64,000 nt of DNA from a virus. Its lineage: Duplodnaviria > Caudoviricetes. The stretch lies in IMG/VR virus record IMGVR_UViG_3300030332_001412, positions 2,204 to 66,203 of that record. One strand, 5' to 3'. Numbering within the stretch: the stretch's first letter is position 1; every line of letters begins with the position of its first letter. Shown here piece by piece: positions 1 through 64,000 of this stretch. The notes below the pieces were generated by a model. It saw only the letters and a program-made list of their open reading frames with translations, was not told the origin of the DNA and searched no databases. The position numbers and the translations under genes were made by a program.

Positions 1-122
1 TGCCCGGCGAGCGCGAGGCCATGGAACAGCTGCTCGACCACCCGGGGGCTTTCGCAATACCAGTCGTAAGGCGCGCGCTCCCATTTCTTGCTGCGGTCCC
101 CGCCAGCGGGACGATTGACCAT
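1..122 (-). CDS. N-terminus (cut by window edge) of a probable phage adenine methyltransferase
   Basis: ATG overlaps the stop of the HTH gene; manual translation MVNRPAGGDRSKKWERAPYDWYCESPRVVEQLF resembles the 'WER..DWY.EP' start of alphaproteobacterial phage MTases; catalytic motifs lie outside the window. Confidence 0.4.
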   Translation of the reverse strand, partial: MVNRPAGGDRSKKWERAPYDWYCESPRVVEQLFHGLALAG

Positions 123-328
123 CAGCGCACCCCCTTGAGGGCTTCGATCTGCTCGGCGGCCAGAGCCTCGGCGGCGGCGGCGAGCAATTTGAGCGTCTTC
201 AGCGTCGGGTTGAAATTCTCGGTGTCGAGGCCGTCCATTATCCGCCTTGCCACGCCAGCCCGCTCCGCAATGGCCGATTTGGTGATACCGGCTTGCAAAG
301 CGGCCCTGATCTTTCGCAGTTCTTCCAT
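122..328 (-). CDS. Cro/C1-type HTH regulator (68 aa)
   Basis: SD CAAGGAG before ATG 328; ITKSAIAERAGVARRIMDGL...NPTLKTL is an Xre/Cro-like HTH; divergent from the rightward arm. Confidence 0.75.
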   Translation of the reverse strand: MEELRKIRAALQAGITKSAIAERAGVARRIMDGLDTENFNPTLKTLKLLAAAAEALAAEQIEALKGVR

Positions 329-340
329 GGGTTCTCCTTG

Positions 341-405
341 CGCGCATTTAAGTGCGCGGGGATTGCGGATTAACGACGCTTGCAATTGCGCGCAAGCCCG
401 CGCAA
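341..405. promoter_or_regulatory. Divergent promoter region with palindromic operator candidates
   Basis: CGCGCA-TTTAAG-TGCGCG (341-358), GCTTGC-N8-GCAAGC (378-397), TTGCGCGCAA (386-395); repeated CGCGCA half-sites. Confidence 0.55.
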
Positions 406-452
406 TAAATCGTCAGCGATTCAAATCGGCAACCACCACAGGAGACGCCTCT

Positions 453-725
453 ATGGCGACCGAACAGGCTCCCCCGATCATGCCCGGGGATGTTATCCAA
501 GACGCAAACGGCCACCTTTATCTCGCCAGCGAGATTCATCGTTGGGGCGTCGGCGCCCTGATGCGCTGGACCGAAGGCGGCCAGGAGCGCGAAAGTTATC
601 ACCGGTTGAAAGCCGGGCAATTCGTCCGGCTAGGCCCGGCGCACACGGTCCCCAAGGAGATCGCCCAGCGCCGGGCCGATGCAATCGCCCATCAGGCCGA
701 ACTCGACGCGGAGGCTGGCCAATGA
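453..725 (+). CDS. Hypothetical protein
   Basis: SD ACAGGAG then ATG 453 (MATEQAPP...). Confidence 0.7.
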   Translation: MATEQAPPIMPGDVIQDANGHLYLASEIHRWGVGALMRWTEGGQERESYHRLKAGQFVRLGPAHTVPKEIAQRRADAIAHQAELDAEAGQ

Positions 726-925
726 CCCCGATTCAGAAGACCGCCCACCGGATCGAAATGGCCAACGGGCGCATCAATGCGATGTCCGGCGGCGGCGGCG
801 TCGATATGGGCGCGCTTGAGGAGGTCATGCTTGAGCGCGATGGCCTGCGCGAGCAATTGCGCGCCGAGGTCCGCGAGGCCACCGGCCTGACGGCCATCGA
901 TCTGATCCGCGCTCTGTCAATCTAG
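722..925 (+). CDS. Hypothetical protein
   Basis: ATGA overlap with upstream gene; MTPIQKTAHRIE... Confidence 0.6.
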   Translation: MTPIQKTAHRIEMANGRINAMSGGGGVDMGALEEVMLERDGLREQLRAEVREATGLTAIDLIRALSI

Positions 926-1022
926 CTTCGGGGGTTTCTAACTCCCTCCCCCGAGGGCCCGGGCGGGTGCTGTCCACCTAAGTCGCCCGCCCGGCGTCCC
1001 CACCCACCACGAAAGGAATGCA

Positions 1023-1805
1023 ATGCCCAAGCAAGTAGAAATCACGCCCGAGGTCCGCGATGTCCTCGAACGCGGCCACTGGCCCTCCGATGACCTTTTC
1101 GAGTTGCCCAAGGGCCAGCTTGATCGAAAGCTATACGAGGGCGTCAACAAGGTGCTGGTCGCATTGGGCGGCAAGTGGAACCGGGGCCGACAGGGCCACG
1201 TCTTTGCTGGCCCGGCGCGCGAGAAATTCGAGGCGGCCATGCAATCGGGCGTCGCGGTCGATCAGAAGCGCACCATGGAGCAATTCTTCACCCCGCCCGA
1301 GATTGCCGACCGGGTGGTGGAAATGGCCATGCCGGGCGATGGCGATTTGATACTTGAGCCCTCCGCTGGCGGCGGCGCGCTGATCGACGCGCTGATCAGG
1401 GGCGGCGTGCTGCCCGGCCAGATTGAGGCAATCGAATTGGACCGCCATCTATACGCCAGCTTGCGCGACCGATTTGGCGCGCAGGCCCGGATGATCTGGT
1501 TTGGCGATTTCATGGCCCGGCCCATCGAATGCCGGTTCGATATTATCGTCATGAACCCGCCGTTCGGGCGTGGGGCCGATATGGCCCACGTGACCCGCGC
1601 GCTCGAATTCCTCCGCCCCGGCGGGCGGCTTTGCGCGATCATGTCGCCCCACTGGACCTTTGCGGGCGATCAGGCCTCGGCGATCTTTCGCGGCCTCGTC
1701 AACGATCATCACCACACATGGGATACCCTCCCCGACGGGTCTTTCCGCGCCAGCGGGACGGGGGTCAGCACTGGCATTCTTTCCATCACCAAAAGGAGCA
1801 TCTGA
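1023..1805 (+). CDS. Class I SAM-dependent N6-adenine-type DNA methyltransferase
   Basis: QFFTP, ILEPSAGGG (motif I), IVMNPPF (motif IV). Confidence 0.85.
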   Translation: MPKQVEITPEVRDVLERGHWPSDDLFELPKGQLDRKLYEGVNKVLVALGGKWNRGRQGHVFAGPAREKFEAAMQSGVAVDQKRTMEQFFTPPEIADRVVEMAMPGDGDLILEPSAGGGALIDALIRGGVLPGQIEAIELDRHLYASLRDRFGAQARMIWFGDFMARPIECRFDIIVMNPPFGRGADMAHVTRALEFLRPGGRLCAIMSPHWTFAGDQASAIFRGLVNDHHHTWDTLPDGSFRASGTGVSTGILSITKRSI

Positions 1806-1808
1806 GCA

Positions 1809-3257
1809 ATGCGTATCGTTCAATTCCACGCCGAGAATTTCAAGCGCCTCGGCCTCGTCGAAATCACGCCCGAGGGCAATCTCGTCACCATCGGCGGCAA
1901 GAACGGACAGGGCAAATCGAGCGTCCTCGATGCGATCTTTGTCGCGCTCAAGGGCCGGGCCGTTGCCCCGCCGAAGCCCATCAGGGCGGGCGAGGAAAGG
2001 TGCGTCATCCAACTCGATCTTGGCGATCTGGTCGTCACCCGCACATTCCGCCAGCAAGAGGGCAAGCCCTATACGGACGCGATCAAGATCGAGGATTCGG
2101 AAGGCCGCCGCTATGGCAAGCCGCAAGAGGTCTTGAACGGCCTGTTGGGAGAAATCGGGTTCGATCCGTTCGAATTCGTCAATCTCAAGCCGAAAGAACA
2201 GGTCGCGCGGCTGCTCGAAATGGTCCCGCTATCGATTGACCTCGACGATTACGCCGCCGCCGATACATCGGACTTTGAGAACCGGCGCGATGTGAACCGC
2301 GATGTCGCCCGATTGAAAGCGCAGCTTGAGGGCATCCCGAAAAAGGATGTGCCGGGCGATCTGCCAGATCGGGAGGCCTTGCGCGAGCAGCTTGGCAATG
2401 CGGCCAATACCAACGCGGCGATCACTTGCGAGCAACAGCGCCGCGAGGATGAAGGCGCTGCCATCGGTCAGGAAGAACAGCGGATCAAGAACGAGCGGGC
2501 CCGCATTGCCGAGCAGCGCCGCTTGCTCGACGAGGCCGAACAGGCCGCCAACGAGGCCTCGACAAAGCTGGACGATCGCGAAAAGGCGCTGGCCGCGCTG
2601 CCGCCGCTCGACGAGTATGTCGATACCGACGCAATCCGGCAAAAGCTGGCCGAGGCCGACGCCATCCAGGCGACGGTCGATGAACAAAACCGCCGGGCCC
2701 AGATCGCCAAGGAACTCGACGCCGCCGAGGCGAAATCGCAGGAATATACCGACGCGATGGCAACCCGGGCCAAGGAGCGGAACGCCGCGCTGGCCGAGGC
2801 CGAAATGCCGGTCGAGGGTCTGGCCTTCTCAATCGACGAGAAGGGCGAGGCGACGCTGACCTATGAGGGCCTGCCGTTCGATAAGGACCAGATCAGCACG
2901 GCGGCGATGCTCAGGGTGAGCACGGCGGTCGGTATGGCCAGCAACCCCCGCCTGCGGGTCTTGCGCATCATGGACGGCTCGCTACTCGACGAGGACAGCA
3001 TGAAGCTGCTCGCCGAAATGGCCGAGGCCGAGGATTTCCAGCTTTGGGTCGAGGTCGTCGGCGATGGCGGGGTCGGCATCGTCATGGAAAACGGCACGAT
3101 TAGGGGCGCGCCAGACGCCGAGGGCGATGCAAAGGAAAAAGCTGCCGCCGAAATCGAGGCCAAGATTGCGACCGCCAAGGCCGAGGAAAAGCCGAAGGCC
3201 AAGGCCAGCAAGGGCGACGCCGCCAAGGATGATCTTTTCGGGGGAGAGGAAAAGTGA
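1809..3257 (+). CDS. SMC/Rad50-like AAA ATPase
   Basis: Walker A GKNGQGKSS, long coiled coil, Walker B/D-loop LRIMDGSLLD. Confidence 0.85.
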   Translation: MRIVQFHAENFKRLGLVEITPEGNLVTIGGKNGQGKSSVLDAIFVALKGRAVAPPKPIRAGEERCVIQLDLGDLVVTRTFRQQEGKPYTDAIKIEDSEGRRYGKPQEVLNGLLGEIGFDPFEFVNLKPKEQVARLLEMVPLSIDLDDYAAADTSDFENRRDVNRDVARLKAQLEGIPKKDVPGDLPDREALREQLGNAANTNAAITCEQQRREDEGAAIGQEEQRIKNERARIAEQRRLLDEAEQAANEASTKLDDREKALAALPPLDEYVDTDAIRQKLAEADAIQATVDEQNRRAQIAKELDAAEAKSQEYTDAMATRAKERNAALAEAEMPVEGLAFSIDEKGEATLTYEGLPFDKDQISTAAMLRVSTAVGMASNPRLRVLRIMDGSLLDEDSMKLLAEMAEAEDFQLWVEVVGDGGVGIVMENGTIRGAPDAEGDAKEKAAAEIEAKIATAKAEEKPKAKASKGDAAKDDLFGGEEK

Positions 3258-3520
3258 GCCGCCCCCTGACAGCCTTGGAGCAAGCGCAACGCCAGCGGAA
3301 CAAGCAGCTTTGCGAGTATGTCCGCAATACCGCACAGGTGCCGCTCGCGGTCCATGATTTCGATGATGACTGGACCCCGGCGGGCTCAATGTATCGCGAA
3401 AGCCTGACCGAAGCGGGATTGATCGAGGTCCGCGAGCCAGCGCCGCCAGAGGAAGGCGGCGACGGCGAGCCGGGCGGCCTTTATCTGACCGAGGCCGGGG
3501 AGGCGCTGGCCAATGAGTGA
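3254..3520 (+). CDS. Hypothetical protein
   Basis: GTGA overlap, operon position. Confidence 0.6.
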   Translation: MSRPLTALEQAQRQRNKQLCEYVRNTAQVPLAVHDFDDDWTPAGSMYRESLTEAGLIEVREPAPPEEGGDGEPGGLYLTEAGEALANE

Positions 3521-3779
3521 CAGCCGACTTGAGCCCGATACCGCCGCCGATAGCGACGACGGGCACGCGCTCCACAGCATCGCGATCAGCCTCAAGCGGA
3601 TCGCCGACGCTGTGTCGGCTGGCGGCACGGTCGATAAACTGGCGGGGCTTCTCGATCCCGAGAACCCCGAGGGTTTCTTGCGGGCCAGCATCAATTGTTA
3701 CGGGGAGGGCATTGGCGAAGCCCTCCAAGGCCAAATCGTGCGCGGCCAGCGCGGGATTGATCAATACGAGGGACGATAG
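3513..3779 (+). CDS. Hypothetical protein
   Basis: Overlaps upstream stop, operon position. Confidence 0.6.
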   Translation: MSDSRLEPDTAADSDDGHALHSIAISLKRIADAVSAGGTVDKLAGLLDPENPEGFLRASINCYGEGIGEALQGQIVRGQRGIDQYEGR

Positions 3780-3783
3780 CACC

Positions 3784-5433
3784 ATGAACAAACGAGATAT
3801 GGAAGACGCGCTGCGGCGCGAGGTAGAGCAATGGCCCGGCGTCGAGGTCGAGTTTGCCGAGCCGACCGGCAAGGGGCATCCGAAAGCGAAATACAGCTTC
3901 GGCGGCAAGATGCTCTCCCACCCCTACGCCTCCTCGCCATCGGATAGCGCGTTCGGCGTGCGCGCCATGCTCGGCGATCATCGCCGGGTCCTGAAGAAGC
4001 TAGGCGCCGAGCGGGCCAAGCCCGAGCCGAGCAAGGAGGAAGACGAGGCCCCCTATCGCAAGCCGAACGATGGCAAGGCGAAGCGGGCCAATCCGATCAA
4101 GACCGGCACCGCGCCGGTGACGCCTGATCTGGCCGAAAAGCTGGTCGATGTCGGCGCGGCCTCGCCCGAGCAGGCCAAGAATGCCAAGGACGCGCAGCCG
4201 ATCATCATCATGCGAAACGAGGGGCCGGAGGGCACGCAAGAGCAGCCGGGCGACGATGCGATCAAGGCGGCTTTCGAGGCGCGCATTGCCGCGATCGTCG
4301 ACGGGATTTATTTCGATCTGCCCGAGGACGTCTATCACGCGGTGCCCCGGCTTTCCTCGTCCGGCATCCAGAAGATTTGCGTCAGCCCGGCGACGTTCTG
4401 GCGCGGCTCTTGGCTCGACCCCGAGCGCCCAGATCATGACGAGGAACAGACGATCTACCAGCTTCTCGGCAAGGCCTATCATGTGGCCCGGCTTGAGCCG
4501 CATCTGTTTGAGTCGACCTATGTGCGCGAGTTGGACAAATCAGAGGCCCCGAAGGGGGCGCTGATAACCGGCGACGATATGAAAAAGGTGCTTGAGGAAT
4601 ATGGCCTGCCGAAATCGGGCAAGGTTCTCGATCAGGCCGAACGCCTCGCCGACGCTGGCTATCCGGCGAACAAACTCTGGCCGCTGATCGTCAAGGATTG
4701 GGAAGCGGAGCGCGGCCAGCGCATCCCCCTCCCGGCCAAGCATTACGACCAGATGGTCAAGGATTCGGAGCGCATCAGCAAGAACGCGGAAATCGCCCCG
4801 TTGCTGCAAGGCGGCGAGGCCGAGGTATCGATATTCTGGACCGATGAACATGGCGTGCAGATGAAAGCCCGCGTGGACTATCTGACGCGCGATTGGTGGG
4901 TCGATTTCAAGACTTTCGACAACAGCCGGGGCAAGAACGTCAATCAGGCCCTCGTCGATGCGGTGCGGTATAACCGCTACTATATTCAGGCCCCGGTCTA
5001 TCGCGAGGCAATCGAGCAGATCAGGGTCGGCAATCTGCCGATCATTGAGGCCAGCACGGACGATCAGCGCGCCTTGATTGCCGCCATGGCGATCCGTCCA
5101 GGCGAGTTGCAATGCTGGTATGTTTTCCAAGAGAAGGGCGGCATCCCGAACCTTCTGGCGCGCGAATTCCCCTTTTACTCGGTGCCCTATACGACGCTGT
5201 TCAACGAGGCGATTACCGACGACGAGGAACGCAAGCTGGCGGTGCGCGAGGCGACCAAAAACCGCACCGCGCTGTTCATCAAGGGGGCGGGCGAGGTCTT
5301 GCAGGCCAAGAAGCTGTTCGAACTATATCGCCAAGTCTATGAGGACGGCGAGCCGTGGTTCCCTATCCATTCGATAGGCAAATTCTCGGACGAGGATTTC
5401 CACCCCTATTGGCTCGAAGGCTCGCTGGCGTGA
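3784..5433 (+). CDS. RecE/ExoVIII-like PD-(D/E)XK exonuclease (DUF3799-like) with N-terminal extension
   Basis: EDVYHAVPRLSSSGIQK, LLGKAYH, MKARVDYL...VDFKT; start at ATG 3784. Confidence 0.8.
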   Translation: MNKRDMEDALRREVEQWPGVEVEFAEPTGKGHPKAKYSFGGKMLSHPYASSPSDSAFGVRAMLGDHRRVLKKLGAERAKPEPSKEEDEAPYRKPNDGKAKRANPIKTGTAPVTPDLAEKLVDVGAASPEQAKNAKDAQPIIIMRNEGPEGTQEQPGDDAIKAAFEARIAAIVDGIYFDLPEDVYHAVPRLSSSGIQKICVSPATFWRGSWLDPERPDHDEEQTIYQLLGKAYHVARLEPHLFESTYVRELDKSEAPKGALITGDDMKKVLEEYGLPKSGKVLDQAERLADAGYPANKLWPLIVKDWEAERGQRIPLPAKHYDQMVKDSERISKNAEIAPLLQGGEAEVSIFWTDEHGVQMKARVDYLTRDWWVDFKTFDNSRGKNVNQALVDAVRYNRYYIQAPVYREAIEQIRVGNLPIIEASTDDQRALIAAMAIRPGELQCWYVFQEKGGIPNLLAREFPFYSVPYTTLFNEAITDDEERKLAVREATKNRTALFIKGAGEVLQAKKLFELYRQVYEDGEPWFPIHSIGKFSDEDFHPYWLEGSLA

Positions 5434-6155
5434 GCGATCTTTTCGGCAACCCCGACCCCATCATCCGGATCGTCGATTTCGAGGCCACCGGCCTTGAGCC
5501 CGACGCTCTGGTGGTGGAGGTCGGCACCACCGATTTGAACGCCGCGACGCGCGAGATTGGCGAGACTCGAGCCACGCTCTGCCGAGTGCCGGCCATGCCG
5601 CCAGAGGTCCGCGCCATCCATCACATCAGGGCCAGCGAGACGGCCGATTTTCCGCCCTATGATCGCCGGGTTCTCTACGAGGAAGCGGCCCGGGCGGGGG
5701 TCTATGCTTGGGCGGCGCACAACGCCTCCTTTGAGGAACGGTATCTGATCGGCCCGCTGCCGGTCTTTTGCACCAATAAGGCGGCGCTGCGGCTTTGGCC
5801 CGAGGCGCCCGCGCATGGCGTCTTTGCCTTGCTCTACTGGCTTGAGGATCAGGGCCGCGTCACGTTCGATCAGGCGCGCGCCCACCCGCCCCATCGGGCG
5901 GGCCCCGATAGCTATGCGACGGCGGTCTTGCTCAAGACGATACTCGACGAAGGCGTGACGGGCCGGACGCTACTCGAATGGACATGCGAGCCGCGGATGT
6001 TGCCGCGCTGCCCGATTGGCGATTGGCGGGGCCGCCCATGGGCCGAGGTCGATTGGGGGTTCCTCGATTGGATCCTCCGCAAGATCGACGACCCCGACAT
6101 CAGATTTAACGCCTCACTGGAAATTGAACGAAGGAGACATAGCGATGAACGATGA
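5430..6155 (+). CDS. DEDDh 3'-5' exonuclease (ExoX-like)
   Basis: IVDFEATG, AHNASFE, HRAGPDS; C-terminal GDWRGRPWAEVDWGFLDW domain; GTG start 5430. Confidence 0.85.
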   Translation: MSDLFGNPDPIIRIVDFEATGLEPDALVVEVGTTDLNAATREIGETRATLCRVPAMPPEVRAIHHIRASETADFPPYDRRVLYEEAARAGVYAWAAHNASFEERYLIGPLPVFCTNKAALRLWPEAPAHGVFALLYWLEDQGRVTFDQARAHPPHRAGPDSYATAVLLKTILDEGVTGRTLLEWTCEPRMLPRCPIGDWRGRPWAEVDWGFLDWILRKIDDPDIRFNASLEIERRRHSDER

Positions 6156-7266
6156 AACCAAGACCGAGGCGACCGAGCCCGGCACCGATATGGCGATCAG
6201 CGATGGCCACAGCCGCAACATCGCCCAGACCGACCCGCTCGGCAGCGTGGGCGCCCTGCTGGACGCGATGATGAAGCTGGCGCGCGACCCCGAGGTCGAT
6301 GCGCAGAAATTCGAGACCATCGCGCGGGTCGCCAAGGACGCCCGCGATGATGCGAAAAAAGAGCAATACTACCAAGATAAGGCCGCCGCGATGTTCGCTA
6401 TGCCGGTCATTCGCAAGGACAAGCGGATCGTCATCCCGGGCAAGGGCGATGCGCCAGATCGGGTGCAAGGCACTTTCGCGTCCTGGCCGGATTTGCAGCG
6501 CGCCATCGACCCGATCTTGCACGCCAACAATCTGCGCCTGAGCCATGAAATCGGCCACGATGGCGTGGTCGTTCTGGTTCGCCCGATTTTGCAGCACCGC
6601 AACGGCTATGTCGAGCGCGGCGACCAGATGGCCCTCCCGCTCGATCAGAGCGGCGGCAAGAACAATACTCAGGGCGCGGGCTCGGCGACGACCTATGGCC
6701 AGCGATATACCACCGTCCCTTTCCTCGGCATTCGCTATGAGGGCGCGCAGGATGATGACGGAAGCCTGACCGCTATGCCGGACGAGCCGATGAACGATCA
6801 GCAGCAAAGGCGGCTTGAAGAAGCCGAGCGCGCCGCCGGTCGGGGCCGCGAGGCCTATGAAAACTGGTTCAAATCGATCCCGCCGATTGACCGCGCTTGG
6901 ATGATTCAGACCGGGCGGCACAATGACTATCGCGACGAGGCCGGGCCGCTGCCCGAGGGCAACGCTCAGATCGAGGCGCAGCCGAAAGGCGAGGCCAAGC
7001 CGAAAGCGAACGGCAAGGCCCAGACGACCCCCAAGGAATGGGCCGAGGGCTATATCGCCAAGATCGGCCAGATCGAAAGCCTGACTGATCTGGCGATGCT
7101 TCAGGACAAGGAGCGCCGCACGCTCGATGCGCTCAAGGGCCGCGACAAGACGCTGCACGATAAATGCGTCAAGGCGGGCAACGACGCTTTCGAGCGCCTG
7201 CGCGGCGATGATGATGACAGCGAGCCCGGCGACGACGCTGGCCTGTTCGATGGAGAAACTAACTGA
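6145..7266 (+). CDS. erf: ERF-family single-strand annealing protein
   Basis: NNTQGAGSATTYGQRYT...DDDG matches the ERF GS..TY.RRY...DDD signature; SD AAGGAG. Confidence 0.8.
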   Translation: MNDETKTEATEPGTDMAISDGHSRNIAQTDPLGSVGALLDAMMKLARDPEVDAQKFETIARVAKDARDDAKKEQYYQDKAAAMFAMPVIRKDKRIVIPGKGDAPDRVQGTFASWPDLQRAIDPILHANNLRLSHEIGHDGVVVLVRPILQHRNGYVERGDQMALPLDQSGGKNNTQGAGSATTYGQRYTTVPFLGIRYEGAQDDDGSLTAMPDEPMNDQQQRRLEEAERAAGRGREAYENWFKSIPPIDRAWMIQTGRHNDYRDEAGPLPEGNAQIEAQPKGEAKPKANGKAQTTPKEWAEGYIAKIGQIESLTDLAMLQDKERRTLDALKGRDKTLHDKCVKAGNDAFERLRGDDDDSEPGDDAGLFDGETN

Positions 7267-7799
7267 TGTTCGATTCCCTTAATCGCGTGCAATTGATCGG
7301 CACTCTCGGGGCTGACCCCGAGGTGCGATCTTTCCAGAATGGCGGCAAGGTCTGCAATCTGCGGGTTGCCTGCTCTGAGAGTTGGAAAGATCGCCAGACC
7401 GGCGAGCGGCAAGAGCGCACCGAATGGATAACGGTCGCGGTCTTTTCCGACGGCCTGATCGGCTTGATCGAGCGGTTCTTGCGCAAGGGCTCGAAAGTCT
7501 ATGTCGAGGGCAAATTCACCACCCGCAAGTGGCAAGATCAGGGCGGGAACGATCGCTACAGCACTGAGGTCGTCGTGCGCGGATTCGGCGGCACGGTCCT
7601 GAAATTGAACAAGGACGATAAAGGCTCGGGCGGTGGCTCTGGCGGCTCTGGCGGCGGCGGCTCTTGGAATCAGGGCGGCGGCGGCGGTGGCCATTCGGGC
7701 GCCGGGGCGTCGAGCGATTGGACGCGCGGCGGCGGTCATCAATCCGATGGTGGGACCGGCTCCCATTACGACGATCTTGATGACGATATTCCGTTCTAG
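7266..7799 (+). CDS. ssb: Single-stranded DNA-binding protein
   Basis: LNRVQLIGTLGADPEVRSF OB fold, Gly-rich linker, C-terminal DDDIPF. Confidence 0.95.
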   Translation: MFDSLNRVQLIGTLGADPEVRSFQNGGKVCNLRVACSESWKDRQTGERQERTEWITVAVFSDGLIGLIERFLRKGSKVYVEGKFTTRKWQDQGGNDRYSTEVVVRGFGGTVLKLNKDDKGSGGGSGGSGGGGSWNQGGGGGGHSGAGASSDWTRGGGHQSDGGTGSHYDDLDDDIPF

Positions 7800-7801
7800 C
7801 C

Positions 7802-8038
7802 ATGGGTCGGCGTGGTCCCCTTTGCGCGGCGGTGCTGGCCGCCGAGTTTCGCCATCAGCAGCCTTGGAAAAAGTGCTGTGAGCAGACCGCCGCACATTGG
7901 GTCGATGGCGTCCCTCTGTGCGGCACCCATTTTAACGCCGCCTATCGCGGCAAGATCGCTGTCGTCGTCCAGATCGAGGCCGACGAAGCTGATATGATCG
8001 GAGAAGATAATGCACGAAAAGGTCAAGCGCCTAATTGA
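7802..8038 (+). CDS. Small Cys-rich hypothetical protein
   Basis: Follows ssb by 2 nt; CC...C..H motifs. Confidence 0.5.
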   Translation: MGRRGPLCAAVLAAEFRHQQPWKKCCEQTAAHWVDGVPLCGTHFNAAYRGKIAVVVQIEADEADMIGEDNARKGQAPN

Positions 8039-8894
8039 GCGCGAGGGGACCGGCATCAGCTGGACCGACCTCACCTTCAACCCATGGATTGGCTGTCAGA
8101 AGATCGGGCCCGCCTGCGATAATTGCTATGCGGAAGATCTGGCGACGAGCCGCCTCGGCGTCGAATGGGGCCCGGGCGCCCCTCGCCGCCGCACCGCGCC
8201 GGGCAATTGGGTCAAGCCCCTGCGGTGGAACCGCATCGCCGAGGAAGCGGGGGTGCGGCTGACGGTCTTTTGCGCCAGCCTGGCCGACGTTTTCGATAAC
8301 GCGGTCGATCCTCAATGGCGGCGCGATCTGGGCCAACTGATCGCCGAGACGAAGCACCTCGACTGGATGGTGCTTACCAAGCGCATCGGCAATGTCCGGG
8401 GCATGGCGCTCGCGATGTTCGATGGGCGCCCGCCGGTCAATTTCTCGCTTGGCGTGACGATTGCCAACCAGATCGAGGCCGACCGCGATCTGCCCAAGAC
8501 GCTCGCGACCAAGGCGGGGCTCTCCATCGACCGGCTGTTCATCAGCGCCGAGCCATTGCTCGGGGCGCTCGATCTAAGGCGCTATCTGCCGGGCGTTGAC
8601 TTGCTGATCGTCGGCGGCGAATCCGGCAAGAACGCCCGCCCGATGAACCCCGCGTGGCCCCTGTCGCTGCGCGATCAATGCGCCGCCGCCGAGGTGCCTT
8701 TCCACTTTAAGCAATGGGGCGAGTGGTTTCGATACGGCGAGGTCGATGCGAGCGGCTTGGAGAATTCCGTCGATAAGGGCCAGCGCCCGGGCTTGTGGCA
8801 TGAATGGCCGACCGGCAATTTCAGCGTCCGTCTCGGCGCGCGAAAGGCCGGGCGCCACCTCGACGGGGTAATTCATTCGGAGCATTTCAAGTGA
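8010..8894 (+). CDS. DUF5131 / phage Gp37Gp68 family (radical-SAM-like Cys motif)
   Basis: ISWTDLTFNPWIGCQKIGPACDNCYA, FCASLADVF, ISAEPLLG, IVGGESG, FHFKQWG. Confidence 0.9.
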   Translation: MHEKVKRLIEREGTGISWTDLTFNPWIGCQKIGPACDNCYAEDLATSRLGVEWGPGAPRRRTAPGNWVKPLRWNRIAEEAGVRLTVFCASLADVFDNAVDPQWRRDLGQLIAETKHLDWMVLTKRIGNVRGMALAMFDGRPPVNFSLGVTIANQIEADRDLPKTLATKAGLSIDRLFISAEPLLGALDLRRYLPGVDLLIVGGESGKNARPMNPAWPLSLRDQCAAAEVPFHFKQWGEWFRYGEVDASGLENSVDKGQRPGLWHEWPTGNFSVRLGARKAGRHLDGVIHSEHFK

Positions 8895-9385
8895 GCAAGA
8901 AACCATACGACGCCCACCAGACCCTAAAGCCGGGCGAGCCGCATTTCACCTTGCAGGGCGGCGACCCGCTGGCCCCCAAGGCGATCAGCTATTACGCCGA
9001 CCTGATCAGGAAGGATGCGCTCAAGCGCGACACCAAGCGCGAGGTCAGCGCGGGCCTGCATCGGGCGGCCTCATGCGACGAGATAGCATGGTCGTTCGAT
9101 GATTACCGGATGGCGGGCATTGAGGCCGAGGACGAGGCCAAGCCGAAACGGAAGGTCGATCTGGCGGCCGGCGCACGCAACGCCGCCGAGCGCCGGGGCA
9201 CATTGATCGATTGCGCCAAGCTATTGAGCAACGCGCGGTCAACCATCGAGGAAGCCGCCGAGGCCCTTCTCGCTATCTCGCGCACCGAGTTTGCCGAGGA
9301 CATCACCCGGCTGCGCGATTGCCAGAACCACCTCCTTGAAAGCCAAGAGGCCATCGACCCCCGCGAAAATGGCTCGGCCACCTGA
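8891..9385 (+). CDS. Hypothetical protein
   Basis: GTG 8891 overlaps upstream stop; EPHFTLQGGDPLAP motif. Confidence 0.6.
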   Translation: MSKKPYDAHQTLKPGEPHFTLQGGDPLAPKAISYYADLIRKDALKRDTKREVSAGLHRAASCDEIAWSFDDYRMAGIEAEDEAKPKRKVDLAAGARNAAERRGTLIDCAKLLSNARSTIEEAAEALLAISRTEFAEDITRLRDCQNHLLESQEAIDPRENGSAT

Positions 9386-9408
9386 TTTTTCCCACCACGG
9401 AGAGCGAA

Positions 9409-9726
9409 ATGACTGATCTGTTCGACTATGACCCCAAGCCCGACCCATGGCCAATCGAGACGGGGGTGCCCATCAGCGGCGACAAAAGTCCGCGGCAGCG
9501 GGTGAAATGGGCCCGGCCCGATTTCCAAGCGCAGCTTGCCCGGCTTGAGGTGGGGCAATCGTTCGTGGTGCGGCCCGAGCAATGCGGCGGGGCGCCGCTG
9601 ATCGTCGTCCAGAACCTCGCCAGCGGGGCGGCGGCGACCTATTGCAAAGGCTTCACCCCCGGGGCCCGGAAATTTACCACCCGCCAGATCGGCGGCGAAT
9701 TCGTGAGAGTCTGGCGCACGATATGA
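9409..9726 (+). CDS. Small putative DNA-binding protein
   Basis: Strong SD; IETGVPI...LEVGQSFVV...FTTRQ...VRVWR pattern. Confidence 0.6.
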   Translation: MTDLFDYDPKPDPWPIETGVPISGDKSPRQRVKWARPDFQAQLARLEVGQSFVVRPEQCGGAPLIVVQNLASGAAATYCKGFTPGARKFTTRQIGGEFVRVWRTI

Positions 9727-10922
9727 CCGCCTACAACAGCCTGATCGCCGCCTACTACAATGAGAACGACCCGGTTGCCGCCGAATGGTTGCGCCGCTTG
9801 ATCGCGCGCGGCTTGATTGCGCCAGGCGAGGTCGATGAAAGGGATATTCGCGATGTCGCGCCAGCCGAGCTTCTTCGATTTACCCAATGCCATTTCTTCG
9901 CCGGAATCGGGCTCTGGTCAGGAGCCTTGCGGCGAGCCGGATGGCCCGACGACCGCCCTATCTGGACCGGATCATGCCCATGCCAGCCTTTCAGCGAGGC
10001 AGGCGCAGGAGCGGGGTTTGCTGACGAGCGGCACCTTTGGCCGCACTGGCATTGGCTTATCCAGCATTGCCGACCTCGGGTCATCGTTGGCGAGCAAGTT
10101 GCGGCAAAGGACGGCCTCGGGTGGTTCGATCTTGTATCGGCTGACTTGGCGGGAATCGGTTACGCCCGAGGGGCGGTCGATCTGGCAGCTGCGGGCTTCG
10201 GGATGGAGTGGCGGGGCTCTGCCGAACAGGAACGGTTGGTCCGGGCCCTACGCCTTTGTCCAGATCCCATGGTCGCCCGGCATCTTGGTGCCTTTGCCGA
10301 TTGGGCTGATCAGGCTCTTGCGCTCGGGGGCCACCACATCAGGCAACGACTCTACTTTGTCGGGATGGCCGACCCAGACGGCGAAGAAATCGGCGGGCGC
10401 GGCGAATACCGACCCGGAGAAATCGCTGGCCAGAGCGAAGGGCCCGCATTCGAACGACTTGCAGGATTTCGTTCAACTGGCGGGGTGGTCGACGGCCAGC
10501 GCCCGGGATTGGAAAGACAGCGCGGGGATGGCGACCGAGGGGACGAACCCGGACGGCTCGCTGCGCAAGCGGACAGATCAATTGCCGAGGCAGGCCAATC
10601 TGGCCGGGTGGCCCTCGGCTCTGGCGAACGACGGGAAGGCCAGCGACTATTCGACCAGCCGGGGCCACCGCATTCTGAAATTGCCCGGGGCGGCGAAGAT
10701 GGCCGGGGGGATGGACAAGCCGATGCGCTTGACGGCGAGCGGGACGCTGTTGATTGGCTCTACTGCCGGGATGGAGAGTGGCGGCCAGTTAGATCCGGCA
10801 CATTCCCGTTGGCTGATGCGAATCCCGGAAGATTGGGCCAGTTGCGCGCCTACGGAAACGGCCTCGACTTTGAAACGGCGACGGAATTCTGCCGCGTCGT
10901 AAAGGAATTGGCCGACGCATGA
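9723..10922 (+). CDS. C5-cytosine DNA methyltransferase, alpha polypeptide
   Basis: FFAGIG (I), GSCPCQPFS (IV), GEQV (VI), [10 protein letters not shown] (VIII), LRAYGN (X); motif IX not in this frame. Confidence 0.9.
9853..10902 (+). CDS. C5 methyltransferase beta polypeptide in an alternative frame
   Basis: SD AAGGGA before ATG 9853; GW(P/S)T..A.D TRD-like repeats; [17 protein letters not shown] = motif IX. Confidence 0.75.
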
Positions 10923-11107
10923 TTGAGGTAGTCCAGATCGGGGCGCGCTGGTCTTGGGAAATGATCAGCGCCAGCGGGCGCGTGCTGGCCTATCCGCTCG
11001 AGTCATGGTCATCGATCCAAGACGCCGCCCGGGCTGGCCAATCCTATCGGGCGGCGATCTGGGCCCGGGCCGAGGAAATCGATCATCGCCAAGCGCGCGC
11101 GATCTGA
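10919..11107 (+). CDS. Hypothetical protein
   Basis: ATGA-coupled on both sides. Confidence 0.55.
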   Translation: MIEVVQIGARWSWEMISASGRVLAYPLESWSSIQDAARAGQSYRAAIWARAEEIDHRQARAI

Positions 11108-11697
11108 TGGCCATTCGAGATTTCCCGATGCCGCAATGGCCCAACAGCGGCAAGCGTGGCTGGTGCCGCTGGTGCGGTGAGCAAATCCCGGTCGTCATCG
11201 ACGGCAAGAAATCGACGCAACGGCTCTGGCACCCCCATTGCTTCGCTCAATGGGAATTGCACACCCGGCGCGACGCGCAGATGGCCTATCTGATCGATTG
11301 CTACGGCAAGCGATGCCGGACCTGTCCCGATGGCACGCCGGTGCCGAAGCACTGGATCAAGGGCCCGGAGGTGACGGTCTATCAACCGAGGCCGTCGTTC
11401 GGCTCGCCCGCTGAAATAGGCGTCGAGGAATGGCGACGGCTGCACGCTGCCTGGCGCGCCGAAAACCCGAACCCGCGCTATACCGAGGTCGATCTGGTCG
11501 ATTGGCTTGAGGTCGATCATCGCACCCCGCTTTGGGAGGTCGCCGATCTGCCGGACGACGAACGCCGCTGGTATTTCGGCCCCGGCAATCTCTGGCTGCT
11601 ATGCGGCCCATGCCATCAGCAAAAGACTGCGCGCGAGGCGGCGAGGCGAGCGGCGATCAAGCGCGCCGTTGTGGCGCAAATGCGGCTCGACCTATAG
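11107..11697 (+). CDS. HNH endonuclease
   Basis: CRWC, CRTC, EVDHRTPL...NLWLLCGPCHQQKT. Confidence 0.85.
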   Translation: MAIRDFPMPQWPNSGKRGWCRWCGEQIPVVIDGKKSTQRLWHPHCFAQWELHTRRDAQMAYLIDCYGKRCRTCPDGTPVPKHWIKGPEVTVYQPRPSFGSPAEIGVEEWRRLHAAWRAENPNPRYTEVDLVDWLEVDHRTPLWEVADLPDDERRWYFGPGNLWLLCGPCHQQKTAREAARRAAIKRAVVAQMRLDL

Positions 11698-11747
11698 CCG
11701 GGGCCCGGGCGCTCCGGATGTTTTATTAGGACTAAGGCAGATTTCGC

Positions 11748-11776
11748 TTCGCTGCGATGGTTGCAGTCGCTAACAG
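11748..11776 (+). promoter_or_regulatory. sigma70-like promoter with 15-bp operator
   Basis: TTCGCT-17bp-TAACAG; CTGCGATGGTTGCAG at 11752-11766. Confidence 0.65.
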
Positions 11777-11802
11777 GGCAGCACCACCACGGAGACGACA
11801 GA

Positions 11803-12168
11803 ATGCCTACCCCACCAAAGCCATCGATTCAGGAACGAGCCGCCGACGCGATCTGCCCAGAATGCGGCGGCGAGGTCGTCCGGCGCTCAAGCCGGGGCCC
11901 GATGCCTACCTTTTGCTCCAAGCTGTGCCGCCGCGAGCATAGCAATCGCCATCTAGTCGAAGGCCGGGCGATCATCGCCTTGCTGAAGGCTTGGCGGATT
12001 GATCGCGGCAGCGGCGAGATTGCCAAGACGGCCTTCACCCAAGCGACGCAAATCCTCGACGGCTTCAATTTCGCCGACCGGGAGGCCGAGCGCCCCCGGG
12101 CCGACCTCTACGCCGCGAAGCTGATGGCCAGCGGCACGCTCTATATGGACCGCGCTCGGGCGCGATAA
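11803..12168 (+). CDS. Zn-ribbon hypothetical protein
   Basis: CPECG...FCSKLCR; CCACCACGGAG leader. Confidence 0.7.
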   Translation: MPTPPKPSIQERAADAICPECGGEVVRRSSRGPMPTFCSKLCRREHSNRHLVEGRAIIALLKAWRIDRGSGEIAKTAFTQATQILDGFNFADREAERPRADLYAAKLMASGTLYMDRARAR

Positions 12169-12170
12169 TA

Positions 12171-12221
12171 CTGCGGCCATTGCAGAATTCGGTTGCTGCA
12201 ATGGTTGCGTGATGGCAACTC
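12171..12221 (+). promoter_or_regulatory. Tandem 15-bp operators and promoter
   Basis: CTGCGGCCATTGCAG (12171-12185) and CTGCAATGGTTGCGT (12196-12210). Confidence 0.6.
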
Positions 12222-12247
12222 CCCCACACCCCACCACGGAGATTGAA

Positions 12248-12496
12248 ATGAAAGCCTGCATCAACAACTCGAATGACGATCATCTGTCGCCGCAAGCGCG
12301 AAAGCTAATCGGCACCATGCGCGGCGATATGGTCGAGCGAGCCGACGGCCAGCCGATGCCTGATCGCTTTACGGCCATCCCCCATCCTGATCGCCCGGCG
12401 ATGATCATTTGCGACGAGCAAAGCGGGCGCAGCACCACCGTTGGCCTCTACGCCTATAGGGCGATGCGCGAGGCCTTGAACGATCTGTTCGGCTGA
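12248..12496 (+). CDS. Hypothetical protein
   Basis: CCACCACGGAG leader, ATG 12248. Confidence 0.65.
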   Translation: MKACINNSNDDHLSPQARKLIGTMRGDMVERADGQPMPDRFTAIPHPDRPAMIICDEQSGRSTTVGLYAYRAMREALNDLFG

Positions 12497-12575
12497 ATCC
12501 CCGGGAGGGCGGGCCAGCACCGCCCCGACGATGGGTCCAGCACCCAATCACGAAACCACCACAGGAAGAAAAACG

Positions 12576-13067
12576 ATGACCAAGATTGCCAAGATTACCA
12601 AGCAGACCCTCCCGCAGATCGCCGAGCAGATGGAGAGCGAACTCGCGGCGCTCGCCGAGAAGCTAGGCCTGAAGATCAGCTATGGCGGCGGCAAATATGA
12701 CGCCGCTGGCAACGAGGGCACAATCAATATCACGGTCAAGATCGATGACCCCGAGGTCCAGCGCGAGGCCGCCCGCCTGATCTGGAATAACAACTGTCGA
12801 CTCATCGGCATTGATTATACCGATACCGAGAACAGCGGCTTGCGCCCCGAGGATTTCGGCACCGAATTCAAATATGGGCAGGCGACCTATGAGACGACCG
12901 GCATCGCCACCCGGGGCCGGGGCTCGCAGAAATACCCCATCCTCGTCAAAGTCATCAATGACCCGAAGGGCAAGCACGCCAGCGGCACGGCGCTGATGCT
13001 CCCCGATACAGCCGTGCCGCTGATCAGGATGGCCACAGACGCCGCACAGGCGACGAAAGCCGCCTAA
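12576..13067 (+). CDS. Hypothetical protein
   Basis: CCACCACAGGA leader, ATG 12576. Confidence 0.7.
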   Translation: MTKIAKITKQTLPQIAEQMESELAALAEKLGLKISYGGGKYDAAGNEGTINITVKIDDPEVQREAARLIWNNNCRLIGIDYTDTENSGLRPEDFGTEFKYGQATYETTGIATRGRGSQKYPILVKVINDPKGKHASGTALMLPDTAVPLIRMATDAAQATKAA

Positions 13068-13150
13068 CCGGGTCAGCGTCCCCTAGACCCCGCTGGTTAG
13101 CGCCAGCGGGGCGCAGATGGGCGCTGACGCCCTATCGGGAGAGCATCGCT

Positions 13151-13279
13151 ATGCGAGCATCAACGATCTTGCGACTGATCGACCGCCTTTTCGGGCGCCC
13201 CTTCCACCTTTGCCGCGATTGCGGGGGCGGCTATGTCTGCCCCGCATGCCGCTGGCCCGGCGAGAAGGGGTGGGACTGA
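13151..13279 (+). CDS. 42-aa zinc-finger microprotein (not in ORF track)
   Basis: SD GGAGAG; MRASTILRLIDRLFGRPFHLCRDCGGGYVCPACRWPGEKGWD; stop overlaps next ATG. Confidence 0.55.
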   Translation: MRASTILRLIDRLFGRPFHLCRDCGGGYVCPACRWPGEKGWD

Positions 13280-13656
13280 TGGCCGCGCCCACCGTCACAT
13301 TCTCGGGCGCGGAGGTCGCCTTGCTGGCGGGCATCATCGCCGGGGCGCTCCCCGCGCTGGATGAATCCGATTTCGATGTCGCCGACCTCTTGCTCGACAA
13401 GGCGCTGGCGGCATTGCCCCGCCCTATCGCGCCTGATCTTGGCAACAAGATCGCGCACTTGCGCATCCCGCCGCTTGATCGATTTCGTATCGCCATTCTG
13501 GCGCGCTTTCCGTCGGGATCAAAGTTCAACCTCATTGACGCCTCTATCGTCGGCAAGGTCCGGCCCTCGCGAGCCTTCACGCTATTGGAGACGCTCGCGC
13601 TTGAGAACGGCGTCATCCAGCGGGCAGGGAGCGAGCATTGGACCATTGGAGCCTGA
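13279..13656 (+). CDS. Hypothetical protein, possible winged helix
   Basis: TGATG coupling; MAAPTVTF... Confidence 0.55.
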   Translation: MAAPTVTFSGAEVALLAGIIAGALPALDESDFDVADLLLDKALAALPRPIAPDLGNKIAHLRIPPLDRFRIAILARFPSGSKFNLIDASIVGKVRPSRAFTLLETLALENGVIQRAGSEHWTIGA

Positions 13657-13850
13657 ATCGACATCCCGAGGCCATAGCGGCCTTGCGCGCGCTGCATGAT
13701 GTCGGCGTGGTCCGGGCCGAGTGGAACCACCCGGGCTATGAAGTCCTGCGGCATCGCAATCTGATCGCATGGCGAGCCGCCAGCACCACCGCCCGGGACT
13801 ATCGCCTGACGCCCCGGGGCCGGGAACTCGCAAAGGATCTTTTCGGATGA
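13638..13850 (+). CDS. Hypothetical protein
   Basis: Operon position; YRLTPRGRE winged-helix-like end; start uncertain. Confidence 0.5.
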   Translation: MDHWSLNRHPEAIAALRALHDVGVVRAEWNHPGYEVLRHRNLIAWRAASTTARDYRLTPRGRELAKDLFG

Positions 13851-13993
13851 TTGACCAAATCCTCGGGGCCCTCTGGCCCCTGATCATCGCCGCCAGCGCC
13901 GGGGTCGCCATCGCGTCCCTGATCGATAGCGCCAGCGCGGGCGTCGCCCATTTCAAAGCACTCAAGGAGCAATTGACCAATGACCGAACCTAA
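13847..13993 (+). CDS. Small single-TM protein
   Basis: ATGA overlap; ILGALWPLIIAASAGVAIASLI. Confidence 0.5.
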   Translation: MIDQILGALWPLIIAASAGVAIASLIDSASAGVAHFKALKEQLTNDRT

Positions 13994-14198
13994 GCACCCC
14001 GAGACGGCCGATCTGGCCCGGCGCGCGCTTGAGGCTTCGGGTTGCAAGACCCGTAAGGAATTCATCGCCATGTTCGGCGATGCCATCAAGATGCGGACGC
14101 TCGACGGATGGCTGGCGGGCAATTGCCCCTTGCCGCCCCTGACCTCTCTCATGTTGCGCGAGTTCGTCGCCGGATGGAGGCCGACTTGCATCGCATAA
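13980..14198 (+). CDS. Small HTH-like protein
   Basis: SD AAGGAG; KEFIAMFG..MRTLDGWLAG. Confidence 0.55.
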   Translation: MTEPKHPETADLARRALEASGCKTRKEFIAMFGDAIKMRTLDGWLAGNCPLPPLTSLMLREFVAGWRPTCIA

Positions 14199-14425
14199 AC
14201 GGGGAGACGCGCGACGAGGCCGAAGCCGAATTCGACGCCCAGATCGACGCGAAGGCGCAGATCGCGTTCGCTTGCGATTGCCGCCTCGCGGTCGAGCGAT
14301 GGGCCTGCACCAACGGGTGCTGCATTCGCTATAATTTCACTGTCCTGTCAGCCGGGGAGATCGCGCCCAAAGGCTGGACGATCTACGAAAACCATGGCGG
14401 CAGAGCCGTGGGAAGGAGCGCCTGA
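14186..14425 (+). CDS. Hypothetical Cys-containing protein
   Basis: SD GGAGG, TTG 14186. Confidence 0.5.
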   Translation: MHRINGETRDEAEAEFDAQIDAKAQIAFACDCRLAVERWACTNGCCIRYNFTVLSAGEIAPKGWTIYENHGGRAVGRSA

Positions 14426-15183
14426 TGTCGCGCGCGATGGGATCGCATCAATCGGCCAAGGCGCAAAGCGTGGTATGGCTCACGCCGCCCGGCATCATCC
14501 AAGCCCTCGGGGGAGCCGGCACTTTCGATCTTGACCCCTGCGCCGCCCCGGCACCGCGCCCATGGCCGACCGCCCGGCACATGAACGGCCAGGCTGACGC
14601 GAATGGGTTGCTAATCGATTGGTGGGGCCGCGTCTGGCTCAATCCGCCCTATTCGTCAGCCGAGATAGGCAAGTGGATGCGGCGCTTGGCCGACCATGGG
14701 CGGGGCACGGCCCTGATCTTTGCCCGCACCGAGACGGAAGCATTCAGGCGCGAGGTATGGGAGCGCGCGAGCGGGCTCCTGTTTCTCTACGGGCGGATCA
14801 ATTTCCACCGGCCCGATGGATCGCGAGCCCGCCAGAACGCGGGCGCGCCCTCGGTGCTTTGCGCTTATGGGCAGGACGATCTTGACCGCTTGGCCGAGGC
14901 TGATCTGCAAGGATCGCTCGTCCCTCTGCGCTTTGCCCGCTACCTCCTGATCGACGGTCTGGTCGGCACATGGGGCGAGGAAATCAAGCGATGGCTCGGC
15001 GATCAGGCCGGGCCGGTCAATCTAAGCGACGCCTACCGCCATTTCGCGCGCCACCCCAAGAGCAAGCGCAATCGCCACTGGCAGGCCAAGGTGCGCCAGC
15101 AATTGCAAATCCATGGCCGCCGGATTGGCCCGGCGCGATGGCAGGGGAGGCGCGAGTGCGACGCAAGACTGCCCGGCCTATAG
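14425..15183 (+). CDS. dam: Phage Dam-family N6-adenine methyltransferase
   Basis: WLTPP, FDLDPCA, VWLNPPYS, LIFARTET, LFLYGRINF. Confidence 0.9.
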   Translation: MSRAMGSHQSAKAQSVVWLTPPGIIQALGGAGTFDLDPCAAPAPRPWPTARHMNGQADANGLLIDWWGRVWLNPPYSSAEIGKWMRRLADHGRGTALIFARTETEAFRREVWERASGLLFLYGRINFHRPDGSRARQNAGAPSVLCAYGQDDLDRLAEADLQGSLVPLRFARYLLIDGLVGTWGEEIKRWLGDQAGPVNLSDAYRHFARHPKSKRNRHWQAKVRQQLQIHGRRIGPARWQGRRECDARLPGL

Positions 15184-15572
15184 ACCCGCCGATTTGCTGC
15201 GAATGCGCGCAAGAGGCGACGCTGACGCAGAGCCAAGCGATCTACCCGCACCGCCCCGATCTTTGGAATCGTCCGATGTGGCTTTGCCAGTGCGGTGCCT
15301 ATTGCGGTTGCCACAAGGGGACCGAGCGGCCCGTCGGGCGACCGGCGGGCAAGGAGACCCGGCTCGCGCGGCAAGCCGCCCACGCGGCATTCGACCCGCT
15401 CTGGCAGGCGAAGATGAAGCGCGACAAGATCAGCAAGACGAGGGCCCGGGGTGCCGGGTATCTATGGCTTGCCGACCAACTCGATCTTGACCCCGAGGAT
15501 TGCCACATCGGGTCGATGACCGCCGCCTACGCACGCCGGGTTGTGGCCGTTTGCAAAAGGAGAAATCGTTGA
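15156..15572 (+). CDS. DUF3268-like zinc-finger protein
   Basis: IYPHRPDL...WLCQCGAYCGCH.GT..P.G..A...R..AH.AFDPLW. Confidence 0.8.
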   Translation: MRRKTARPIDPPICCECAQEATLTQSQAIYPHRPDLWNRPMWLCQCGAYCGCHKGTERPVGRPAGKETRLARQAAHAAFDPLWQAKMKRDKISKTRARGAGYLWLADQLDLDPEDCHIGSMTAAYARRVVAVCKRRNR

Positions 15573-15961
15573 GCGATCTACCACGCCCATCAGCCGCGCC
15601 TTGCGGCTCCTGCCCCTATCGCGTCGATGTCCCGTCGGGGATCTGGGCGCGCGAGGAATATGAAAAGCTGACGCTATATGACGGCGAGACATGGGAGCAA
15701 TCGCCCGCGCTGTTCTATTGCCACCAGAACGACGGGCACCTTTGCGCCGGTTGGGCCGGGTGCCACGATACCGACGAATTGCTGGCCCTGCGGCTCAATC
15801 GCGTTTCACATGAAACATTCGAGTATGTCAGCCCGGTCCCGCTTTTCGGCTCGGGCGCCGAGGCGGCCAGCCATGGGATGGCGGCTATCGATTGCCCAGA
15901 TCGGCACGCGGTCAAGATGATCGACAAGCTGGCCGCTCGGCGCTTGGGGATAGATCGTTGA
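15569..15961 (+). CDS. DUF6283-like Cys-rich protein
   Basis: PCGSCPYRVDVPSGIW...FYCHQ...LCAGW; SD AAGGAG, TTG start. Confidence 0.75.
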   Translation: MSDLPRPSAAPCGSCPYRVDVPSGIWAREEYEKLTLYDGETWEQSPALFYCHQNDGHLCAGWAGCHDTDELLALRLNRVSHETFEYVSPVPLFGSGAEAASHGMAAIDCPDRHAVKMIDKLAARRLGIDR

Positions 15962-15972
15962 TGACATTCCCC

Positions 15973-16071
15973 CGCCCATTTCCTATGTGATGGGCGTTCC
16001 TTTCGGAACCGCGTCCTGTGGTGGGAAGCGCGAACCCCGGGAGACCGCCGCTAGGTCGCCCGGGGTTCTTT
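15973..16071 (+). ncRNA. Candidate four-hairpin small RNA ending in an intrinsic terminator
   Basis: Hairpins 15973-15996, 15996-16009, 16010-16032 (loop UGUGGUG) and terminator 16032-16068 followed by TTT. Confidence 0.4.
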
Positions 16072-16089
16072 ATGTCTTAGACGCATTTC

Positions 16090-16141
16090 AATGGGCGATC
16101 TGGCCGGGGCGTTGATGCCCCCGGGGCCGATGATCGCCATT
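16090..16141. terminator. Long hairpin at the convergence of early and late units
   Basis: AATGGGCGATC...GATCGCCATT inverted repeat downstream of the o-spanin; no clear U-tract. Confidence 0.4.
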
Positions 16142-16167
16142 CTCGGCGATCTGACGGGCCCTGCTGG

Positions 16168-16518
16168 TCATTCCTCCGGCTTAGGCAATTGGGCGAGATA
16201 ATCGCGCAGCCAGGCGTCGTCCTCCGCGCAAGCCCACAGCGCCCCTTCGACCTCCACGATATAGTCCGATACCGGCCCTTCGCGCTCGCGCTGGCGTTTC
16301 ACGTATTTGGCGAATTCGGCCATGGCCTGCGGGACGGTCGTTATCGCATCCCAATTGATCGAATATTCGGATTTGATCGTGGGCCGCTGGTCGATGATGA
16401 CCGCGCAATCAACCCGGTCGGCATCAATCGGGATGGGGACTTGAATGCGCTCGGGCCCGCACGCGCTAACCGCCAAACAGCACATCGAAAGGGCTAGAAC
16501 CATCTTCAGCTGCCGCAT
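16168..16518 (-). CDS. o-spanin (Rz1-like lipoprotein)
   Basis: Signal peptide and lipobox LAVSA-C; overlaps end of the i-spanin gene. Confidence 0.75.
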   Translation of the reverse strand: MRQLKMVLALSMCCLAVSACGPERIQVPIPIDADRVDCAVIIDQRPTIKSEYSINWDAITTVPQAMAEFAKYVKRQREREGPVSDYIVEVEGALWACAEDDAWLRDYLAQLPKPEE

Positions 16519-16801
16519 CTAGTTTCTCCTTTTCCGTTTCCACTCGCTTGAACTCAATCGCCGTGCGCTCGGCGCTTTGCTGATCGGCAATTGTGGCGGC
16601 CTCGGCGACTTGCTCCTTGAGCCGCTGCCCGGCCTCTTGCCACGCGGCCTCATTGGCGGCGGCACCATCATTATAGGCGTCGGCGCGCATCCAGACGATC
16701 GCGCCGATCAGAAGGCCGATGACCGTCAGATAGGCCACGAAGGGGGCGGCCTTCTCGCCCACGAAGCCAGCGACCAGTTTGATCAGATAACCCATCGTCA
16801 A
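16466..16801 (-). CDS. i-spanin (Rz-like)
   Basis: N-terminal TM, then coiled coil (AYNDGAAANEAAWQ). Confidence 0.7.
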   Translation of the reverse strand: MTMGYLIKLVAGFVGEKAAPFVAYLTVIGLLIGAIVWMRADAYNDGAAANEAAWQEAGQRLKEQVAEAATIADQQSAERTAIEFKRVETEKEKLDAAAEDGSSPFDVLFGG

Positions 16802-17346
16802 ATCCTTTCATCGTCAGCCGGGGGCATATCCGGCTCGGGGAATGTTTGGGCGGCCTCGCGGCTTTTATCGGCGACCGTCTCGGCGGCGTCATGGGCGGCC
16901 TGTCGCAGCGCGCTATCGCCAGCGCCAAGCCGGGCTGACGCGCCCGCGACCGTGCCGCTCACGCTCGCGCCGGAAAACTTGACGACGAAAACGGCCACCG
17001 GGATCAGGCCGAGGGCGACCGCGAGCGCCTTGGCGACCCATGCGATGGCCTCAATCTGCATTTTGCCCGTCTCGCCGCACAATTCGACGATCAGCTTGAT
17101 GTTCTCGGCGCTGCTCAAGCGGCCATCGGGCCCGAGATATTTCTCGGTAGTCATGATCTGGGCGCACCAATCGCGCGCGGCCAGCGTATTGATCGCATAC
17201 CAATTGAGCCCGATCAGGGCGATGGCGATGATCGCCACGATGGCCCAAGCGAAGCGGACGACCGAGTTTTCCGTCGGGCTGTCCATGAAATCGCGAAAAG
17301 AGTGCCAGGCGTTGGCGACCCGGCGCCGCGCCTTTGGCTTGGTCAT
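16798..17346 (-). CDS. Membrane protein in lysis cassette (holin/antiholin candidate)
   Basis: Two hydrophobic segments; GTGA/ATGA-coupled between endolysin and spanin. Confidence 0.55.
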   Translation of the reverse strand: MTKPKARRRVANAWHSFRDFMDSPTENSVVRFAWAIVAIIAIALIGLNWYAINTLAARDWCAQIMTTEKYLGPDGRLSSAENIKLIVELCGETGKMQIEAIAWVAKALAVALGLIPVAVFVVKFSGASVSGTVAGASARLGAGDSALRQAAHDAAETVADKSREAAQTFPEPDMPPADDERI

Positions 17347-18221
17347 CGCCCCGCCCTTTCACGCCTGATCAGTTCTTCGATCAGTTCGTCGAATAGATCC
17401 TCCACCACCGCGAGGCCGAAGGTGCCGCCGTTGATTGCGCGACGATCATCCTCGACGCCGGGGGTGGCGGCCTTCTCGTCCAGATCGTGCGACTTCCAGA
17501 ACCACCCCGCCGATTGCATCCCGCCCTCGGGCGTGCGGACGTAAGCCGGGATCTCGTCGACACTCTTGCCGATGGCCTTGGCGAATTCCGTCTGATTGTG
17601 GCGGCCTGTGAGTTGCTTGGGGCCGTAGCCCTTATGCTTCCACCCGTCGCCCGGGTAGATATTGCCGAGGTTCTTGGCCCCCCATTCCCCGCCGTAGAGG
17701 ATGTTGGCGAGGGCCTTCTGATCGGCGGCATGGCCATTGCAGCGACCATAGCGGTGCGCGTCGGCGACGCTGATGCGATGGCGGCCAAATTTCTCGACGA
17801 GGGCCTGACAGGAATAATTCAGGCTTTCCTCCAGCCGCGTGAGCCCGGCGCTCTCGACGCTGATATTGGCAAGGAAGCTGGCGACCTCACGGAACGTATC
17901 GATCCCCCAAGCGACGCAGGCCAATTGCGTAGGCTCCACCCATGGCAGCAAGCCCTCGCGGGTATTCTGCGGAAAGGCCATGCAAAGCAGATCAAGGTCG
18001 ATCTGGCGCTGCGCGAAAGATAATTCGGCCGGCGCGGCGGGCTTTGGCTTTAGCGGCTGATCGACCGGCAGCGGCAATTCGGCCAGCATGGCGGCAAAGG
18101 TCAGATTGCCCGCCTGTCCATCGACCCCGTTGCCCCTCGGGCCGCTGGTGCCCAGATCGTGGCCCCGGGCGACAAGGCGGCGTTGGCATTCTTCGGCGAG
18201 CGCGTTGAAGGGTATCGTCAT
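17343..18221 (-). CDS. Endolysin, GH19 (chitinase-like) with N-terminal PG-binding segment
   Basis: ASFLANISVESAGL..LEESLNY, LANILYGG..G..NLGN, GDGWKHKGYGPKQLTGR.N, SAGWFW, INGG..GL. Confidence 0.9.
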   Translation of the reverse strand: MTIPFNALAEECQRRLVARGHDLGTSGPRGNGVDGQAGNLTFAAMLAELPLPVDQPLKPKPAAPAELSFAQRQIDLDLLCMAFPQNTREGLLPWVEPTQLACVAWGIDTFREVASFLANISVESAGLTRLEESLNYSCQALVEKFGRHRISVADAHRYGRCNGHAADQKALANILYGGEWGAKNLGNIYPGDGWKHKGYGPKQLTGRHNQTEFAKAIGKSVDEIPAYVRTPEGGMQSAGWFWKSHDLDEKAATPGVEDDRRAINGGTFGLAVVEDLFDELIEELIRRERAGR

Positions 18222-18255
18222 AGCGGCCAGATACCACCGATCAGGCCGCGAGTCT

Positions 18256-18714
18256 CTATTCCGGCTCGTCGGGGTCTTTGCCCTCGTTCTTCATCGCCAG
18301 CTTGAGCGCCGAAAGCAGCTTTTGCGCCTCTTGATTGCGGTCGCCCATGATCTTGTCGGTATCGGTGAACTTGCGCCGCACCCACTCGACGAATTCGCGA
18401 TGCACCTTTTCCAGCAGCTTGACGCCGCCCATGGCCAGGACGAACGAAAGAACCGCGGCACCCATCTGCCCGAGGCCGAGCCATTGGACCGACGCCAGCA
18501 CGATGATCAGGCACCCGCCGGAAATCAGGACGCTAACGAAGAAATCGCGCCAGATAACCTCGCTCTTTTCCCGGGCGGTGACTTGCACGCCAGCCCGGGC
18601 GGCCCAACCGGAGGCGAAGCCGAATGCAATGCCCGCCGCCATGTTGATGTCGATCATTGAGAAGGCCGCTACCAACGGGGGGGTATATTTCGCCGCTGTC
18701 GTTGCATGGATCAC
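18256..18714 (-). CDS. Putative holin (3 TM)
   Basis: Three hydrophobic helices and charged C-tail directly upstream of the endolysin; GTG 18714. Confidence 0.6.
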   Translation of the reverse strand: MIHATTAAKYTPPLVAAFSMIDINMAAGIAFGFASGWAARAGVQVTAREKSEVIWRDFFVSVLISGGCLIIVLASVQWLGLGQMGAAVLSFVLAMGGVKLLEKVHREFVEWVRRKFTDTDKIMGDRNQEAQKLLSALKLAMKNEGKDPDEPE

Positions 18715-19205
18715 AGCATCGCCCCTGCGGTCTGGTCTAGCGCGAAATAACAGGCCCACCACCAAAGCACGGCAGCGAACAGGATGGGCAATCGCCGCTT
18801 GGCAAAGCCCGCCGCGCTGATCCATGCGCACGATCCCCACATCAGCCAAGAGGCGGCCATGCCGTGCTTGAACAGGGGGCTTTCCTGATTGAATCCGGCA
18901 ATCCGGTTATCGACCGTCCATGGGATTATCGCCCCGGCGATCAGGATGGCCATCAAGGCGCAGAGCAGGCCGAGGCCAAGGAACCATCGAGCGGTATCGC
19001 TGAAATAGGGCGTGGTGGCGGGGTCGAACGTCATCACCCATCGGCCCACCGGCCAGATCGCCAGCGCGGCCCCCATGGACCCCCACCAACGCCAGCTGTC
19101 GGCCAGATAGGCAATTGCGGGCGCGTGGCGCACCATCATATCGGCCAGATCGCCATCGATCAGACCGAACAGATCGGCGATGAATGCAATGCCCCCGGCC
19201 GTCAT
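18711..19205 (-). CDS. Multi-pass (about 4 TM) membrane protein
   Basis: Trp-rich hydrophobic segments; first gene of the lysis cluster; start 19205 or 19232. Confidence 0.55.
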   Translation of the reverse strand: MTAGGIAFIADLFGLIDGDLADMMVRHAPAIAYLADSWRWWGSMGAALAIWPVGRWVMTFDPATTPYFSDTARWFLGLGLLCALMAILIAGAIIPWTVDNRIAGFNQESPLFKHGMAASWLMWGSCAWISAAGFAKRRLPILFAAVLWWWACYFALDQTAGAML

Positions 19206-19374
19206 TGCCACCCCCGGCGGGTTGGCTGGCACTTTTCACATAGGGGGGAGAGCGATTTCATTGAGCGACCCATCGTTGCGCGGCAACTCGCCACTCGCCC
19301 CGCGTAGCACACTGGCTGTCGGCAAACTAGGATTGGTGTTGCCGATCAGCCGGTGTGCCATCTGTTCGGCGGGG

Positions 19375-21522
19375 CTATACCGCCGGGCCGGTCAGCGAAA
19401 AATACTCAGTTGTCATGACCGCCTCCGCGATCGGTTGACGGTATATGCCGAATCCGACCTGATCGGCTCGATTGGTCAGGAAGGATGTGTCGGTAAGCCG
19501 ATAGAGCTCCGCCCAGTATTTGCCGTTCGAACTGACGTAGAAAATGTATTCGCCACCGGTGTGCACGATCCGAAACCACTGAATCCCCGGCTGCCCATAG
19601 ACACCGGTATATGTAAACGGTCGCCCGCTAAAGCCGGTCAGGCTGCCGTAGTTGGAGACAACCAGATTTGTGATCGTGAAGCCGAAGGTTGTATGCCTGC
19701 CACTCACGCTGTCGCGCAGCACGATCTGCCCCAGCTCCGTATTGTTGTTCAAACCGAACAACGAGTTGGATTTTGAAATAACGTCGAAATCACCGGTCGG
19801 ATCGGTGAGTTCCTGCACGGCCATGCGCCAACCGTTGAAATTGCCAGTGGTCGCGATCAAACCGGCGTCAGCGTCGTCGATCAGGGTAAGCTGTGTCGCA
19901 TCGCCGCTAACAAGGGTGAAGTCCGCTGCGGCAGGCGGGTCGAACAGCGCACCGCCGCCGCCGCCGCCGCCAGAAGCAAATGCGTCAAAGACCACGCCCG
20001 AAAAGAATGTTCGTTCGGACGGCTCGACGGTCAGGCTCGCGCCATGAAAAACCCGCACTTTGAATACATCGCCGGTCGTCAGCTTGACGGTGCCAGACGC
20101 AATGAGATTGCCGTTGTTGCCGCCCATGCTGCTTTGCGAAATCAGCGTTCCGTTGCGCTCTATATAGATGGCCGCAGAACTGTTCTCTGAAGTGCGGACC
20201 CCGGCTACCAATTGCGCGAACTTGCCATTCAACGACGCCGGAACGATAAACTCGGAGGCGGTAAGAAGGCCATCATCATCGAACACCTCTGTATTGAACA
20301 GAATCGTGGTCAGCGTGCTTGACGGAATCGATTGATTAGACCCGGTTCGCACTGCCTTGAAAGCGGCCACCCTGCTAGCGGTCCCGCCAGAACCGCCGCT
20401 GCCAATGGTCCCGACGACCTCGAAAACCCCGAAGGCCGGGTTAACCGGGGTGCCCGACAAGCTGCCCGAGATAATGCCATCGAAAGAATCGCTGTAGTGC
20501 GCGTAGGCCCCCGGGTGATTGATCGAGCCGCTGGCGGGGGTGAGATAATCGACTGTCAGGCCAGCCGCTTCATTGATCGCCCAGTTGGGAACGGTATCGC
20601 TGGTGAAGCTCGCGATCATCGTCGAGGCGGCGCCGAGCATGGGCGAGGGGACCGAAATCTCGAAATTGTTGCCTGTGAACAACCGCGACATCGCGCCGCC
20701 CGCTATGCCAATGACGCCAGAGGCACCGGAGAACTCATACATCACTGCCGACTGGTTATCCGCCGCCGCCATCGCCCAAGAGGCGGGGTCTCCGCTTTCG
20801 ACCCACTTGGTCGCCACGGCAACGCAGTTGTTGAAATCGGAACTATAGAGGCGAACGGGGGTGAACCCTACCGGCGCATAAGCTGAGAAAAGCACGGTAT
20901 CGCGATAGCCGGTCATAACCAGAACGAGCAGGTTCCCGGCGGCAGGCTCGGCGGGCAGCACCATGTTCCCGTCCCCGCGCAAGCTGGCCTTTTGGACGAG
21001 CGTAGGCGGCGTGCCTGGCGAGCCGCCACCGCTACCGCCACCGCCTTCGACATCGCCCCAAAGAACCCCGTCCTCGGCCTCGTTGACCAACAGTGCCTTG
21101 CCCGCGTTGCCCGCGAAATCGGGATAGCTGGCATCACCTCCACCGCCGCCCAGATCGGCAACCTCTTGCGCGGTGGCCCGCCTCGATGTCCACTTGGCGA
21201 TGGTAATATCTTCGCCCGCCGCCTCGTCAGCTATCGCGTCGCCATCAGCGCCACCGATTGTCAGCTTGCCCGCCTCGACAGCGGTGACGACGCCAACGAA
21301 CAAATTGTTGGCCGATGTCGCAAAGCCGGTGACATTTACCCGGTCGCCCTCGCTGAAATCGCCAAAGCCCTCGCCGCTATCATTTAAGCTGTTATCGCTG
21401 GCGCTCGCGCTGATCGTCGCGGCGGTTATCGTCACGCTCGCCGATAGCTGCGCGACCTCGACCATTTCGTAGCCGCCCAGATCTTCGGCATCATTGAGTC
21501 CGGTTATTGTTTTGGTGGCCAT
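19375..21522 (-). CDS. Tail fibre / receptor-binding protein
   Basis: Gly-rich linkers between beta-rich modules; C1q-like segment AFKAVRT...GDVFKVRV...TFFSG; lectin-like C-terminus. Confidence 0.8.
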   Translation of the reverse strand: MATKTITGLNDAEDLGGYEMVEVAQLSASVTITAATISASASDNSLNDSGEGFGDFSEGDRVNVTGFATSANNLFVGVVTAVEAGKLTIGGADGDAIADEAAGEDITIAKWTSRRATAQEVADLGGGGGDASYPDFAGNAGKALLVNEAEDGVLWGDVEGGGGSGGGSPGTPPTLVQKASLRGDGNMVLPAEPAAGNLLVLVMTGYRDTVLFSAYAPVGFTPVRLYSSDFNNCVAVATKWVESGDPASWAMAAADNQSAVMYEFSGASGVIGIAGGAMSRLFTGNNFEISVPSPMLGAASTMIASFTSDTVPNWAINEAAGLTVDYLTPASGSINHPGAYAHYSDSFDGIISGSLSGTPVNPAFGVFEVVGTIGSGGSGGTASRVAAFKAVRTGSNQSIPSSTLTTILFNTEVFDDDGLLTASEFIVPASLNGKFAQLVAGVRTSENSSAAIYIERNGTLISQSSMGGNNGNLIASGTVKLTTGDVFKVRVFHGASLTVEPSERTFFSGVVFDAFASGGGGGGGALFDPPAAADFTLVSGDATQLTLIDDADAGLIATTGNFNGWRMAVQELTDPTGDFDVISKSNSLFGLNNNTELGQIVLRDSVSGRHTTFGFTITNLVVSNYGSLTGFSGRPFTYTGVYGQPGIQWFRIVHTGGEYIFYVSSNGKYWAELYRLTDTSFLTNRADQVGFGIYRQPIAEAVMTTEYFSLTGPAV

Positions 21523-21525
21523 CGC

Positions 21526-24123
21526 CTAGTCCTCCGTGACGCGCGTATCGCCGTCTTCCGTTTGCATGAAATCGCCTTCTTCGGTCAATCGAGCCGCGCC
21601 AGCCGCGATATAAACGAAGCTGTGCCGGGCGCCCTGCCAAGAATAGACCCCATCGCGCTTCGAATGAACCTCAATCGTCACCGGCCCACTGATCGTGGGG
21701 GTGACGCTCGCGCTGGTGCCATCGATTTCGTCTTGCTCAAGCGAGGGGTCGAGCGCCCCGCCCTGATAGACCCGGACGCGATAGGTGGTGCCCGCCTCGG
21801 GCCCAATATCGCCGTCGAAATGATCGGCCAACTCGCCGCTGGTCTGTTGCGTCCGGTCCCGATGCGCCCAAGCAATCGCGAGTTCGTTGCTATCATAGGC
21901 CGCGCCCGGCGCGTAGCTTTCGCCGTTGATCGTCAGATTGCCGGGCGCGTAGGGCCTGAAAGCGCGCTGATTGAGGGCGACGGTCATTTCCGTTGCTTCG
22001 GAAAGCGCGACCTTCCCCGAGCCGCTGGTAGGCGTCACCTTTACGTCGATTTCCTCGCCGCTGGCATATTCGGTCAGATCGACGCCATTATAGGCGTCCC
22101 AGAATAGGACGGGCGTCCCGGCCAAGTGGGGAACAGGCACGGTATCAAGCACGCCACGCCCGATCGTTGCGGTGCCGGCTCCCGCGTCGATGGCGTCGAT
22201 CCGGACCAATTCGTCGCCGATCTGGGCGTGCGTGCCGGTCTCGACCAGATCAAGGTCAGCGACGCCCGTCAGGCTGATCGTGGTCGATAGCGGGCTGATA
22301 TTGGCCGAAAGCGCCCCGCCGGGGCACAGGTCCATCGCGCCCGCTTCCTCGTAGCCCGCGCCATCATCCGTCCAAAGGCGGGCGGCAATCGCACTAGCAT
22401 TCCCGCGAACAGCGGCGGCGGCCACATACCCGATTTCCGGGCTGGCCGCCAATTCGCTGTCGGTCGTCGCCTGACCCTGCGCCTGGACTAATTCGAAATA
22501 AGGCACCTCGAATGCGGCTTGATAGGACGCCGGGTCTGGTGGGCGCGAAGGATCTACCCAACCAGCGGAGGGCGGGGCGATGATGGCGTTAAGCGGGGTA
22601 GAAAAAACATCCTCGACGCAAGTGATGCGGACCTGATTGCGCTTGCCATCGCCGAGCGCGAACGAGGTGACGCGCATCGGCACATTGAACAATCGCCACT
22701 TGGCCCAAGTCAGCAGGAAGGTGTCGCCTATCTCAAGATCAGCGCCATCCTCGCCGCAATAGATCGTGCAAGTCAGATAGGGGTTCGAAAGCGCGCGTAG
22801 ATCGCGAGCGCCGACGATGCTGGCAATCTTGAGGTTGGTAAAGCCCGGGTATTGCAGGGTGGTATTGATGACCGCGCCCTGCATCTGGACGCCCGCCGGG
22901 TCTTGCAAAGTGACCGAGTCATCCTTGCCCGTCTCGGCATTCCAGAATTGAATGGTGACGGAATTGATCAACTCACCGAACGCCGCGCGGTTCGGGCTCT
23001 CAATCTTGTCGATATTGCTTTCGTCGAGCAAAAGCGTCGGCGTCGGGCCTTGGCGCGTCAGCCGAAGAATGAATTTTCCAGTGGTGCGCGAGACGAACAG
23101 CGCGGCGTCTATGTGCCGGACAATCTCGGCCACGAAATCTTCGATCTGGGCCTGCCGATCCCATAGCAGCGAAATGCCCATGCCTTCGTCGAACAGCTGA
23201 TCGGCGGCGGCCATGAATGACTCGTCGTCAATATCCTCGTCGAGATACCCCATCCCCCAATCGGGGTCGGTCAAGCACTCCCTGATGATGTGAGCCGGGT
23301 TCATATCGCCGGTCGGGGTGCCAATCGGCACTGCGGCCATATTGCCGCCAGCGCCCGTCAGGTTTCCGCCAACATTCCATACTCGCACCAGCATGGTTTC
23401 ACCGGGATCCAAGACGGCAAAAGTGGTCTCGAAGCCGAACATACTACTGGAGTTTCCCGGCCAGATCGCTCCATCGATAACAAAATTGTCGTCAGCGATG
23501 CAGATGCCAATCCCGGGGCTCCCAACCCCGCCACAGATGCGAGCCCGATACGGGAACGGGCCTATCGTCACCGACGATCCGGGGTAGAATGTATTGTTTC
23601 CGGGAAATGAAGGGCTTTCGAAACGATTGAGCGTGGGGAAGGCCTCGCTCATACTGTAAACTGTTGGCTCAACGCCGGGGGGCGGATCGAGGCTTATTTC
23701 CGCCTTTTCGGGATACCATTGCGGTATGCCATCCTGACGCACATTGATGCGCTGGCCGCGCAGGCTCGCGGGCTTGATATATGGGTTGTTGCCCAGATAG
23801 CAGTCGCGAAAGACCATTCCGGCGACACCGCGATAGCCGGGGATGTCGGGACCAATCTGACTGACTAGATAATCGTTCCGCCCCTGATCCGGGTAACCCA
23901 TTTCAATATCGACCGTGCCGCTGACGCCACCCTCGCGTTCCTCGCCGCCGAACAACTCGGTTGCAGACATTTCGATCTGGCCGCCGCTCGCGGCCCCCTC
24001 CCACGCCGACCGCTCGTCGAATCTGATGCGGGAGAAGAAATCGATAGGGCCGTGGCAAGCAATAAGGTGCATCCCGAGATAATGCTTGTAGCCGACGGTG
24101 ACCGCTTTGCTTTTACCGCCCAC
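21526..24123 (-). CDS. Central tail / tail-tip protein (J-like)
   Basis: YLGMHLIACHGPID, NPAHIIRECLTDPDWGMG, WDRQAQIEDFVAEIVRHID, AIAWAHRDR. Confidence 0.85.
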   Translation of the reverse strand: MGGKSKAVTVGYKHYLGMHLIACHGPIDFFSRIRFDERSAWEGAASGGQIEMSATELFGGEEREGGVSGTVDIEMGYPDQGRNDYLVSQIGPDIPGYRGVAGMVFRDCYLGNNPYIKPASLRGQRINVRQDGIPQWYPEKAEISLDPPPGVEPTVYSMSEAFPTLNRFESPSFPGNNTFYPGSSVTIGPFPYRARICGGVGSPGIGICIADDNFVIDGAIWPGNSSSMFGFETTFAVLDPGETMLVRVWNVGGNLTGAGGNMAAVPIGTPTGDMNPAHIIRECLTDPDWGMGYLDEDIDDESFMAAADQLFDEGMGISLLWDRQAQIEDFVAEIVRHIDAALFVSRTTGKFILRLTRQGPTPTLLLDESNIDKIESPNRAAFGELINSVTIQFWNAETGKDDSVTLQDPAGVQMQGAVINTTLQYPGFTNLKIASIVGARDLRALSNPYLTCTIYCGEDGADLEIGDTFLLTWAKWRLFNVPMRVTSFALGDGKRNQVRITCVEDVFSTPLNAIIAPPSAGWVDPSRPPDPASYQAAFEVPYFELVQAQGQATTDSELAASPEIGYVAAAAVRGNASAIAARLWTDDGAGYEEAGAMDLCPGGALSANISPLSTTISLTGVADLDLVETGTHAQIGDELVRIDAIDAGAGTATIGRGVLDTVPVPHLAGTPVLFWDAYNGVDLTEYASGEEIDVKVTPTSGSGKVALSEATEMTVALNQRAFRPYAPGNLTINGESYAPGAAYDSNELAIAWAHRDRTQQTSGELADHFDGDIGPEAGTTYRVRVYQGGALDPSLEQDEIDGTSASVTPTISGPVTIEVHSKRDGVYSWQGARHSFVYIAAGAARLTEEGDFMQTEDGDTRVTED

Positions 24124-24307
24124 GAGCGACCTCCACGGTGCGCTCGGCCATCGCGTCGCCGGTCGCCAGCAATTTCTCTGCGGGCACGCCGTTTTCGAGG
24201 AAATCCTGCCAGTCGAGGCCGTGGCGTTCGAAGAAGGCTCGGGCGCCCCGGCTGCATTGCTTGGCGGCGCGAATATCGCGCATCGTTATGATCAGGGGGT
24301 CGCTCAC
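24113..24307 (-). CDS. Small tail assembly protein
   Basis: ITMRDIRAAKQCSRGARAFFERHGLDWQDFL, conserved tail-tip module position. Confidence 0.7.
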   Translation of the reverse strand: MSDPLIITMRDIRAAKQCSRGARAFFERHGLDWQDFLENGVPAEKLLATGDAMAERTVEVARGR

Positions 24308-24534
24308 TTTTTGCCGCCCTTCTTCTTGATCGGCACCAGCCGGACGTTGCCATACCAGACGACATTGGGGCCCACGATGTCGCGGGTGCCGAATAGCACC
24401 CCGAACTCGCGGCCAATTTCGGCCGTCGGCGCCTGGACCTCATTGATACCCGGCGGGGGCGCTGTCTGCGCCTTGGGCATGAATGCAAAGGCGAGGACGA
24501 GCGTGGCCACGAATACCGCGATCAGCCACCACAT
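24304..24534 (-). CDS. Small tail-tip protein
   Basis: APTAEIGREFGVLFGT...PNVVWYG. Confidence 0.7.
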   Translation of the reverse strand: MWWLIAVFVATLVLAFAFMPKAQTAPPPGINEVQAPTAEIGREFGVLFGTRDIVGPNVVWYGNVRLVPIKKKGGKK

Positions 24535-24550
24535 ATTAGCGTCCCCTTGC

Positions 24551-25321
24551 TTAGACTATCGACGAGCCGCCCATCGGGTTCTTCGTCGGGATGAAATCGA
24601 AACCGCCGTAATTGAGGCCGTTGTCGAACTTGAGATCGCATTCTGCATACGAGTGATTGCAGCCCGGGTAAATCTCGACGGCTGTGGCGCTGCCGGTCGC
24701 CGCGAAAGCCTTGGCCAGCGATGCCGACAGGCGATTGAGCGTCAAGGCCGTGCCATCATGCTCGGCGATATAGGTCAGCGAGCCATCCGGGGCCTTGATC
24801 ATCCCGCCCGAAAAATAGCCGTCGGCCTGCAAGCCCGCCTCGGTGACCGTTAGCACGCGGCCATTGATCGCGGTCAGCGTGCCCGCGACAGAAAATTCCT
24901 CGGGATCGACATAGCAACCCCGGCCATAGAGTGCGTGGCGACAAGTCTTTTGATAGCGCCCCCGGCAACCCGGTCGGCGCATCGACGTGAATATCGACTC
25001 AAAAGCCATTTTGAGTGAGGCATCGCCCGGCATCGTGCTGGTAAGCCGCCCTTTCCAGAAGACGGTCGTCCCAGACGCCTTCTTGCGAAAGATCGTCAAC
25101 GTGGCGATCTGCTCAAGCCACGAACCCATCAGCAAGATTGCCAGCGGGTGGTCCAGCGGAATGTTCACGTCCATGCTGGCCTTCGTCAGATCGGCGCGCT
25201 GTTGCGTGCCGCCGCGCCCCATCGGGATCGCGTCATAGACCTCGCCATTGTGCGTCTGATCTTCGCTCGCGCTGGTCAGCGTATAGACCGTGCTGCCGAT
25301 GGCGATGCGATATAGTTCCAC
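24551..25321 (-). CDS. Tail hub protein (DUF2163/BR0599-like)
   Basis: YQKTCRHALYGRGC, IYPGCNHSYAECDLKFDN.LNYGGF.FIP.KNP; GTG 25321. Confidence 0.85.
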   Translation of the reverse strand: MELYRIAIGSTVYTLTSASEDQTHNGEVYDAIPMGRGGTQQRADLTKASMDVNIPLDHPLAILLMGSWLEQIATLTIFRKKASGTTVFWKGRLTSTMPGDASLKMAFESIFTSMRRPGCRGRYQKTCRHALYGRGCYVDPEEFSVAGTLTAINGRVLTVTEAGLQADGYFSGGMIKAPDGSLTYIAEHDGTALTLNRLSASLAKAFAATGSATAVEIYPGCNHSYAECDLKFDNGLNYGGFDFIPTKNPMGGSSIV

Positions 25322-25323
25322 TC

Positions 25324-26919
25324 TCAAGGCTGGATCTCCACGGTATTGACAGCGCAGGCGCAAACGCTGCCGCCAATCCATTGCACCTCGGCCCGGTCGG
25401 TATCAAGGCGGCGCAAGCCGAGGAAGGAGACGCGCCCGATCTGGGCCGCCGGGGTCGCGATGCTTGAATCCAGCGTCAGTTGCACTTGGTTAGCGCCGGT
25501 CTGAAGCGTGGCTGTGATCCGCCGGGGCAACCAGCCGCCGGGCGTCTCAATGGCGATATGCTTGCGATCCGCGGCGAAGCGCAGATAACCATCGGCGGCG
25601 ACGGTGAGGCTGGTCGTCACATTGCCGGTATTGAGCGGCTTGAGGTCGGACTCGAAGGTCGGTTGCCAGAATTGCCGGTAGCGACCAGCCCGGCGGTGCA
25701 GGAATTGGCGGATCGCCCACGCTTCCTCCATCCCATCGCCCATCATGCGATGCACGCGAGAAGGCCGATTGTAGCGCCATGGGGTGCGATAGCTGACGAG
25801 GCCAAGCTGCTCGTCGATCAGATCGAAAGCCGTGACGATGCTTTCGGTAAGCGAGCCACCATCAAGCAGGCTGACATCGCTGTAGAAATCGTCGCCCAGA
25901 TATTGCGCCGGGGCGGCGGGCGCGAGCGCGGCATTGTCCTCAATGGCGAACGCCAGATCGACGGAGCCCTGTCGGCCATTGAAAGCGCGCTGTGGATCGC
26001 TTTCGAGATAGCCCGCGCGCACCGGCATCACATAGGCGTCAGTGAATGCCTCGGTCGGCGTGCTTAGGCTGATCGCCTCGTCGCTGGTGACATCATCGAC
26101 GCCACAGACCTGATATTGCTGCGGCGATTGCCAGAGCAAAAGAGGGGAGCCGGCACGATACTCGGCAAAGCGGGTATCGAAGGCGAGCGATGTCTCGCCC
26201 GCGACGATCTGGCCGAGGTGCCGGACTTGCGACCAGATCGGCACCAGCCATTGCTTGCCGCGCTGGCCGTAGAGCATATTGGCGACGCGCCGCTGTTCGG
26301 CGATGGGCACGAACGCGCTCATTCGATAGCTATGGCGCGGCACATCCCTGACTTGCTCGCGTTCCTCCGTGCCGTTCTCGCTGATCGACAGATCGGTCAG
26401 CCAGGCGATGGCCTCCTGCATGGGCGTGCGCGGCCAGAGCGACATGACAGGCGGCGAATAATCGGCCTCAAGCCAGAAGAACGTCGTATCGGCGCCCGAG
26501 CCATCGGAGAGCAGCAAGATCGCCAGTTGATGCGTGCCAGCCGCCAGCCGCGATTTCGGGATGATCAGATCAAGATTGTTGCGAGCCGAGGGTGGGGGCG
26601 CCGCGTCGTTGCCGGGATTGATCTGGCCCACCAGTTGCCCGTCGACGTAGATGAAGGCGGCATTGTCGATCTGGCCGCGCAATCGCACCCCGTCGGATCC
26701 ATCCGTGACGATGCCGCGCCGGACCCACAGGCCGGTATTGACCGCCCATGGGGTGCCCAGATTGAGCCCGGTCTGAAATGACGGCCCGATGGTGCCGAAG
26801 GGCGCGGGGGCTGGCCCGAGCCAACCGCTGGATGGCACAGCGACCGCGCCGGGGTTGGCGGGGACCGTGTTCGCTCGGGCTTGATATTGCCAGAGGTCGC
26901 CGAGGTTGATCAAAGCCAT
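25324..26919 (-). CDS. Distal-tail-like virion protein with N-terminal jelly-roll domain
   Basis: Follows tape measure; WLTDLSISENGTEEREQVRDVPR, FLHRRAGRYRQFWQPT. Confidence 0.75.
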   Translation of the reverse strand: MALINLGDLWQYQARANTVPANPGAVAVPSSGWLGPAPAPFGTIGPSFQTGLNLGTPWAVNTGLWVRRGIVTDGSDGVRLRGQIDNAAFIYVDGQLVGQINPGNDAAPPPSARNNLDLIIPKSRLAAGTHQLAILLLSDGSGADTTFFWLEADYSPPVMSLWPRTPMQEAIAWLTDLSISENGTEEREQVRDVPRHSYRMSAFVPIAEQRRVANMLYGQRGKQWLVPIWSQVRHLGQIVAGETSLAFDTRFAEYRAGSPLLLWQSPQQYQVCGVDDVTSDEAISLSTPTEAFTDAYVMPVRAGYLESDPQRAFNGRQGSVDLAFAIEDNAALAPAAPAQYLGDDFYSDVSLLDGGSLTESIVTAFDLIDEQLGLVSYRTPWRYNRPSRVHRMMGDGMEEAWAIRQFLHRRAGRYRQFWQPTFESDLKPLNTGNVTTSLTVAADGYLRFAADRKHIAIETPGGWLPRRITATLQTGANQVQLTLDSSIATPAAQIGRVSFLGLRRLDTDRAEVQWIGGSVCACAVNTVEIQP

Positions 26920-29900
26920 CAGTTATTCGCCGCGCGCACAATCGTATCGGCGTTCTCGGTCGCCATGTTGATGAACAGCTGCTCACCCTCGGGCGTCGCG
27001 AAATACTCGGCGATCTGGCGGGGGTCCGTCACGTTGATCTGGCGAATGTTGACGGCGGGCGCCGGGGTTGGCTGGACGATGACCCGCTCGCCCCCATAGC
27101 CGCCAGCGGCGGCGGCCCTATTGACGCCAGCGGCAGCGCGCACATCGCGGCCCGCATTCAGGGCCTCAAGCAATGGCCGGTTGCGCGCGGTCGCATCGGC
27201 GTTGACGACGAATTCCTTGCCATGGACAACGCCCGCCTCGGCGTTGACCGGCCCGTCGCCGGTATAGCCGCCCTGTTTATAGCCGACGGTGACCGAACGG
27301 ATATTCGAGACGATGGAGGCGGTGGCCGCGACGACCGACGCGATGGCGGGCAGATTGGCCGGGAAGGGCAGCGACGAGGCCTGCGCGATGCCGGTCTGGA
27401 TGGCGACGATCGAACGCGCGATTGCGACGGCCTTTTCGGCCACGAACGCCGCCCGGGCGATGCGCGATTGTTCGCCGAAGGCGTCGCGCATGATCGCGGT
27501 GGTCGATGCGGCGATTTCGGAGACAGCGTTATAGCTGACCTCGCGACGGGCCTGATCGATCTGGGCCAGCCGGTTCATGTGTTCCTGATAGGCGGCCTCG
27601 CGCAGCGCATCGTAATCGACGCCCATTTGGTTAAGCTGCTCGCGGAAATTGGCGTATTGCTCCAACTCTTGCGCGTAGCGGGCGTTCTCGTCGGCCACCG
27701 CGCCGATGTCGGCGTAAGCGACGCCAGTGCCGGGGTCGATGCCTGGCAGGCCAGCGACCGCACCAGCGGCGCTTGCCGCCATTTCGGCCATGCGGGCATT
27801 GTAAGCCTCTTGGCTGATAGCGCCCTCGGCCAGCAGCGCATTGAGCGCCGCGATCGTCTGGCGATAATCGTCGAGCGGCCCGGCGATACTCTCGAGTATC
27901 GACTGCTGGCGTTCCAAGGCGTCCGATTGCCTGATGCCGTTTTCAATCATCGCTTCTTCGACCGATGTCAGATCGCGGCCCAGAATGGCCGACTCCTGCA
28001 ATTTCGCGTTGAGGATGTCCCGATCAATGCCGGTCTTGCCCTGAAGGGCCTGCAGGCGCTCAAGCGGGCGCACGTAGGCGTCCTCGAAAGCCCGGGCGGT
28101 CTCCCGGGCGTCGGCGTCGGTCAAGGCGGTCTTGATCGTCAGCTTCTCGGCCTCGGTGGCCGCCCGATTGAAGCGGCGTTCGAAATCGGCGAAGGATTCG
28201 TCGATGTCGGCCTGCAATTGATCGCGGCGATTGTTCGGCAAGCCGCGCGAGGCCGCCCGGGCGACGACCGCCCCCACGAAATCGGAGGCGCGTTCTTCTA
28301 GCCGCTGCGCCTGATTGGCCTCGGTCTGGAATTGCGACTCAGTGCTGGCGTTCGTCGCCCTGCCCACGATGGTGCCCGGGGCCTCAAGGTGCATGTGGTC
28401 GCGGTGCTGATTCTGGCCAGCGGGGATGCGCCGGGTCGGCCCATCGCCGTTCGCCTCATAGACCCATCCGTTCCACAGCACCCGATAGCCGCGCGACTGA
28501 TAGCGCCGGGCCGCTGAATCGAATTGGGCTTTGAGTTCGGGCACATTGGCTTCGACCACCCCGGTGCCCGAGTTGATGTCGATGGCGTATTTTCCATGGG
28601 ACTTGTTGCCCATCCCGGGGTGATTGCCCCGGACGCCGCCGAATTGCTCATTCTCGCCGACGCGGAAGCCCGCCCGTTGGAATTCCCGGCCAGCGATCCC
28701 GATGGCCTGCTCGCGCGATTTGAACAGGGAGACGCCATCGCTGACGCCCTTGTTGAGCCGTTCCTGTGCCTGCGCGGCGTCGAGGGCCTTCTTGCGCCGC
28801 TGCTCAAGCGCGACGATTTCCTTGGTGAGCGTGACCTCTGAATAGTTGGTCGAGGCAATCGACGTTTCGATCAGCTTCTTGCGCAGATCGTCATATTGCG
28901 CGTTGATGCGGGCAATCGGGTCGATTGCGCGCTCCGCGATATTGACGGCGAATTGAGCGTCGGCCCGGCGCTTGGCCTCGGTCGCGGTCGCGATGGTGCC
29001 GCCGAGCCCTTTGTATTGCTTTTCCAGTTCGGCCAATCGGCTTCGCTCGGCGACCGCTGCGGCGATAGCCGTGCTGCGCGTAGCGGTATCGGCGGCCCCG
29101 CCAGCCGTTTCCTCCAAGCGACGCAAATTCTCGCGCGAGCGCCTGATGTCCTCTTGCAGGCGGGCCTTCTGGGCGATGGCGTTGTCCAGATTGTTCTGCG
29201 CCTCGCTCATTTCGGCGATCAGGGCGTCGCGCCGGGTCTGAAGGTTTTCCTTCAGTTCCTTGTTCTGCTCGCGGATCGCCGCCGTCACGCCTTCGACCGT
29301 GCTCATAAACGCCCGCTTGGCCTGCGCGTCGATGTCGGTCGCCCGGGCGTCCTCCTTCAGCTTTTCGATGGCATCGCCCAAGGCGTCGTTGCTTTCGAAC
29401 AGCTTGCCGATGAACGGGGCAAGCAGGATCGTCGCGGTCGATAGCGCGATACCCCATGGGCCGCCGAGGAAACCGGCGACGCGCCCGAGCATCGATTTGC
29501 TATCGCCGCCCATCAGCATGAGGGCTTGGCTGATCTGGCCGATCTGGGACGAGAAGATCTGGGCGGGCTTTGCGCCGAGCGAATACATCGTCGCCACGTC
29601 GCCGATCTGGTAGCCCATCTGTTGCATACCGGCGCGTGCCTGGCCGGTAATAACGGTCCCGTTCTTGGTGGCCTGATTGACCATATTCTGCGCGCGGGCG
29701 TATTGCTCCTGACTGATCTTGCCCGCGTCCAGAAGCATCTTTGCTTCTTTCATCAGCGCATTGAGCCGCATCTGTTCGGCGGCCTCGGCATCGGTCGCGG
29801 CCAGCACCCGGCGCAGGGCGGCCTCCATCTGGTTTTGCGAGGCGGCGTTCTGCTTGGCCGAATTGCTCTGCTGATCGGTGCTGCTCTTGGCCTTGCTGGC

Positions 29901-30179
29901 GCTGGCCGCCATGCGATCAAGGGCCTGCGCGGTCGTCTCGTTGGCGCGGGCCATATTGGCCGAGGCGCCCGAGAGATTGTTGATCGACTTGTCCAGCTGT
30001 TCAAGCCGGGCGACCAGCCCGCCGATCGTTCGGTCGAATTTGGCCTGATCGAACGACCGATTGAGCGCCTGTTCGGTCGCGCGGGCCTCCTGCTGGACGC
30101 CGCGAAGGTCTTGCTTGACCTTATTGCTGCCCGCGCTGGTCTGCGGGTCGATCTTCGCTACTATCCGATATTCCGCCAC
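26919..30179 (-). CDS. Tape measure protein
   Basis: 1086 aa Ala-rich helical; QQMGYQIGDVAT...IFSSQIGQI motif; GGYTGDG...AGVVHGKEFV C-terminus. Confidence 0.92.
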   Translation of the reverse strand: MAEYRIVAKIDPQTSAGSNKVKQDLRGVQQEARATEQALNRSFDQAKFDRTIGGLVARLEQLDKSINNLSGASANMARANETTAQALDRMAASASKAKSSTDQQSNSAKQNAASQNQMEAALRRVLAATDAEAAEQMRLNALMKEAKMLLDAGKISQEQYARAQNMVNQATKNGTVITGQARAGMQQMGYQIGDVATMYSLGAKPAQIFSSQIGQISQALMLMGGDSKSMLGRVAGFLGGPWGIALSTATILLAPFIGKLFESNDALGDAIEKLKEDARATDIDAQAKRAFMSTVEGVTAAIREQNKELKENLQTRRDALIAEMSEAQNNLDNAIAQKARLQEDIRRSRENLRRLEETAGGAADTATRSTAIAAAVAERSRLAELEKQYKGLGGTIATATEAKRRADAQFAVNIAERAIDPIARINAQYDDLRKKLIETSIASTNYSEVTLTKEIVALEQRRKKALDAAQAQERLNKGVSDGVSLFKSREQAIGIAGREFQRAGFRVGENEQFGGVRGNHPGMGNKSHGKYAIDINSGTGVVEANVPELKAQFDSAARRYQSRGYRVLWNGWVYEANGDGPTRRIPAGQNQHRDHMHLEAPGTIVGRATNASTESQFQTEANQAQRLEERASDFVGAVVARAASRGLPNNRRDQLQADIDESFADFERRFNRAATEAEKLTIKTALTDADARETARAFEDAYVRPLERLQALQGKTGIDRDILNAKLQESAILGRDLTSVEEAMIENGIRQSDALERQQSILESIAGPLDDYRQTIAALNALLAEGAISQEAYNARMAEMAASAAGAVAGLPGIDPGTGVAYADIGAVADENARYAQELEQYANFREQLNQMGVDYDALREAAYQEHMNRLAQIDQARREVSYNAVSEIAASTTAIMRDAFGEQSRIARAAFVAEKAVAIARSIVAIQTGIAQASSLPFPANLPAIASVVAATASIVSNIRSVTVGYKQGGYTGDGPVNAEAGVVHGKEFVVNADATARNRPLLEALNAGRDVRAAAGVNRAAAAGGYGGERVIVQPTPAPAVNIRQINVTDPRQIAEYFATPEGEQLFINMATENADTIVRAANN

Positions 30180-30516
30180 CGCCGCTTTTCCCTGAATTCA
30201 GGTTCTCGATCTGCCAGCGGCGTTCGGCTTGGTCCATCTTCCGGATGACAGTCCAGAACGCCTCCGCGACATCGGGCGCGAGGCCCTTGCGGTCAGCGTA
30301 TGCCATAGCTTTATCCCATGGGATAGGACCATCAGGCGGGCGGCAAGTCGCCAGATCGCGGAATCCGTCGTAGAAAAAGGGCGCGCCGGGCGGCTCCGAT
30401 GGCTCGTCAAGATACCATTGCGGAAGCGGCCGGCGCTTCTTCCTTGCCGATTTTACGCTGTAGCCGTCTCGGTCGAATCGGAGAACCCACTCGAGTCTGG
30501 CGGCGAGCCGTTTCCC
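30121..30516 (-). CDS. -1 frameshift extension of tail assembly chaperone (G-T type)
   Basis: -1 frame open from GGGAAAC (30516-30510) to TAA 30121: GKRLAARLEWVLRFD...PIPWDKAMAYA... Confidence 0.75.
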   Translation of the reverse strand, partial: GKRLAARLEWVLRFDRDGYSVKSARKKRRPLPQWYLDEPSEPPGAPFFYDGFRDLATCRPPDGPIPWDKAMAYADRKGLAPDVAEAFWTVIRKMDQAERRWQIENLNSGKSGGGGISDSSEDRPADQRGQQ

Positions 30517-30989
30517 AAATTTTCCGCATCGCCGACGATCCGGCGCACATCGGCGAGGCCATCCTTCGGCACGAAATTATAGGTGTTGCCGACGAAATTG
30601 CGGCACGGTTCGAACATATAGTTCGGCAAGGCGCGCAAGAACGACAGGCATTCGTCGGCGCTGAATGGGTGGGTCTTGCCCTTTTCGTCCTTGGGCGGAT
30701 TGCCCCATCCCTTGGCGCATGTCCGGGCCATCAGTTCGCGGTCGATTTCGCGTTCCTCGTCCAGCCGGGCGCTGCTTAGGATTTTCTCGCGGCGCTTCGC
30801 CTTGGTGTTAGCCTGATCGGCCTCGGCGCGCTCGACAGCGATCCGGACGCGCTCGTTGAGATAATCGGGGTTTGAGTCGGTCATCGGGGCGAAGATGATT
30901 GAGGGCTCGCCGGGGATGTCCTCGAAAATATATTCGGCGGTCGTCTGCTCATTAACGTCCAGCTTCTTGAGGTGGGAATAGTCGGCCAC
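30453..30989 (-). CDS. Tail assembly chaperone (G-like)
   Basis: Between major tail and tape measure genes, with slippery site near its end. Confidence 0.8.
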   Translation of the reverse strand: MADYSHLKKLDVNEQTTAEYIFEDIPGEPSIIFAPMTDSNPDYLNERVRIAVERAEADQANTKAKRREKILSSARLDEEREIDRELMARTCAKGWGNPPKDEKGKTHPFSADECLSFLRALPNYMFEPCRNFVGNTYNFVPKDGLADVRRIVGDAENLGNGSPPDSSGFSDSTETATA

Positions 30990-31066
30990 AGGGGTTCCTC
31001 CATTGATCAGGGCCGGGACTATCTATTCCCCCGATGCCGCTCTGTCCAACGCTTGCGCCTGCGGGC

Positions 31067-31100
31067 AAAAGAAAAGGGGCGGGGCACTAGGCCCCACCCC
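31067..31100 (-). terminator. Intrinsic terminator after the major tail gene
   Basis: GGGGTGGGGC-CTAGT-GCCCCGCCCC followed by TTTTCTTTT on the minus strand. Confidence 0.75.
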
Positions 31101-31126
31101 CTCTTGATCATCGATCAGCCTGGCGA

Positions 31127-32668
31127 TCAGGCGCAGCCGACATCCGGCAGGACCGGGAAGAAGCTGATGCCGAGCGTAAAGCCCGCCGCGCCTTCTTCGT
31201 GCGCCATGAAGGTCGTATTGAGCAGCACCGATTGATTTTCGGGCATCTCGCGACCGCCACCGCCAAGCGTGCCGGTCGGCAGATCGAAAGCCGCGCCGCC
31301 ATCGCCATTCCGGATAATCCAATCAAGGCCGACGGTGCGATTGCACCGGATGCGTTCGATCATATCCGGATTGGTGAAAAGGATCTGGGTTTCGACATCG
31401 ACCTCGATGTCGCCGATATTGAGATATTTCGGGCCCAGCTTGGCGATGACCTTCTCGCCCGCGACATTATTGGTCAGCGTGAACGTGGCCGATTTGAAAT
31501 CGGTCGTCAGGCCTTCCTCGTCGATGTCCTGCGCGCGCAGGCGGGCAATATCGCTGGCGCTGCCGAACGATTCAGTCTGGCCGCCCGATTTGGCGTCCTC
31601 GGCGTTCTCTGCCCGGACAATCGACGGGTTGGTCGTATCGGTGCCGACAAAGCCGAGCGTCATCGTCGCCTTGCCCGAGAGCGGGATGCTGATCGAAAGC
31701 GCGTCGGCATAGTTGCCGAGGCTATACTCGTAGCCGGTCGCGCCACCCGCCATAAGGTTCGGGCTCGCCAGTTCGAATTGCGTCGAATGCTCGACCCAAT
31801 CGGCAGCGCCCACCGGCACGTTGCGGACGAACTGGCCGAACAGGATGTCGATGCGCAGGCCGGTGCCGCCGCTATTGTCGTCCGTGCCATCATCGGCGAC
31901 GAACGGCTGATCGCGCTTTGCCAGCGTGATCTTATTCTGTTCGATCAGGATCGCCCGGGCAAAGCCGGTATTTTCTTCCTCGAAGAACTGGTTGGCCAGA
32001 TCGACGCCGCCGATGTGGATGACCTGATAGGGCGCAATGCCAAGCGTGGTGAAATCCAACGCCGTGCTGATCAGATTGCCGTCAGCATCGATTTCGATGT
32101 CGCCAGCCGCGCCACGGACGCCCGCGACCGCGATTTCGGCATAGTTGCCAGCCGCGACCGTCTCGGCGGTAAGCCCCGCGATCGTCAATTCGGTCTCGGT
32201 GGCCCCCGGGTCGTCGGAAAGCACCTTCAGGCCATTGTTGGCCTCATTGAGAAACCCGCTGGCGTAGATCAGCGTAGTCGCACCCGAGCCCGCGCCATTA
32301 TAGACGAGGCGACCAGCCTCGGCGGCGCTCAAGGCCGGGATGGTATAGCCGGTGCCGGTGACGCCGCTGACGAGAAAAGCGTCGGCGCCGACCGCATTGC
32401 TGAAAAGAAACGCCTCGGCAAACCAGCGAAGGTGAGCAAGCGTCAGATCGGCCTCGAATTCGACCGCCGAGTCCAGATCGGTGACGACGCCCTTGCGACG
32501 GGCTCGGGCTCGGCTGATGGGCGAGCGCGCCTCCTTGCTGATCGTGGTGCCCCAACTGGTGATGTTGTTCGGCTCGGTCTCGAACCATTGCGGTTCGACC
32601 GGCAGAGTGCCTAGCGACGCCTCGCGCGCAAAGGAAAGTGTCGTTCCGTTCGTAATTACGCGGCCCAT
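31127..32668 (-). CDS. Major tail (tube) protein
   Basis: FAREASLG...REARSPISR.R.RRKG..TDLD, EKVIAKLG...GDIEV, acidic 513 aa. Confidence 0.85.
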   Translation of the reverse strand: MGRVITNGTTLSFAREASLGTLPVEPQWFETEPNNITSWGTTISKEARSPISRARARRKGVVTDLDSAVEFEADLTLAHLRWFAEAFLFSNAVGADAFLVSGVTGTGYTIPALSAAEAGRLVYNGAGSGATTLIYASGFLNEANNGLKVLSDDPGATETELTIAGLTAETVAAGNYAEIAVAGVRGAAGDIEIDADGNLISTALDFTTLGIAPYQVIHIGGVDLANQFFEEENTGFARAILIEQNKITLAKRDQPFVADDGTDDNSGGTGLRIDILFGQFVRNVPVGAADWVEHSTQFELASPNLMAGGATGYEYSLGNYADALSISIPLSGKATMTLGFVGTDTTNPSIVRAENAEDAKSGGQTESFGSASDIARLRAQDIDEEGLTTDFKSATFTLTNNVAGEKVIAKLGPKYLNIGDIEVDVETQILFTNPDMIERIRCNRTVGLDWIIRNGDGGAAFDLPTGTLGGGGREMPENQSVLLNTTFMAHEEGAAGFTLGISFFPVLPDVGCA

Positions 32669-32680
32669 GGTCGCCTCCTG

Positions 32681-33118
32681 TTAGTTAAGTTCCTCATACT
32701 CGAATCGGCCCTCGACTGTCACGCCCCACCAGCGGCCCTTATCAATATCCGATTCCTCGCCGGGCTCTACCTCGGCAAATCGGATGTCATGGGACGCCAG
32801 CAGGCGACAGTTTTCGAAGATCTTGGCGGCACGCTCGGCCAGATCGGCCAGATCGCCGGAACCGCGCCCCGGGGGCTCGCGCAGATCGATGATCAGCAAG
32901 CCCACGCGGTCCATTTTGCGATTACCGCGGCTCCCCATCGTCCCGGAGCCGCCGGGCAATCTGATCGCCTTGACGGCTACCCATTGGGCGTCCGGCGGAT
33001 CGAATTTCTCATTGTCGAGCGTGAACGCTGTCAGCGGGCCGGGCTCGGGCCCGTCGCTGACCCATTGGTCGGCGAACCGCTGGTAGAGCGTTTCCTTGAC
33101 CTCGCGCCACACACTCAT
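32681..33118 (-). CDS. Tail terminator protein
   Basis: LDNEKFDPP..WV...G...MG, position upstream of tube gene. Confidence 0.7.
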   Translation of the reverse strand: MSVWREVKETLYQRFADQWVSDGPEPGPLTAFTLDNEKFDPPDAQWVAVKAIRLPGGSGTMGSRGNRKMDRVGLLIIDLREPPGRGSGDLADLAERAAKIFENCRLLASHDIRFAEVEPGEESDIDKGRWWGVTVEGRFEYEELN

Positions 33119-33603
33119 CGTTTCGGCCTCGGCTTATTGGCGCGGGCAGCAGCGGCCCTGCGCATGCGCGTGCCGAATGAGGCCGCGCGGCTGTAGGTTT
33201 CCCGGATGGCCTTCTCGATTGCGATCTGGACAAAGCCCCGGGGCGATTGCGGCGAGTGGCCGCGATTAAGCGCGCCGATATAGGCGACGTTGTTGGTCGA
33301 GAAGATCGGCCCGTCCTTGAGCCGCCAAGCCAGCACCTCATTCTCGCCAGCCGCCGCCAGCTTGGCCCGGGCGGCGACCTCGGCGGGCGTGGGGCCCTCG
33401 CGCGGGTCGGCGGGCTCGCCGGATATGACATTAGGCTCACCGACGCTCGGCAACCAGTTGGCCGACGCCCACCCGGTATCGATTGGCGTGCCAAGCGGCG
33501 GATTGCTTCGCAGATTGGCGTTCAAATTCAGACCGAGGGCGATGATTTCGCCCTCGGTATATTTCTCCAGATCGGTGACAATGAGATCGATCTGGTCGGC
33601 CAT
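33115..33603 (-). CDS. Tail completion / HK97 gp10-like neck protein
   Basis: TPIDTGWASANW, NNVAYIGALNRGHSPQSPRGFV. Confidence 0.8.
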   Translation of the reverse strand: MADQIDLIVTDLEKYTEGEIIALGLNLNANLRSNPPLGTPIDTGWASANWLPSVGEPNVISGEPADPREGPTPAEVAARAKLAAAGENEVLAWRLKDGPIFSTNNVAYIGALNRGHSPQSPRGFVQIAIEKAIRETYSRAASFGTRMRRAAAARANKPRPKR

Positions 33604-33605
33604 GA

Positions 33606-34112
33606 TCAGCCGATGACTTCGGTATCGGGTGCCTGGCCGCTATCGGGGGCCCGGCTCGCGCGGCCCTCAATGATCTTGCGTTGCAGATCGGCCTTGTTGT
33701 CGTCGCTTTCGATGGCCGCGCCCTCGCGCCCGGCGATCAGGCGCAGATGATCGTTCGTCACCCGGTCGCCCTTGCGAGCGCCAGCCTCGCGATCATCTTC
33801 CTGCCAGACGGACAGATCTTCCGGGATTTCGAGGTTGCCCAGATCGACCGTCGCGCCATCGCTTTGATCGGTCGCATCGGCCAGAACCCGCGCCGCGTTC
33901 TGCTCGGGCGTCTCGACCGGGGTGGGCCGGAAATTATCGGCGGGCACAGCGACCTTGCTGGCAAAGAGGCGGCGGGCGGTCGCTTCCGTCACCTGTCCGG
34001 CGGCCTCGGGTTCGTCGACGATCGTCAGGCGCGCGCCGCGATTGAGGTTGAATCCGTGGACGGTCTTGAACGTCGCCATGATCAGCGGCGTCTCGGCATT
34101 GAAATCGGTCAT
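33606..34112 (-). CDS. Acidic protein with C-terminal HeH/LEM-like domain
   Basis: SD AAGGAG; TNDHLRLIAGREGAAIESDDNKADLQRKI. Confidence 0.6.
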   Translation of the reverse strand: MTDFNAETPLIMATFKTVHGFNLNRGARLTIVDEPEAAGQVTEATARRLFASKVAVPADNFRPTPVETPEQNAARVLADATDQSDGATVDLGNLEIPEDLSVWQEDDREAGARKGDRVTNDHLRLIAGREGAAIESDDNKADLQRKIIEGRASRAPDSGQAPDTEVIG

Positions 34113-34147
34113 CGTTGGCTCCTTCGCTTTACCCGGCCCCTGATACA

Positions 34148-34180
34148 CAAAAGGCCGCCCCTCGGGTAGAGAGACGGCCT
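34148..34180 (-). terminator. Intrinsic terminator after capsid genes
   Basis: AGGCCGTCTC...GAGGGGCGGCC-TTTTGTG on the minus strand. Confidence 0.6.
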
Positions 34181-34200
34181 CGGGGGGTTATTTGCAATCC

Positions 34201-35319
34201 CTAGTCGGTTGCCGGGGTCCAGCCTTCCGGCGGCCCGGCGTCCAGCAAGGCGGTGCGACGCTGATTGGCCGCATCCTTGCCCTTGATGCTTTCCGGCTCG
34301 GCCAGCCATGGCGCGGCGACATTGTAATAGCCGCCGCCCGAATGGGTGGCCGTCACGGCATCGCTATAATCGGGCGCCGGGGCCTCGGCCTGATCGGCCG
34401 GCGCATCACTTTCGGCCTGTTCGGGCTTGTCGGCCTGTGCGCCATCGGTCTGATCGTCGGCCTGATCGGAGCCATCCTGCGCCGCGTTATCGGCGGTATC
34501 GGTTTCGGACTTAACCGCATTGGCCTGCTGATCATCGCTGCCGCTGGCGTCGCCGGGCTGGCCATCCGACCCATTGTCGGCGGTCTGTGCGGCGTCTGGG
34601 TCAGCGGGGGCCTCCCCGCCCTGTTCGCCGGTGTCCTCACCAGCGTCACCAGACGCCGCAAGCCCCTGCTCGGGCGACCAGCCTTCAGGCGGGCCTTCCT
34701 CGCGCAATTCGGCAGCGCGGGCCGTTGCGGCCTCGGCTCCGTGGACCTTCTCGGGCTCGGCAAGCCACGCGGCCTGCACATCGAAATAGCCGTTGTCGCC
34801 AGCGGCCAGATCAAGCGTCACGCCGTGGTGGCTGATCGGCTCGCCCTCGTCGTGGATTTCGCGCTGGCGTTTCTCGGCGTCCTCGCGGCCTTGGACCTTT
34901 TCGGGTTCTTCCAGCCAAGGGGCGCTGATTTCATACCAGCCGCCATCGAGGTCGTCGATTTCGACCTCGGTGCCGCCTTCGATCCAGCCGAGCGGTGCGC
35001 CTTCCTCGCGCAATTCCGCCAAGGCCTTTTCGGCGTTCGTCTTGCCCCTGATCGTCAGGGGCTCGTCCATCCATGGGGCGGTGATGTCCCAAGAGCCATT
35101 GCGGGCCGCTGGCTTCATTTGGACGGGATCGGGTTCTGCCTCGGGGGCAAAATTGACCGCGCGCGATTCATATTGAGCGGCGCGCTGGCGGTCGGAAATC
35201 TTGGCCGCATCATCGGGGTGGGGGAATTGGTCGCCGACCGCATAGGGTCGGCCCAAATAGATGAAGCCCCGGGCAACCGTAAGATCGCGTTTCGGGTCAA
35301 AGCGAGGTCGAACGGGCAC
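34201..35319 (-). CDS. Repeat-domain head-associated protein
   Basis: Four copies of G.(Y/W/F)...A(P/A)W(L/M).EP....G...A.......(E/A)G.P, plus acidic linker. Confidence 0.7.
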   Translation of the reverse strand: MPVRPRFDPKRDLTVARGFIYLGRPYAVGDQFPHPDDAAKISDRQRAAQYESRAVNFAPEAEPDPVQMKPAARNGSWDITAPWMDEPLTIRGKTNAEKALAELREEGAPLGWIEGGTEVEIDDLDGGWYEISAPWLEEPEKVQGREDAEKRQREIHDEGEPISHHGVTLDLAAGDNGYFDVQAAWLAEPEKVHGAEAATARAAELREEGPPEGWSPEQGLAASGDAGEDTGEQGGEAPADPDAAQTADNGSDGQPGDASGSDDQQANAVKSETDTADNAAQDGSDQADDQTDGAQADKPEQAESDAPADQAEAPAPDYSDAVTATHSGGGYYNVAAPWLAEPESIKGKDAANQRRTALLDAGPPEGWTPATD

Positions 35320-35342
35320 GGGGCTTCTCCTATGTTTCAGGC

Positions 35343-36362
35343 TTATTCGGTAGCGAGAACGTCGCTGATAAAGACAGCGAGGTCGTCCGTCACCTTTTTC
35401 ATGCCGAATGCCTGGCGGCTGTGGAAATAGTCGCTGTAGGCGCGACCGTCACGGCCTCGGCTAATGACGCCACCCATGTCGTTGGTCTGGCCCGGGACGA
35501 GGCTATCCCACGCGAAGGTGGCGATGGCCGTCGGGCTGTCCAGCGTCGGGTTCGGTTCGATATAACCGAGCCATGCCGAGTTGGGATCGACGATGTAGGT
35601 GAAATTCTCACCGCCGGTATCATCGACCGAAATCGGCTTTTCGTCAGCCGTGTTGTAGATCGCCCGGGCAACGCGGAGGTTTTCGATTTCGAACATGGCC
35701 GCCATGACCGCGTTCGTGATCGCCGCGCTGGACGTATATTTGATGCGATCCACGAATTCCGGGTGGTTCTTGAGGCGCTTGCGGACATTGGAGCCAAGCA
35801 CAAGCGTGTTGGGTTCCATGCCGGTCGCGGCCCGGATCGTCTCTTTCCAATCTTCAATATCGGAAAGCGGCGAGGATGCGTCGTCGGCCCACGAAAGGAA
35901 CGACACGCCTTCTTCCGGAGCCGAGGTAACGCCAGCGACTTCCTGCGCCCAGACGCCTTCTTTGAAGAAGGTGGTCGCCCAGATGCGGTCGGCGCGGATC
36001 ATCTGCTTGGTCGTCAGCAGGCGAGTGGCGTTCTCGTCGAGGCGGCCTTGCACGCGCGAGTTCTGGCGGGTGCGATCGTCGATGACGTGTTCAAGCGCCC
36101 ATTCCTCGGCGACATAGGTATCTTCCTTGATACCGTAGCCGACCTGGACGGGGCGGCCACCGAGCGGACGCACCTTGGCCTCATCGCGCCAAAAGTAGCC
36201 CGGGGGGTAGACGTTGAATTTGCCCGCTTCCTGCGTCACCGGGATGCGGCTCGATGCTGCGCCAGCGACGAACACGCCATCCTCTTGCATGAGGCCATAG
36301 CTATAGTTCGTCAGATAGGCGTCCGGGTTCGTGTCCCCGGAGATGCTCTTTTTAAAACTCAT
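35343..36362 (-). CDS. Major capsid protein
   Basis: 339 aa after scaffold and cement; YLTNYS, FWRDEAKVR, MEPNTLVLG; strong SD. Confidence 0.85.
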   Translation of the reverse strand: MSFKKSISGDTNPDAYLTNYSYGLMQEDGVFVAGAASSRIPVTQEAGKFNVYPPGYFWRDEAKVRPLGGRPVQVGYGIKEDTYVAEEWALEHVIDDRTRQNSRVQGRLDENATRLLTTKQMIRADRIWATTFFKEGVWAQEVAGVTSAPEEGVSFLSWADDASSPLSDIEDWKETIRAATGMEPNTLVLGSNVRKRLKNHPEFVDRIKYTSSAAITNAVMAAMFEIENLRVARAIYNTADEKPISVDDTGGENFTYIVDPNSAWLGYIEPNPTLDSPTAIATFAWDSLVPGQTNDMGGVISRGRDGRAYSDYFHSRQAFGMKKVTDDLAVFISDVLATE

Positions 36363-36447
36363 ATTCCCTTCTCCAAGTCACGAAGCCCGATTGGGGGCCT
36401 CTTTGGGGTTCGCTGCTCTCGGACCCCCCGGGAATTATTGGCCCCCG

Positions 36448-36828
36448 TTAGGGAGCCGGCACGTCGAGGTTGCTACGATCAACTTCGATGGTGAAAAGCA
36501 CATCGGCGCCCGACGCGGCGCTGATCGCCGTGCCGAATACCTCGGTGCCCGCCGTAGCGGTGATGAATTTGCCAGCGGCGTTCGGGGTGACTTTCGCGCC
36601 GATGGCGACAGCCGCGCCAGCAATGGCCTTCAGCTGGTTGCCGGTCTTGATCGACGACGACAGGCCAGCGGCCTTGCCCTCGCTGATAATGCCGTCGCAG
36701 CCATCGCCAGCGCCGCAAAGATTGAGGCCGGTCGGGGTCCGCTTGGCGGCAAAGAATTCCTTGCCGGTGAGATCGACAGCGCCGGGGACCGCATCGGTCT
36801 GTGCCCCGGTGAAACGTTCGGTTGCCAT
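36448..36828 (-). CDS. Capsid cement protein (DUF2190-like)
   Basis: LKAIAGAAVAIGAKVTPNAAGK..TA...FGTAISAAS.ADVLFTI. Confidence 0.75.
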   Translation of the reverse strand: MATERFTGAQTDAVPGAVDLTGKEFFAAKRTPTGLNLCGAGDGCDGIISEGKAAGLSSSIKTGNQLKAIAGAAVAIGAKVTPNAAGKFITATAGTEVFGTAISAASGADVLFTIEVDRSNLDVPAP

Positions 36829-36899
36829 GATGGCTATCCTTCCTTCGTTTGCCCCGCCGGGTCATTCCAGCGGGGCGGGTTTCGACTGATGGGCCCGGC

Positions 36900-38192
36900 T
36901 TATTCAGCCGCGTCCATTTCGGCGTTCTCGGGGTAGGCCTCGGCGAAGATTTCCGGCTGCTCGTCGCGAACAGCAGACATCGCTGCGGTCTTGCTGATCT
37001 TGCGTTCGGCAGCGACCTTGGCGACAGCGGCGTCATAGGTCTGGCGAGCCTTGGCAAGATCGGTCGGGCCTTCGCCGCCCTCGGTGGTGCCGAGCGATTT
37101 CATCATGGAACCGCCCGCCTTGTTCATCTGCTCAAGCGACTTCAGGATGCCCTTCGCGGCGTCGCTATCGGCACCAAGCTGGTCAGCCGACTTGAGCATT
37201 TCGGTCGAAATCGCCTTGGCGACGTTCGGATAGGCGGCGGCACGCTTTTCGATGGTGCCGGTCGCATTTTCCTCGCGCAGCTTTTTGATTTCCTCGGCCT
37301 GCGCATCCATGCGCTTTGCCATCATGGCAGCGACCGCACCGTCCGACTTGCGGATCTCGGTGCCATCGGCGCACTTGTAGAGAACCGGGTCGCCCTCGTT
37401 TGCCTTGGTCACCTCGGTCGCGCGATCATCGGCGGACTTTGCGATGAACGCGCTCTTGGTCGCGTCATCGGCCAGGCCGTCGTAATACTTGCGGACATCG
37501 GCGGGCATTTCGAGGATGGCGATCTGGCGCTTCATCGCGTCCATTTCGTCCTTCTCGCCCTTCTTCTTCTTCTTGTCGGCGGCCATCTTGGCCAGATCGG
37601 GGTTCGCGTCGAGGGCGTCGAAATCGTCGAGCGTATCGGCGGCTTCGATGATGTCCTGCGCTTCCTGTGCGGTCGACTTGGCGATGGCAAAAGATGCCAC
37701 AGCCGAGGCGAGGGCGGCCTTCGTGGTAATCGTCATGGTTGGCTCCTTGGGTTGGGGCTGTGACTCGATCCAGCCGGTTGCCGCCTTCTGGATCGCTTTG
37801 CTCATTTCGTCGTCCGAGGATTTCGACCCCGCCGACCGGGCGGCGGCAACCGCCCTGTCTACCAATTCGTTGACGCTGGCGACATAATCCGTCGAGGCCG
37901 TCGAGCCATCGCCGCCATCGGAAAGTTCGTCCGTCAGCGCGGTGCGGAAAGCATCGTTGCGTTGCCAGAGCCCGTCGAACGTATCCCAGAAGGCGCGATT
38001 AACGCGCTCGCTGACCATCGCGCCATTCAGGGCCTCGTCAAAGGTCGCCTTGATCAGCGGGTAGTGCGGCGACAGCTTGGAAATGTCGGGCGCCCGCTTG
38101 ATGATCGCGACCGTCGCGTGTTCCTGACAGGGGCGATCAACGGCGGCGATCTTGGTGACGGAAATGCGGTTCAGAACGCGCTTCGTGGCCAT
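36900..38192 (-). CDS. Head scaffolding protein
   Basis: ISVTKIAAVDRPCQEHA N-terminus, charged helical body, position before cement and capsid. Confidence 0.7.
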   Translation of the reverse strand: MATKRVLNRISVTKIAAVDRPCQEHATVAIIKRAPDISKLSPHYPLIKATFDEALNGAMVSERVNRAFWDTFDGLWQRNDAFRTALTDELSDGGDGSTASTDYVASVNELVDRAVAAARSAGSKSSDDEMSKAIQKAATGWIESQPQPKEPTMTITTKAALASAVASFAIAKSTAQEAQDIIEAADTLDDFDALDANPDLAKMAADKKKKKGEKDEMDAMKRQIAILEMPADVRKYYDGLADDATKSAFIAKSADDRATEVTKANEGDPVLYKCADGTEIRKSDGAVAAMMAKRMDAQAEEIKKLREENATGTIEKRAAAYPNVAKAISTEMLKSADQLGADSDAAKGILKSLEQMNKAGGSMMKSLGTTEGGEGPTDLAKARQTYDAAVAKVAAERKISKTAAMSAVRDEQPEIFAEAYPENAEMDAAE

Positions 38193-38668
38193 CAGGCCGC
38201 CTCCTCGATTTCATCGAATTCGACCCGCTGGCCCTCAATCGAAAAGCCGGTGTAAGTGCCGTCGCGGAATTTCGCGAGAATGTCGTCATCGGCGGGGTGA
38301 TAGCCGACGACCAAGCCGGTCTTTTCGACCTGCCAGCCGAGCGCCTTGGCGATTTCCTCGGTGACGGGAAACTGGAAATAATAGGAGCCGACATCGGGGC
38401 CCGCGTGCATATCGTTGCCAGCGGTCTGCATCCCGGTCTCGGCGGCATCGACCGCCGCCTTGAACATGGCGTCCTCGGTGATGTGTTCGGGCACGCGCTG
38501 GCCCTTGTGGACGCCCTCAAGATCGACGTTGAGATCGTAATATTCGACCAGATTGCCGTCGGCGTCGCGGTTCTTGCAGACGATAGCATAGCCAAAGACG
38601 AGGCCATGCTCGTCATCGACATTGATAACGTCGTTCACCTTGACGATCTTTGACCCGATCTGGCTCAC
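38192..38668 (-). CDS. XkdF-like capsid maturation protease
   Basis: DEHGLVFGYA, NDMH, YTGFSIEG. Confidence 0.75.
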   Translation of the reverse strand: MSQIGSKIVKVNDVINVDDEHGLVFGYAIVCKNRDADGNLVEYYDLNVDLEGVHKGQRVPEHITEDAMFKAAVDAAETGMQTAGNDMHAGPDVGSYYFQFPVTEEIAKALGWQVEKTGLVVGYHPADDDILAKFRDGTYTGFSIEGQRVEFDEIEEAA

Positions 38669-38784
38669 CAGCGACTCCCTGCCTAGCGCATTCTGTGGTG
38701 GTCAGGGGGTTGCCAGATCGAAAAACCCGACTGCCCGCCATGGGGCCTAATACCGCGACTCGGCTTCGAGGGATAGCCCCCTGT

Positions 38785-39780
38785 TTATCGCTGCCGAATT
38801 CTGGTCAGGATTGCGCACCGGCACTGGATTGTCTCCTTGGCCGGGGCCTCGGGATCGCCGGGATAGCGCAACTCGCCATTTTCCGTCACCCAAGTCTCGC
38901 CCCAATTGCGCACTTGGTCATTGAGCAGGCGGTGCGTGCGGCGCTCGCGATTGTCGAGTCGAGTGCGCCATGTGCGTTCCAATTGCTCGGCCCTGATGTG
39001 CCCGGCGGCGATTGCCTGGCGATAGGCTTCCTCGTTGCCCTGATGGACGGAGCGCAGCGCCTCGGTGCGGCCAATGACCTCGGCCCGGTGCTTGATGTAT
39101 CGCTCGCTATAGCGGCGCACCATCATATCGATCTTCTCGGGAGCCAGCTTGCGGCCAGCCCGGGCGGCGGCGCGCACCGATCTGTCCGACCGGCCATCGC
39201 GCAACGCGCGCGAGAGGGCGTTATCGGCGGCGGCATCATCGACGCCGACGCGCTCAAGCGCGGCCCGATAGCTGGCCACATGGCCCCATTGGCTTTCGGT
39301 AAGGCCGATTGAATCCCGGAAATCGCGTGCCTGCGCGCGGGGGTTCTTGCCGGTCTCGACGCCCGAGAGGACAGCCATCCAAGTCGCCCGGCGCTGCTCG
39401 TCGGTAAACTCGCGGATCAATTCGAGGCGATTGCGCTGCATGGCGGCGACGGCCAGCAGATTGACCTGATCAAAGACGATCCGGCCCACCCCGGCCTCGC
39501 GCAGCCAATCGGAGGTCGATTGCCCACTGGTGACGAAAGCGACGTTGGTCGCGGCGGCCAGCTGCTCGGCGGCATCGGCCAACTGGTCGATTGCCTCCTG
39601 CAAGCGGCCCTGTTCGATCAGATCGGCGAGGGCGCCCAGATCGACCTCATTCTTGAGGTTCTGGACAGCGGTGCGGAAGATCTGGGCAATCCGCGGCTCC
39701 TGCTGGTCGATCAGCCGTTCAATCCGGGATTCGGGGTCTTCCCAATAGGCCTCGGCCTTGGCGATCGTCAGCGCGTCCAT
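38785..39780 (-). CDS. Minor head protein (Mu gpF / SPP1 gp7-like)
   Basis: RAEVIGRTEA, WRTRLDNRERRTH, LRYPGDP...ETIQCRC. Confidence 0.9.
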   Translation of the reverse strand: MDALTIAKAEAYWEDPESRIERLIDQQEPRIAQIFRTAVQNLKNEVDLGALADLIEQGRLQEAIDQLADAAEQLAAATNVAFVTSGQSTSDWLREAGVGRIVFDQVNLLAVAAMQRNRLELIREFTDEQRRATWMAVLSGVETGKNPRAQARDFRDSIGLTESQWGHVASYRAALERVGVDDAAADNALSRALRDGRSDRSVRAAARAGRKLAPEKIDMMVRRYSERYIKHRAEVIGRTEALRSVHQGNEEAYRQAIAAGHIRAEQLERTWRTRLDNRERRTHRLLNDQVRNWGETWVTENGELRYPGDPEAPAKETIQCRCAILTRIRQR

Positions 39781-39783
39781 GGC

Positions 39784-40182
39784 CTAGACCTTATCGGGGC
39801 CGCGCCGATCCCGACAGAGAAAACGATATGTCGCCGCCGCCGGGTCGCGCTTGAGCAATTGGACCGCGTAGAGCGTGAGCCCTTCGATTTCGATTGCATC
39901 GTTGCGCAGCGGCACCCCGCCCTCCGGGATGGTATCGCCGATCAGCAGGGCGATCCGGTCGTTCAATTCGAACGTGACGCCCGCTGGCGGGGTCGAGGGC
40001 AGATCTTCCCATATCCCCTTGATGCCGGTGAACGCCTGCGGGGTCTTGGCCTTGCCGCCGGTCAGATTGCCAGCCTCGCGGCCTCCGTCGATCATGCGCG
40101 TCACCGTCACGTCGAGCAGGCCCGGGGCGACGTGCTGCTTGATCAGCCCGGCAATATCGACGCCGAATAGCGGGTTGCCCAT
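39784..40182 (-). CDS. Head closure / head-tail joining protein
   Basis: MGNPLFGVDIAGLI..., DPAAATY; TGATG-coupled to adaptor. Confidence 0.65.
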   Translation of the reverse strand: MGNPLFGVDIAGLIKQHVAPGLLDVTVTRMIDGGREAGNLTGGKAKTPQAFTGIKGIWEDLPSTPPAGVTFELNDRIALLIGDTIPEGGVPLRNDAIEIEGLTLYAVQLLKRDPAAATYRFLCRDRRGPDKV

Positions 40183-40718
40183 CAGTCGTAATCCACGCTT
40201 GCGATGGGCCAATCCCAAGGGAAGCGGCCACCGAGCGGCGGGATGCAATCTTGCGTGCCGAACGCCTCGGCGCCCGCATTGAGCGCGCCCGAGCCCGCGC
40301 CACCGTCCAGGCAAACCAGATTGGCCGTCAGCAGCAAGGTCCAGAGCGCCTTGGGTATCGGGGGGCCGCCATCGACCGGCGAGAAGAATTCGATCTGGGC
40401 CGAACCGGCCTTGGCCGACTTGATATTGCTCGCGCCGCTGGCGTCGGCAAATAGCGCCGGGTTGGCGTTCAGATCGGCGGCCAGCATGGCGGCGACCTCG
40501 GGGATGGGCGATTGCTGATCTTCCGCCGGGTCCGGCGTCTCGGCGCACCACGGCAGGGCGATCATCATGCGCGTGGCGCTGACCAGCGCGCGGCCCTTGG
40601 CGTCATTATTGGCCAAGGCCCAAGAGGTCGCCCGGCTGATGTCGCCGCCGAGATATTCGTCCGCGCCTTCGACGGATTGAAACGCCTGATATTCGGTCGT
40701 CCCGATGGTAACGATCAT
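40182..40718 (-). CDS. Head-tail adaptor (DnaT-like ssDNA-binding family)
   Basis: FQSVEGADEY...KGRALVSATR, IKSAKAGSAQIEFF. Confidence 0.75.
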   Translation of the reverse strand: MIVTIGTTEYQAFQSVEGADEYLGGDISRATSWALANNDAKGRALVSATRMMIALPWCAETPDPAEDQQSPIPEVAAMLAADLNANPALFADASGASNIKSAKAGSAQIEFFSPVDGGPPIPKALWTLLLTANLVCLDGGAGSGALNAGAEAFGTQDCIPPLGGRFPWDWPIASVDYD

Positions 40719-42250
40719 CGCCGCATCCTCGCCTTCGCCATATTGCGGCGCGAGCGCAGCACCCGCACCTTGGTCAAGCCATCCTCGGGGTTGTCCTCAA
40801 GATCATCGTCGGGATCGGCCGGCGCGGGTTCTTTCCGGCGCGGGTTGAGCGACAGGTCCATTTCATCGACGCGAGGCTCGGGGCGCGTCAGACCGAGCAG
40901 ATCGTAGATTTCGCCAACCGCCGGATCGTCGGCCATCATCGGCGCGCCAGCATTGGCCAGCTTGGCCAGCGTATCGGCGACCTGTTCGATGTCGCGGTCG
41001 CTGATTTCATTGACACCCATCTGCGGGCGCAATTCCTCGGGCCAGCCGTTCAAATCGGCCAGCGGGGCGATGATGTCGCGGTCGTAGATTTCGCAAAGAT
41101 CAAGCAGCGTGCTTGTGACCGTCAGGTAGAACGTGCCGACCTTGGAACGCGCCAGCGCGAGCGAGCCCGAGCCATCGGCACCAAGGAGCAAATGCTCTGT
41201 GCCGAGGATGCGCGCCAGTTCTTGGTTCATCCGATTAACGGCGGCGGCCATCGCCTCGAAGCTGCTCGAATCGCCATTGAGCAATTCAAGCGCCCACTTG
41301 GGCGTGCCCGATGGGGTGGTGGCCTTATCGACGCTCGTCGCCAGATAGGGGTCGGATGGCAAGAGCATGGCCGATTTGACGTTGCGGACGTGCTTATCAA
41401 GCCAATTGCGCAGCGGGGCCAGCAGGGCGACCCGGCGAGCCTCGGCCCGGGCGCGCGCTTCGGATTCAGGCGGTCCCGCTTCCTCGACCTCGGCCTTGAG
41501 TTCGCCAAGCGGGGCCCGGGCGACGGGAATGCCGCGCAGATCGGTGGTAAAGCCGATTTCTTCCAATTTCAGGAAGGTCTCCAAGCGGCTCGCGGTCTTG
41601 GCGAGGTGCCGGAAAAGCCCCACGCCCTCGGGGCTATCGGTCAGCGTATCATCGACCGCATAGACGATTTTGTTGCGCGGCAGCGGCACATCGGCCCGGC
41701 CAGGCACGCGCTGCACCACAGATTCGACCGTGCCGCCCTCGTCGCGGTTCCACCGGGCAATCGATTTCTGCGGGCGATGCTCAATGTCCTTGAGGCCAAT
41801 CGAACCGTCGTCGTTGACCTTGGCGGTCCATTCTTGGATCGCGAAGCCGTAGAGCCGATAGGCGGCGGTCTTGCGAACGATCGATGACCACGATGATGTC
41901 ATGCCGAACAGTTCGCGATAGACCTGATCGGCGTAGCCTTGCGCGACGGCCTTTTCGTTCTCGTTCAGATCCTCGGGGGGATTGACGGTCCAGACCGCGT
42001 TACTGGTCAGATTGAGAAACAGCCGCACGCCAGCGGCCACAATGCTGACATCGCGGACCATTCGGTCGAATTCATCGAATCGGCGCTGGCCGACCAGATT
42101 AAGCTCCCGGTCGGGTTCATCGAAAGTGCCGGCTCCCTCGCCAGACCCGATGCTGCCCGTCGTTCGCGTCGATCCCAAGGTCGATGTCGCCGACCCGCGC
42201 TTGCTAAATCCGAGAGCGTCCCCGGCCCGCTTGAGAATGCTATCCGCCAA
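40715..42250 (-). CDS. Portal protein
   Basis: 511 aa after terminase; YGFAIQE, LKDIEHRPQKSIARW, DSPEG.GLFR. Confidence 0.85.
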   Translation of the reverse strand: MADSILKRAGDALGFSKRGSATSTLGSTRTTGSIGSGEGAGTFDEPDRELNLVGQRRFDEFDRMVRDVSIVAAGVRLFLNLTSNAVWTVNPPEDLNENEKAVAQGYADQVYRELFGMTSSWSSIVRKTAAYRLYGFAIQEWTAKVNDDGSIGLKDIEHRPQKSIARWNRDEGGTVESVVQRVPGRADVPLPRNKIVYAVDDTLTDSPEGVGLFRHLAKTASRLETFLKLEEIGFTTDLRGIPVARAPLGELKAEVEEAGPPESEARARAEARRVALLAPLRNWLDKHVRNVKSAMLLPSDPYLATSVDKATTPSGTPKWALELLNGDSSSFEAMAAAVNRMNQELARILGTEHLLLGADGSGSLALARSKVGTFYLTVTSTLLDLCEIYDRDIIAPLADLNGWPEELRPQMGVNEISDRDIEQVADTLAKLANAGAPMMADDPAVGEIYDLLGLTRPEPRVDEMDLSLNPRRKEPAPADPDDDLEDNPEDGLTKVRVLRSRRNMAKARMRR

Positions 42251-42416
42251 TGCTCGGCCTCCTGTTCGCTGGCATCCATACGCCAGACGGGCCCTGCGGT
42301 CTATCGGCTCGGCCAGATCAAAGAAATCGGGCCGCCCCCGAAGGAACGGCCCGACCGGATAATCCGAGAGCCCCCGGGCCGTAGCACGAACCCCGGGGCG
42401 CTGTCATTAGGTCAGA

Positions 42417-42680
42417 TCAGCAATGTCGCGCGGCGGCTTGGCGCGATACACCCGCCTCGTGGCGCAGCGATTGGAGAAGGCCGGGATCGAACGGCTCGCC
42501 GGGATCGACAAGCAAGGGGGCGTCATAGCCATCGACCAGCCGCAAGGGCTCGGGCTTGAAGGCATCGACCATCCAATCCCACGCGCGATTGATCGCCTCG
42601 GTCGCCATATTGAACGCTGCGATGGGCAGCGCGGCGATCAGGGCGAGGGCGGCGTAGAGGTGGGTCTTTCGCAATACCAT
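42417..42680 (-). CDS. Small protein with N-terminal hydrophobic helix
   Basis: SD AAAGGAGG; HLYAALALIAALPIAA. Confidence 0.6.
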   Translation of the reverse strand: MVLRKTHLYAALALIAALPIAAFNMATEAINRAWDWMVDAFKPEPLRLVDGYDAPLLVDPGEPFDPGLLQSLRHEAGVSRQAAARHC

Positions 42681-42990
42681 GGGATTTCCTCCTTTGACGA
42701 TCGCGGCCCAATCGGGGCCGAGAGATCGGCACTGTGCGACGGAAAGGGGGAAAGGACAAGGGGCCGGAAGCGCGAGCCGCCGACCCCTCTACCCTTCCGC
42801 GCCGGACTGTCCCCCGACGCCGGGGCGGGTCGCCCCCTCGGTATCTCAATGGCTGTTCGGTCGGTGCCTCCCCGACCCGCGCCGCCACCGCGCCCTGCCG
42901 CTATTCCCCTTGAGTGACTGGCGTTCGGCAGACTCAGTTGTCACGCCCGGGGTGTTGCCGCGATCTGGGCGGATTGGCAAGCGCAGGCTG

Positions 42991-44580
42991 TCAGGCGCCC
43001 CATGGGTCGCCGTCGAAGCCAGCCCCGGGCGCCGGTTCCTCGAAATCACTTTCGTCGCCGACTTCCTCGGGCGCGGCGTTCTGGGCAATCGGCATCGTGC
43101 CGACCAATTCGAGGAAGGCGCGGCTGCTGGCGTCAACTTGGTCTTTGAGGGAGGCGCCGGGGAAATTGCGCAATTCCTCGATGTATTGGCCGTTCCATGG
43201 CCCCCGCACCAGATGCACCCGTTCGGCCCCGACTTGCGCCGCGAAAGGCTCGGCGCGGGTCTGCTTGTCGCCCGTCTCCGGGGTGCAGATATAGTTATAA
43301 CCCATCAGGATTTCGGAGACGCGCCACTTGAAGGCCTTGCCCCCGAAGCCGGGGTCTTGCGGGATCGATATGCGGACGCTCGGCACATCGGATCGATCTT
43401 GCGCGCTGACCTCGGCGATCATGCGTTCGACGCCGGTTGGATCCTCCTTGCGGCGCTCGACGTGCCGGACGTAAATATCGCCGCCGACGCGGGTCATCAG
43501 CACGCGGACGGTATAGGGCGATTTCTTCCGCTTGCTGCCAGCCAAGTCCCACCCGGCCCATGTGGTCCCGCCAGCGGGCACGCGGTCGACGATGCTGATA
43601 TGCTCGACCTTGAACATGCCGCCCTCGCGCGGCGCTGGCCGCTGCTGGTATTGGCCGTTCCACATATACTCGCCGGATTTCTTCAAATCCTCGACAGCGC
43701 GTTCCGGCACGCGCTTCGCGTCCATCAACTCGCCGTCGTATGATCGCGGGTCGGTCCAATCCTTCGTCTTGCCTGGCCGATCTGGGTCGGGCACCTGCAA
43801 GGGCGTGGTGCAGGCCCGGGCCGGTTCGAATTCCATGGGGATCATCAAGTGGACGAACCCATAATCGCGGGCGAGCAGAACGCCGGTCAGATCGCCCTCA
43901 TGCAGGCGTTGCATGACGATGACGATGGCCGACGATTCCCAATCGTTCGTGCGGTTCAAGCCGCCTTCGATGAACAGGGTGGTGGCCTTGTCGCGTTGCG
44001 TCTCGCTTTCGGCGCCCTCAAGGCTGTGCGGGTCATCGACCAGCAGGCGGTCGCCGCGCTTGCCGGTGACGGACTTGAAGGCGACCCCGGTGCGCGAGCC
44101 GGTATCATAATTGCTGAAGGACAGCACGCCCTCGGTTTTCATCGGCGTCGGCCAGAGCGATTGAAACCACTCGCTCTTGATCAGATCCAGCGTCTTGCCG
44201 TTATCGCGCTTGACGTTGCCCAATTCGAACGAGGTGCTGACATAGCGGAGGTGCGGGCGGCCAAGCGGGCCCCATTCCCACGCTTGCCAGAGAACCGAGA
44301 CGATTGTCGATTTCGACGAGCCCGGGGGGACGTTGATGATCAGGCGCGGGCGCAGCTGGCCCCGGCTGATGGCCTCAAGGTGGGCGCACATCGCATCGAG
44401 GTGCCAATTCCAGATCAGCGATGTGCCGGGTTCGATGATCTTCCACGCCAGCTTTACGAACTCGGCGAACGATTGGCATTTCTTGCGGATCGCGTCGGCG
44501 TCGCGATGGGCGTCCTCCATCATCGCGCGCGCTTGGCGGCGGGCTATCTCGGCGCGGAACGCCTCGGTCGATAGCGCCAT
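42991..44580 (-). CDS. terL: Terminase large subunit
   Basis: LIINVPPGSSKST (Walker A), GKRGDRLLVDDPH (Walker B), YQQRP, WDLA and DQVDA nuclease motifs. Confidence 0.95.
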   Translation of the reverse strand: MALSTEAFRAEIARRQARAMMEDAHRDADAIRKKCQSFAEFVKLAWKIIEPGTSLIWNWHLDAMCAHLEAISRGQLRPRLIINVPPGSSKSTIVSVLWQAWEWGPLGRPHLRYVSTSFELGNVKRDNGKTLDLIKSEWFQSLWPTPMKTEGVLSFSNYDTGSRTGVAFKSVTGKRGDRLLVDDPHSLEGAESETQRDKATTLFIEGGLNRTNDWESSAIVIVMQRLHEGDLTGVLLARDYGFVHLMIPMEFEPARACTTPLQVPDPDRPGKTKDWTDPRSYDGELMDAKRVPERAVEDLKKSGEYMWNGQYQQRPAPREGGMFKVEHISIVDRVPAGGTTWAGWDLAGSKRKKSPYTVRVLMTRVGGDIYVRHVERRKEDPTGVERMIAEVSAQDRSDVPSVRISIPQDPGFGGKAFKWRVSEILMGYNYICTPETGDKQTRAEPFAAQVGAERVHLVRGPWNGQYIEELRNFPGASLKDQVDASSRAFLELVGTMPIAQNAAPEEVGDESDFEEPAPGAGFDGDPWGA

Positions 44581-44611
44581 GGGCTCCCGGATAAGCGTTT
44601 GCCCATCGGCA

Positions 44612-45142
44612 TCATTCGTCAGTGCCGCCAAGGACTTCCTCCGGGTCCAATCCCTCCGCGATTGCGGACAGGCGGCCATATTCCAGCAATTCTTCGTGGC
44701 TCAAGCGCGACAGATCGGGGCCCGGGCCGCCGAATGGCTCGCGGGCACGGTCGCCGATTTCGACCTTTGTCGTCCAGCCGCCGAGGCGGGCAAGGATGAA
44801 TTTCTGCGCATCCAGATCGCCCTTCGCGGTCTCGGCGTCGGCGTTCTGGGCGCGATTGATCATCTGCGATCCGATCCCGGCAAGCATCTGGGCCCGGCCC
44901 AACTCCATATCCTCGGCGAAATGGCGGCGCAGGGTATCGCGGCTGACGCCGATCAGGCGGGCGATGTAATGCTCGCCATGGACCGGAAAGACCTTGGCGT
45001 AGGTGCGGACCTTTTCGCGCTGATCTTCGGTCGGGACGAAAGCGGGCTGGCCGAATCTGCCTTTCGGTGCGCCCCGGGCGTCATCGGCGCGCGTCTTGAT
45101 GTTGGGAGCCGTCGCGGGCTTCTTCTTCGGTTTGTCGGCCAT
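44612..45142 (-). CDS. terS: Terminase small subunit
   Basis: FVPTEDQREKV...IARLIGVSRDTLRRHFAEDM HTH, directly upstream of terL. Confidence 0.8.
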   Translation of the reverse strand: MADKPKKKPATAPNIKTRADDARGAPKGRFGQPAFVPTEDQREKVRTYAKVFPVHGEHYIARLIGVSRDTLRRHFAEDMELGRAQMLAGIGSQMINRAQNADAETAKGDLDAQKFILARLGGWTTKVEIGDRAREPFGGPGPDLSRLSHEELLEYGRLSAIAEGLDPEEVLGGTDE

Positions 45143-45278
45143 GGGGCCAAGATACTCACGGCTGATCGAATCGTCGAGTCCCGCCAGGCAGGCGGTTTTT
45201 CCGTCCCGGATTAAGACTTTATTAGGACTTCTCTGGCAAACGACACGCATGGGCACGCACGCACCAAGAGGAAGCCAG

Positions 45279-45449
45279 ATGATGGACGCCACCACCCTCC
45301 GCGAACAGATCCGCACCGCTATCGAATGCGCGAAGATCTACCGCACTCGCCGCCGCCAGCTTGCCTATTTCCAATTGCAGCACGCTCGCCGCCTGCGCGA
45401 ACAGCTGATCGACATTCTCGCGACCAGCGATAGCTACGAGGTGGCATAA
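45279..45449 (+). CDS. Hypothetical microprotein
   Basis: SD AGAGGA; MMDATTLREQIR... Confidence 0.55.
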   Translation: MMDATTLREQIRTAIECAKIYRTRRRQLAYFQLQHARRLREQLIDILATSDSYEVA

Positions 45450-45646
45450 TGGGCCTGATCGATACCATCGCGCTCGGCGCTTTCATCTTCGTCACGCTGG
45501 CCGTGGCCGGATGGCGGGCCCTTGATCTGCTGGCCGAGCGCGAGCGCGCCGAGGATCGCGAGCGGGTCGAATGGCTCAAGCGCCGCGCCAATGTCAGCGT
45601 CTATCGCGGGCCCCTCTATAGCGACCGGGGCCGCGAGACGGATTAA
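45449..45646 (+). CDS. Small single-TM protein
   Basis: TAATG coupling; IALGAFIFVTLAVAGW. Confidence 0.55.
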   Translation: MGLIDTIALGAFIFVTLAVAGWRALDLLAERERAEDRERVEWLKRRANVSVYRGPLYSDRGRETD

Positions 45647-45650
45647 CCTG

Positions 45651-45679
45651 TTGCTGCCACCATTGCAGCGCGATAACAC
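45651..45679 (+). promoter_or_regulatory. Promoter with 15-bp operator
   Basis: TTGCTG-17bp-TAACAC; CTGCCACCATTGCAG at 45654-45668. Confidence 0.6.
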
Positions 45680-45709
45680 GACGACCACCCCACCACGGAG
45701 ATTCGAGAC

Positions 45710-45997
45710 ATGACCATTTCCAACGCCGCCGCCGCCGACCGCGCCGATATGATCCGCGAAATCGGCAAGGCGACCCGCTTCAGCGCCTTCATGCGCTACA
45801 GCCCTTTCGACAAGCGCATTGCCTATTTCGAGGTCGAGGGCGGCGATCAGCGCGCGGCCTACGCCGCCGCTCGCGCCAAGCTGGACGAATTCGAGGCGGC
45901 CAGCGCCTTTCCGAAGCGCGGCCTGATCTACGCGATCAATGGCATCGGCAGCTTTTCGCTCGACGCCGACCTTGCCAGCGAAGCGGGCCTGATCTGA
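45710..45997 (+). CDS. Hypothetical protein
   Basis: CCACCACGGAG leader. Confidence 0.65.
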   Translation: MTISNAAAADRADMIREIGKATRFSAFMRYSPFDKRIAYFEVEGGDQRAAYAAARAKLDEFEAASAFPKRGLIYAINGIGSFSLDADLASEAGLI

Positions 45998-46233
45998 TGG
46001 CCACCCCCGCCCGCACCTTTGCCACTCGCTCGGGAGCCGTTAGGGCCGCCCGGAACGAATGCCGCAAGCACCTCGGCGACCGGTTCTATGGCTATGAGGG
46101 CCACGATTTCGAGATTCGGCACGATGGCCAACTGATGGGCGCGCTCGGTGGGCCCCGGTTTTATTTCCGGCTTTGCGGCCCGGCCTTGCTGATCGAAGAA
46201 GGCGCAACACCAGCCGAAGCGGGGATTGTCTGA
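45997..46233 (+). CDS. Hypothetical protein
   Basis: TGATG coupling. Confidence 0.6.
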   Translation: MATPARTFATRSGAVRAARNECRKHLGDRFYGYEGHDFEIRHDGQLMGALGGPRFYFRLCGPALLIEEGATPAEAGIV

Positions 46234-46475
46234 TGTCCATATCGTTTGCCGATTTCGCCGCCTCGGGGCGCGATGTTGCTGATCTTGGGGTCGAGATTGA
46301 GGGCATGGACCTCGAAGGCGTGCCGGGCCGCATCTACGCCCATCCGGGCGGGCCATTTATTCAGCGCGAGGGGGATGGATGGTTCCTGATTCTCGGCAAT
46401 GAAGATTTCTCTGGCGACCTTGCTGATCTTGAGGCCCGGCTGTTCGAATGGGCGCAGAGCGAGGGGATCGTTTGA
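46233..46475 (+). CDS. Acidic hypothetical protein
   Basis: TGATG coupling; Asp/Glu-rich. Confidence 0.6.
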   Translation: MSISFADFAASGRDVADLGVEIEGMDLEGVPGRIYAHPGGPFIQREGDGWFLILGNEDFSGDLADLEARLFEWAQSEGIV

Positions 46476-46621
46476 TGGCCGACGACATCATTGCATTTCA
46501 GGCTGGCCGGGAGGCGGCGATTGCCGGAAAGAACCGGGACGCTCGCCGCAGCGCCGATTGGCTTGAGGGCTATGATCAGGTGTCCGAAGATATGAAGCGC
46601 GAGGCCCGGCAACGAGCCTGA
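46475..46621 (+). CDS. Rmf/CrpP-fold-like microprotein (48 aa, not in ORF track)
   Basis: MADDIIAFQAGREAAIAGKNRDARRSADWLEGYDQ...; resembles RMF GYQAGIAG...WLGGW. Confidence 0.5.
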   Translation: MADDIIAFQAGREAAIAGKNRDARRSADWLEGYDQVSEDMKREARQRA

Positions 46622-46640
46622 CGATCAAAACCCGGTCAAA

Positions 46641-47261
46641 TCATCGCCGCCGGAGCCGCAAGGCCTCGGCGGCTTTGCATTGCGCGGGGTCGATGTCGAT
46701 CCCGATGGCGTCGAGCCCCATGGCCTCGGCCATAGCGGGCACCGTCCCCCGGCCACAGAAGGGATCGACCAGCGGGAGGCGTGGCCGCCCGGCAAACTCA
46801 ATCGCCAGCTTGGCGGCGGTCATCCCCATGGCGTTCGGATAGAGCATGTGGCCGCGCTCAATGACATCGGGCGTCGCTGTCCCGGGCCGCGTCTTTTCAT
46901 CGCCCAAGGCGATCAGATGCGAGTAGCCGGGGCGATGGATGTCGGCCTTCCCCACCCCCCGGCGCAGCACGATCTTGTGCCATAGCACCCGCAGGCCCGC
47001 CGCCTCGCCGAGCCCCATGATCATCGCCGCCTTCGAATGCCATTGGCCCTCGGCCTTGCGGTCGGTCGCATAGATGACCGCTGGCGCTCCCGGAGCCAGA
47101 ACGGCGAACGTGCGCTCAAGCGCAGTGCGATAAAAGACCTCCCAATCCTCAATCGAACAGCCGAGTTCGTTCTGATCGGGCGGGCTGGCGACCACCGAGC
47201 AAGGCGGGCAATCGCCAGCGAGCCATTCGAGGGCGTCGGCGCAGACGATGCGCTTAGGCAT
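46641..47261 (-). CDS. beta-class amino-methyltransferase with variant SPPD motif
   Basis: IVCADALEWL, VVASPPD at N-terminus, VDPFCGRGT...IGIDID at C-terminus. Confidence 0.75.
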   Translation of the reverse strand: MPKRIVCADALEWLAGDCPPCSVVASPPDQNELGCSIEDWEVFYRTALERTFAVLAPGAPAVIYATDRKAEGQWHSKAAMIMGLGEAAGLRVLWHKIVLRRGVGKADIHRPGYSHLIALGDEKTRPGTATPDVIERGHMLYPNAMGMTAAKLAIEFAGRPRLPLVDPFCGRGTVPAMAEAMGLDAIGIDIDPAQCKAAEALRLRRR

Positions 47262-49041
47262 CGGCGCTGACGATTTCGAATTCGTCGCCTCCCTGATCCT
47301 CGCCCAGATCGCCGGAAAGCACCCGGTCCAAGCCCGCGTCGGTATCGACCGGGCCCAAGGCGTCGGTTGCCTGGCGCGGATTGCCCTTGATGAAAACGAG
47401 GATGTTCTGATGGGTCTTGCCTAGCTTGCGCCCGGCGCGGAATTGCTTGGCGGTCCTGATCGGCAGGGAGCCGACGCTGGTGACGAGGATCGCCTCATTG
47501 TAAAGCTGTGCGCCGGCCGCCTCGAAAGCCGCGATCGTCTTGCTGACGAAATTGGCGTAGATGCCGCGCTTGTCGCGATAATCGCCCACGACGAAACAGG
47601 CGAAACGATCATCGGCCAGCCGCGCGACCGCCTTGGCGATGATTTCCGCATAGACCTTGTCGAAAGCCGCGATGTCCATGGTGCTGATGTCATCGGGGTC
47701 GTCGCTATAGACCTCCAGATCGCCATACGGCGGGCAGGAAAAGATGAAATCGTAGCCGTCCCCGATCTGGTCGGCCTTGCCGGTCTTGGCCAGCACCGCG
47801 TTGCTATCGCCCGCGTGCCATTCCGGCGCGACGGGATCGCCAGCCTCAATCTCGGCAAGCGCGTCGGCGACGCCCGGCCATTGCTCTTGATTGGCGAGGA
47901 TTTGCTCGGGGCGCAGATCGATTCCGGTATATCGGCGCCCGAGCGCGCCAGCGACGATGCCGCGCACCGAGCCGCCAGCGAAGGGGTCAAGCACGCGCCC
48001 GCCCGCAGGGCTGAACCACCGATAGGCCAACTCGCAAAGCACCGGGTCGAAGATCGACGTGCCGCTGGACAGGTCGCTATCGGGCAGCACCCAATGATCG
48101 CGCTCGAATTCCTCGGGCGTCAGCTTGCGGCCCACCTTGGCTTCGGCGGCGGTCTTTTGCTCGTAATAGCGCGGGTGGCTCGACAGGGCATCCATCGTGA
48201 CGCCGCCGAGGCCCTTCTTGCGGCCCTTGCCCTGCTCGGCATAGCCCGCCGATGTGCCGGGCTTCCCGCCGCGCTCGGGCTTTATCTCGCCCTCCCCCTT
48301 GAGGATGTCCTGCCCAAGCGCGCGAGCCTTGCCCTTTCCGGCCTCGCGGGCGGCCTGCATGGCGGCGCGCTTCTCGGGGTCGGGCTCAAGCATCGTATCG
48401 GACATTTTGAGCAAGTTCTCGCCCCGGCCCACCTCGCTTTTGATGCCGAGCGCCAGCCACGCGCGCTTGCGCTGCATCCACCATCCCTCGCGGGCCGACA
48501 GGACCGTGAAGGGGGCGGCGAGGAATTCGCCAGCCAAGGAGCCGGCACCCGCCTTTGCGCCCGCTGGCGCGACCGGATCGCTGCCCTGCGCGAGCGCATC
48601 GAGGGCCGAGGTATCGAAGCCGATGATCGGCAGATCGAAATCGGCCGTCCGCAATTCTTCCAATTGCTCGTTGAGGATTTCGAGATCCCACCCGGCTTGG
48701 AGCGCCAATTGATTATCGCCGAGGCTATAGGCCTTGCGATCTTCCTCCGACCAGCCCGAGACATCGATAACCGGGACGGTGCCCTTGGTCAGCGGCTTGC
48801 CGCCGCTTTCCTTGCCGGGAGGCAAGTAGATCAGGCCGTCGGCCTCGTAGATCGCCCGGGCGGCCATCAGGCGGCCATGCCCGGCCCTGATCAGATCGTC
48901 GGCCAGGATGGGGTTGGTCCAGCCGAAGCGATTGATGGCGCTTACCAGCTGATCGATCTGGGCGGGGCTATGCGTGCGCGCGTTGCGCGGGTCGGGCTTG
49001 AGGTCGTCGATCTTGCGCAGGGCAATCTTGGGTGCGGGCAT
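47254..49041 (-). CDS. ParB-like N-terminal domain fused to DNA methyltransferase
   Basis: LKPDPRNARTH...RFGWTNPIL...AGHGRL (ParBc); SIFDPVLCE, VLDPFAGGSVRG, IFSCPPYGDLE. Confidence 0.85.
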   Translation of the reverse strand: MPAPKIALRKIDDLKPDPRNARTHSPAQIDQLVSAINRFGWTNPILADDLIRAGHGRLMAARAIYEADGLIYLPPGKESGGKPLTKGTVPVIDVSGWSEEDRKAYSLGDNQLALQAGWDLEILNEQLEELRTADFDLPIIGFDTSALDALAQGSDPVAPAGAKAGAGSLAGEFLAAPFTVLSAREGWWMQRKRAWLALGIKSEVGRGENLLKMSDTMLEPDPEKRAAMQAAREAGKGKARALGQDILKGEGEIKPERGGKPGTSAGYAEQGKGRKKGLGGVTMDALSSHPRYYEQKTAAEAKVGRKLTPEEFERDHWVLPDSDLSSGTSIFDPVLCELAYRWFSPAGGRVLDPFAGGSVRGIVAGALGRRYTGIDLRPEQILANQEQWPGVADALAEIEAGDPVAPEWHAGDSNAVLAKTGKADQIGDGYDFIFSCPPYGDLEVYSDDPDDISTMDIAAFDKVYAEIIAKAVARLADDRFACFVVGDYRDKRGIYANFVSKTIAAFEAAGAQLYNEAILVTSVGSLPIRTAKQFRAGRKLGKTHQNILVFIKGNPRQATDALGPVDTDAGLDRVLSGDLGEDQGGDEFEIVSADA

Positions 49042-49515
49042 TCAATCCTCCTTGGTGGGTGCCGGGGTCCAGCCATGGGCCCGGGCGTAATCTTCGATCT
49101 GTTTGACGCCGAGCGCGACCGCATCGGCAAAGGTGTGGGCGATCTGGACTTTCGAGTAAGCCCGCTGGCCGCCTTCATGCGGGAAAAGCATCTCGACATA
49201 GACGCAAGCCGCGCCGGTCGCGTCGGTATAGCGCCGGGCCGTGACGATCGGTTCGAAATCGGGCGGCAAGGCATCGACGCCAAGCTGGACGACGGGGTGC
49301 TGCTCGCCAGCGATGCCGAGCGTCAGCTTTGCGCCCGCCAGCAGGAACGCGGCCTCGCTGGCCTCGACCTCCCAAGCCGAGCGCATATAGCCCACGCCCC
49401 CGATCTGCTCGCGCCGGACGAATAGCGCGCTGCAATGGCCGTCGCTCCGCTCGTTCCAATCGGGCGGCGCGCCTAGCGGCTTCGGGTCGGCTCCTGCGAT
49501 GCGGACGGCTCTCAT
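49042..49515 (-). CDS. Hypothetical protein
   Basis: LGAPPDWN...GHCSALFVRR...SAWE conserved-looking phage motif. Confidence 0.6.
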   Translation of the reverse strand: MRAVRIAGADPKPLGAPPDWNERSDGHCSALFVRREQIGGVGYMRSAWEVEASEAAFLLAGAKLTLGIAGEQHPVVQLGVDALPPDFEPIVTARRYTDATGAACVYVEMLFPHEGGQRAYSKVQIAHTFADAVALGVKQIEDYARAHGWTPAPTKED

Positions 49516-49522
49516 TGGCCCG

Positions 49523-49855
49523 CTATATCCGCCGCCGCCTGCGCGGTCCACGCCGCTTGCGCTTCGCGCGTGCCTGGCCGCGTAGATGCTTGGGGATGGC
49601 CCAGACCCGGACCTTGCCGGTGCGCGTCTCCATCTGCCTGATCGTCTCGGGCACCCGGCCTCCGGGCCAAGGCGATGTGCGGAAGCCTTCGGCGCGCTCG
49701 CGCTCCAACTTTTCGAGGGCACAGACCACGCATCCATCCCGGGGCTTCCAAGCGGGGGATTGGCCGTGGCCTCTCGGGCATTTCTTTGGCTTGGGCGCCG
49801 GGTAGAGCGCGGCGAGCGAGCGGGGGTGGGGCTTTCGGCTGTGGTGGCGGCGCAT
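49523..49855 (-). CDS. Basic Zn-finger-like protein
   Basis: CPRGH...CVVC; Arg-rich tail. Confidence 0.45.
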   Translation of the reverse strand: MRRHHSRKPHPRSLAALYPAPKPKKCPRGHGQSPAWKPRDGCVVCALEKLERERAEGFRTSPWPGGRVPETIRQMETRTGKVRVWAIPKHLRGQARAKRKRRGPRRRRRI

Positions 49856-49896
49856 GGGCGATGTTGCACCACAGCGCCGGGCTCCGAGTCAATCGA

Positions 49897-50094
49897 TCAG
49901 CGCGCGGCCATCCTGAATCGTCCCCCGCGATGGTTGGCGGGGTTCTTGCGGCCATCCTCGGCGGGAGGCTCGGGGCCCATCGACCATTCGGGGTCGGCGG
50001 GGCGATGCTCGCAGGCGATGTCGGGTTTGACGCCGCAATAATAGCAGGGAAATCCGGGGTCGGGTCGGCGACCGCTGAAGGGGACGCGCCTCAT
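49897..50094 (-). CDS. Small Zn-finger protein
   Basis: CYYCGV...CEH; ATGA coupling. Confidence 0.5.
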   Translation of the reverse strand: MRRVPFSGRRPDPGFPCYYCGVKPDIACEHRPADPEWSMGPEPPAEDGRKNPANHRGGRFRMAAR

Positions 50095-50282
50095 TCGTCG
50101 CGCTCAATGATCTTTGCTTCGGGCTGGCCGGTGACAGCGACGACGCCGCCGAATTTCCGGCGCCGGTATTCCATGGTCTGGCGCACCCGCCGGGCTTCCT
50201 CGCGTCGCTTGGCGAAAAGCCAAAGGCCCATGGCGGGCACGCTGGCGGGGATCGACCAGAGAGCAATCTCCCACCAAGTCAT
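50091..50282 (-). CDS. Small single-TM protein
   Basis: ATGA coupling; WWEIALWSIPASVPAMGLWLF. Confidence 0.5.
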   Translation of the reverse strand: MTWWEIALWSIPASVPAMGLWLFAKRREEARRVRQTMEYRRRKFGGVVAVTGQPEAKIIERDE

Positions 50283-50455
50283 GCCGACGCCTCGCGCACC
50301 GGGCCAGCTTGAGCCATGATGCCGCGGAGATCCTCGACCCCTCGCCGGGCGTTGGCCTTGGTCGCATAGCCCTCGCTGGCGGCGACGATTTCGCCATTGA
50401 GGCCCTTGATGCGGAAGCGCCACTGGCCCGCCTCGTCCCGGTAAATTTCAATCAT
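50279..50455 (-). CDS. YegP/DUF1508-family protein (58 aa, not in ORF track)
   Basis: MIEIYRDEAGQWRFRIKGLNGEIVAASEGYATKANARRGVE. Confidence 0.85.
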   Translation of the reverse strand: MIEIYRDEAGQWRFRIKGLNGEIVAASEGYATKANARRGVEDLRGIMAQAGPVREASA

Positions 50456-50467
50456 GCCCGCTCGCTC

Positions 50468-51472
50468 CTATTTCGCGCCGCATCTGATCTTGGTATCGGT
50501 CCCGCCGACGCCACACTCGCCTTCGGCCTCAAGGTGCATGGGGTCGATGTCGATTAGCAATGGGGAGCGCGCCACATCGCGTTTCAGATCGGCGTAGGAA
50601 TATTCGGTCACAAATTGCGCTCCGCTGGCCTTGCTCGCCAGATCGCTGCCAAGCTGCTCAATGTCAATCCATGGGTCGATGCTGCCCGGGCGCTCACGCT
50701 CTTGGAACATCAGCACATCGCGGCCCTTCAGGAAGCAATGGGTGCAATTGCCCTCATAGGGCCACAGGCCCAGATCAAAGCCGAGGGGCAGCGGAAGGGT
50801 CGGCTTGCGCGGGTCGAGATTGCCGCCGAGCCAAAAGCGCCACACGTCGCGCTTGGTGGTGCCCGCCTTCAGCATCGGCCAGGCTGATTGCCACCGCTCC
50901 CGGCCTTCCTCGTTGCGGGCCTGTTGCTTGGCGATCCGGCGCATTTCATCGGCCCGGAGCCCGACGATATTGCGCCATTCCTCGTAGCCCTGCGCGAGCA
51001 TGAATTGCTTCATCGTATCGATCTTCAGTTCCGCCGTGCAGAACCGGCTCACCGCATTGGGCAAGTATCGCTTGCGATTGATCAGCGCCCGGAAGGGCTC
51101 GCCATCGCGCGAGGCGCTATTGAACCCCACCTCGTCGAACCGCTCGCTGGCGGGCGTCTTGGCTGATTCCCGATCTTTCCATTCAAGCCATCGGATGCGC
51201 ACGCCCCATCGGGTTGCGCATTCATGGACGAAGCGCAGGGTTTCCTCGCGCTCAAGCCCGGTATTGGCGAAAGTGACATGGCAATCGGCGGGCAGAACGC
51301 CGCCATGGGCCCACAGGATTTGAAACAGCATGAAGGCGCTGGTGCGCCCGCCGGAAAAGCTGATCAGCGCCGGGCCTTCGATCCAGAACGGGGAGGCCGG
51401 GTCGGGTGCTGGCCACCGCACCCGGCCATCAGGCCGGAAGGGGACGGGATAGTCGAGACCGGCGAACATCAC
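50468..51472 (-). CDS. PAPS-reductase/DndC-like PP-loop protein
   Basis: ISFSGGRTSAFM, FANTGLE, RFCTAELK, GLRADE, NCTHCFLK. Confidence 0.85.
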   Translation of the reverse strand: MMFAGLDYPVPFRPDGRVRWPAPDPASPFWIEGPALISFSGGRTSAFMLFQILWAHGGVLPADCHVTFANTGLEREETLRFVHECATRWGVRIRWLEWKDRESAKTPASERFDEVGFNSASRDGEPFRALINRKRYLPNAVSRFCTAELKIDTMKQFMLAQGYEEWRNIVGLRADEMRRIAKQQARNEEGRERWQSAWPMLKAGTTKRDVWRFWLGGNLDPRKPTLPLPLGFDLGLWPYEGNCTHCFLKGRDVLMFQERERPGSIDPWIDIEQLGSDLASKASGAQFVTEYSYADLKRDVARSPLLIDIDPMHLEAEGECGVGGTDTKIRCGAK

Positions 51473-51813
51473 GCGGGCTCGGGCGCGGGGACGCTCTCGG
51501 GTAAATCGATCTGCTCGGGGCTCAAGGGCGGCACCTTGCGGAAATGGCGACAGTCGAACGCCGCCCGGGCGTTTTCCTCCGTCGGGTGCTTGCCCGCGTT
51601 GCTGAATAGCAGATAGGCGGGCGCCGGGTCGTCGATCACATGGCCCGGAAAGCAGTCGGGCCCATAGACCATCACAACGTCGTAGATCATCGGCGGGCAG
51701 GGCTTCTGATCATCGGGCAGCGCGGTGGTATCGGGACCGATGGCCTTCGGCTTGCCGAACGGCTTGATGCACATCGCCTGATCGCCGGGGTTCCAATGGG
51801 GTTGCTCGGGCAT
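51469..51813 (-). CDS. Hypothetical protein
   Basis: CCCACCAAGGAG leader; WNPGDQAMCI. Confidence 0.6.
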   Translation of the reverse strand: MPEQPHWNPGDQAMCIKPFGKPKAIGPDTTALPDDQKPCPPMIYDVVMVYGPDCFPGHVIDDPAPAYLLFSNAGKHPTEENARAAFDCRHFRKVPPLSPEQIDLPESVPAPEPA

Positions 51814-51857
51814 TGCGTTCTCCTTGGTGGGACGCCCGATCTAGCGCGCCGGGGCGG

Positions 51858-52496
51858 CTATTGGCAAGGAGCCAGAAGATCGCGTTGCGCAGCGGCGCGG
51901 GTCAAAAGCGGCAGGGTCTTGGCGAATTTGGTGGCGCTGGTGCCGTCGATTGAGTCGACGCCAGCCCCGGCACAGATCGCGATCCGCCGGGCGGTATTGA
52001 CCCGGCCCGTATGGACGTAGAGCCCTCGCGCCTTGCCCCATCGGCCCCACGGTTCGATTGCGGCCAGTTTCCATTCGGTGCTGCCGCCGATGAACAGGCC
52101 GACGCGACGATCGATCAGCAGGGGCTCGACATCGGAAAAGGTCATCCCGTCTTGCACCGCGATCAGCAGGCGAGCGTCGCCCAGATCGGCGCGGGCCAGC
52201 AATCGGGGGAGCCATAACCGGGTGCGGGCCAAGCTGGCGAGGCAATCGGCGACCACATCGGGGACGACGATGAAATCAGCGCCCGGGCCGAATTGATCAA
52301 GCGCGTCGATGAAAGCCGCCTCGTTCCAATCGACGCCTTGGGAGAAGGCGGGCCAAGCGCCATTGTCGAGCGCGTGCCTCATGCCATGGAGCCTCGGGCC
52401 CCGGCCATCCAGCGGGCCGACCATCCAGCGCCATCCGGCATCGCGCAGGGCTTCGATATTGCGTCGCGTCGCGGTGCGCGAGGCGTAGCAGATCAT
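51858..52496 (-). CDS. dpdA: DpdA/TGT-like transglycosylase (TIM-barrel)
   Basis: ALDNGAW, FIVVPDVVAD, IAVQDG, LFIGGSTEWK, VHTGRVNT.RR, GVDSIDGT pattern of phage queuine-transglycosylase-like proteins. Confidence 0.7.
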   Translation of the reverse strand: MICYASRTATRRNIEALRDAGWRWMVGPLDGRGPRLHGMRHALDNGAWPAFSQGVDWNEAAFIDALDQFGPGADFIVVPDVVADCLASLARTRLWLPRLLARADLGDARLLIAVQDGMTFSDVEPLLIDRRVGLFIGGSTEWKLAAIEPWGRWGKARGLYVHTGRVNTARRIAICAGAGVDSIDGTSATKFAKTLPLLTRAAAQRDLLAPCQ

Positions 52497-53026
52497 GGGG
52501 TAAGACTGAAAGGCAGCGGCTCTTGATCGTCAGGAATGCGCGCTTTCCCCCGGGCCATCGGATGCTTCGGCGATCCGCTGGCATTAGTGCCGAGGCAGAT
52601 CAGATTAAGCGTGCCGATCTGTTCGACCATCGGCGCAATATCGGCGTCGCTGGCCAGATCGCCCCATGCGGCAAGGACCGGCGTGCCCTGTTGGCGCGCG
52701 ATGTCGAGCGCCTCCCTAACCGCCGCCTCTTGCCCATCGCCCCGGCGACGGACCTCGGCCATGCCCCAAAGCGCGCGGGGGTCACTGGATCGATGGCTGT
52801 TGAGATTGATGATCAGGATGCCGCCATAGCCCCACCGCTTGGCCCACTTGCAAAGCCGCTGGACCGTCAGATCGTCCTTTTTTTCATCGGCGGTAGATGG
52901 ATTGAACATGACGACGACCAGCATGGGAAGCGACCAAGCCCACCGCCGCCAGAGCCAGTAGCGGTGCTTGCGATCATCGGAAAGCACGGCCCCCATGTAG
53001 CCCTCGGGCTTGAGCGCGCCGGTCAT
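52493..53026 (-). CDS. DUF1643 family protein
   Basis: RYWLWRRW...VMFNPSTAD...DLTVQRL...INL...SSDP.AL...AAWG...HP. Confidence 0.9.
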   Translation of the reverse strand: MTGALKPEGYMGAVLSDDRKHRYWLWRRWAWSLPMLVVVMFNPSTADEKKDDLTVQRLCKWAKRWGYGGILIINLNSHRSSDPRALWGMAEVRRRGDGQEAAVREALDIARQQGTPVLAAWGDLASDADIAPMVEQIGTLNLICLGTNASGSPKHPMARGKARIPDDQEPLPFSLTP

Positions 53027-53202
53027 CGCCGCCTCGGCCTGCTGGCGTGGTTATGATCGACCGGCTTGACGGTCTTGACGCGCCGGGCGCTGGCGAGCGC
53101 GAGCGCGACATATTCGTCCAGTTCCTCTTGCGTCAGCAGGCGGTGGCCGCCCGCCCTTTCGATCTGTTCGGCCCGGCGGGCCTCGCTTGGCGTCTGTGGC
53201 AT
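53023..53202 (-). CDS. Hypothetical microprotein
   Basis: SD GGAGG; ATGA coupling to DUF1643. Confidence 0.5.
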   Translation of the reverse strand: MPQTPSEARRAEQIERAGGHRLLTQEELDEYVALALASARRVKTVKPVDHNHASRPRRR

Positions 53203-53269
53203 TAGAAATCGCCTCCGTATGGGCACCCGCCACACGCGCGGGTGCGATGATCGATCAGCTTTGCAGCTG

Positions 53270-53512
53270 TCATGCCTTGCTGGCCTTCCATGCCTCGAAT
53301 GCGATGGCGTGGGCCGGGCAGAGGTCTTTATCGGGCGCCGGGCTGGTGGTGCAGCGGTCGCAGATCGGGGCGTCGCAAGTGCCTGATTTGCGCGACGGGA
53401 CTTTCCAATCGCACAGCAGGGTGGCGCGCCGGCCGCATTTGCATCGGCGCGTGGGCCCGCAGACGATGGCGTGGCCAAAGCCGCCGGGCGAGGGGATGAA
53501 GGTGCAAGCCAT
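53270..53512 (-). CDS. Cys-rich hypothetical protein
   Basis: CKCG..ATLLCDW...TCDAPICD.C...DLCP.H. Confidence 0.7.
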   Translation of the reverse strand: MACTFIPSPGGFGHAIVCGPTRRCKCGRRATLLCDWKVPSRKSGTCDAPICDRCTTSPAPDKDLCPAHAIAFEAWKASKA

Positions 53513-53814
53513 CAGACGCCTTCGGGCTTTGATTTCGCCAGCCGGGCCTCCATGGCCGCCATTGCGCGTTCGGCGTCGACGAGGCGGCGGTTCAATGCGG
53601 TGCAGCGATTGGCGGTATCGGAGCCCTGCCGGGCGAGGATGGCGCAGCGATCCTCAAGATCTTCGATGCGGGCGCGCAGATCGCGATTCGAGCCCTCGAC
53701 CGGGCGACAGGTGCAGCCGTTATCGCCATAGACCGCGCCGCCCATGCAGCCGGGGATCATTATCCGGTTCCCGGCCTCGTCATACTCGTAATGGCATTGA
53801 TCGACCGCGATCAT
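53512..53814 (-). CDS. Hypothetical protein with coiled coil
   Basis: IPGCMG.AVYG..GCTC; TGATG coupling. Confidence 0.6.
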   Translation of the reverse strand: MIAVDQCHYEYDEAGNRIMIPGCMGGAVYGDNGCTCRPVEGSNRDLRARIEDLEDRCAILARQGSDTANRCTALNRRLVDAERAMAAMEARLAKSKPEGV

Positions 53815-53978
53815 CGATCAGCGACCGCATCGGCGACCCAGATCAGCGTCGCCCCTATGGCCGCCCATATCGCGACCTCGATGTTGCGGCTGGTCAGCCA
53901 TATCACGATGCCGATGGTGGCCCCGAAGGGTATGCCCACCAGCAAGCCCGCCGCGATCTTGACGAGCAAGTGCCTCAC
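53811..53978 (-). CDS. 55-aa two-TM protein (not in ORF track)
   Basis: VRHLLVKIAAGLLVGIPFGATIGIVIWLTS..EVAIWAAIGATLIWVA; overlaps both neighbours. Confidence 0.55.
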   Translation of the reverse strand: MRHLLVKIAAGLLVGIPFGATIGIVIWLTSRNIEVAIWAAIGATLIWVADAVADR

Positions 53979-54367
53979 CGCCCGGGCCCGATCTGGCGAG
54001 CGTCCATGCCGCGACGATCAGCGGGGTCGCTGATAATTTCGACCGCCGGGGTTTTTGCGTGAGGATGGCCTGCCCGGGCCGGGTTCCAATCCCACGGCGG
54101 ATCGCTCACGCCCGCTCGAAACGGGTTGGCTCGGGCGTCGCCATACATGGCCCGGAATATCTGCTCCTCCTGCGCGCGGGCGCGGGCCTCGGCCTCGCGG
54201 CGCATGAATTCTTCGGACAGGCGCGTCGCGTGGGGACTGATGCGCTCCAAGTCCTCAAGCGTCCATTCGCCCCCTTTGACGCGAAAGGTCGCGGCAGCGG
54301 AATGATCTGGGCCGCTCGACAGATCAAAGCCCATCACTTTGCCGGTGGGGAATTTGCGATCAGTCAT
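53975..54367 (-). CDS. Hypothetical protein
   Basis: MTDRKFPTGKV..., ATGA coupling. Confidence 0.55.
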   Translation of the reverse strand: MTDRKFPTGKVMGFDLSSGPDHSAAATFRVKGGEWTLEDLERISPHATRLSEEFMRREAEARARAQEEQIFRAMYGDARANPFRAGVSDPPWDWNPARAGHPHAKTPAVEIISDPADRRGMDARQIGPGR

Positions 54368-54603
54368 AGCCGGGGGCCCATCCAATAGGTCTCGTCATTG
54401 CGCCGCGCTCGGCTGTTCTCTTGCCGGGTCGAGCGGATCTCATGCCCGGCGCGCCTGATGTGGCAGATCATCACCTTAACGCTCGCGGGACTGACCATTG
54501 CCTGGCGGGCAATCTCGTTCCGCGTCAGGCCATCGGGCCCGGCGTCATTGATGACATTGACGATGCGGGTCTGCCCGGGCGTCAGGCCGGTCGCGGCGCT
54601 CAC
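54364..54603 (-). CDS. Winged-HTH protein
   Basis: LTPGQTRIV...LTRNEIAR...SVKVMICHIRRAGHEIRS. Confidence 0.65.
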   Translation of the reverse strand: MSAATGLTPGQTRIVNVINDAGPDGLTRNEIARQAMVSPASVKVMICHIRRAGHEIRSTRQENSRARRNDETYWMGPRL

Positions 54604-54842
54604 GCGATGATCCAGATCAGCAAGGCCAGCGCGGCGATGATCGACCAAGCGAGCGCGCGGGCTTGATAGAATTCGACCGGCCACCAGAGGCCCCGGCGGG
54701 CAAAGCCACCCCGGGCGTGCGCGCCATTGCGCGTCCACTTGGTGATTGGCTGGCCGGTGGTCCGGTAGAACGACCAATCGTCGCGCCTGATGACCTGAAA
54801 GTGCCAGCACCAGAAGCGCCAGTTAATCCAGAGATTGCTCAT
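54600..54842 (-). CDS. Hypothetical membrane protein
   Basis: NLWINWRFWCWHFQ; C-terminal TM. Confidence 0.6.
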   Translation of the reverse strand: MSNLWINWRFWCWHFQVIRRDDWSFYRTTGQPITKWTRNGAHARGGFARRGLWWPVEFYQARALAWSIIAALALLIWIIA

Positions 54843-54973
54843 TGCCCTACCCTCCTGCAGGCGATCTTGCGCCAGCCGATCCCGAAGATACCGACCGGCC
54901 CGATGTCGAGCGCCCAGATCGCGCCAGCGCGCAAGAAGCTGATGGGCCCGAGTTTCCAGATATATTCATCCAT
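54839..54973 (-). CDS. Hypothetical microprotein
   Basis: SD AAGGAG before ATG 54973. Confidence 0.45.
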   Translation of the reverse strand: MDEYIWKLGPISFLRAGAIWALDIGPVGIFGIGWRKIACRRVGQ

Positions 54974-55304
54974 GGCGTTTCTCCTTGACCATGTGGTCGG
55001 CCAGTTCGGCATCGGCCTCAAGCCCCTTGCGCCGGAATAGCCACGCCGGACCCTCAATTGCCAAGAGCGTCCCGAATGATAGCACGGTGCCCCGGGGGCG
55101 ATCAGCGCCATCGCGGTGCCGAACCTCGAATTCCTCGACTATCTCAATGCGCGAGCGCGGGAGCCAAATGTCCAGCCGGGCGGCCTCATGCGATAGGTCG
55201 CTGGTGCTGACTTGAATCCCCTGCCGGGTGCTGGCGTGGAGCCAGAGCAGGCGGCGCACGGTGGCGGTTGGCCCGCAGCTCACCGGCTTTCCCTCCCGCT
55301 CCAT
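54966..55304 (-). CDS. Hypothetical protein
   Basis: DIWLPRSRIEI...LAIEGPAWLFRRKGL. Confidence 0.6.
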   Translation of the reverse strand: MEREGKPVSCGPTATVRRLLWLHASTRQGIQVSTSDLSHEAARLDIWLPRSRIEIVEEFEVRHRDGADRPRGTVLSFGTLLAIEGPAWLFRRKGLEADAELADHMVKEKRHG

Positions 55305-55495
55305 GGTTTGAACATTGGCTCAAGCGGTGCTTTGCCAATCGCCCGGCAATTCGCGCACATCAGCCGGGTCTCGACATCGGCCAGCGAGGTGATGTCGATC
55401 CAATTATGGTCCGGGCCGAAATGGCAGGCCAGAATGATCTCGGGCGGCACTTGGTCGGGGTCGTTTTCGTCGATCCTGATCTTGCTCGCGTCCAT
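55280..55495 (-). CDS. Hypothetical protein
   Basis: TGATG coupling; CANC. Confidence 0.5.
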   Translation of the reverse strand: MDASKIRIDENDPDQVPPEIILACHFGPDHNWIDITSLADVETRLMCANCRAIGKAPLEPMFKPWSGRESR

Positions 55496-56049
55496 CAGAT
55501 TTCCCCTTTGAACCAAGGGCGGATCAGCTTGGCCAGCAGATACTCGATCAATTGCGCATCGCCGCGCTGCATCAGATCGGCAATCGTGCGCTTATCGGCC
55601 AACAGCACCGCCCGCCCATCGGGTCGCCTGACCTCGAAACGATAGCGGTCGCCCAAATCTCTCGGCTCGGCACTGGTGGCGAACAGTTCGATGACCGTGC
55701 TGGCGTCGAGCAGGACGACGCTTTCGGTCGATGGGCCAAGCGATGACAGGGAGCGGGGTGGCTGGACCCTGTAGGGGCGCCCCGCTTCCGCGACCTCAAT
55801 GAACGTCGCCTCGTCGATCAGGTGCGAGGCAATCTCGCGCGCGAACGCGGACTCGCGGCCAAGCAGGGTGATGATGCGGTCGGCCCAATCGACCAGATCG
55901 CGCTCGACCCCCTGTCGGCGACTTCTCTCGCGGCCAGCGGCCTCCCAATGCTTTGTGGCGACAAACCCAAGCCGCTCGATTTCCTTGGCCAGCCGGGCGC
56001 GTTCCTCGCGGTGCTGGCGCTTCTGATTTCGTCCGTATCGCTTACCCAT
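55495..56049 (-). CDS. Hypothetical protein
   Basis: MGKRYGRNQKR start, operon position. Confidence 0.65.
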   Translation of the reverse strand: MGKRYGRNQKRQHREERARLAKEIERLGFVATKHWEAAGRERSRRQGVERDLVDWADRIITLLGRESAFAREIASHLIDEATFIEVAEAGRPYRVQPPRSLSSLGPSTESVVLLDASTVIELFATSAEPRDLGDRYRFEVRRPDGRAVLLADKRTIADLMQRGDAQLIEYLLAKLIRPWFKGEI

Positions 56050-56185
56050 GATCGCGGTCCTTTCGGCACCCCGGGCACCGGCCCCTGAAGGGGGCGCGGC
56101 GTTGCGGGTTGCACTTATGGCAAAGGTGGTGGGGCAGGGGGCGCAAGATCGCCCGAGCGACCGCGCTATCGAGCGGGGCCGTCAT
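56042..56185 (-). CDS. Zn-finger microprotein
   Basis: CHKC...CPGC; overlaps both neighbours. Confidence 0.4.
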   Translation of the reverse strand: MTAPLDSAVARAILRPLPHHLCHKCNPQRRAPFRGRCPGCRKDRDHG

Positions 56186-56555
56186 TGCCTGCCCTTTCGC
56201 GATAGTGCGCCTCGCACGCCAGCACATCGGCCTCGGCGACGGGTATCTCGGGCGGCGGCTGTCCGGGCCGCCAGCCGTCGTGCGCGGCGACGCTGATCGC
56301 CAGAGCGTCCGCGTGGCTATATCGCCCGGCGGCCTCGACCGCGATGCAATAGCCCGAGCGCCCCGGCTTCCACCATGCCCGATGCTCATTCGACCAGATC
56401 AGGAATTTCTCGGCGGTCAGGTGGCTTTCAATCGCGTCGATCAGGGCGTCCGTGCATTCCGCGCATTCGGCGGGGCTATCATCATACCCCAAGAGCGGCC
56501 CGGCGACCGTGCATCCCCGCCGCCACTCGGCGATCATTTCGAGCGGGCGCATCAT
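56166..56555 (-). CDS. Hypothetical protein
   Basis: FLIWSNEHRAWWKPGRSGY...AGRYS conserved-looking motif. Confidence 0.65.
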   Translation of the reverse strand: MMRPLEMIAEWRRGCTVAGPLLGYDDSPAECAECTDALIDAIESHLTAEKFLIWSNEHRAWWKPGRSGYCIAVEAAGRYSHADALAISVAAHDGWRPGQPPPEIPVAEADVLACEAHYRERAGNDGPAR

Positions 56556-56839
56556 CTGTCCCCTCGATCTGGCGCATGGATGGTCGGCAGGCCCCGATTG
56601 ATGCGCTCGGCGTCCTCAATGGCGTTGCGCAGCAAGCGGATATGTTCCTCGATTTCATCGCGGTCCAAGATCGAGATGCAGGCCTTGCCGGTGCCGGGGT
56701 TGGACTGAACGATCGCGGCGAATGAGCCCTCGACCAAGCTGATCGTATGGATGGCCGACTCAGTCATCACATCGCAATCGGCCTGACCGCTATGGGTCGG
56801 CGCGCTGATCACGGCGGGCACGGTGCGGGGTCTATTCAT
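56552..56839 (-). CDS. Hypothetical protein
   Basis: TAATG coupling. Confidence 0.5.
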   Translation of the reverse strand: MNRPRTVPAVISAPTHSGQADCDVMTESAIHTISLVEGSFAAIVQSNPGTGKACISILDRDEIEEHIRLLRNAIEDAERINRGLPTIHAPDRGDR

Positions 56840-57228
56840 TATCGTCTCCCTTCGGGGCGGTGCCATTGCACCAGTTTGCGGAAATCATCGGACAGATCGC
56901 CCGCCTCGTTGAAGGCCTCGAAATCGTCGTCGAGCCAATCGGGGTCGTTCCCCTGCTGGAAAGCGCGCCGGACATAGAGCGGCCATGGGTCGCGGCTATT
57001 GAGCGGGCGCCGATGATCGAACAGGCGTTCGCCGATGACGATGTGGACGGTTGCGCAATAGATCGACCCGTCGGCCTCGTCCTGTTCGATCAGGAACGAG
57101 CCCGGGCGGTTCGTCATGCGAAAGCCGGGGCGATTGCGGTCGTGGGCGATCAGCGCGAGTTGGCCGAGGCACTTGAGCAGATTGGCTTCATTGAAAAGAT
57201 CGCGGGGGATCTCGCGTCGATAGGTCAT
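56839..57228 (-). CDS. Conserved phage hypothetical protein
   Basis: MTYRREIPRDLFNEANLLKCLG; CCCACCACGGAG leader. Confidence 0.7.
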   Translation of the reverse strand: MTYRREIPRDLFNEANLLKCLGQLALIAHDRNRPGFRMTNRPGSFLIEQDEADGSIYCATVHIVIGERLFDHRRPLNSRDPWPLYVRRAFQQGNDPDWLDDDFEAFNEAGDLSDDFRKLVQWHRPEGRR

Positions 57229-57279
57229 TTCCTGATTTTCCTCCGTGGTGGGAATGCGGCGTTTGCCATCAGCCCGGGC

Positions 57280-57534
57280 TCATAGCAACAGGCCAGGCGG
57301 TGCGGACGGCCGATCTGGGCCATCGCTTTCGGGGAGTGCCGGCTCCTTTGGCGAGGCGGCCCGATGATGCTTAAGGCAGCGCCAAGGCCCGGCCATCCCG
57401 TCGTGGCTATAGGACGGGTGCCGGGCGTCGCAATCGGCGCAGCGGTCGGGCTTCCATGGCACGAACGGCTCCCGATCTGGCCGGGGCCGATAGTTGCGCG
57501 GCAAGGGCGCGCGTCGATCATCGTAGCGACCCAT
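57280..57534 (-). CDS. Hypothetical protein
   Basis: CADC...WRCLKH; TGATG coupling. Confidence 0.5.
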   Translation of the reverse strand: MGRYDDRRAPLPRNYRPRPDREPFVPWKPDRCADCDARHPSYSHDGMAGPWRCLKHHRAASPKEPALPESDGPDRPSAPPGLLL

Positions 57535-57752
57535 CAGGGCGCGGTGGCGATCATCACCATGGCGAGCGCCCAGACGATGGCGATGCCAGCGACCGCGATG
57601 GCGATGCGCTTGCTCGTCCGCTGTTCCTGCGCCTTGAGGCTTTCGGCTGTCAGCGTGCGGCAAACGGGGCAGCGGATATAGCGCGACGGATAGGCGAAAT
57701 TGCATTCGTCGCAGACGACCTCGCCATCATGGGGCGGGACGACCCGGCTCAA
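57534..57752 (-). CDS. Zn-ribbon plus C-terminal TM protein
   Basis: CDEC...CPVC, hydrophobic tail; TTG 57752. Confidence 0.5.
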   Translation of the reverse strand: MSRVVPPHDGEVVCDECNFAYPSRYIRCPVCRTLTAESLKAQEQRTSKRIAIAVAGIAIVWALAMVMIATAP

Positions 57753-58273
57753 TTGACCGACCCCTGCGCTTCGGGTTGCATCTCGCTGCCCGGGATGCGC
57801 GCGACGAACGCGGGCCTCGTCGGCGTCGGTTGAAAGCCCCATTGCCGCAACTGATGGGCGAGGCCTTCCAAGCCGCTCGGCCAGAACATCGGCTTGCCGA
57901 TGGGGCCGTGGTTCCGGCCTTCGATATAATCGGTCAGCCATCGCTCCATCCCCTTCGACTCCGGGGTTTTGATGGGCGAGTTCATGATGCGCAGCAAGCG
58001 GACGCACAGATTGGAGAGGGTCAGCTGTCCGGCGAATTGCTGCGCGTCCTTGAGGATCTGGGCGGCGGGGGGACAGCCGGGCAGATAATGGCCGCGCTCG
58101 TTGAGCAAGTGCAAGATCGCATCGCTAATCTGTTCGGGCCGCTGCATTTCCGTTGCGATCAACAGGTCGCGCAATTCATCGCGCAGCGATGGTGGGCTCT
58201 GATCATCAGGCTTGGCGGGTTCCGGGGTGGTATGGCCAGCGAGGAAATCGGGGAGGTCGGGGAGGTCGGTCAT
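57749..58273 (-). CDS. Hypothetical protein
   Basis: ATGA coupling; MTDLPDLPDF... Confidence 0.6.
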   Translation of the reverse strand: MTDLPDLPDFLAGHTTPEPAKPDDQSPPSLRDELRDLLIATEMQRPEQISDAILHLLNERGHYLPGCPPAAQILKDAQQFAGQLTLSNLCVRLLRIMNSPIKTPESKGMERWLTDYIEGRNHGPIGKPMFWPSGLEGLAHQLRQWGFQPTPTRPAFVARIPGSEMQPEAQGSVN

Positions 58274-58788
58274 TGCTCGGTTCCTTCGATCCAGTTGATC
58301 AGTTGTTCGAATTCGGCCTCGGCCAGCCATTCGGCGCGGGTCTTGCGTTCGGCGATGAACATCGCGGCCTTTTGCACGAAGTCGCGGACCTGTTCGGCCT
58401 CGTCCTCTTGCCCGGCGAAATAGTCGAGGTAGCGCAGCACATCGGCGGCGGTCGGCGTGCCATAAGCCTCGGCCATGACATCGACGCGACCAGTGCCATT
58501 GCAGCGCGCGCATTTGCCGCCCCGGCATTCCTTCCCGCTGCCGGGTGGGTCGCATTCGGGACAATCGCCCCTGATCGGTTGCCACTGGCATTCGGTCGAA
58601 AGCACATGGCGGCCATCGTCCAGCCGGATGATCGCGCGGCCCGGGGCCTCGGCGTCCTCGCGCACGAAAGTGCCCTCAATGATCTGGCTGCTGTCGTAAT
58701 CGAAAGAGACCCGCGCCCGGACCCCCGCATAGGGCCCCTGCTTGGGGAAGGTGGTGGCGGTGATATTGCTCTCGGTGCCCATGTTCAT
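58270..58788 (-). CDS. Hypothetical protein (SH3-like N-terminus, DnaJ-type Zn finger)
   Basis: FPKQG...RARVSFDYD; CPEC...CRGGKCARCNGTG; CCCACCAAGGAG leader. Confidence 0.65.
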   Translation of the reverse strand: MNMGTESNITATTFPKQGPYAGVRARVSFDYDSSQIIEGTFVREDAEAPGRAIIRLDDGRHVLSTECQWQPIRGDCPECDPPGSGKECRGGKCARCNGTGRVDVMAEAYGTPTAADVLRYLDYFAGQEDEAEQVRDFVQKAAMFIAERKTRAEWLAEAEFEQLINWIEGTEQ

Positions 58789-59042
58789 TGCTCCTTGGTG
58801 GGTTCGACGAGGACTGACCAGACCTCGAAATCGGGGTAATCGCGCGCAAAGTCCTCCTTTGCAAGTGAGGCGGCGCCCGCCTCCCCGCCAGCCTGGACGA
58901 TGACGAGCCGGTGCTTCAGCTTGCGCGACGGGCGCTCGACCTCGCGGCTGTGGCCATCGACCAGCGCGACGACGGTGTGCGGCTTGCCGTGCCCGATGAT
59001 TGAAACGGCAAAGCGCGGGTCAGGGGGCGTCTCTCGCATCAA
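58785..59042 (-). CDS. Hypothetical protein
   Basis: Operon position, overlapping neighbours. Confidence 0.55.
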   Translation of the reverse strand: MMRETPPDPRFAVSIIGHGKPHTVVALVDGHSREVERPSRKLKHRLVIVQAGGEAGAASLAKEDFARDYPDFEVWSVLVEPTKEQ

Positions 59043-60181
59043 TCGTGCCGCTTTCCGTCATCGGCCTGCGCTGGCCAGAAGGTATATCCATTGATCGAGA
59101 CGGGCCGCTCGGGGTCGAACAGCGGGTCGGGGGTCGAGATCCGGAAGGCTACCAGATCGGCCACCCCGGCACGATTCCAGCGCGCGGGGGCGACATCGGC
59201 CTCCGGTCCATCAAGCCCGCATTGCTTGGCGTTCATCACCAGCAGCAAGCCGCGATCGTCCTCGACCGCATAGCGCACCGCGCCTGATCGCTTGATGATG
59301 ACCGCCCTGATCTGGCCGTCGAAATCATAGTCGCCGCTGCGCTTCTGGACGCGCCGACCGATGTGCGTGCCTGGCCGGGCCCCGCGCTTCGGGTCGCCGA
59401 TCTGGTCCGGGTGGGCGTGCTTGAGGAATTCGCTCGCCCACGACAGATCGCCAGCGGGCCGGACGTTGCTCGGCTCGGGCTGGCCGCGCCTGATCGGTAT
59501 GGCCCGGCGCTCGGCTTGCTCGCGCGATGCGACGTTCGGCAGATCGATGCGCACCGGTTCCTCGTCGCCATGCGGGCCCAGATCGACCGGCTCGTTGAGG
59601 TGCTTGGCCAGATCGTCGAATGAGCCCTCGTCGATCCCCTTGATCGTCTCGCCATCGACTATCGCGAGACTGATCTGGCGCAAGACCTCGGCGGGGTTCT
59701 GGTTCATCAGCCATTGCTCCAGCTTGTCGGCCATCGTGGCATTGCGTTTCGATTTCGCCGCTGCTTGAGCGCGACCATAGCGATCGCAGCGCGCGGCAGC
59801 GGCCATTTCCCGTTCGTAATGATGCGCCTCATAGGAACGGAACAAGGCCGACGCCTCGGCGATCAGATCAGCCGCCGCACGGAACCGCTCGGTCCAATGA
59901 TCCTGTTCCTCGCGATGGATGGCCCCGAGATAGGCCTTGAGCCCCCGGGCGGCGGCCTCGGTTGATTCCGCACCGCGCAGCAAGGCGATGATCTGGTCCG
60001 TCACCTCGTCATCAGTGCCCGGCTCAAGCACCCACGCGGCCCCGGCCATGAAGGCGTCGATCATCCGCTGCTCGACGCTTGCCCGGCCAACTTGAGGCGG
60101 GATCGGCTCGCGATTTCCTACATCGGCCAGCCATTCGCCAGCCGCCTTACGCGCACGCGCGCACGCGAGATTGTCGCTCAT
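59039..60181 (-). CDS. Mosaic hypothetical protein with DfrB-like SH3 segment
   Basis: IGRRVQKRSGDYDFDGQIRAV...RYAVEDDRG. Confidence 0.55.
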   Translation of the reverse strand: MSDNLACARARKAAGEWLADVGNREPIPPQVGRASVEQRMIDAFMAGAAWVLEPGTDDEVTDQIIALLRGAESTEAAARGLKAYLGAIHREEQDHWTERFRAAADLIAEASALFRSYEAHHYEREMAAAARCDRYGRAQAAAKSKRNATMADKLEQWLMNQNPAEVLRQISLAIVDGETIKGIDEGSFDDLAKHLNEPVDLGPHGDEEPVRIDLPNVASREQAERRAIPIRRGQPEPSNVRPAGDLSWASEFLKHAHPDQIGDPKRGARPGTHIGRRVQKRSGDYDFDGQIRAVIIKRSGAVRYAVEDDRGLLLVMNAKQCGLDGPEADVAPARWNRAGVADLVAFRISTPDPLFDPERPVSINGYTFWPAQADDGKRHD

Positions 60182-60546
60182 ATCTTGGTCCTTTCATGTG
60201 GGCGGTCGGCCCCATCGGCCTCACCCCCTTGTAATAATCTTGCGCCAGTGGGGCTTTGCCCCTCTCCCCGGCTCTCCCCTATCGGGTGTCCTTCCCGGCG
60301 CAGGCGGTATCGTGCGCGCTGGCCCTTCTTGCCTGTCTGCCCGGCTTGAGCGCGGAGGCGTGCAAGGCGCATGGCTTCCCGCTTATCGCTCTCCCCGGGC
60401 TTTCCGACATCGGTGCCTCGATGTTTGATCGCGCAATCGGCGTGCTGGACGCGCCAGCCGCCCCCGGGCTTTCGCTCAAAGTGCCCTTCGCCAGCGGGGC
60501 AATGTTCGCCGCAGCGATAGCAAGTGCCGGGGTGCTTGTTCCTCAT
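60178..60546 (-). CDS. Hypothetical protein
   Basis: MRNKHPGTCYRCG...HFER...WRVQHADC. Confidence 0.7.
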   Translation of the reverse strand: MRNKHPGTCYRCGEHCPAGEGHFERKPGGGWRVQHADCAIKHRGTDVGKPGESDKREAMRLARLRAQAGQTGKKGQRARYRLRREGHPIGESRGEGQSPTGARLLQGGEADGADRPHERTKI

Positions 60547-61169
60547 CGGTCGATGTTCCGTTCCTCGACGGTGAAGGTGAGGGCGACCAGATCAGGATTG
60601 TCGGCCCATCGCTCGCCGGGCTTGTCGTGGAGGCTGTCCCACAGGTCCATGAACCAGTCGCGGGCGGCATCCAGATGCACGTCGGGGTCGGTGCTGATTT
60701 TCGGCACCATCCAATGCCCTTCGGCGCGGGCGTCCTCGCGGCTGATCGATTGCAATGGCATCAGGCGCACATCGGTGACGGTCAGGGTGAGGCGCGAGGC
60801 CCATCGGGGCATGTGGATGGACGGCACCCATGGGCCAGCGAACGGGAGATCGAAATCGAGTTCGTTCGATTGGGTCGAAAGGTTCTTTCGGTCTTGGCCC
60901 GCCTTGGTGCCGTAGCTGGCGATCTGGCCCCATTGCTCGCCAGCCTCGGGGGTCTGGTCCAGATCGATGCGCCGGCCATCGGCGCGGCACTGGTAGAAAT
61001 CCCACCCGTCATCGTTCTCGGCGGCGCGGAAAGTCTCGCGGACCCACAGGCGGTCGCCTGGCTCAGATTGCGCGAGCGGGCTTGAGGCGAGGCGTCGGGT
61101 CTGGGTCTTGCGGCCATCGACGAGCGCACAGATCATCGGGCCCGAGAAAATGATACCGCGATCAGTCAT
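60543..61169 (-). CDS. ASCH/PUA-like protein
   Basis: IIFSGPMICALVDGRKTQTRR, GDRLWVRETF, PSIHMPRWASRLTL.VTDVR...LQSIS. Confidence 0.8.
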   Translation of the reverse strand: MTDRGIIFSGPMICALVDGRKTQTRRLASSPLAQSEPGDRLWVRETFRAAENDDGWDFYQCRADGRRIDLDQTPEAGEQWGQIASYGTKAGQDRKNLSTQSNELDFDLPFAGPWVPSIHMPRWASRLTLTVTDVRLMPLQSISREDARAEGHWMVPKISTDPDVHLDAARDWFMDLWDSLHDKPGERWADNPDLVALTFTVEERNIDR

Positions 61170-61446
61170 AGTCGGGTTCCTCCGGTTCGTTGGTGGCGGG
61201 GTCGCTCAGGACTTCATCGTCGAAGCGTTCGGCCTCGGCATCGGTCAGGGTGACGCGGGGGGCCTTGGGGTCATTGGCATCGGCCAGTAGCCAAGCGTCC
61301 GTGATGGTGATTTCCGGGGGCTCGCCCGGGTCATAGTCCTCGGGCAGTCCGAACAGGCCAGAGGGCGCCGAGCCACCGCGGATTTCGTAATCGACCTCAA
61401 GTTCCGTCTCGCCATCATCGCGCACGAATATTCGGGTGCGGGTCAT
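61162..61446 (-). CDS. Acidic hypothetical protein
   Basis: GLFGLPEDYDPGEPPE. Confidence 0.6.
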   Translation of the reverse strand: MTRTRIFVRDDGETELEVDYEIRGGSAPSGLFGLPEDYDPGEPPEITITDAWLLADANDPKAPRVTLTDAEAERFDDEVLSDPATNEPEEPDYD

Positions 61447-61739
61447 CGGATGCACTCCCCGTCGAGGCGGTCGGCCTTATCGGCGGCGTCGATCAGGTCT
61501 TGGGCGATCTTGCGGGCAATCTCAGGCGTGGTCATGGACGGAAAGTTCATCCCGCTGCGCTGCCGCATGGCGATGATGACGGCCGATTTCGTTTGCCCGA
61601 TCTGATCACCAGAGGCGGTCCCGATACCAACCAGATCGCCTTTGCTATCCGGCGAGACGACTTCGCCAATGCTCGGGTCGAGCATTATGACCTCGCGGCC
61701 AGTCAGTTCGGGTGCGAGAAAAATATCTTCCTGTGCCAT
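61443..61739 (-). CDS. Hypothetical protein
   Basis: SD GAAAGGA before ATG 61739. Confidence 0.6.
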   Translation of the reverse strand: MAQEDIFLAPELTGREVIMLDPSIGEVVSPDSKGDLVGIGTASGDQIGQTKSAVIIAMRQRSGMNFPSMTTPEIARKIAQDLIDAADKADRLDGECIR

Positions 61740-61769
61740 GCGGCAATTTCCTTTCGTGCGGTGGGGTTC

Positions 61770-62861
61770 TCACCAAGCATCGGCGAATCCGTGCTTGCGA
61801 GCGATTGCGGCGAGGCGGCCCGACCCGATCTGGTCCTTGAAGCGGGTCGCCGCTCCGGTGCCGTCGTCGCCAATCTGGAGAAGCTGACCGCCGCCCATCG
61901 CCTCGCTGATCGAGAAGCGGACGCGGTGGCACATCAGCGGATAGGTGCCGGGCCCGAAGTGGGCCAGCAAGGCCTCCCGGATGGGCCTGACCCCATCGGG
62001 CTCGCCATCGAACAGGAGGATTGGTGCATCCGGCGCCCGATAGGTCTTGGTGGGGCTCGCGCCGGTTCGGGCGTGCTGGTGCCTGACCTTGGCGTCGAAG
62101 CGCCTGAGCGACGAGGTATGATCTTGGCTTTGCGAAATGACCGCCCGGATGGTGGGCAGGATCGTGCCTTCCAGATCGATACCGGCGTCGAGCCATTCGC
62201 GGGTCAGATCGTAGGCGTCGGCGATCCGCCGGGCATCGGTGGGCACAAAGCCAGCCGCCGCACTGATCGCTTGCCACGCCTTTTCGATCTGGCCCCCCCT
62301 ACCCAATGAGTCCGACGTTCGATCGTTAGACTCTGAGTTCTGAGACTCTGTCGCGCGCGCACGCGAAGGGATTTTTGCGTCCGCATCTTCGGAAATGGCG
62401 GAACTCTGGGATTTCTTCGATTTTTCGCGGCCACTTAGTTGAGAATTATCTCGCTTTTTCGTGCGGGTTTTCTTGCTGGATAAATTCGAGATATTCTCGT
62501 CGAAAGGCAATTCGGCATCATCGCCATGCCACCGGGCGATGGCTGCGGAGCGGGCCTGATCTGATTTCTTCGACCGCTCGCCGACCTCTTCGATCATGCG
62601 GCGATTGCCAAGGAGGCCGTTGCGGCTTTCCAGCTTGCCCAGATCGATCAGCTTGTCGATGATCTGGCCGCAATGGCGGGTCGAGCGACAGCCAGCCCGG
62701 CCAGCGAGCCATCGGCGGTCGTCCTCAATGGGCGCACCGCGCTCGGCGATCAGGAAAAGCACCACCGCATAGACCCCGATCTGCTCGGCGGTCATATTGG
62801 CGGCACCCACCCCTTGCAGGAAATCGCCGGTATAGACTTTGATCCAAGGCGCGTCAGCCAC
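61770..62861 (-). CDS. Replication initiator (DUF1376/YdaU-like, lambda O-type)
   Basis: PWIKVYTGDFL...MTAEQIGVY..L N-terminal wHTH; low-complexity linker; helical C-domain. Confidence 0.75.
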   Translation of the reverse strand: MADAPWIKVYTGDFLQGVGAANMTAEQIGVYAVVLFLIAERGAPIEDDRRWLAGRAGCRSTRHCGQIIDKLIDLGKLESRNGLLGNRRMIEEVGERSKKSDQARSAAIARWHGDDAELPFDENISNLSSKKTRTKKRDNSQLSGREKSKKSQSSAISEDADAKIPSRARATESQNSESNDRTSDSLGRGGQIEKAWQAISAAAGFVPTDARRIADAYDLTREWLDAGIDLEGTILPTIRAVISQSQDHTSSLRRFDAKVRHQHARTGASPTKTYRAPDAPILLFDGEPDGVRPIREALLAHFGPGTYPLMCHRVRFSISEAMGGGQLLQIGDDGTGAATRFKDQIGSGRLAAIARKHGFADAW

Positions 62862-63054
62862 AGGCAGGGCCTCTGGCGGGGGCGTCTGGCATTCGGATAA
62901 TCAAGGCTGGCTCCCCGGCGGTTCTGTGGTGGTCGAGGCCCTGTTGGCCGACGGACTTGAGTCGGAGCAACCCCCGGATGGGGACAGCTGATGCAATCGG
63001 GCGTCCAGGCGGGCGGGAAAACGCAGAATTATTTGCGCCTTAACCGTTATTCGC

Positions 63055-63083
63055 TTCGCTGCAATGGTTGCAGCCGCTATACG
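63055..63083 (+). promoter_or_regulatory. Promoter with perfect 15-bp operator
   Basis: TTCGCT-17bp-TATACG; CTGCAA-TGG-TTGCAG at 63059-63073. Confidence 0.7.
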
Positions 63084-63122
63084 AAGGACATCGGAAACGA
63101 AGCCCGCCACAGAGATAAAAAC

Positions 63123-63374
63123 ATGACCCGCACGGATACCACTTTCGCCTGCCCCCGGACCCGCCAGATGGACCGCCGCGTTTTCCGCTGGTGGTTCACC
63201 GAGGTGGTCCGCGAGGAGGTCGCCAACGACAACATGGACGCCGCCGCTTGGTGCGCGATGATGTCGGACGTTGCCGCCTCTTGGGCCGACCGCCCCGCCT
63301 TCGCCGCCCATCGCGCCGATGTGATGGCACAGGTCCAGCGGGTCCGCCGCGAAAACCGCCCCGCCGCTGTCTAA
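63123..63374 (+). CDS. Hypothetical protein
   Basis: First gene after promoter, ATG 63123. Confidence 0.55.
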   Translation: MTRTDTTFACPRTRQMDRRVFRWWFTEVVREEVANDNMDAAAWCAMMSDVAASWADRPAFAAHRADVMAQVQRVRRENRPAAV

Positions 63375-63398
63375 CCCACCCCACCACGGAGAAGCCCC

Positions 63399-63659
63399 AT
63401 GTTCATAATTTGCACCGACCCCTCCGACCATCGCGCCGGAAGCCAATTGTCCGTCACGCCCTCGGGCGATCTGGTCGGCATCTGTCGCGCTAACGAGCGC
63501 GCTGAATTTGCTGATCGAGAGGGGGCCGAGGCCCTTCTCGCGACTGTGCCCGAGCGCACCCGGGCTTTTCATTTCCTGATTGTGCACGAGACGCGCCCGG
63601 CGCGGCATGTAGGCGGCAATGGCTGGATGGTCGGGCACCCGGGTTACGACCTCGCCTGA
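63399..63659 (+). CDS. Hypothetical protein
   Basis: CCCACCACGGAG leader. Confidence 0.6.
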   Translation: MFIICTDPSDHRAGSQLSVTPSGDLVGICRANERAEFADREGAEALLATVPERTRAFHFLIVHETRPARHVGGNGWMVGHPGYDLA

Positions 63660-63678
63660 TCGCTCGCCAGATCGAGCC

Positions 63679-63710
63679 AAGGGCCTCGGGGGGAACCCCG
63701 GGGCCTTTTT
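63679..63710 (+). terminator. Intrinsic terminator, possibly bidirectional
   Basis: AAGGGCCTCGGGG-GGAA-CCCCGGGGCC-TTTTT. Confidence 0.75.
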
Positions 63711-63852
63711 CGTTGCGGCCATCATCGCGGGCCCTCCGGGCCTGTCAACTCGCGCCGGGTGGTCGGATTGGGCAAGCCAAGGAGGCGGGCCCCTTCATGG
63801 ACGAGCGGGCGCCCGGGGAGGCCTATGCGATAGTCAGGGCGGCGGGTCGATT

Positions 63853-64000
63853 TCATCGGTTGCGCCGCCGCCATTCGGCCTCTGAGCATCGCCCGAGCGG
63901 CAAGGCCTTATGCAGGGGGTCGATGATGGGCCCGTTCGCCAGATCGCGGAGATCTTGCTCGTCGAGCGCGCCGCCATGATCGTCGGCCCACTGGCGGGCG
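63853..64000 (-). CDS. C-terminus of a gene entering from beyond the right edge
   Basis: Open frame ARQWADDHGGALDEQDLRDLANGPII...RRRNR*, ATGA-coupled to a 44-aa ORF at 63722-63856. Confidence 0.4.
   Translation of the reverse strand, partial: ARQWADDHGGALDEQDLRDLANGPIIDPLHKALPLGRCSEAEWRRRNR

Follow-up and report, generated by a model that had tools for sequence, protein, structure and literature searches.

Is the structured stretch that closes the plus-strand block of this phage genome a gene for a small RNA (sRNA) directed against the ribosome-binding sites (RBSs) of other phage genes, or is it simply the end of an operon? The question arises at positions 15973–16071 of the DNA analysed here (the window), a stretch of 64 kb out of a 66.2-kb IMG/VR virus record. 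The Erythrobacter siphophages vB_EliS-R6L (R6L) and ZS04 share approximately 73% nucleotide identity with the window phage. The paper on R6L has no analysis of promoters, terminators or RNA; it reports that lysogeny, or else a carrier state, is possible in the absence of an integrase (PMC5463345). Marine metagenomes commonly contain the phage of the window: the index of the assembly collection lists its DUF6283 protein in 124 blocks, often on contigs of ~66 kb and with TARA Oceans samples included.

A structured element between two convergent operons

The stretch in question is part of a 206-nt gap (15962–16167) between convergent genes. The plus-strand block that ends at 15961 contains replication, methylase and small unknown genes, and the minus-strand lysis/structural operon ends at 16168. 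The features of the locus are as follows.

15569–15961, plus strand: DUF6283 (PF19800) gene, last of the plus-strand block (family match)
15960–15965, plus strand: −35-like box GATGAC, overlapping the last base of the upstream gene's stop codon (TGAC in 11 of 11 lineages)
15973–15996, plus strand: hairpin 1 of the preliminary description, over the promoter-like spacer and −10-like box; terminator-like, with an 8-bp stem and a T-rich tail
15983–15988, plus strand: −10-like box CTATGT, 17 nt past the −35-like box (spacing of 17 nt in 11 of 11 lineages)
15996–16009, plus strand: predicted +1 (G15996) and 5' hairpin (purine 7 nt after the −10-like box)
16010–16030, plus strand: anti-leader hairpin, with core 16014–16027 reading UCCUGUGGUGGGAA (folding, relatives)
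16032–16078, plus strand: predicted intrinsic terminator, GC stem-loop 16032–16068 and U-rich tail 16069–16078 (folding, covariation)
16079–16167, no strand assigned: module B, second half of the gap, with conserved blocks (gap alignment)
16168–16518, minus strand: 116-aa gene without family, last in the convergent lysis/structural operon

Folding of 15960–16085 reproduces the four adjacent hairpins ending in a U-tailed terminator that a preliminary description had placed at 15973–16071. The MFE is −59.1 kcal/mol (z = −3.8), and one of 200 shuffles of this segment folds equally well. Positions 16014–16026 read UCCUGUGGUGGGA, in agreement with that description. Its account of the third hairpin stands as to sequence but not as to the UGUGGUG loop, since the loop of the MFE structure is just GUGGU, closed by a U·G pair. 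In the window this hairpin is weak and is missing from the centroid structure. At the 3' end of the element, a GC stem with covarying pairs is followed by a U-rich tail, as would be expected of the terminator of an sRNA gene. Hairpin 1 may terminate the upstream operon in the window. Its stem is weak or missing in several relatives, which sets it apart from the conserved parts of the RNA.

The element matches no Rfam family at the gathering threshold (cmscan of the window) or at E ≤ 1 (L003, L166 and L001), and ARAGORN finds 0 tRNA or tmRNA genes in 15000–17000. Alignments of the relatives contain no conserved ORF on either strand of the gap. A 42-aa ORF at 15987–16115 shows no conservation among relatives, and small minus-strand ORFs past the motif were rejected as not conserved (57 aa in the window versus 17 aa in R6L). 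The pattern of change is that of non-coding sequence: the 5' hairpin comes and goes, and indels between lineages are not multiples of three. Module B consists of a GC hairpin flanked by conserved TTAGGCGATAAT-like and CATTTCTCGG-like blocks. On the minus strand, these blocks frame a 20-aa ORF ending in IIA; with its start codon and intact in only three of nine lineages, it is probably non-coding. Module B may be the end of the late operon.

Complementarity to a shared ribosome-binding leader

According to the preliminary description, about a dozen genes share an RBS leader. Over-representation in the window and position before ATG codons confirm this. CCCACCAC occurs 9 times (1.3 expected) and CCACCANGGAG, with at most one mismatch, 12 times (4.0 expected). 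Approximately 12 leader instances lie 5–10 nt upstream of an ATG, on both strands. Leaders of the form CCCACCA(C/A)GGAG precede ~12 starts. Eight of these are on the plus strand; the other four, at 47–59 kb, are on the minus strand, so that the tagged genes are not confined to the early operon, contrary to what had been supposed.

433–443, plus strand: leader CCACCACAGGA, ATG 453 (90 aa); exact 11-nt complement of the core
1003–1010, plus strand: leader variant CCCACCAC, then 3 nt and AGGA, ATG 1023 (260 aa)
9391–9402, plus strand: leader CCCACCACGGAG, ATG 9409 (105 aa)
11784–11794, plus strand: leader CCACCACGGAG, ATG 11803 (121 aa, phrog_20494)
12230–12241, plus strand: leader CCCACCACGGAG, ATG 12248 (82 aa)
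12556–12566, plus strand: leader CCACCACAGGA, ATG 12576 (163 aa); exact 11-nt complement of the core
45689–45700, plus strand: leader CCCACCACGGAG, ATG 45710 (95 aa)
63380–63391, plus strand: leader CCCACCACGGAG, ATG 63399 (86 aa)
49048–49059, minus strand: leader CCCACCAAGGAG, 595-aa DNA methylase gene (47254–49041)
51820–51831, minus strand: leader CCCACCAAGGAG, 114-aa gene (51469–51813)
57241–57252, minus strand: leader CCCACCACGGAG, 129-aa gene (56839–57228); best net pairing energy in the window
58791–58802, minus strand: leader CCCACCAAGGAG, 172-aa gene (58270–58788, phrog_9720)

The tagged genes encode mostly small proteins without a family, plus one DNA methylase. No leader is found in the lysis/structural block at 16.2–45.3 kb. 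All tagged genes fall in 1–16000 and 45600–64000 of the window; the tag marks non-structural genes on both strands. No promoter is evident at a fixed distance upstream of the leaders. The distance from CCCACCAC to a GGAG-type Shine–Dalgarno (SD) sequence is variable, being 0, 1, 3 or 5 nt (window 1003–1022; R6L 16812; L007 459 and 874), suggesting that CCCACCAC is a separate module and not an extended SD. It may have a role of its own, for instance as a translational enhancer.

The 11-mer CCACCACAGGA is present three times in the window, at 433 and 12556 on the plus strand and at 16024–16014 on the minus strand, with ~0.01 chance matches expected. The claim that 16014–16026 contains the exact complement of two leaders is therefore borne out, the sites being 433 and 12556 rather than 432 and 12555 (off by one). 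Both leaders end 9 nt ahead of their ATG. Pairing with the other leader forms had been described as requiring one bulge; this is sufficient for CCCACCACGGAG, but CCCACCAAGGAG needs a mismatch too. The core in the window has an extra U and matches exactly only two leaders, pairing with the majority via a bulge. The extra U suits the two leaders that have an extra A; L166 and L207 have such leaders with the standard hairpin. Co-change of seed and leader is not demonstrable within the family because the core hardly varies.

A naive duplex scan that included GC-rich flanks was swamped by chance GC-rich duplexes, and contiguous matches and cofolding were used instead. Of the sites with at least 10 contiguous complementary bases, all 4 in the window and 9 of 10 in R6L coincide with RBSs. 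R6L has approximately 10 CCACCACGGA(G) leaders, complementary to the core over 10–11 contiguous bases. For cofolding, the whole RNA was paired with every candidate start (an SD, an ATG and an ORF of at least 60 aa), and the RNA's own fold was charged against the energy. Leader-bearing starts take the top 8 places among 119 candidates in the window. The median net energy of leader versus other starts is −13.3 versus −4.2 kcal/mol in the window and −7.7 versus −1.5 kcal/mol in R6L. Pairing between hairpin and leaders is predicted to be net favourable after unfolding, with energies that are modest in R6L. Complementarity at RBSs, a property expected of an sRNA gene of this kind, is present beyond chance. 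The seed is conserved and exposed: GUGGUG occupies the loop in every lineage folded, with just 6 nt unpaired and the remainder of the seed in a stable stem.

Conservation of the module and its promoter-like boxes

The homologous gap was taken from 11 lineages in R6L, ZS04, IMG/VR, Logan, ENA and NCBI sources. Their DUF6283 proteins are 60–75% identical to that of the window; counts made over these lineages are not independent, given their relatedness.

Window: several identical metagenome copies
R6L / ZS04: isolated phages
L174: complete 68-kb IMG/VR genome
L133: metagenome contig
L166, L192, L195, L201, L202, L207 and L208: Logan, ENA and NCBI contigs

The mean column identity is 54% in the gap alignment and 60–64% in narrower module alignments. 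Against this background, the 14-nt core UUCCGUGGUGGGAA is identical in 10 of the 11 lineages and its flanks diverge; the window alone has UCCUGUGGUGGGAA. Among the relatives, the core consistently folds into a hairpin whose loop is GUGGUG and whose inner stem is an invariant UUCC/GGAA. The outer stem, of 5–10 bp, is built from different pairs in each lineage (U-A, C-G, U·G, A-U, G-C), with compensating substitutions such as CUGU/ACAG, GCAG/CUGC, CG/CG and GA/UC. Covariation inside the anti-leader hairpin is limited because the hairpin is near-invariant. The sequence of the 5' hairpin changes from lineage to lineage; L174 and L192 lack this hairpin, and in them the anti-leader hairpin itself comes first. 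R6L-type lineages have an extra hairpin before the terminator. The two basal pairs of the terminator covary across lineages (A-U, G-C, C-G), and a U-rich tail is present in seven of 11; three R6L-type lineages are without a clear U-tail.

Could the gap be no more than a cluster of terminators and structures between convergent operons, the anti-leader being an inverted leader left over without regulatory function? There is a strong terminator in the gap between the convergent operons, a hairpin beside a terminator can merely stabilise 3' ends, and the window's own copy of the hairpin is weak. A leftover would be expected to decay, yet no stretch of the gap is better conserved across the 11 lineages than the 14-nt core, and neighbouring hairpins change or vanish. 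Moreover, the presence of the hairpin tracks the presence of leaders, as described below. We consider a functionless remnant very unlikely.

The same invariant inner stem raises the possibility that leader and anti-leader are one double-stranded DNA operator, bound in either orientation by a DNA-binding protein. TTCC-N6-GGAA is a palindrome of the type recognised by dimeric regulators, and the phage family encodes a MucR-type regulator (R6L gp61; Pfam ROS_MUCR in L207). However, the arms beyond TTCC/GGAA are not conserved but vary by compensating changes, and the leaders have no palindromic arms. Every leader includes the SD and keeps a fixed position with respect to its start codon, which points to a role at the RNA level. 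An operator is thus extremely improbable.

A covariance model built from nine lineages (R1) finds exactly one copy per genome, at 31–89 bits, and 95.8% of the cells of its alignment are paired. It finds no copy in more distant DUF6283-bearing phages. These distant relatives (L004–L010, L134–L161, L168, L193 and L198) have another gene order and no hairpin. The leader pattern CCACCAMGGAG has 9 occurrences in G000 and as many in the complete genome G006 (0 for the backwards control). In five DUF6283-bearing relatives without an R1 copy, two of them complete, it occurs 0 times. Leaders and hairpin therefore co-occur across genomes; relatives that keep the leaders without the complementary loop, which the preliminary description had held would speak against its proposal, are absent among these five. 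G004, a 19-kb fragment (21% complete), has CCCACCAC-type leaders and no hairpin in the available part. Further searches added few relatives. A scan of IMG/VR with a 14-base leader pattern gave 120 matches, none related to the window; a 16-base hairpin scan gave one true relative (L174), the other matches being chance or unrelated; and a search with the neighbouring 116-aa protein gave only three relatives.

Two sets of similar hairpins were seen elsewhere. G007, a 138-kb phage, carries two intergenic cassettes approximately 725 nt apart with coding sequence between them (L121 2980–3960, minus strand). Each has, in order, a TAG stop codon, a CUUCC-loop-GGAAG hairpin, a GC terminator hairpin, CGAUUGUU, a CACCAA/CCACCAC leader and an ATG. 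The loops are GUGGUG and UUGGUG, the latter being the exact complement of the CACCAA leader variant, and each cassette scores ~34 bits with R1. Anti-leader and leader are here in cis, and this arrangement is possibly a related form. The second set comes from AT-rich phage contigs (GC 0.32–0.39) unrelated to the window: L172 11400–11560, L184 8040–8190 and L187 5380–5520. Their sRNA-like unit consists of TTGACA-N17-TATACT, a long hairpin, a UUUCC-GUGGUG-GGAAA hairpin and a terminator. L187 has a glutamine riboswitch (56 bits), and L172 has a hit of 34.1 bits, just under the 35-bit gathering threshold. No matching RBS leaders were seen in these three contigs, and the likeness of the hairpin is probably a coincidence of the 16-base scan.

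Upstream of the hairpins, the pair TGAC-N19-TAT is invariant in 11 of 11 lineages, corresponding to GATGAC-N17-CTATAT-like boxes in the consensus register. The spacer is 17 nt long in all 11 with a mean identity of only 0.61, and the −10-like box is CTATAT in five. The pair fits the alphaproteobacterial sigma-70 consensus CTTGAC-N17-CTATAT (PMC2873474), the −35-like box matching at four of six positions. In all nine lineages folded, a purine 7 nt past the −10-like box is the first base of the first hairpin. We call the promoter putative because a generic E. coli-type promoter scan reports nothing at the locus. Since the fold starts 7 nt past the −10-like box, hairpin 1 of the preliminary description overlaps the promoter-like element. 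The boxes persist after either a TGA or a TAA stop, and behind DUF6283 as well as behind an extra gene of ~167 aa. This extra gene, of ~167–170 aa, lies between DUF6283 and the module in L001 (3416–3916), L192 (890–1405), L207 (8612–9115) and L208 (10396–10908); the 5' border of the module (TGAC) is unchanged in these lineages, as if the module were independent.

The preliminary description had regarded the RNA as derived from the 3' end of the early operon. The conserved −35/−10-like pair at the stop codon, with the fold starting 7 nt later, argues instead for a separate gene. The same description had made the RNA a timer of the early-to-late switch, set off when transcription reaches the end of the early operon. 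This was purely inferential, and it is disfavoured because a timer needs read-through from the early operon, against which the promoter-like boxes argue. A broader version of the 3'-end idea is that the plus-strand operon ends in this structured element, which would have no promoter of its own and be processed out or act within the long mRNA, pairing with leaders in trans or in cis. The element does stand directly behind the last plus-strand gene, and the leaders at 9391, 11784, 12230 and 12556 would be on the same presumptive transcript. In G007, the similar hairpins follow stop codons without a visible promoter, and a same-strand leader comes ~55 nt further on. The c4 RNA of P1 is likewise cut from the transcript that carries its target (PMC12197685). 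We nevertheless consider this origin unlikely: the boxes are conserved at a fixed spacing and the fold begins at the predicted +1; the exact 5' border of the module is kept whatever gene precedes it; and hairpin 1 in the window resembles a terminator placed ahead of the element.

Which strand is active bears on another alternative, that the hairpin binds a protein or acts as a decoy and that pairing with mRNA is not its function. It could be a leader mimic on minus-strand late transcripts, titrating a factor that recognises the CCCACCAC tag, or an RNA handle for a phage protein. Consistent with a recognised site, not just the fold but the sequence itself of inner stem and loop is invariant; the minus-strand hairpin displays the leader sequence itself; and the varying distance between CCCACCAC and GGAG suggests that the tag has its own role. 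The strand comparison points the other way. In nine of nine lineages, the fold of the plus strand is 1.9–18 kcal/mol more stable than that of its reverse complement, with 20 versus 8 G·U pairs. It is also on the plus strand that a U-rich tail comes after the GC hairpin, and the promoter-like boxes agree in direction. On the minus strand of several lineages, GUUUU comes after the GC hairpin, so that transcripts of that strand would stop short of the motif. No candidate binding protein was identified. A protein-binding or decoy hairpin therefore seems quite unlikely.

Proposed mechanism and relation to known systems

Our preferred reading, held with slightly better than even confidence on comparative sequence evidence, is that 15960–16078 is a stand-alone phage sRNA gene whose product pairs with a private RBS tag and represses translation. 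Of the preliminary description, this reading retains a conserved structured RNA antisense to a shared RBS leader, which the comparison of lineages supports, and drops the 3'-end origin, the timer and the restriction to one operon. A host sigma-70-type promoter (GATGAC, 17 nt, CTATGT) would start the RNA near G15996, and the intrinsic terminator would end it near 16075, giving an RNA of ~80 nt (80–105 nt in relatives). According to folding and comparison, this RNA would open with a variable 5' hairpin, continue with the hairpin that presents GUGGUG between UUCC/GGAA arms, and close with the terminator. Loop and arms are antisense to CCCACCAC(N0–1)GGA(G), to which they would bind. This private tag sits at the SD of roughly a dozen non-structural genes, encoded on either strand, and is missing from the structural and lysis genes. 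The loop would contact CACCAC first and the duplex spread over 8–12 nt, including the GGA of the SD. Such a duplex would block the 30S subunit and so lower translation of all tagged genes together, perhaps also speeding up mRNA decay. The purpose may be early-gene shut-off, steady damping or RNA-based immunity in a carrier state. The idea is directly testable because cultured vB_EliS-R6L (host Erythrobacter litoralis DSM 8509) has the same module.

Several cellular sRNAs resemble parts of the proposed RNA. Cuckoo and alpha-r14 (CcsR) are short alphaproteobacterial sRNAs that present anti-SD sequences in hairpin loops and have many mRNA targets. They are cellular, with repeated hairpins and C/U-rich CCUCCUCCC-type loops directed at ordinary SDs, whereas the element described here has a GUGGUG loop in a single copy, faces a phage-private tag beside the SD and has no Rfam match. 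The 3'UTR-derived enterobacterial sRNAs of the CpxQ/SroC type combine a seed and a terminator hairpin at the end of an operon; they have no promoter and are released by RNase E cleavage. In the phage, by contrast, conserved promoter-like boxes precede the predicted RNA.

In its logic, the proposed system resembles RegA and RegB of phage T4, a translational repressor and an endoribonuclease that cuts GGAG in early RBSs. There too, many early phage mRNAs are shut down together via their RBSs. RegA and RegB are proteins, whereas the effector proposed here is an RNA and the shared handle a dedicated sequence tag. More tentatively, and with somewhat less than even confidence, we suggest that a single dedicated sRNA reads a private tag (CCCACCAC beside the SD) and controls the whole non-structural set, as an RNA counterpart of RegA/RegB and an instance of a wider, undescribed phage strategy. 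The pair of tag and anti-tag could serve as an orthogonal translational switch.

Among phage RNAs, c4 of P1/P7, sar and OOP are antisense RNAs that repress phage mRNAs by pairing (PMC12197685); with the alphaproteobacterial anti-SD-loop sRNAs, they are the nearest known systems. c4 (Rfam C4, RF01695) is a phage RNA of ~77 nt whose loops pair with an RBS region and block translation, the loop sequence determining specificity. The C4 model finds no match at the gathering threshold in the window or at E ≤ 1 in L003, L166 and L001. c4 has two loops and essentially one operon target (icd-ant), and is processed from the same transcript; the element here has one loop, approximately 12 dispersed tagged targets on both strands and what looks like its own promoter. 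The sar RNA of P22 and OOP of lambda are cis-encoded and fully complementary to a single overlapping gene, whereas this element is encoded away from its presumed targets. Judged by its sequence, the element would represent a new RNA family, outside those in Rfam, in which one sRNA faces a shared private tag. c4, sar and OOP each control one neighbouring target; if the proposed mechanism is correct, it explains the identical leaders on unrelated early genes, and phages can organise a translational regulon of a dozen dispersed genes with one RNA.

Follow-up and report, generated by a model that had tools for sequence, protein, structure and literature searches.

Gene order around the compact DpdA-like gene

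The window analysed here is a stretch of 64,000 nucleotides from the Caudoviricetes record IMGVR_UViG_3300030332_001412, which is 66,203 bp long as a whole and rated 100% complete by CheckV. The phage is marine. Genes for a compact DpdA-like protein and for a NinC-type PP-loop protein share a strand and are separated by 385 bp, in a series of ORFs that overlap or follow one another closely (Table 1). The start of the compact DpdA-like gene shares 4 nt with the stop of the DUF1643 gene, and the stop of the 114-aa ORF overlaps the start of the NinC-like gene. Four metagenome assemblies contain the same phage, and independent gene calls on them returned identical ORFs of 177, 212, 114, 333 and 58 aa; the NinC-like ORF has a second possible ATG start at 51469.

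The 114-aa ORF gave no family match in Pfam, PHROG, NCBIfam or PADLOC, and just two distant homologues were found among 5.8 billion proteins. Both this ORF and the DUF1643 gene were rejected as partners of the compact enzyme: the ORF was present in 0 of 80 related loci, and 2 of 80 viral loci have a DUF1643 gene nearby. The larger of the two methyltransferase genes is encoded on the same strand, in the early or DNA-modification arm.

Table 1. Genes discussed in the text, numbered from the first nucleotide of the window.
Feature	Position	Strand	Basis
DUF1643 gene	52493..53026	-	Pfam DUF1643 1.5e-27
Compact DpdA/TGT-fold transglycosylase-like gene, 212 aa	51858..52496	-	AF2 fold, hhalign, phrog_15826
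114-aa ORF between the compact-enzyme and NinC-like genes	51469..51813	-	Near-orphan; gene calls
NinC-type PAPS-reductase-like PP-loop gene, 334 aa	50468..51472	-	Pfam PAPS_reduct, phrog_424, hhalign
Small YegP-like gene (DUF1508), downstream of the NinC-like gene	50279..50455	-	Pfam DUF1508 7.3e-14; context only
DNA methyltransferase, 595 aa	47254..49041	-	Pfam N6_N4_Mtase 2.4e-9; PADLOC type II MTase models 4.3e-19
DNA methyltransferase, 206 aa	46641..47261	-	Pfam N6_N4_Mtase 4.8e-7; context only

The compact protein, its family and its base supply

The preliminary description had read a DpdA-like base-exchange enzyme from acidic motifs of the TGT fold, and all of these were found in the 212-aa protein: LDNGAW (D44), PDVV (D80) and DSIDG (D181–G185). 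The motifs go beyond chance because the key residues are invariant across 43 diverse members with 28–53% identity to the window protein, in which D44, P79, D80, Q115, G137, G138, K143, H162, V166, S182 and D184 are all retained. W48, four residues past D44, is likewise invariant (family alignment A1). Neither the single sequence nor a profile found a match in Pfam, NCBIfam, PADLOC or the PDB sequences, and the Pfam TGT model PF01702 matched neither the protein (E ≤ 0.01) nor the genome in six frames (E ≤ 1). The protein matches phrog_15826 at 9e-70, a family that PHROGs labels “unknown function”.

The AF2 model of the compact protein (pLDDT 93.1) displays eight strand/helix repeats. The best ten Foldseek matches in the PDB were all TGT or QTRT1, and matches in a viral structure library include phage DpdA-type proteins. 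Alignment with VIA-align gave Z values of 14.9 for TGT, 14.5 for ArcTGT, 13.5 for the bacterial DpdA of Salmonella Montevideo (bDpdA, PDB 7UI4) and 13.2 for Cap10 (9ntn); bDpdA and TGT share the fold of the compact protein (Z 13.5–14.9). As pyruvate kinase scored 15.6 and many TIM barrels fell at 12–15, the fold search alone cannot part TGT from other TIM barrels.

A closer comparison is provided by DpdA1, the enzyme with which Enterobacteria phage 9g, CAjan and Pseudomonas phage Iggy place preQ0-type bases in their DNA. When a diverse alignment of the compact family was compared by hhalign with DpdA1 from 9g, CAjan, Iggy and other phages, the probability was 78.8 and the E-value 1.6e-5; this alignment was used in place of weaker inputs, i.e. 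the single DpdA Sonali gp87 (probability 5) and a narrow family alignment (58.8). Here D44, D80, Q115, G137–G138 and H162 are paired with the DpdA1 invariants D72, D114, H141, G162–G163 and H196, with D44 aligned to D72 in the DSGAF motif. The two proteins thus have in common the TIM-barrel core, a D-x-G-A-aromatic motif, a second Asp, a strand-5 H/Q, a GG loop and a strand-7 His. They differ in sequence, with 19% identity over the aligned part, in Q115, which takes the place of the DpdA1 His, and in length, the window protein ending about 100 residues earlier on the C-terminal side. Moreover, a FolE/QueD/QueC cluster surrounds DpdA1 genes and is absent from the window phage.

The active-site residues of bDpdA are D95/F99, D130, H181 and G206–G207 (PMC10164549), to which D44/W48, D80, Q115 and G137–G138 correspond in the compact family; the spacing is similar throughout when bDpdA D256 and D184 are included. 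In contrast to bDpdA and TGT, the compact enzyme has no structural zinc site, as the family contains no invariant Cys and H162 is its sole invariant His, and it lacks Ins8 and lid elements and a Pfam TGT match. No DpdB-like ATPase partner was identified for it. Invariance and a strand-8 position make D184 a candidate nucleophile. The residue lies on the predicted strand 182–185, with the C-terminus 28 residues beyond it; the local DpdA1 hhalign ends before D184, and a forced global alignment places DpdA1 D215 one to four residues from it with low confidence. By the same correspondence, D44 with W48 is a candidate acid/base, D80 and Q115 may serve in base recognition and G137–G138 may form the Gly loop, with H162 as a further candidate.

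Members of roughly 200 aa make up a family of 3182 clusters at 50% identity. QueC or QueD is encoded directly adjacent to the compact enzyme in 22 of 80 viral loci (QueC in 15, QueD in 7), and a YhhQ/VUT-type transporter gene lies beside it in 1 of 80 and in phage CRP-701. In one family protein (P0313) the compact enzyme is joined to QueC, and one member carries a fused PD-(D/E)XK nuclease domain; apart from these two domains, the N- and C-terminal extensions of longer members matched no Pfam model, nor any other window gene. In the tree, QueC- and QueD-linked members form the sister group of the clade that holds the window protein, L009 and L011. Neighbours were identified by tblastn and six-frame Pfam searches; greedy longest-ORF clustering of the 80 loci was dropped as unreliable because antisense ORFs displaced real genes in high-GC DNA. 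The compact family is tied to 7-deazaguanine metabolism, and the DpdA-like reading is backed by a TGT-type fold, by the profile alignment to DpdA1 and by QueC and QueD genes that repeatedly adjoin, or are fused to, family members.

The same data bear on the reading of the protein as a generic TIM-barrel enzyme with a function unrelated to TGT/DpdA and a motif likeness due to chance. The lack of a Pfam, NCBIfam or PDB sequence match and the many TIM barrels at Z 12–15 would fit it; still, we regard it as very improbable, given the five invariant positions that fall on DpdA1 invariants, the que-gene adjacency and QueC fusion, and tblastn matches that reach actinophage genes annotated as DpdA-like (33–40% identical).

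Throughout the 66,203-bp record, no Pfam match was obtained to TGT, QueC, PTPS/QueD, GTP cyclohydrolase I, Radical_SAM (QueE type), QueF or Vut_1/YhhQ. The absence of deazaguanine-synthesis genes, first described for the window, hence extends to the entire record, including the remaining segment in which que genes had been considered possible. QueC is encoded by 40/40 bacterial host genomes with prophage copies of the compact enzyme, and by 59 of 61 sampled genomes from the order of Sphingopyxis sp. PET50. Since hosts of the compact family encode QueC, it is plausible that the phage takes a deazaguanine base from its host, and since the phage makes none, host-made preQ0 is the most likely base.

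The NinC-like neighbour

The second gene highlighted in the preliminary description, a PP-loop ORF one short ORF downstream, carries the motifs SGGRTS (residues 39–44), CTAELK (C144) and NCTHC (C242, C245). Its product matches Pfam PAPS_reduct PF01507 at 4.8e-6 (27.1 bits, cut-off 22.5) and phrog_424 at 9.4e-48, a PAPS-reductase-like family related to the PP-loop ATPases SspD and DndC; a partial match to the PADLOC SspD model (1.8e-11) covers residues 37–213. PAPS_reduct is the only Pfam assignment of the protein, and the QueC model PF06508 has no match in the genome at E ≤ 1. hhalign against lambda NinC gave a probability of 98.9% and an E-value of 1.9e-17 over 193 columns with 28% identity. 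The SFSGGRTSAY PP-loop, FCT..LK and GNCxxC are common to both, whereas the neighbour is extended by ~30 residues at its N-terminus and, at its C-terminus, by a stretch with two further invariant cysteines. S39, G40, G41, R42 and S44 of the PP-loop are invariant, T43 is nearly so, and the invariant cysteines of the NinC-like family (n = 5) are C144, C242, C245, C319 and C330. On this evidence, the PP-loop protein and lambda NinC are homologous.

At least 5949 homologues were found for the NinC-like protein and 505 for the compact enzyme, a roughly tenfold difference in family size, and most members of the NinC-like family occur without any DpdA. Among cultured phages, 393 records match the NinC-like protein and 22 the compact enzyme, with an overlap that includes two Erythrobacter phages.

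The earlier account had joined the two genes in one new pathway, in which the PP-loop, putatively Fe–S enzyme, here recognised as NinC-type, would adenylate a host-derived deazaguanine, free or in DNA, and add an N or S group to give an undescribed derivative. Gene order gives this some footing, as both genes share a strand at short distance. In 5 of 50 contigs searched, a PAPS-reductase-like gene lies no more than 2 kb from the compact enzyme, and two of the five have the orders enzyme–QueC–methylase–PAPS reductase and enzyme–QueD–PAPS reductase; once L164 and two Sphingobium prophage loci are added, about six separate lineages of the tree are represented, a recurrence compatible with a functional link. 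A YhhQ/VUT gene also lies near two NinC loci. Relative to random high-GC viral contigs, a NinC-type/PAPS-reductase gene was enriched in compact-enzyme contigs (10–11 of 50 vs 2 of 34; one-sided p 0.04–0.06), although the contigs share phylogeny and are not independent, and this marginal difference was gone in genomes at least 90% complete (5/28 vs 2/18, p 0.43). About 78–80% of the 50 compact-enzyme contigs contain no PAPS-reductase gene. Conversely, the compact enzyme is found in just 4 of the 80 closest NinC loci and is absent from 95%. Even R6L, a close relative, has other genes between the pair, the PAPS reductases that neighbour the compact enzyme fall in different subfamilies, and lambda NinC works in a phage that has no DpdA.

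A joint new pathway is therefore unlikely, and the NinC-like gene is probably not the partner of the compact enzyme. Of the joint reading, the DpdA-like enzyme is supported; the PP-loop enzyme as a converter of the base to a new derivative is not, and the idea of a DpdA plus PAPS-reductase pathway drops in priority. We likewise see only a slim chance that NinC-type/PAPS-reductase-like enzymes more generally act with compact DpdAs on deazaguanine, perhaps to give a thio- or amidino-derivative of host preQ0/CDG or of the base once inserted. Such joint action, if true, would explain why both gene types recur less than 2 kb apart in about six lineages, and would give phage NinC-type enzymes a role for the first time since the lambda nin region was sequenced.

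Proposed activity and relation to singleton DpdA phages

On balance, we favour as fairly probable a reading in which the compact DpdA inserts a preQ0-type base, likely from the host, into phage DNA, with the NinC-like gene as an accessory and not an obligate partner. The enzyme would be a DpdA-branch member of the tRNA-guanine-transglycosylase superfamily, a bare TIM barrel that retains the active-site residues but has neither the zinc subdomain nor the extra C-terminal part, of roughly 100 residues, that other DpdAs have. D184 would displace guanine from phage DNA to give a covalent intermediate, with D44 as acid/base. A 7-deazaguanine base, most likely host-made preQ0, would then be inserted, and the modified DNA would be protected from restriction. 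The NinC-like gene, which lies with two methyltransferase genes in the early DNA-modification arm, would be an accessory gene of the lambda NinC family.

Alternatively, the compact enzyme could be a true member of the TGT superfamily with another task, such as tRNA modification, Cap10-like protein conjugation, use of a different base or base excision. The Z value of Cap10 is close to that of bDpdA (13.2 vs 13.5), the insertions and zinc subdomain of bDpdA are missing, and Q115 is unlike the His of DpdA; at this position, it resembles the bacterial tRNA enzyme. We nevertheless consider another task unlikely, though less so than the joint pathway. The closest annotated sequence relatives are phage DpdA-type genes, the gene lies among DNA methyltransferases, a nuclease fusion exists in the family, and the flanking ORFs scanned include no CD-NTase or CBASS gene.

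The enzyme is best classed as a “singleton DpdA” of a compact, undescribed subfamily, probably supplied with host preQ0. Singleton DpdA phages are the third phage group of Hutinet et al. [quoted passage not shown] Like them, the window phage combines a phage DpdA-type gene with a genome that has no preQ0 or G+ synthesis genes, so that precursors are presumed to come from the host or to be imported; it differs in that its protein belongs to the roughly 200-aa subfamily phrog_15826. Activity in this phage is unproven because the tested singleton phages showed no deazaguanine in DNA (Orion) or traces only (7-11) (PMC6884629), a result that would equally suit an enzyme with another task. DpdA phages without que genes were already catalogued (PMC6884629); in the literature searched, no paper was found that treats the phrog_15826 family as a DpdA subfamily.

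Singleton DpdA phages are the least understood DpdA group, and a very large unnamed family is here placed in the DpdA branch, with catalytic residues kept and with QueC, QueD or a transporter of the preQ0 type as repeated genomic associates. The family may offer a minimal scaffold for how a bare TIM barrel recognises guanine in DNA. The label “DarB-like antirestriction protein” on the orthologue in phage ZS04 was considered and found without support. Among cultured phages, tblastn matches of the compact protein were confined to two Erythrobacter phages, one Roseobacter phage and some actinophages, and the Erythrobacter phages vB_EliS_R6L (R6L) and ZS04, with orthologues about 79% identical to it, provide cultured test cases.

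Locus and genome

The window covers positions 2204-66203 of a viral record that has 66,203 bp and is 100% complete according to CheckV; minus-strand ORFs are packed tightly around the gene of the compact DpdA-like enzyme (window 50279-53026, see table). Independent gene calls in four metagenome assemblies of this phage gave identical ORFs at the locus, and all motifs quoted in the preliminary description were found in the 212-aa and 334-aa ORFs. The nearest cultured relatives are the Erythrobacter phages vB_EliS_R6L and ZS04, with a 212-aa orthologue that is ~79% identical. The ZS04 orthologue (PV416405.1, L002:9001-9642) carries the label "DarB-like antirestriction protein", for which no support was found in this analysis.

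Features of the locus (window coordinates)
Feature	Position	Strand	Remark
DUF1643 gene	52493-53026	-	upstream neighbour of compact enzyme gene
Compact enzyme ORF, 212 aa	51858-52496	-	start overlaps DUF1643 stop
114-aa ORF	51469-51813	-	
PAPS-reductase-like ORF, 334 aa	50468-51472	-	
DUF1508 gene	50279-50455	-	
DNA methyltransferase	47254-49041	-	farther along the ORF run
DNA methyltransferase	46641-47261	-	farther along the ORF run

The 3' end of the DUF1643 gene overlaps the compact enzyme gene by 4 nt at its start, suggestive of translational coupling; the pairing is kept in 2 of 80 loci and is not conserved across the family. Near-identical phage genomes of 66.3-66.5 kb have been assembled repeatedly from marine metagenomes (window 45000-55000; loci L378-L381), and the region was matched in 59 index blocks, the contigs being 50-200 kb long. 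The phage is also contained in MAG GCA_002729615.1, on a contig of 129,955 bp that may represent a concatemer, a prophage or an artefact of binning.

Family, fold and candidate active-site residues

The 212-aa protein was not recognised in Pfam, NCBIfam, PADLOC or PDB sequence searches, and its PHROGs family (phrog_15826) is labelled "unknown function". Still, the family is large, with 505 matches in a word-indexed search and 3182 clusters at 50% identity (E <= 1e-3) in an exhaustive one. It is present in 311 viral contigs and in 167 bacterial genomes, mostly in prophages of Sphingomonadales, Burkholderiales and Pseudomonas. One fused form (P0246, 912 aa) combines the compact domain with a following PD-(D/E)XK nuclease domain; in other long forms (447-607 aa) the N-terminal regions gave no Pfam match.

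A confident AlphaFold model built with 43 homologues (pLDDT 93.1) shows a TIM barrel with eight strands. Bacterial TGT and human QTRT1 account for all of the best 10 Foldseek matches in the PDB, and in a viral structure library the matches below one close homologue are DpdA-type phage proteins. VIA-align Z scores were 14.9 for TGT, 14.5 for archaeosine TGT, 13.5 for bacterial DpdA (7UI4) and 13.2 for CBASS Cap10; as pyruvate kinase reaches Z 15.6, the fold by itself cannot settle the identity of the enzyme.

Diverse family members (28-53% identity to the window's protein) were aligned by hhalign with a DpdA1 reference comprising phages 9g, CAjan and Iggy, for which DNA modification has been measured, and four others (probability 78.8, E 1.6e-5). 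The alignment pairs D44 with DpdA1 D72 (DNGAW versus DSGAF), D80 with D114, Q115 with H141, G137-G138 with G162-G163 and H162 with H196. These positions correspond to the active-site positions reported for the bacterial DpdA structure, i.e. D95 with F99, D130, H181, G206-G207 and the nucleophile D256 (PMC10164549). D184, invariant in the compact family and located on predicted strand 8, is the probable nucleophile; it is graded no higher because the local alignment ends ahead of this position and DpdA1 D215 falls 1-4 residues away, with low confidence, when the alignment is forced to be global. The family alignment shows no cluster of conserved cysteines or histidines, and the protein terminates 28 residues past D184. 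Thus, the compact family has neither the zinc site found in TGT and bacterial DpdA nor the roughly 100 C-terminal residues of DpdA1.

Hutinet et al. (2019) catalogued 76 phages with DpdA but no synthesis genes and proposed reliance on host preQ0; modification was not found in phage Orion, and phage 7-11 gave traces of dADG (PMC6884629). A 2023 follow-up defined DpdA1-4 and bDpdA (PMC10516641). Actinophage members of the compact family are labelled "DpdA-like tRNA-guanine transglycosylase" by SEA-PHAGES annotators. No description of the ~200-aa subfamily was found in the papers surveyed. As such singleton phages are catalogued and the subfamily is undescribed, the window's gene is new in form and known in kind: a compact version of the established DpdA-type phage genes.

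Association with 7-deazaguanine genes

Genomic context is the strongest functional evidence for the compact family. Among 80 viral loci, the enzyme gene adjoins QueC in 15, QueD in seven and a YhhQ/VUT-family gene in one, as confirmed by six-frame Pfam searches. A further enzyme-VUT pair occurs in Roseobacter phage CRP-701 (PV211009.1, L007:4899-6024), where the enzyme lies directly upstream of a gene of this preQ0 transporter family, suggesting precursor import. The CRP-701 homologue (CRP701_6) is annotated "ssDNA-binding protein", which looks wrong. In the fusion P0313 (433 aa), QueC (residues 239-422) comes after the compact domain (6-218). A compact copy in Arthrobacter phage Sonali is located 2.4 kb away from a full ParB-DpdA-QueC-QueD-QueE cluster. 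Sonali (L006) thereby has two DpdA-type genes, compact gp81 (4875-5492) and full-length gp87 within the cluster (7862-8752), a hint against redundancy of the two forms.

The window's protein clusters with those of L009 and L011 in a quick maximum-likelihood tree, and the sister group of this clade consists of QueC- and QueD-linked members. A search of the whole record revealed no QueC, QueD, QueE-type or YhhQ/VUT gene in the phage itself. QueC is encoded in all 40 of 40 bacterial genomes bearing a prophage copy of the enzyme, and in 59 of 61 sampled genomes from the order of Sphingopyxis sp. PET50, the Sphingomonadales, which includes Erythrobacter. This is consistent with likely hosts being able to supply the base; as QueC is common in Proteobacteria, it fits the reading without discriminating.

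The neighbouring PP-loop protein

For the 334-aa protein, the match to Pfam PAPS_reduct is weak (27.1 bits) and that to phrog_424 strong. Its family profile aligns with lambda NinC (hhalign probability 98.9, E 1.9e-17); the two have the PP-loop, FCT..LK and GNCxxC motifs in common. The protein also matches the PADLOC SspD model (1.8e-11). Five cysteines are invariant in this NinC-like family, which has at least 5949 members in an indexed search; 393 cultured phage records match, many annotated NinC, compared to 22 for the compact enzyme. Both Erythrobacter phages appear in both lists, a partial cross-check; in R6L the genes between the two differ from those in the window.

PF01507 matches occur in 11 of 50 contigs bearing the compact enzyme (one being a QueC cross-match via the shared PP-loop), five of them within 2 kb, and in 2 of 34 high-GC viral contigs picked at random and of comparable size (Fisher one-sided p 0.04-0.06). 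Restricted to genomes >=90% complete, the counts are 5/28 and 2/18 (p 0.43). Conversely, the compact enzyme lies within 10 kb of NinC-type genes in only 4 of the 80 closest loci and in 2 of 80 loci from prophages. What speaks against an outright rejection is that the near-neighbour cases are spread over ~6 separate places on the tree, two with the orders enzyme-QueC-methylase-PAPS reductase and enzyme-QueD-PAPS reductase. The earlier proposal that both enzymes form a new DNA hypermodification pathway is not supported. We read them as two accessory genes sharing an early DNA-modification arm, and a real functional link between them is unlikely.

At E 1e-4, the Pfam PAPS_reduct model picks up the PP-loop N-terminus of QueC, and the QueC model that of PAPS reductases (contigs of L064 and L074), so weak matches in the co-occurrence counts need checking. 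Two NinC-type loci (L136:1256-2714 and L137:6352-10825) have a VUT/YhhQ-family gene nearby, directly upstream in L136 and beside a partial compact-enzyme match in L137.
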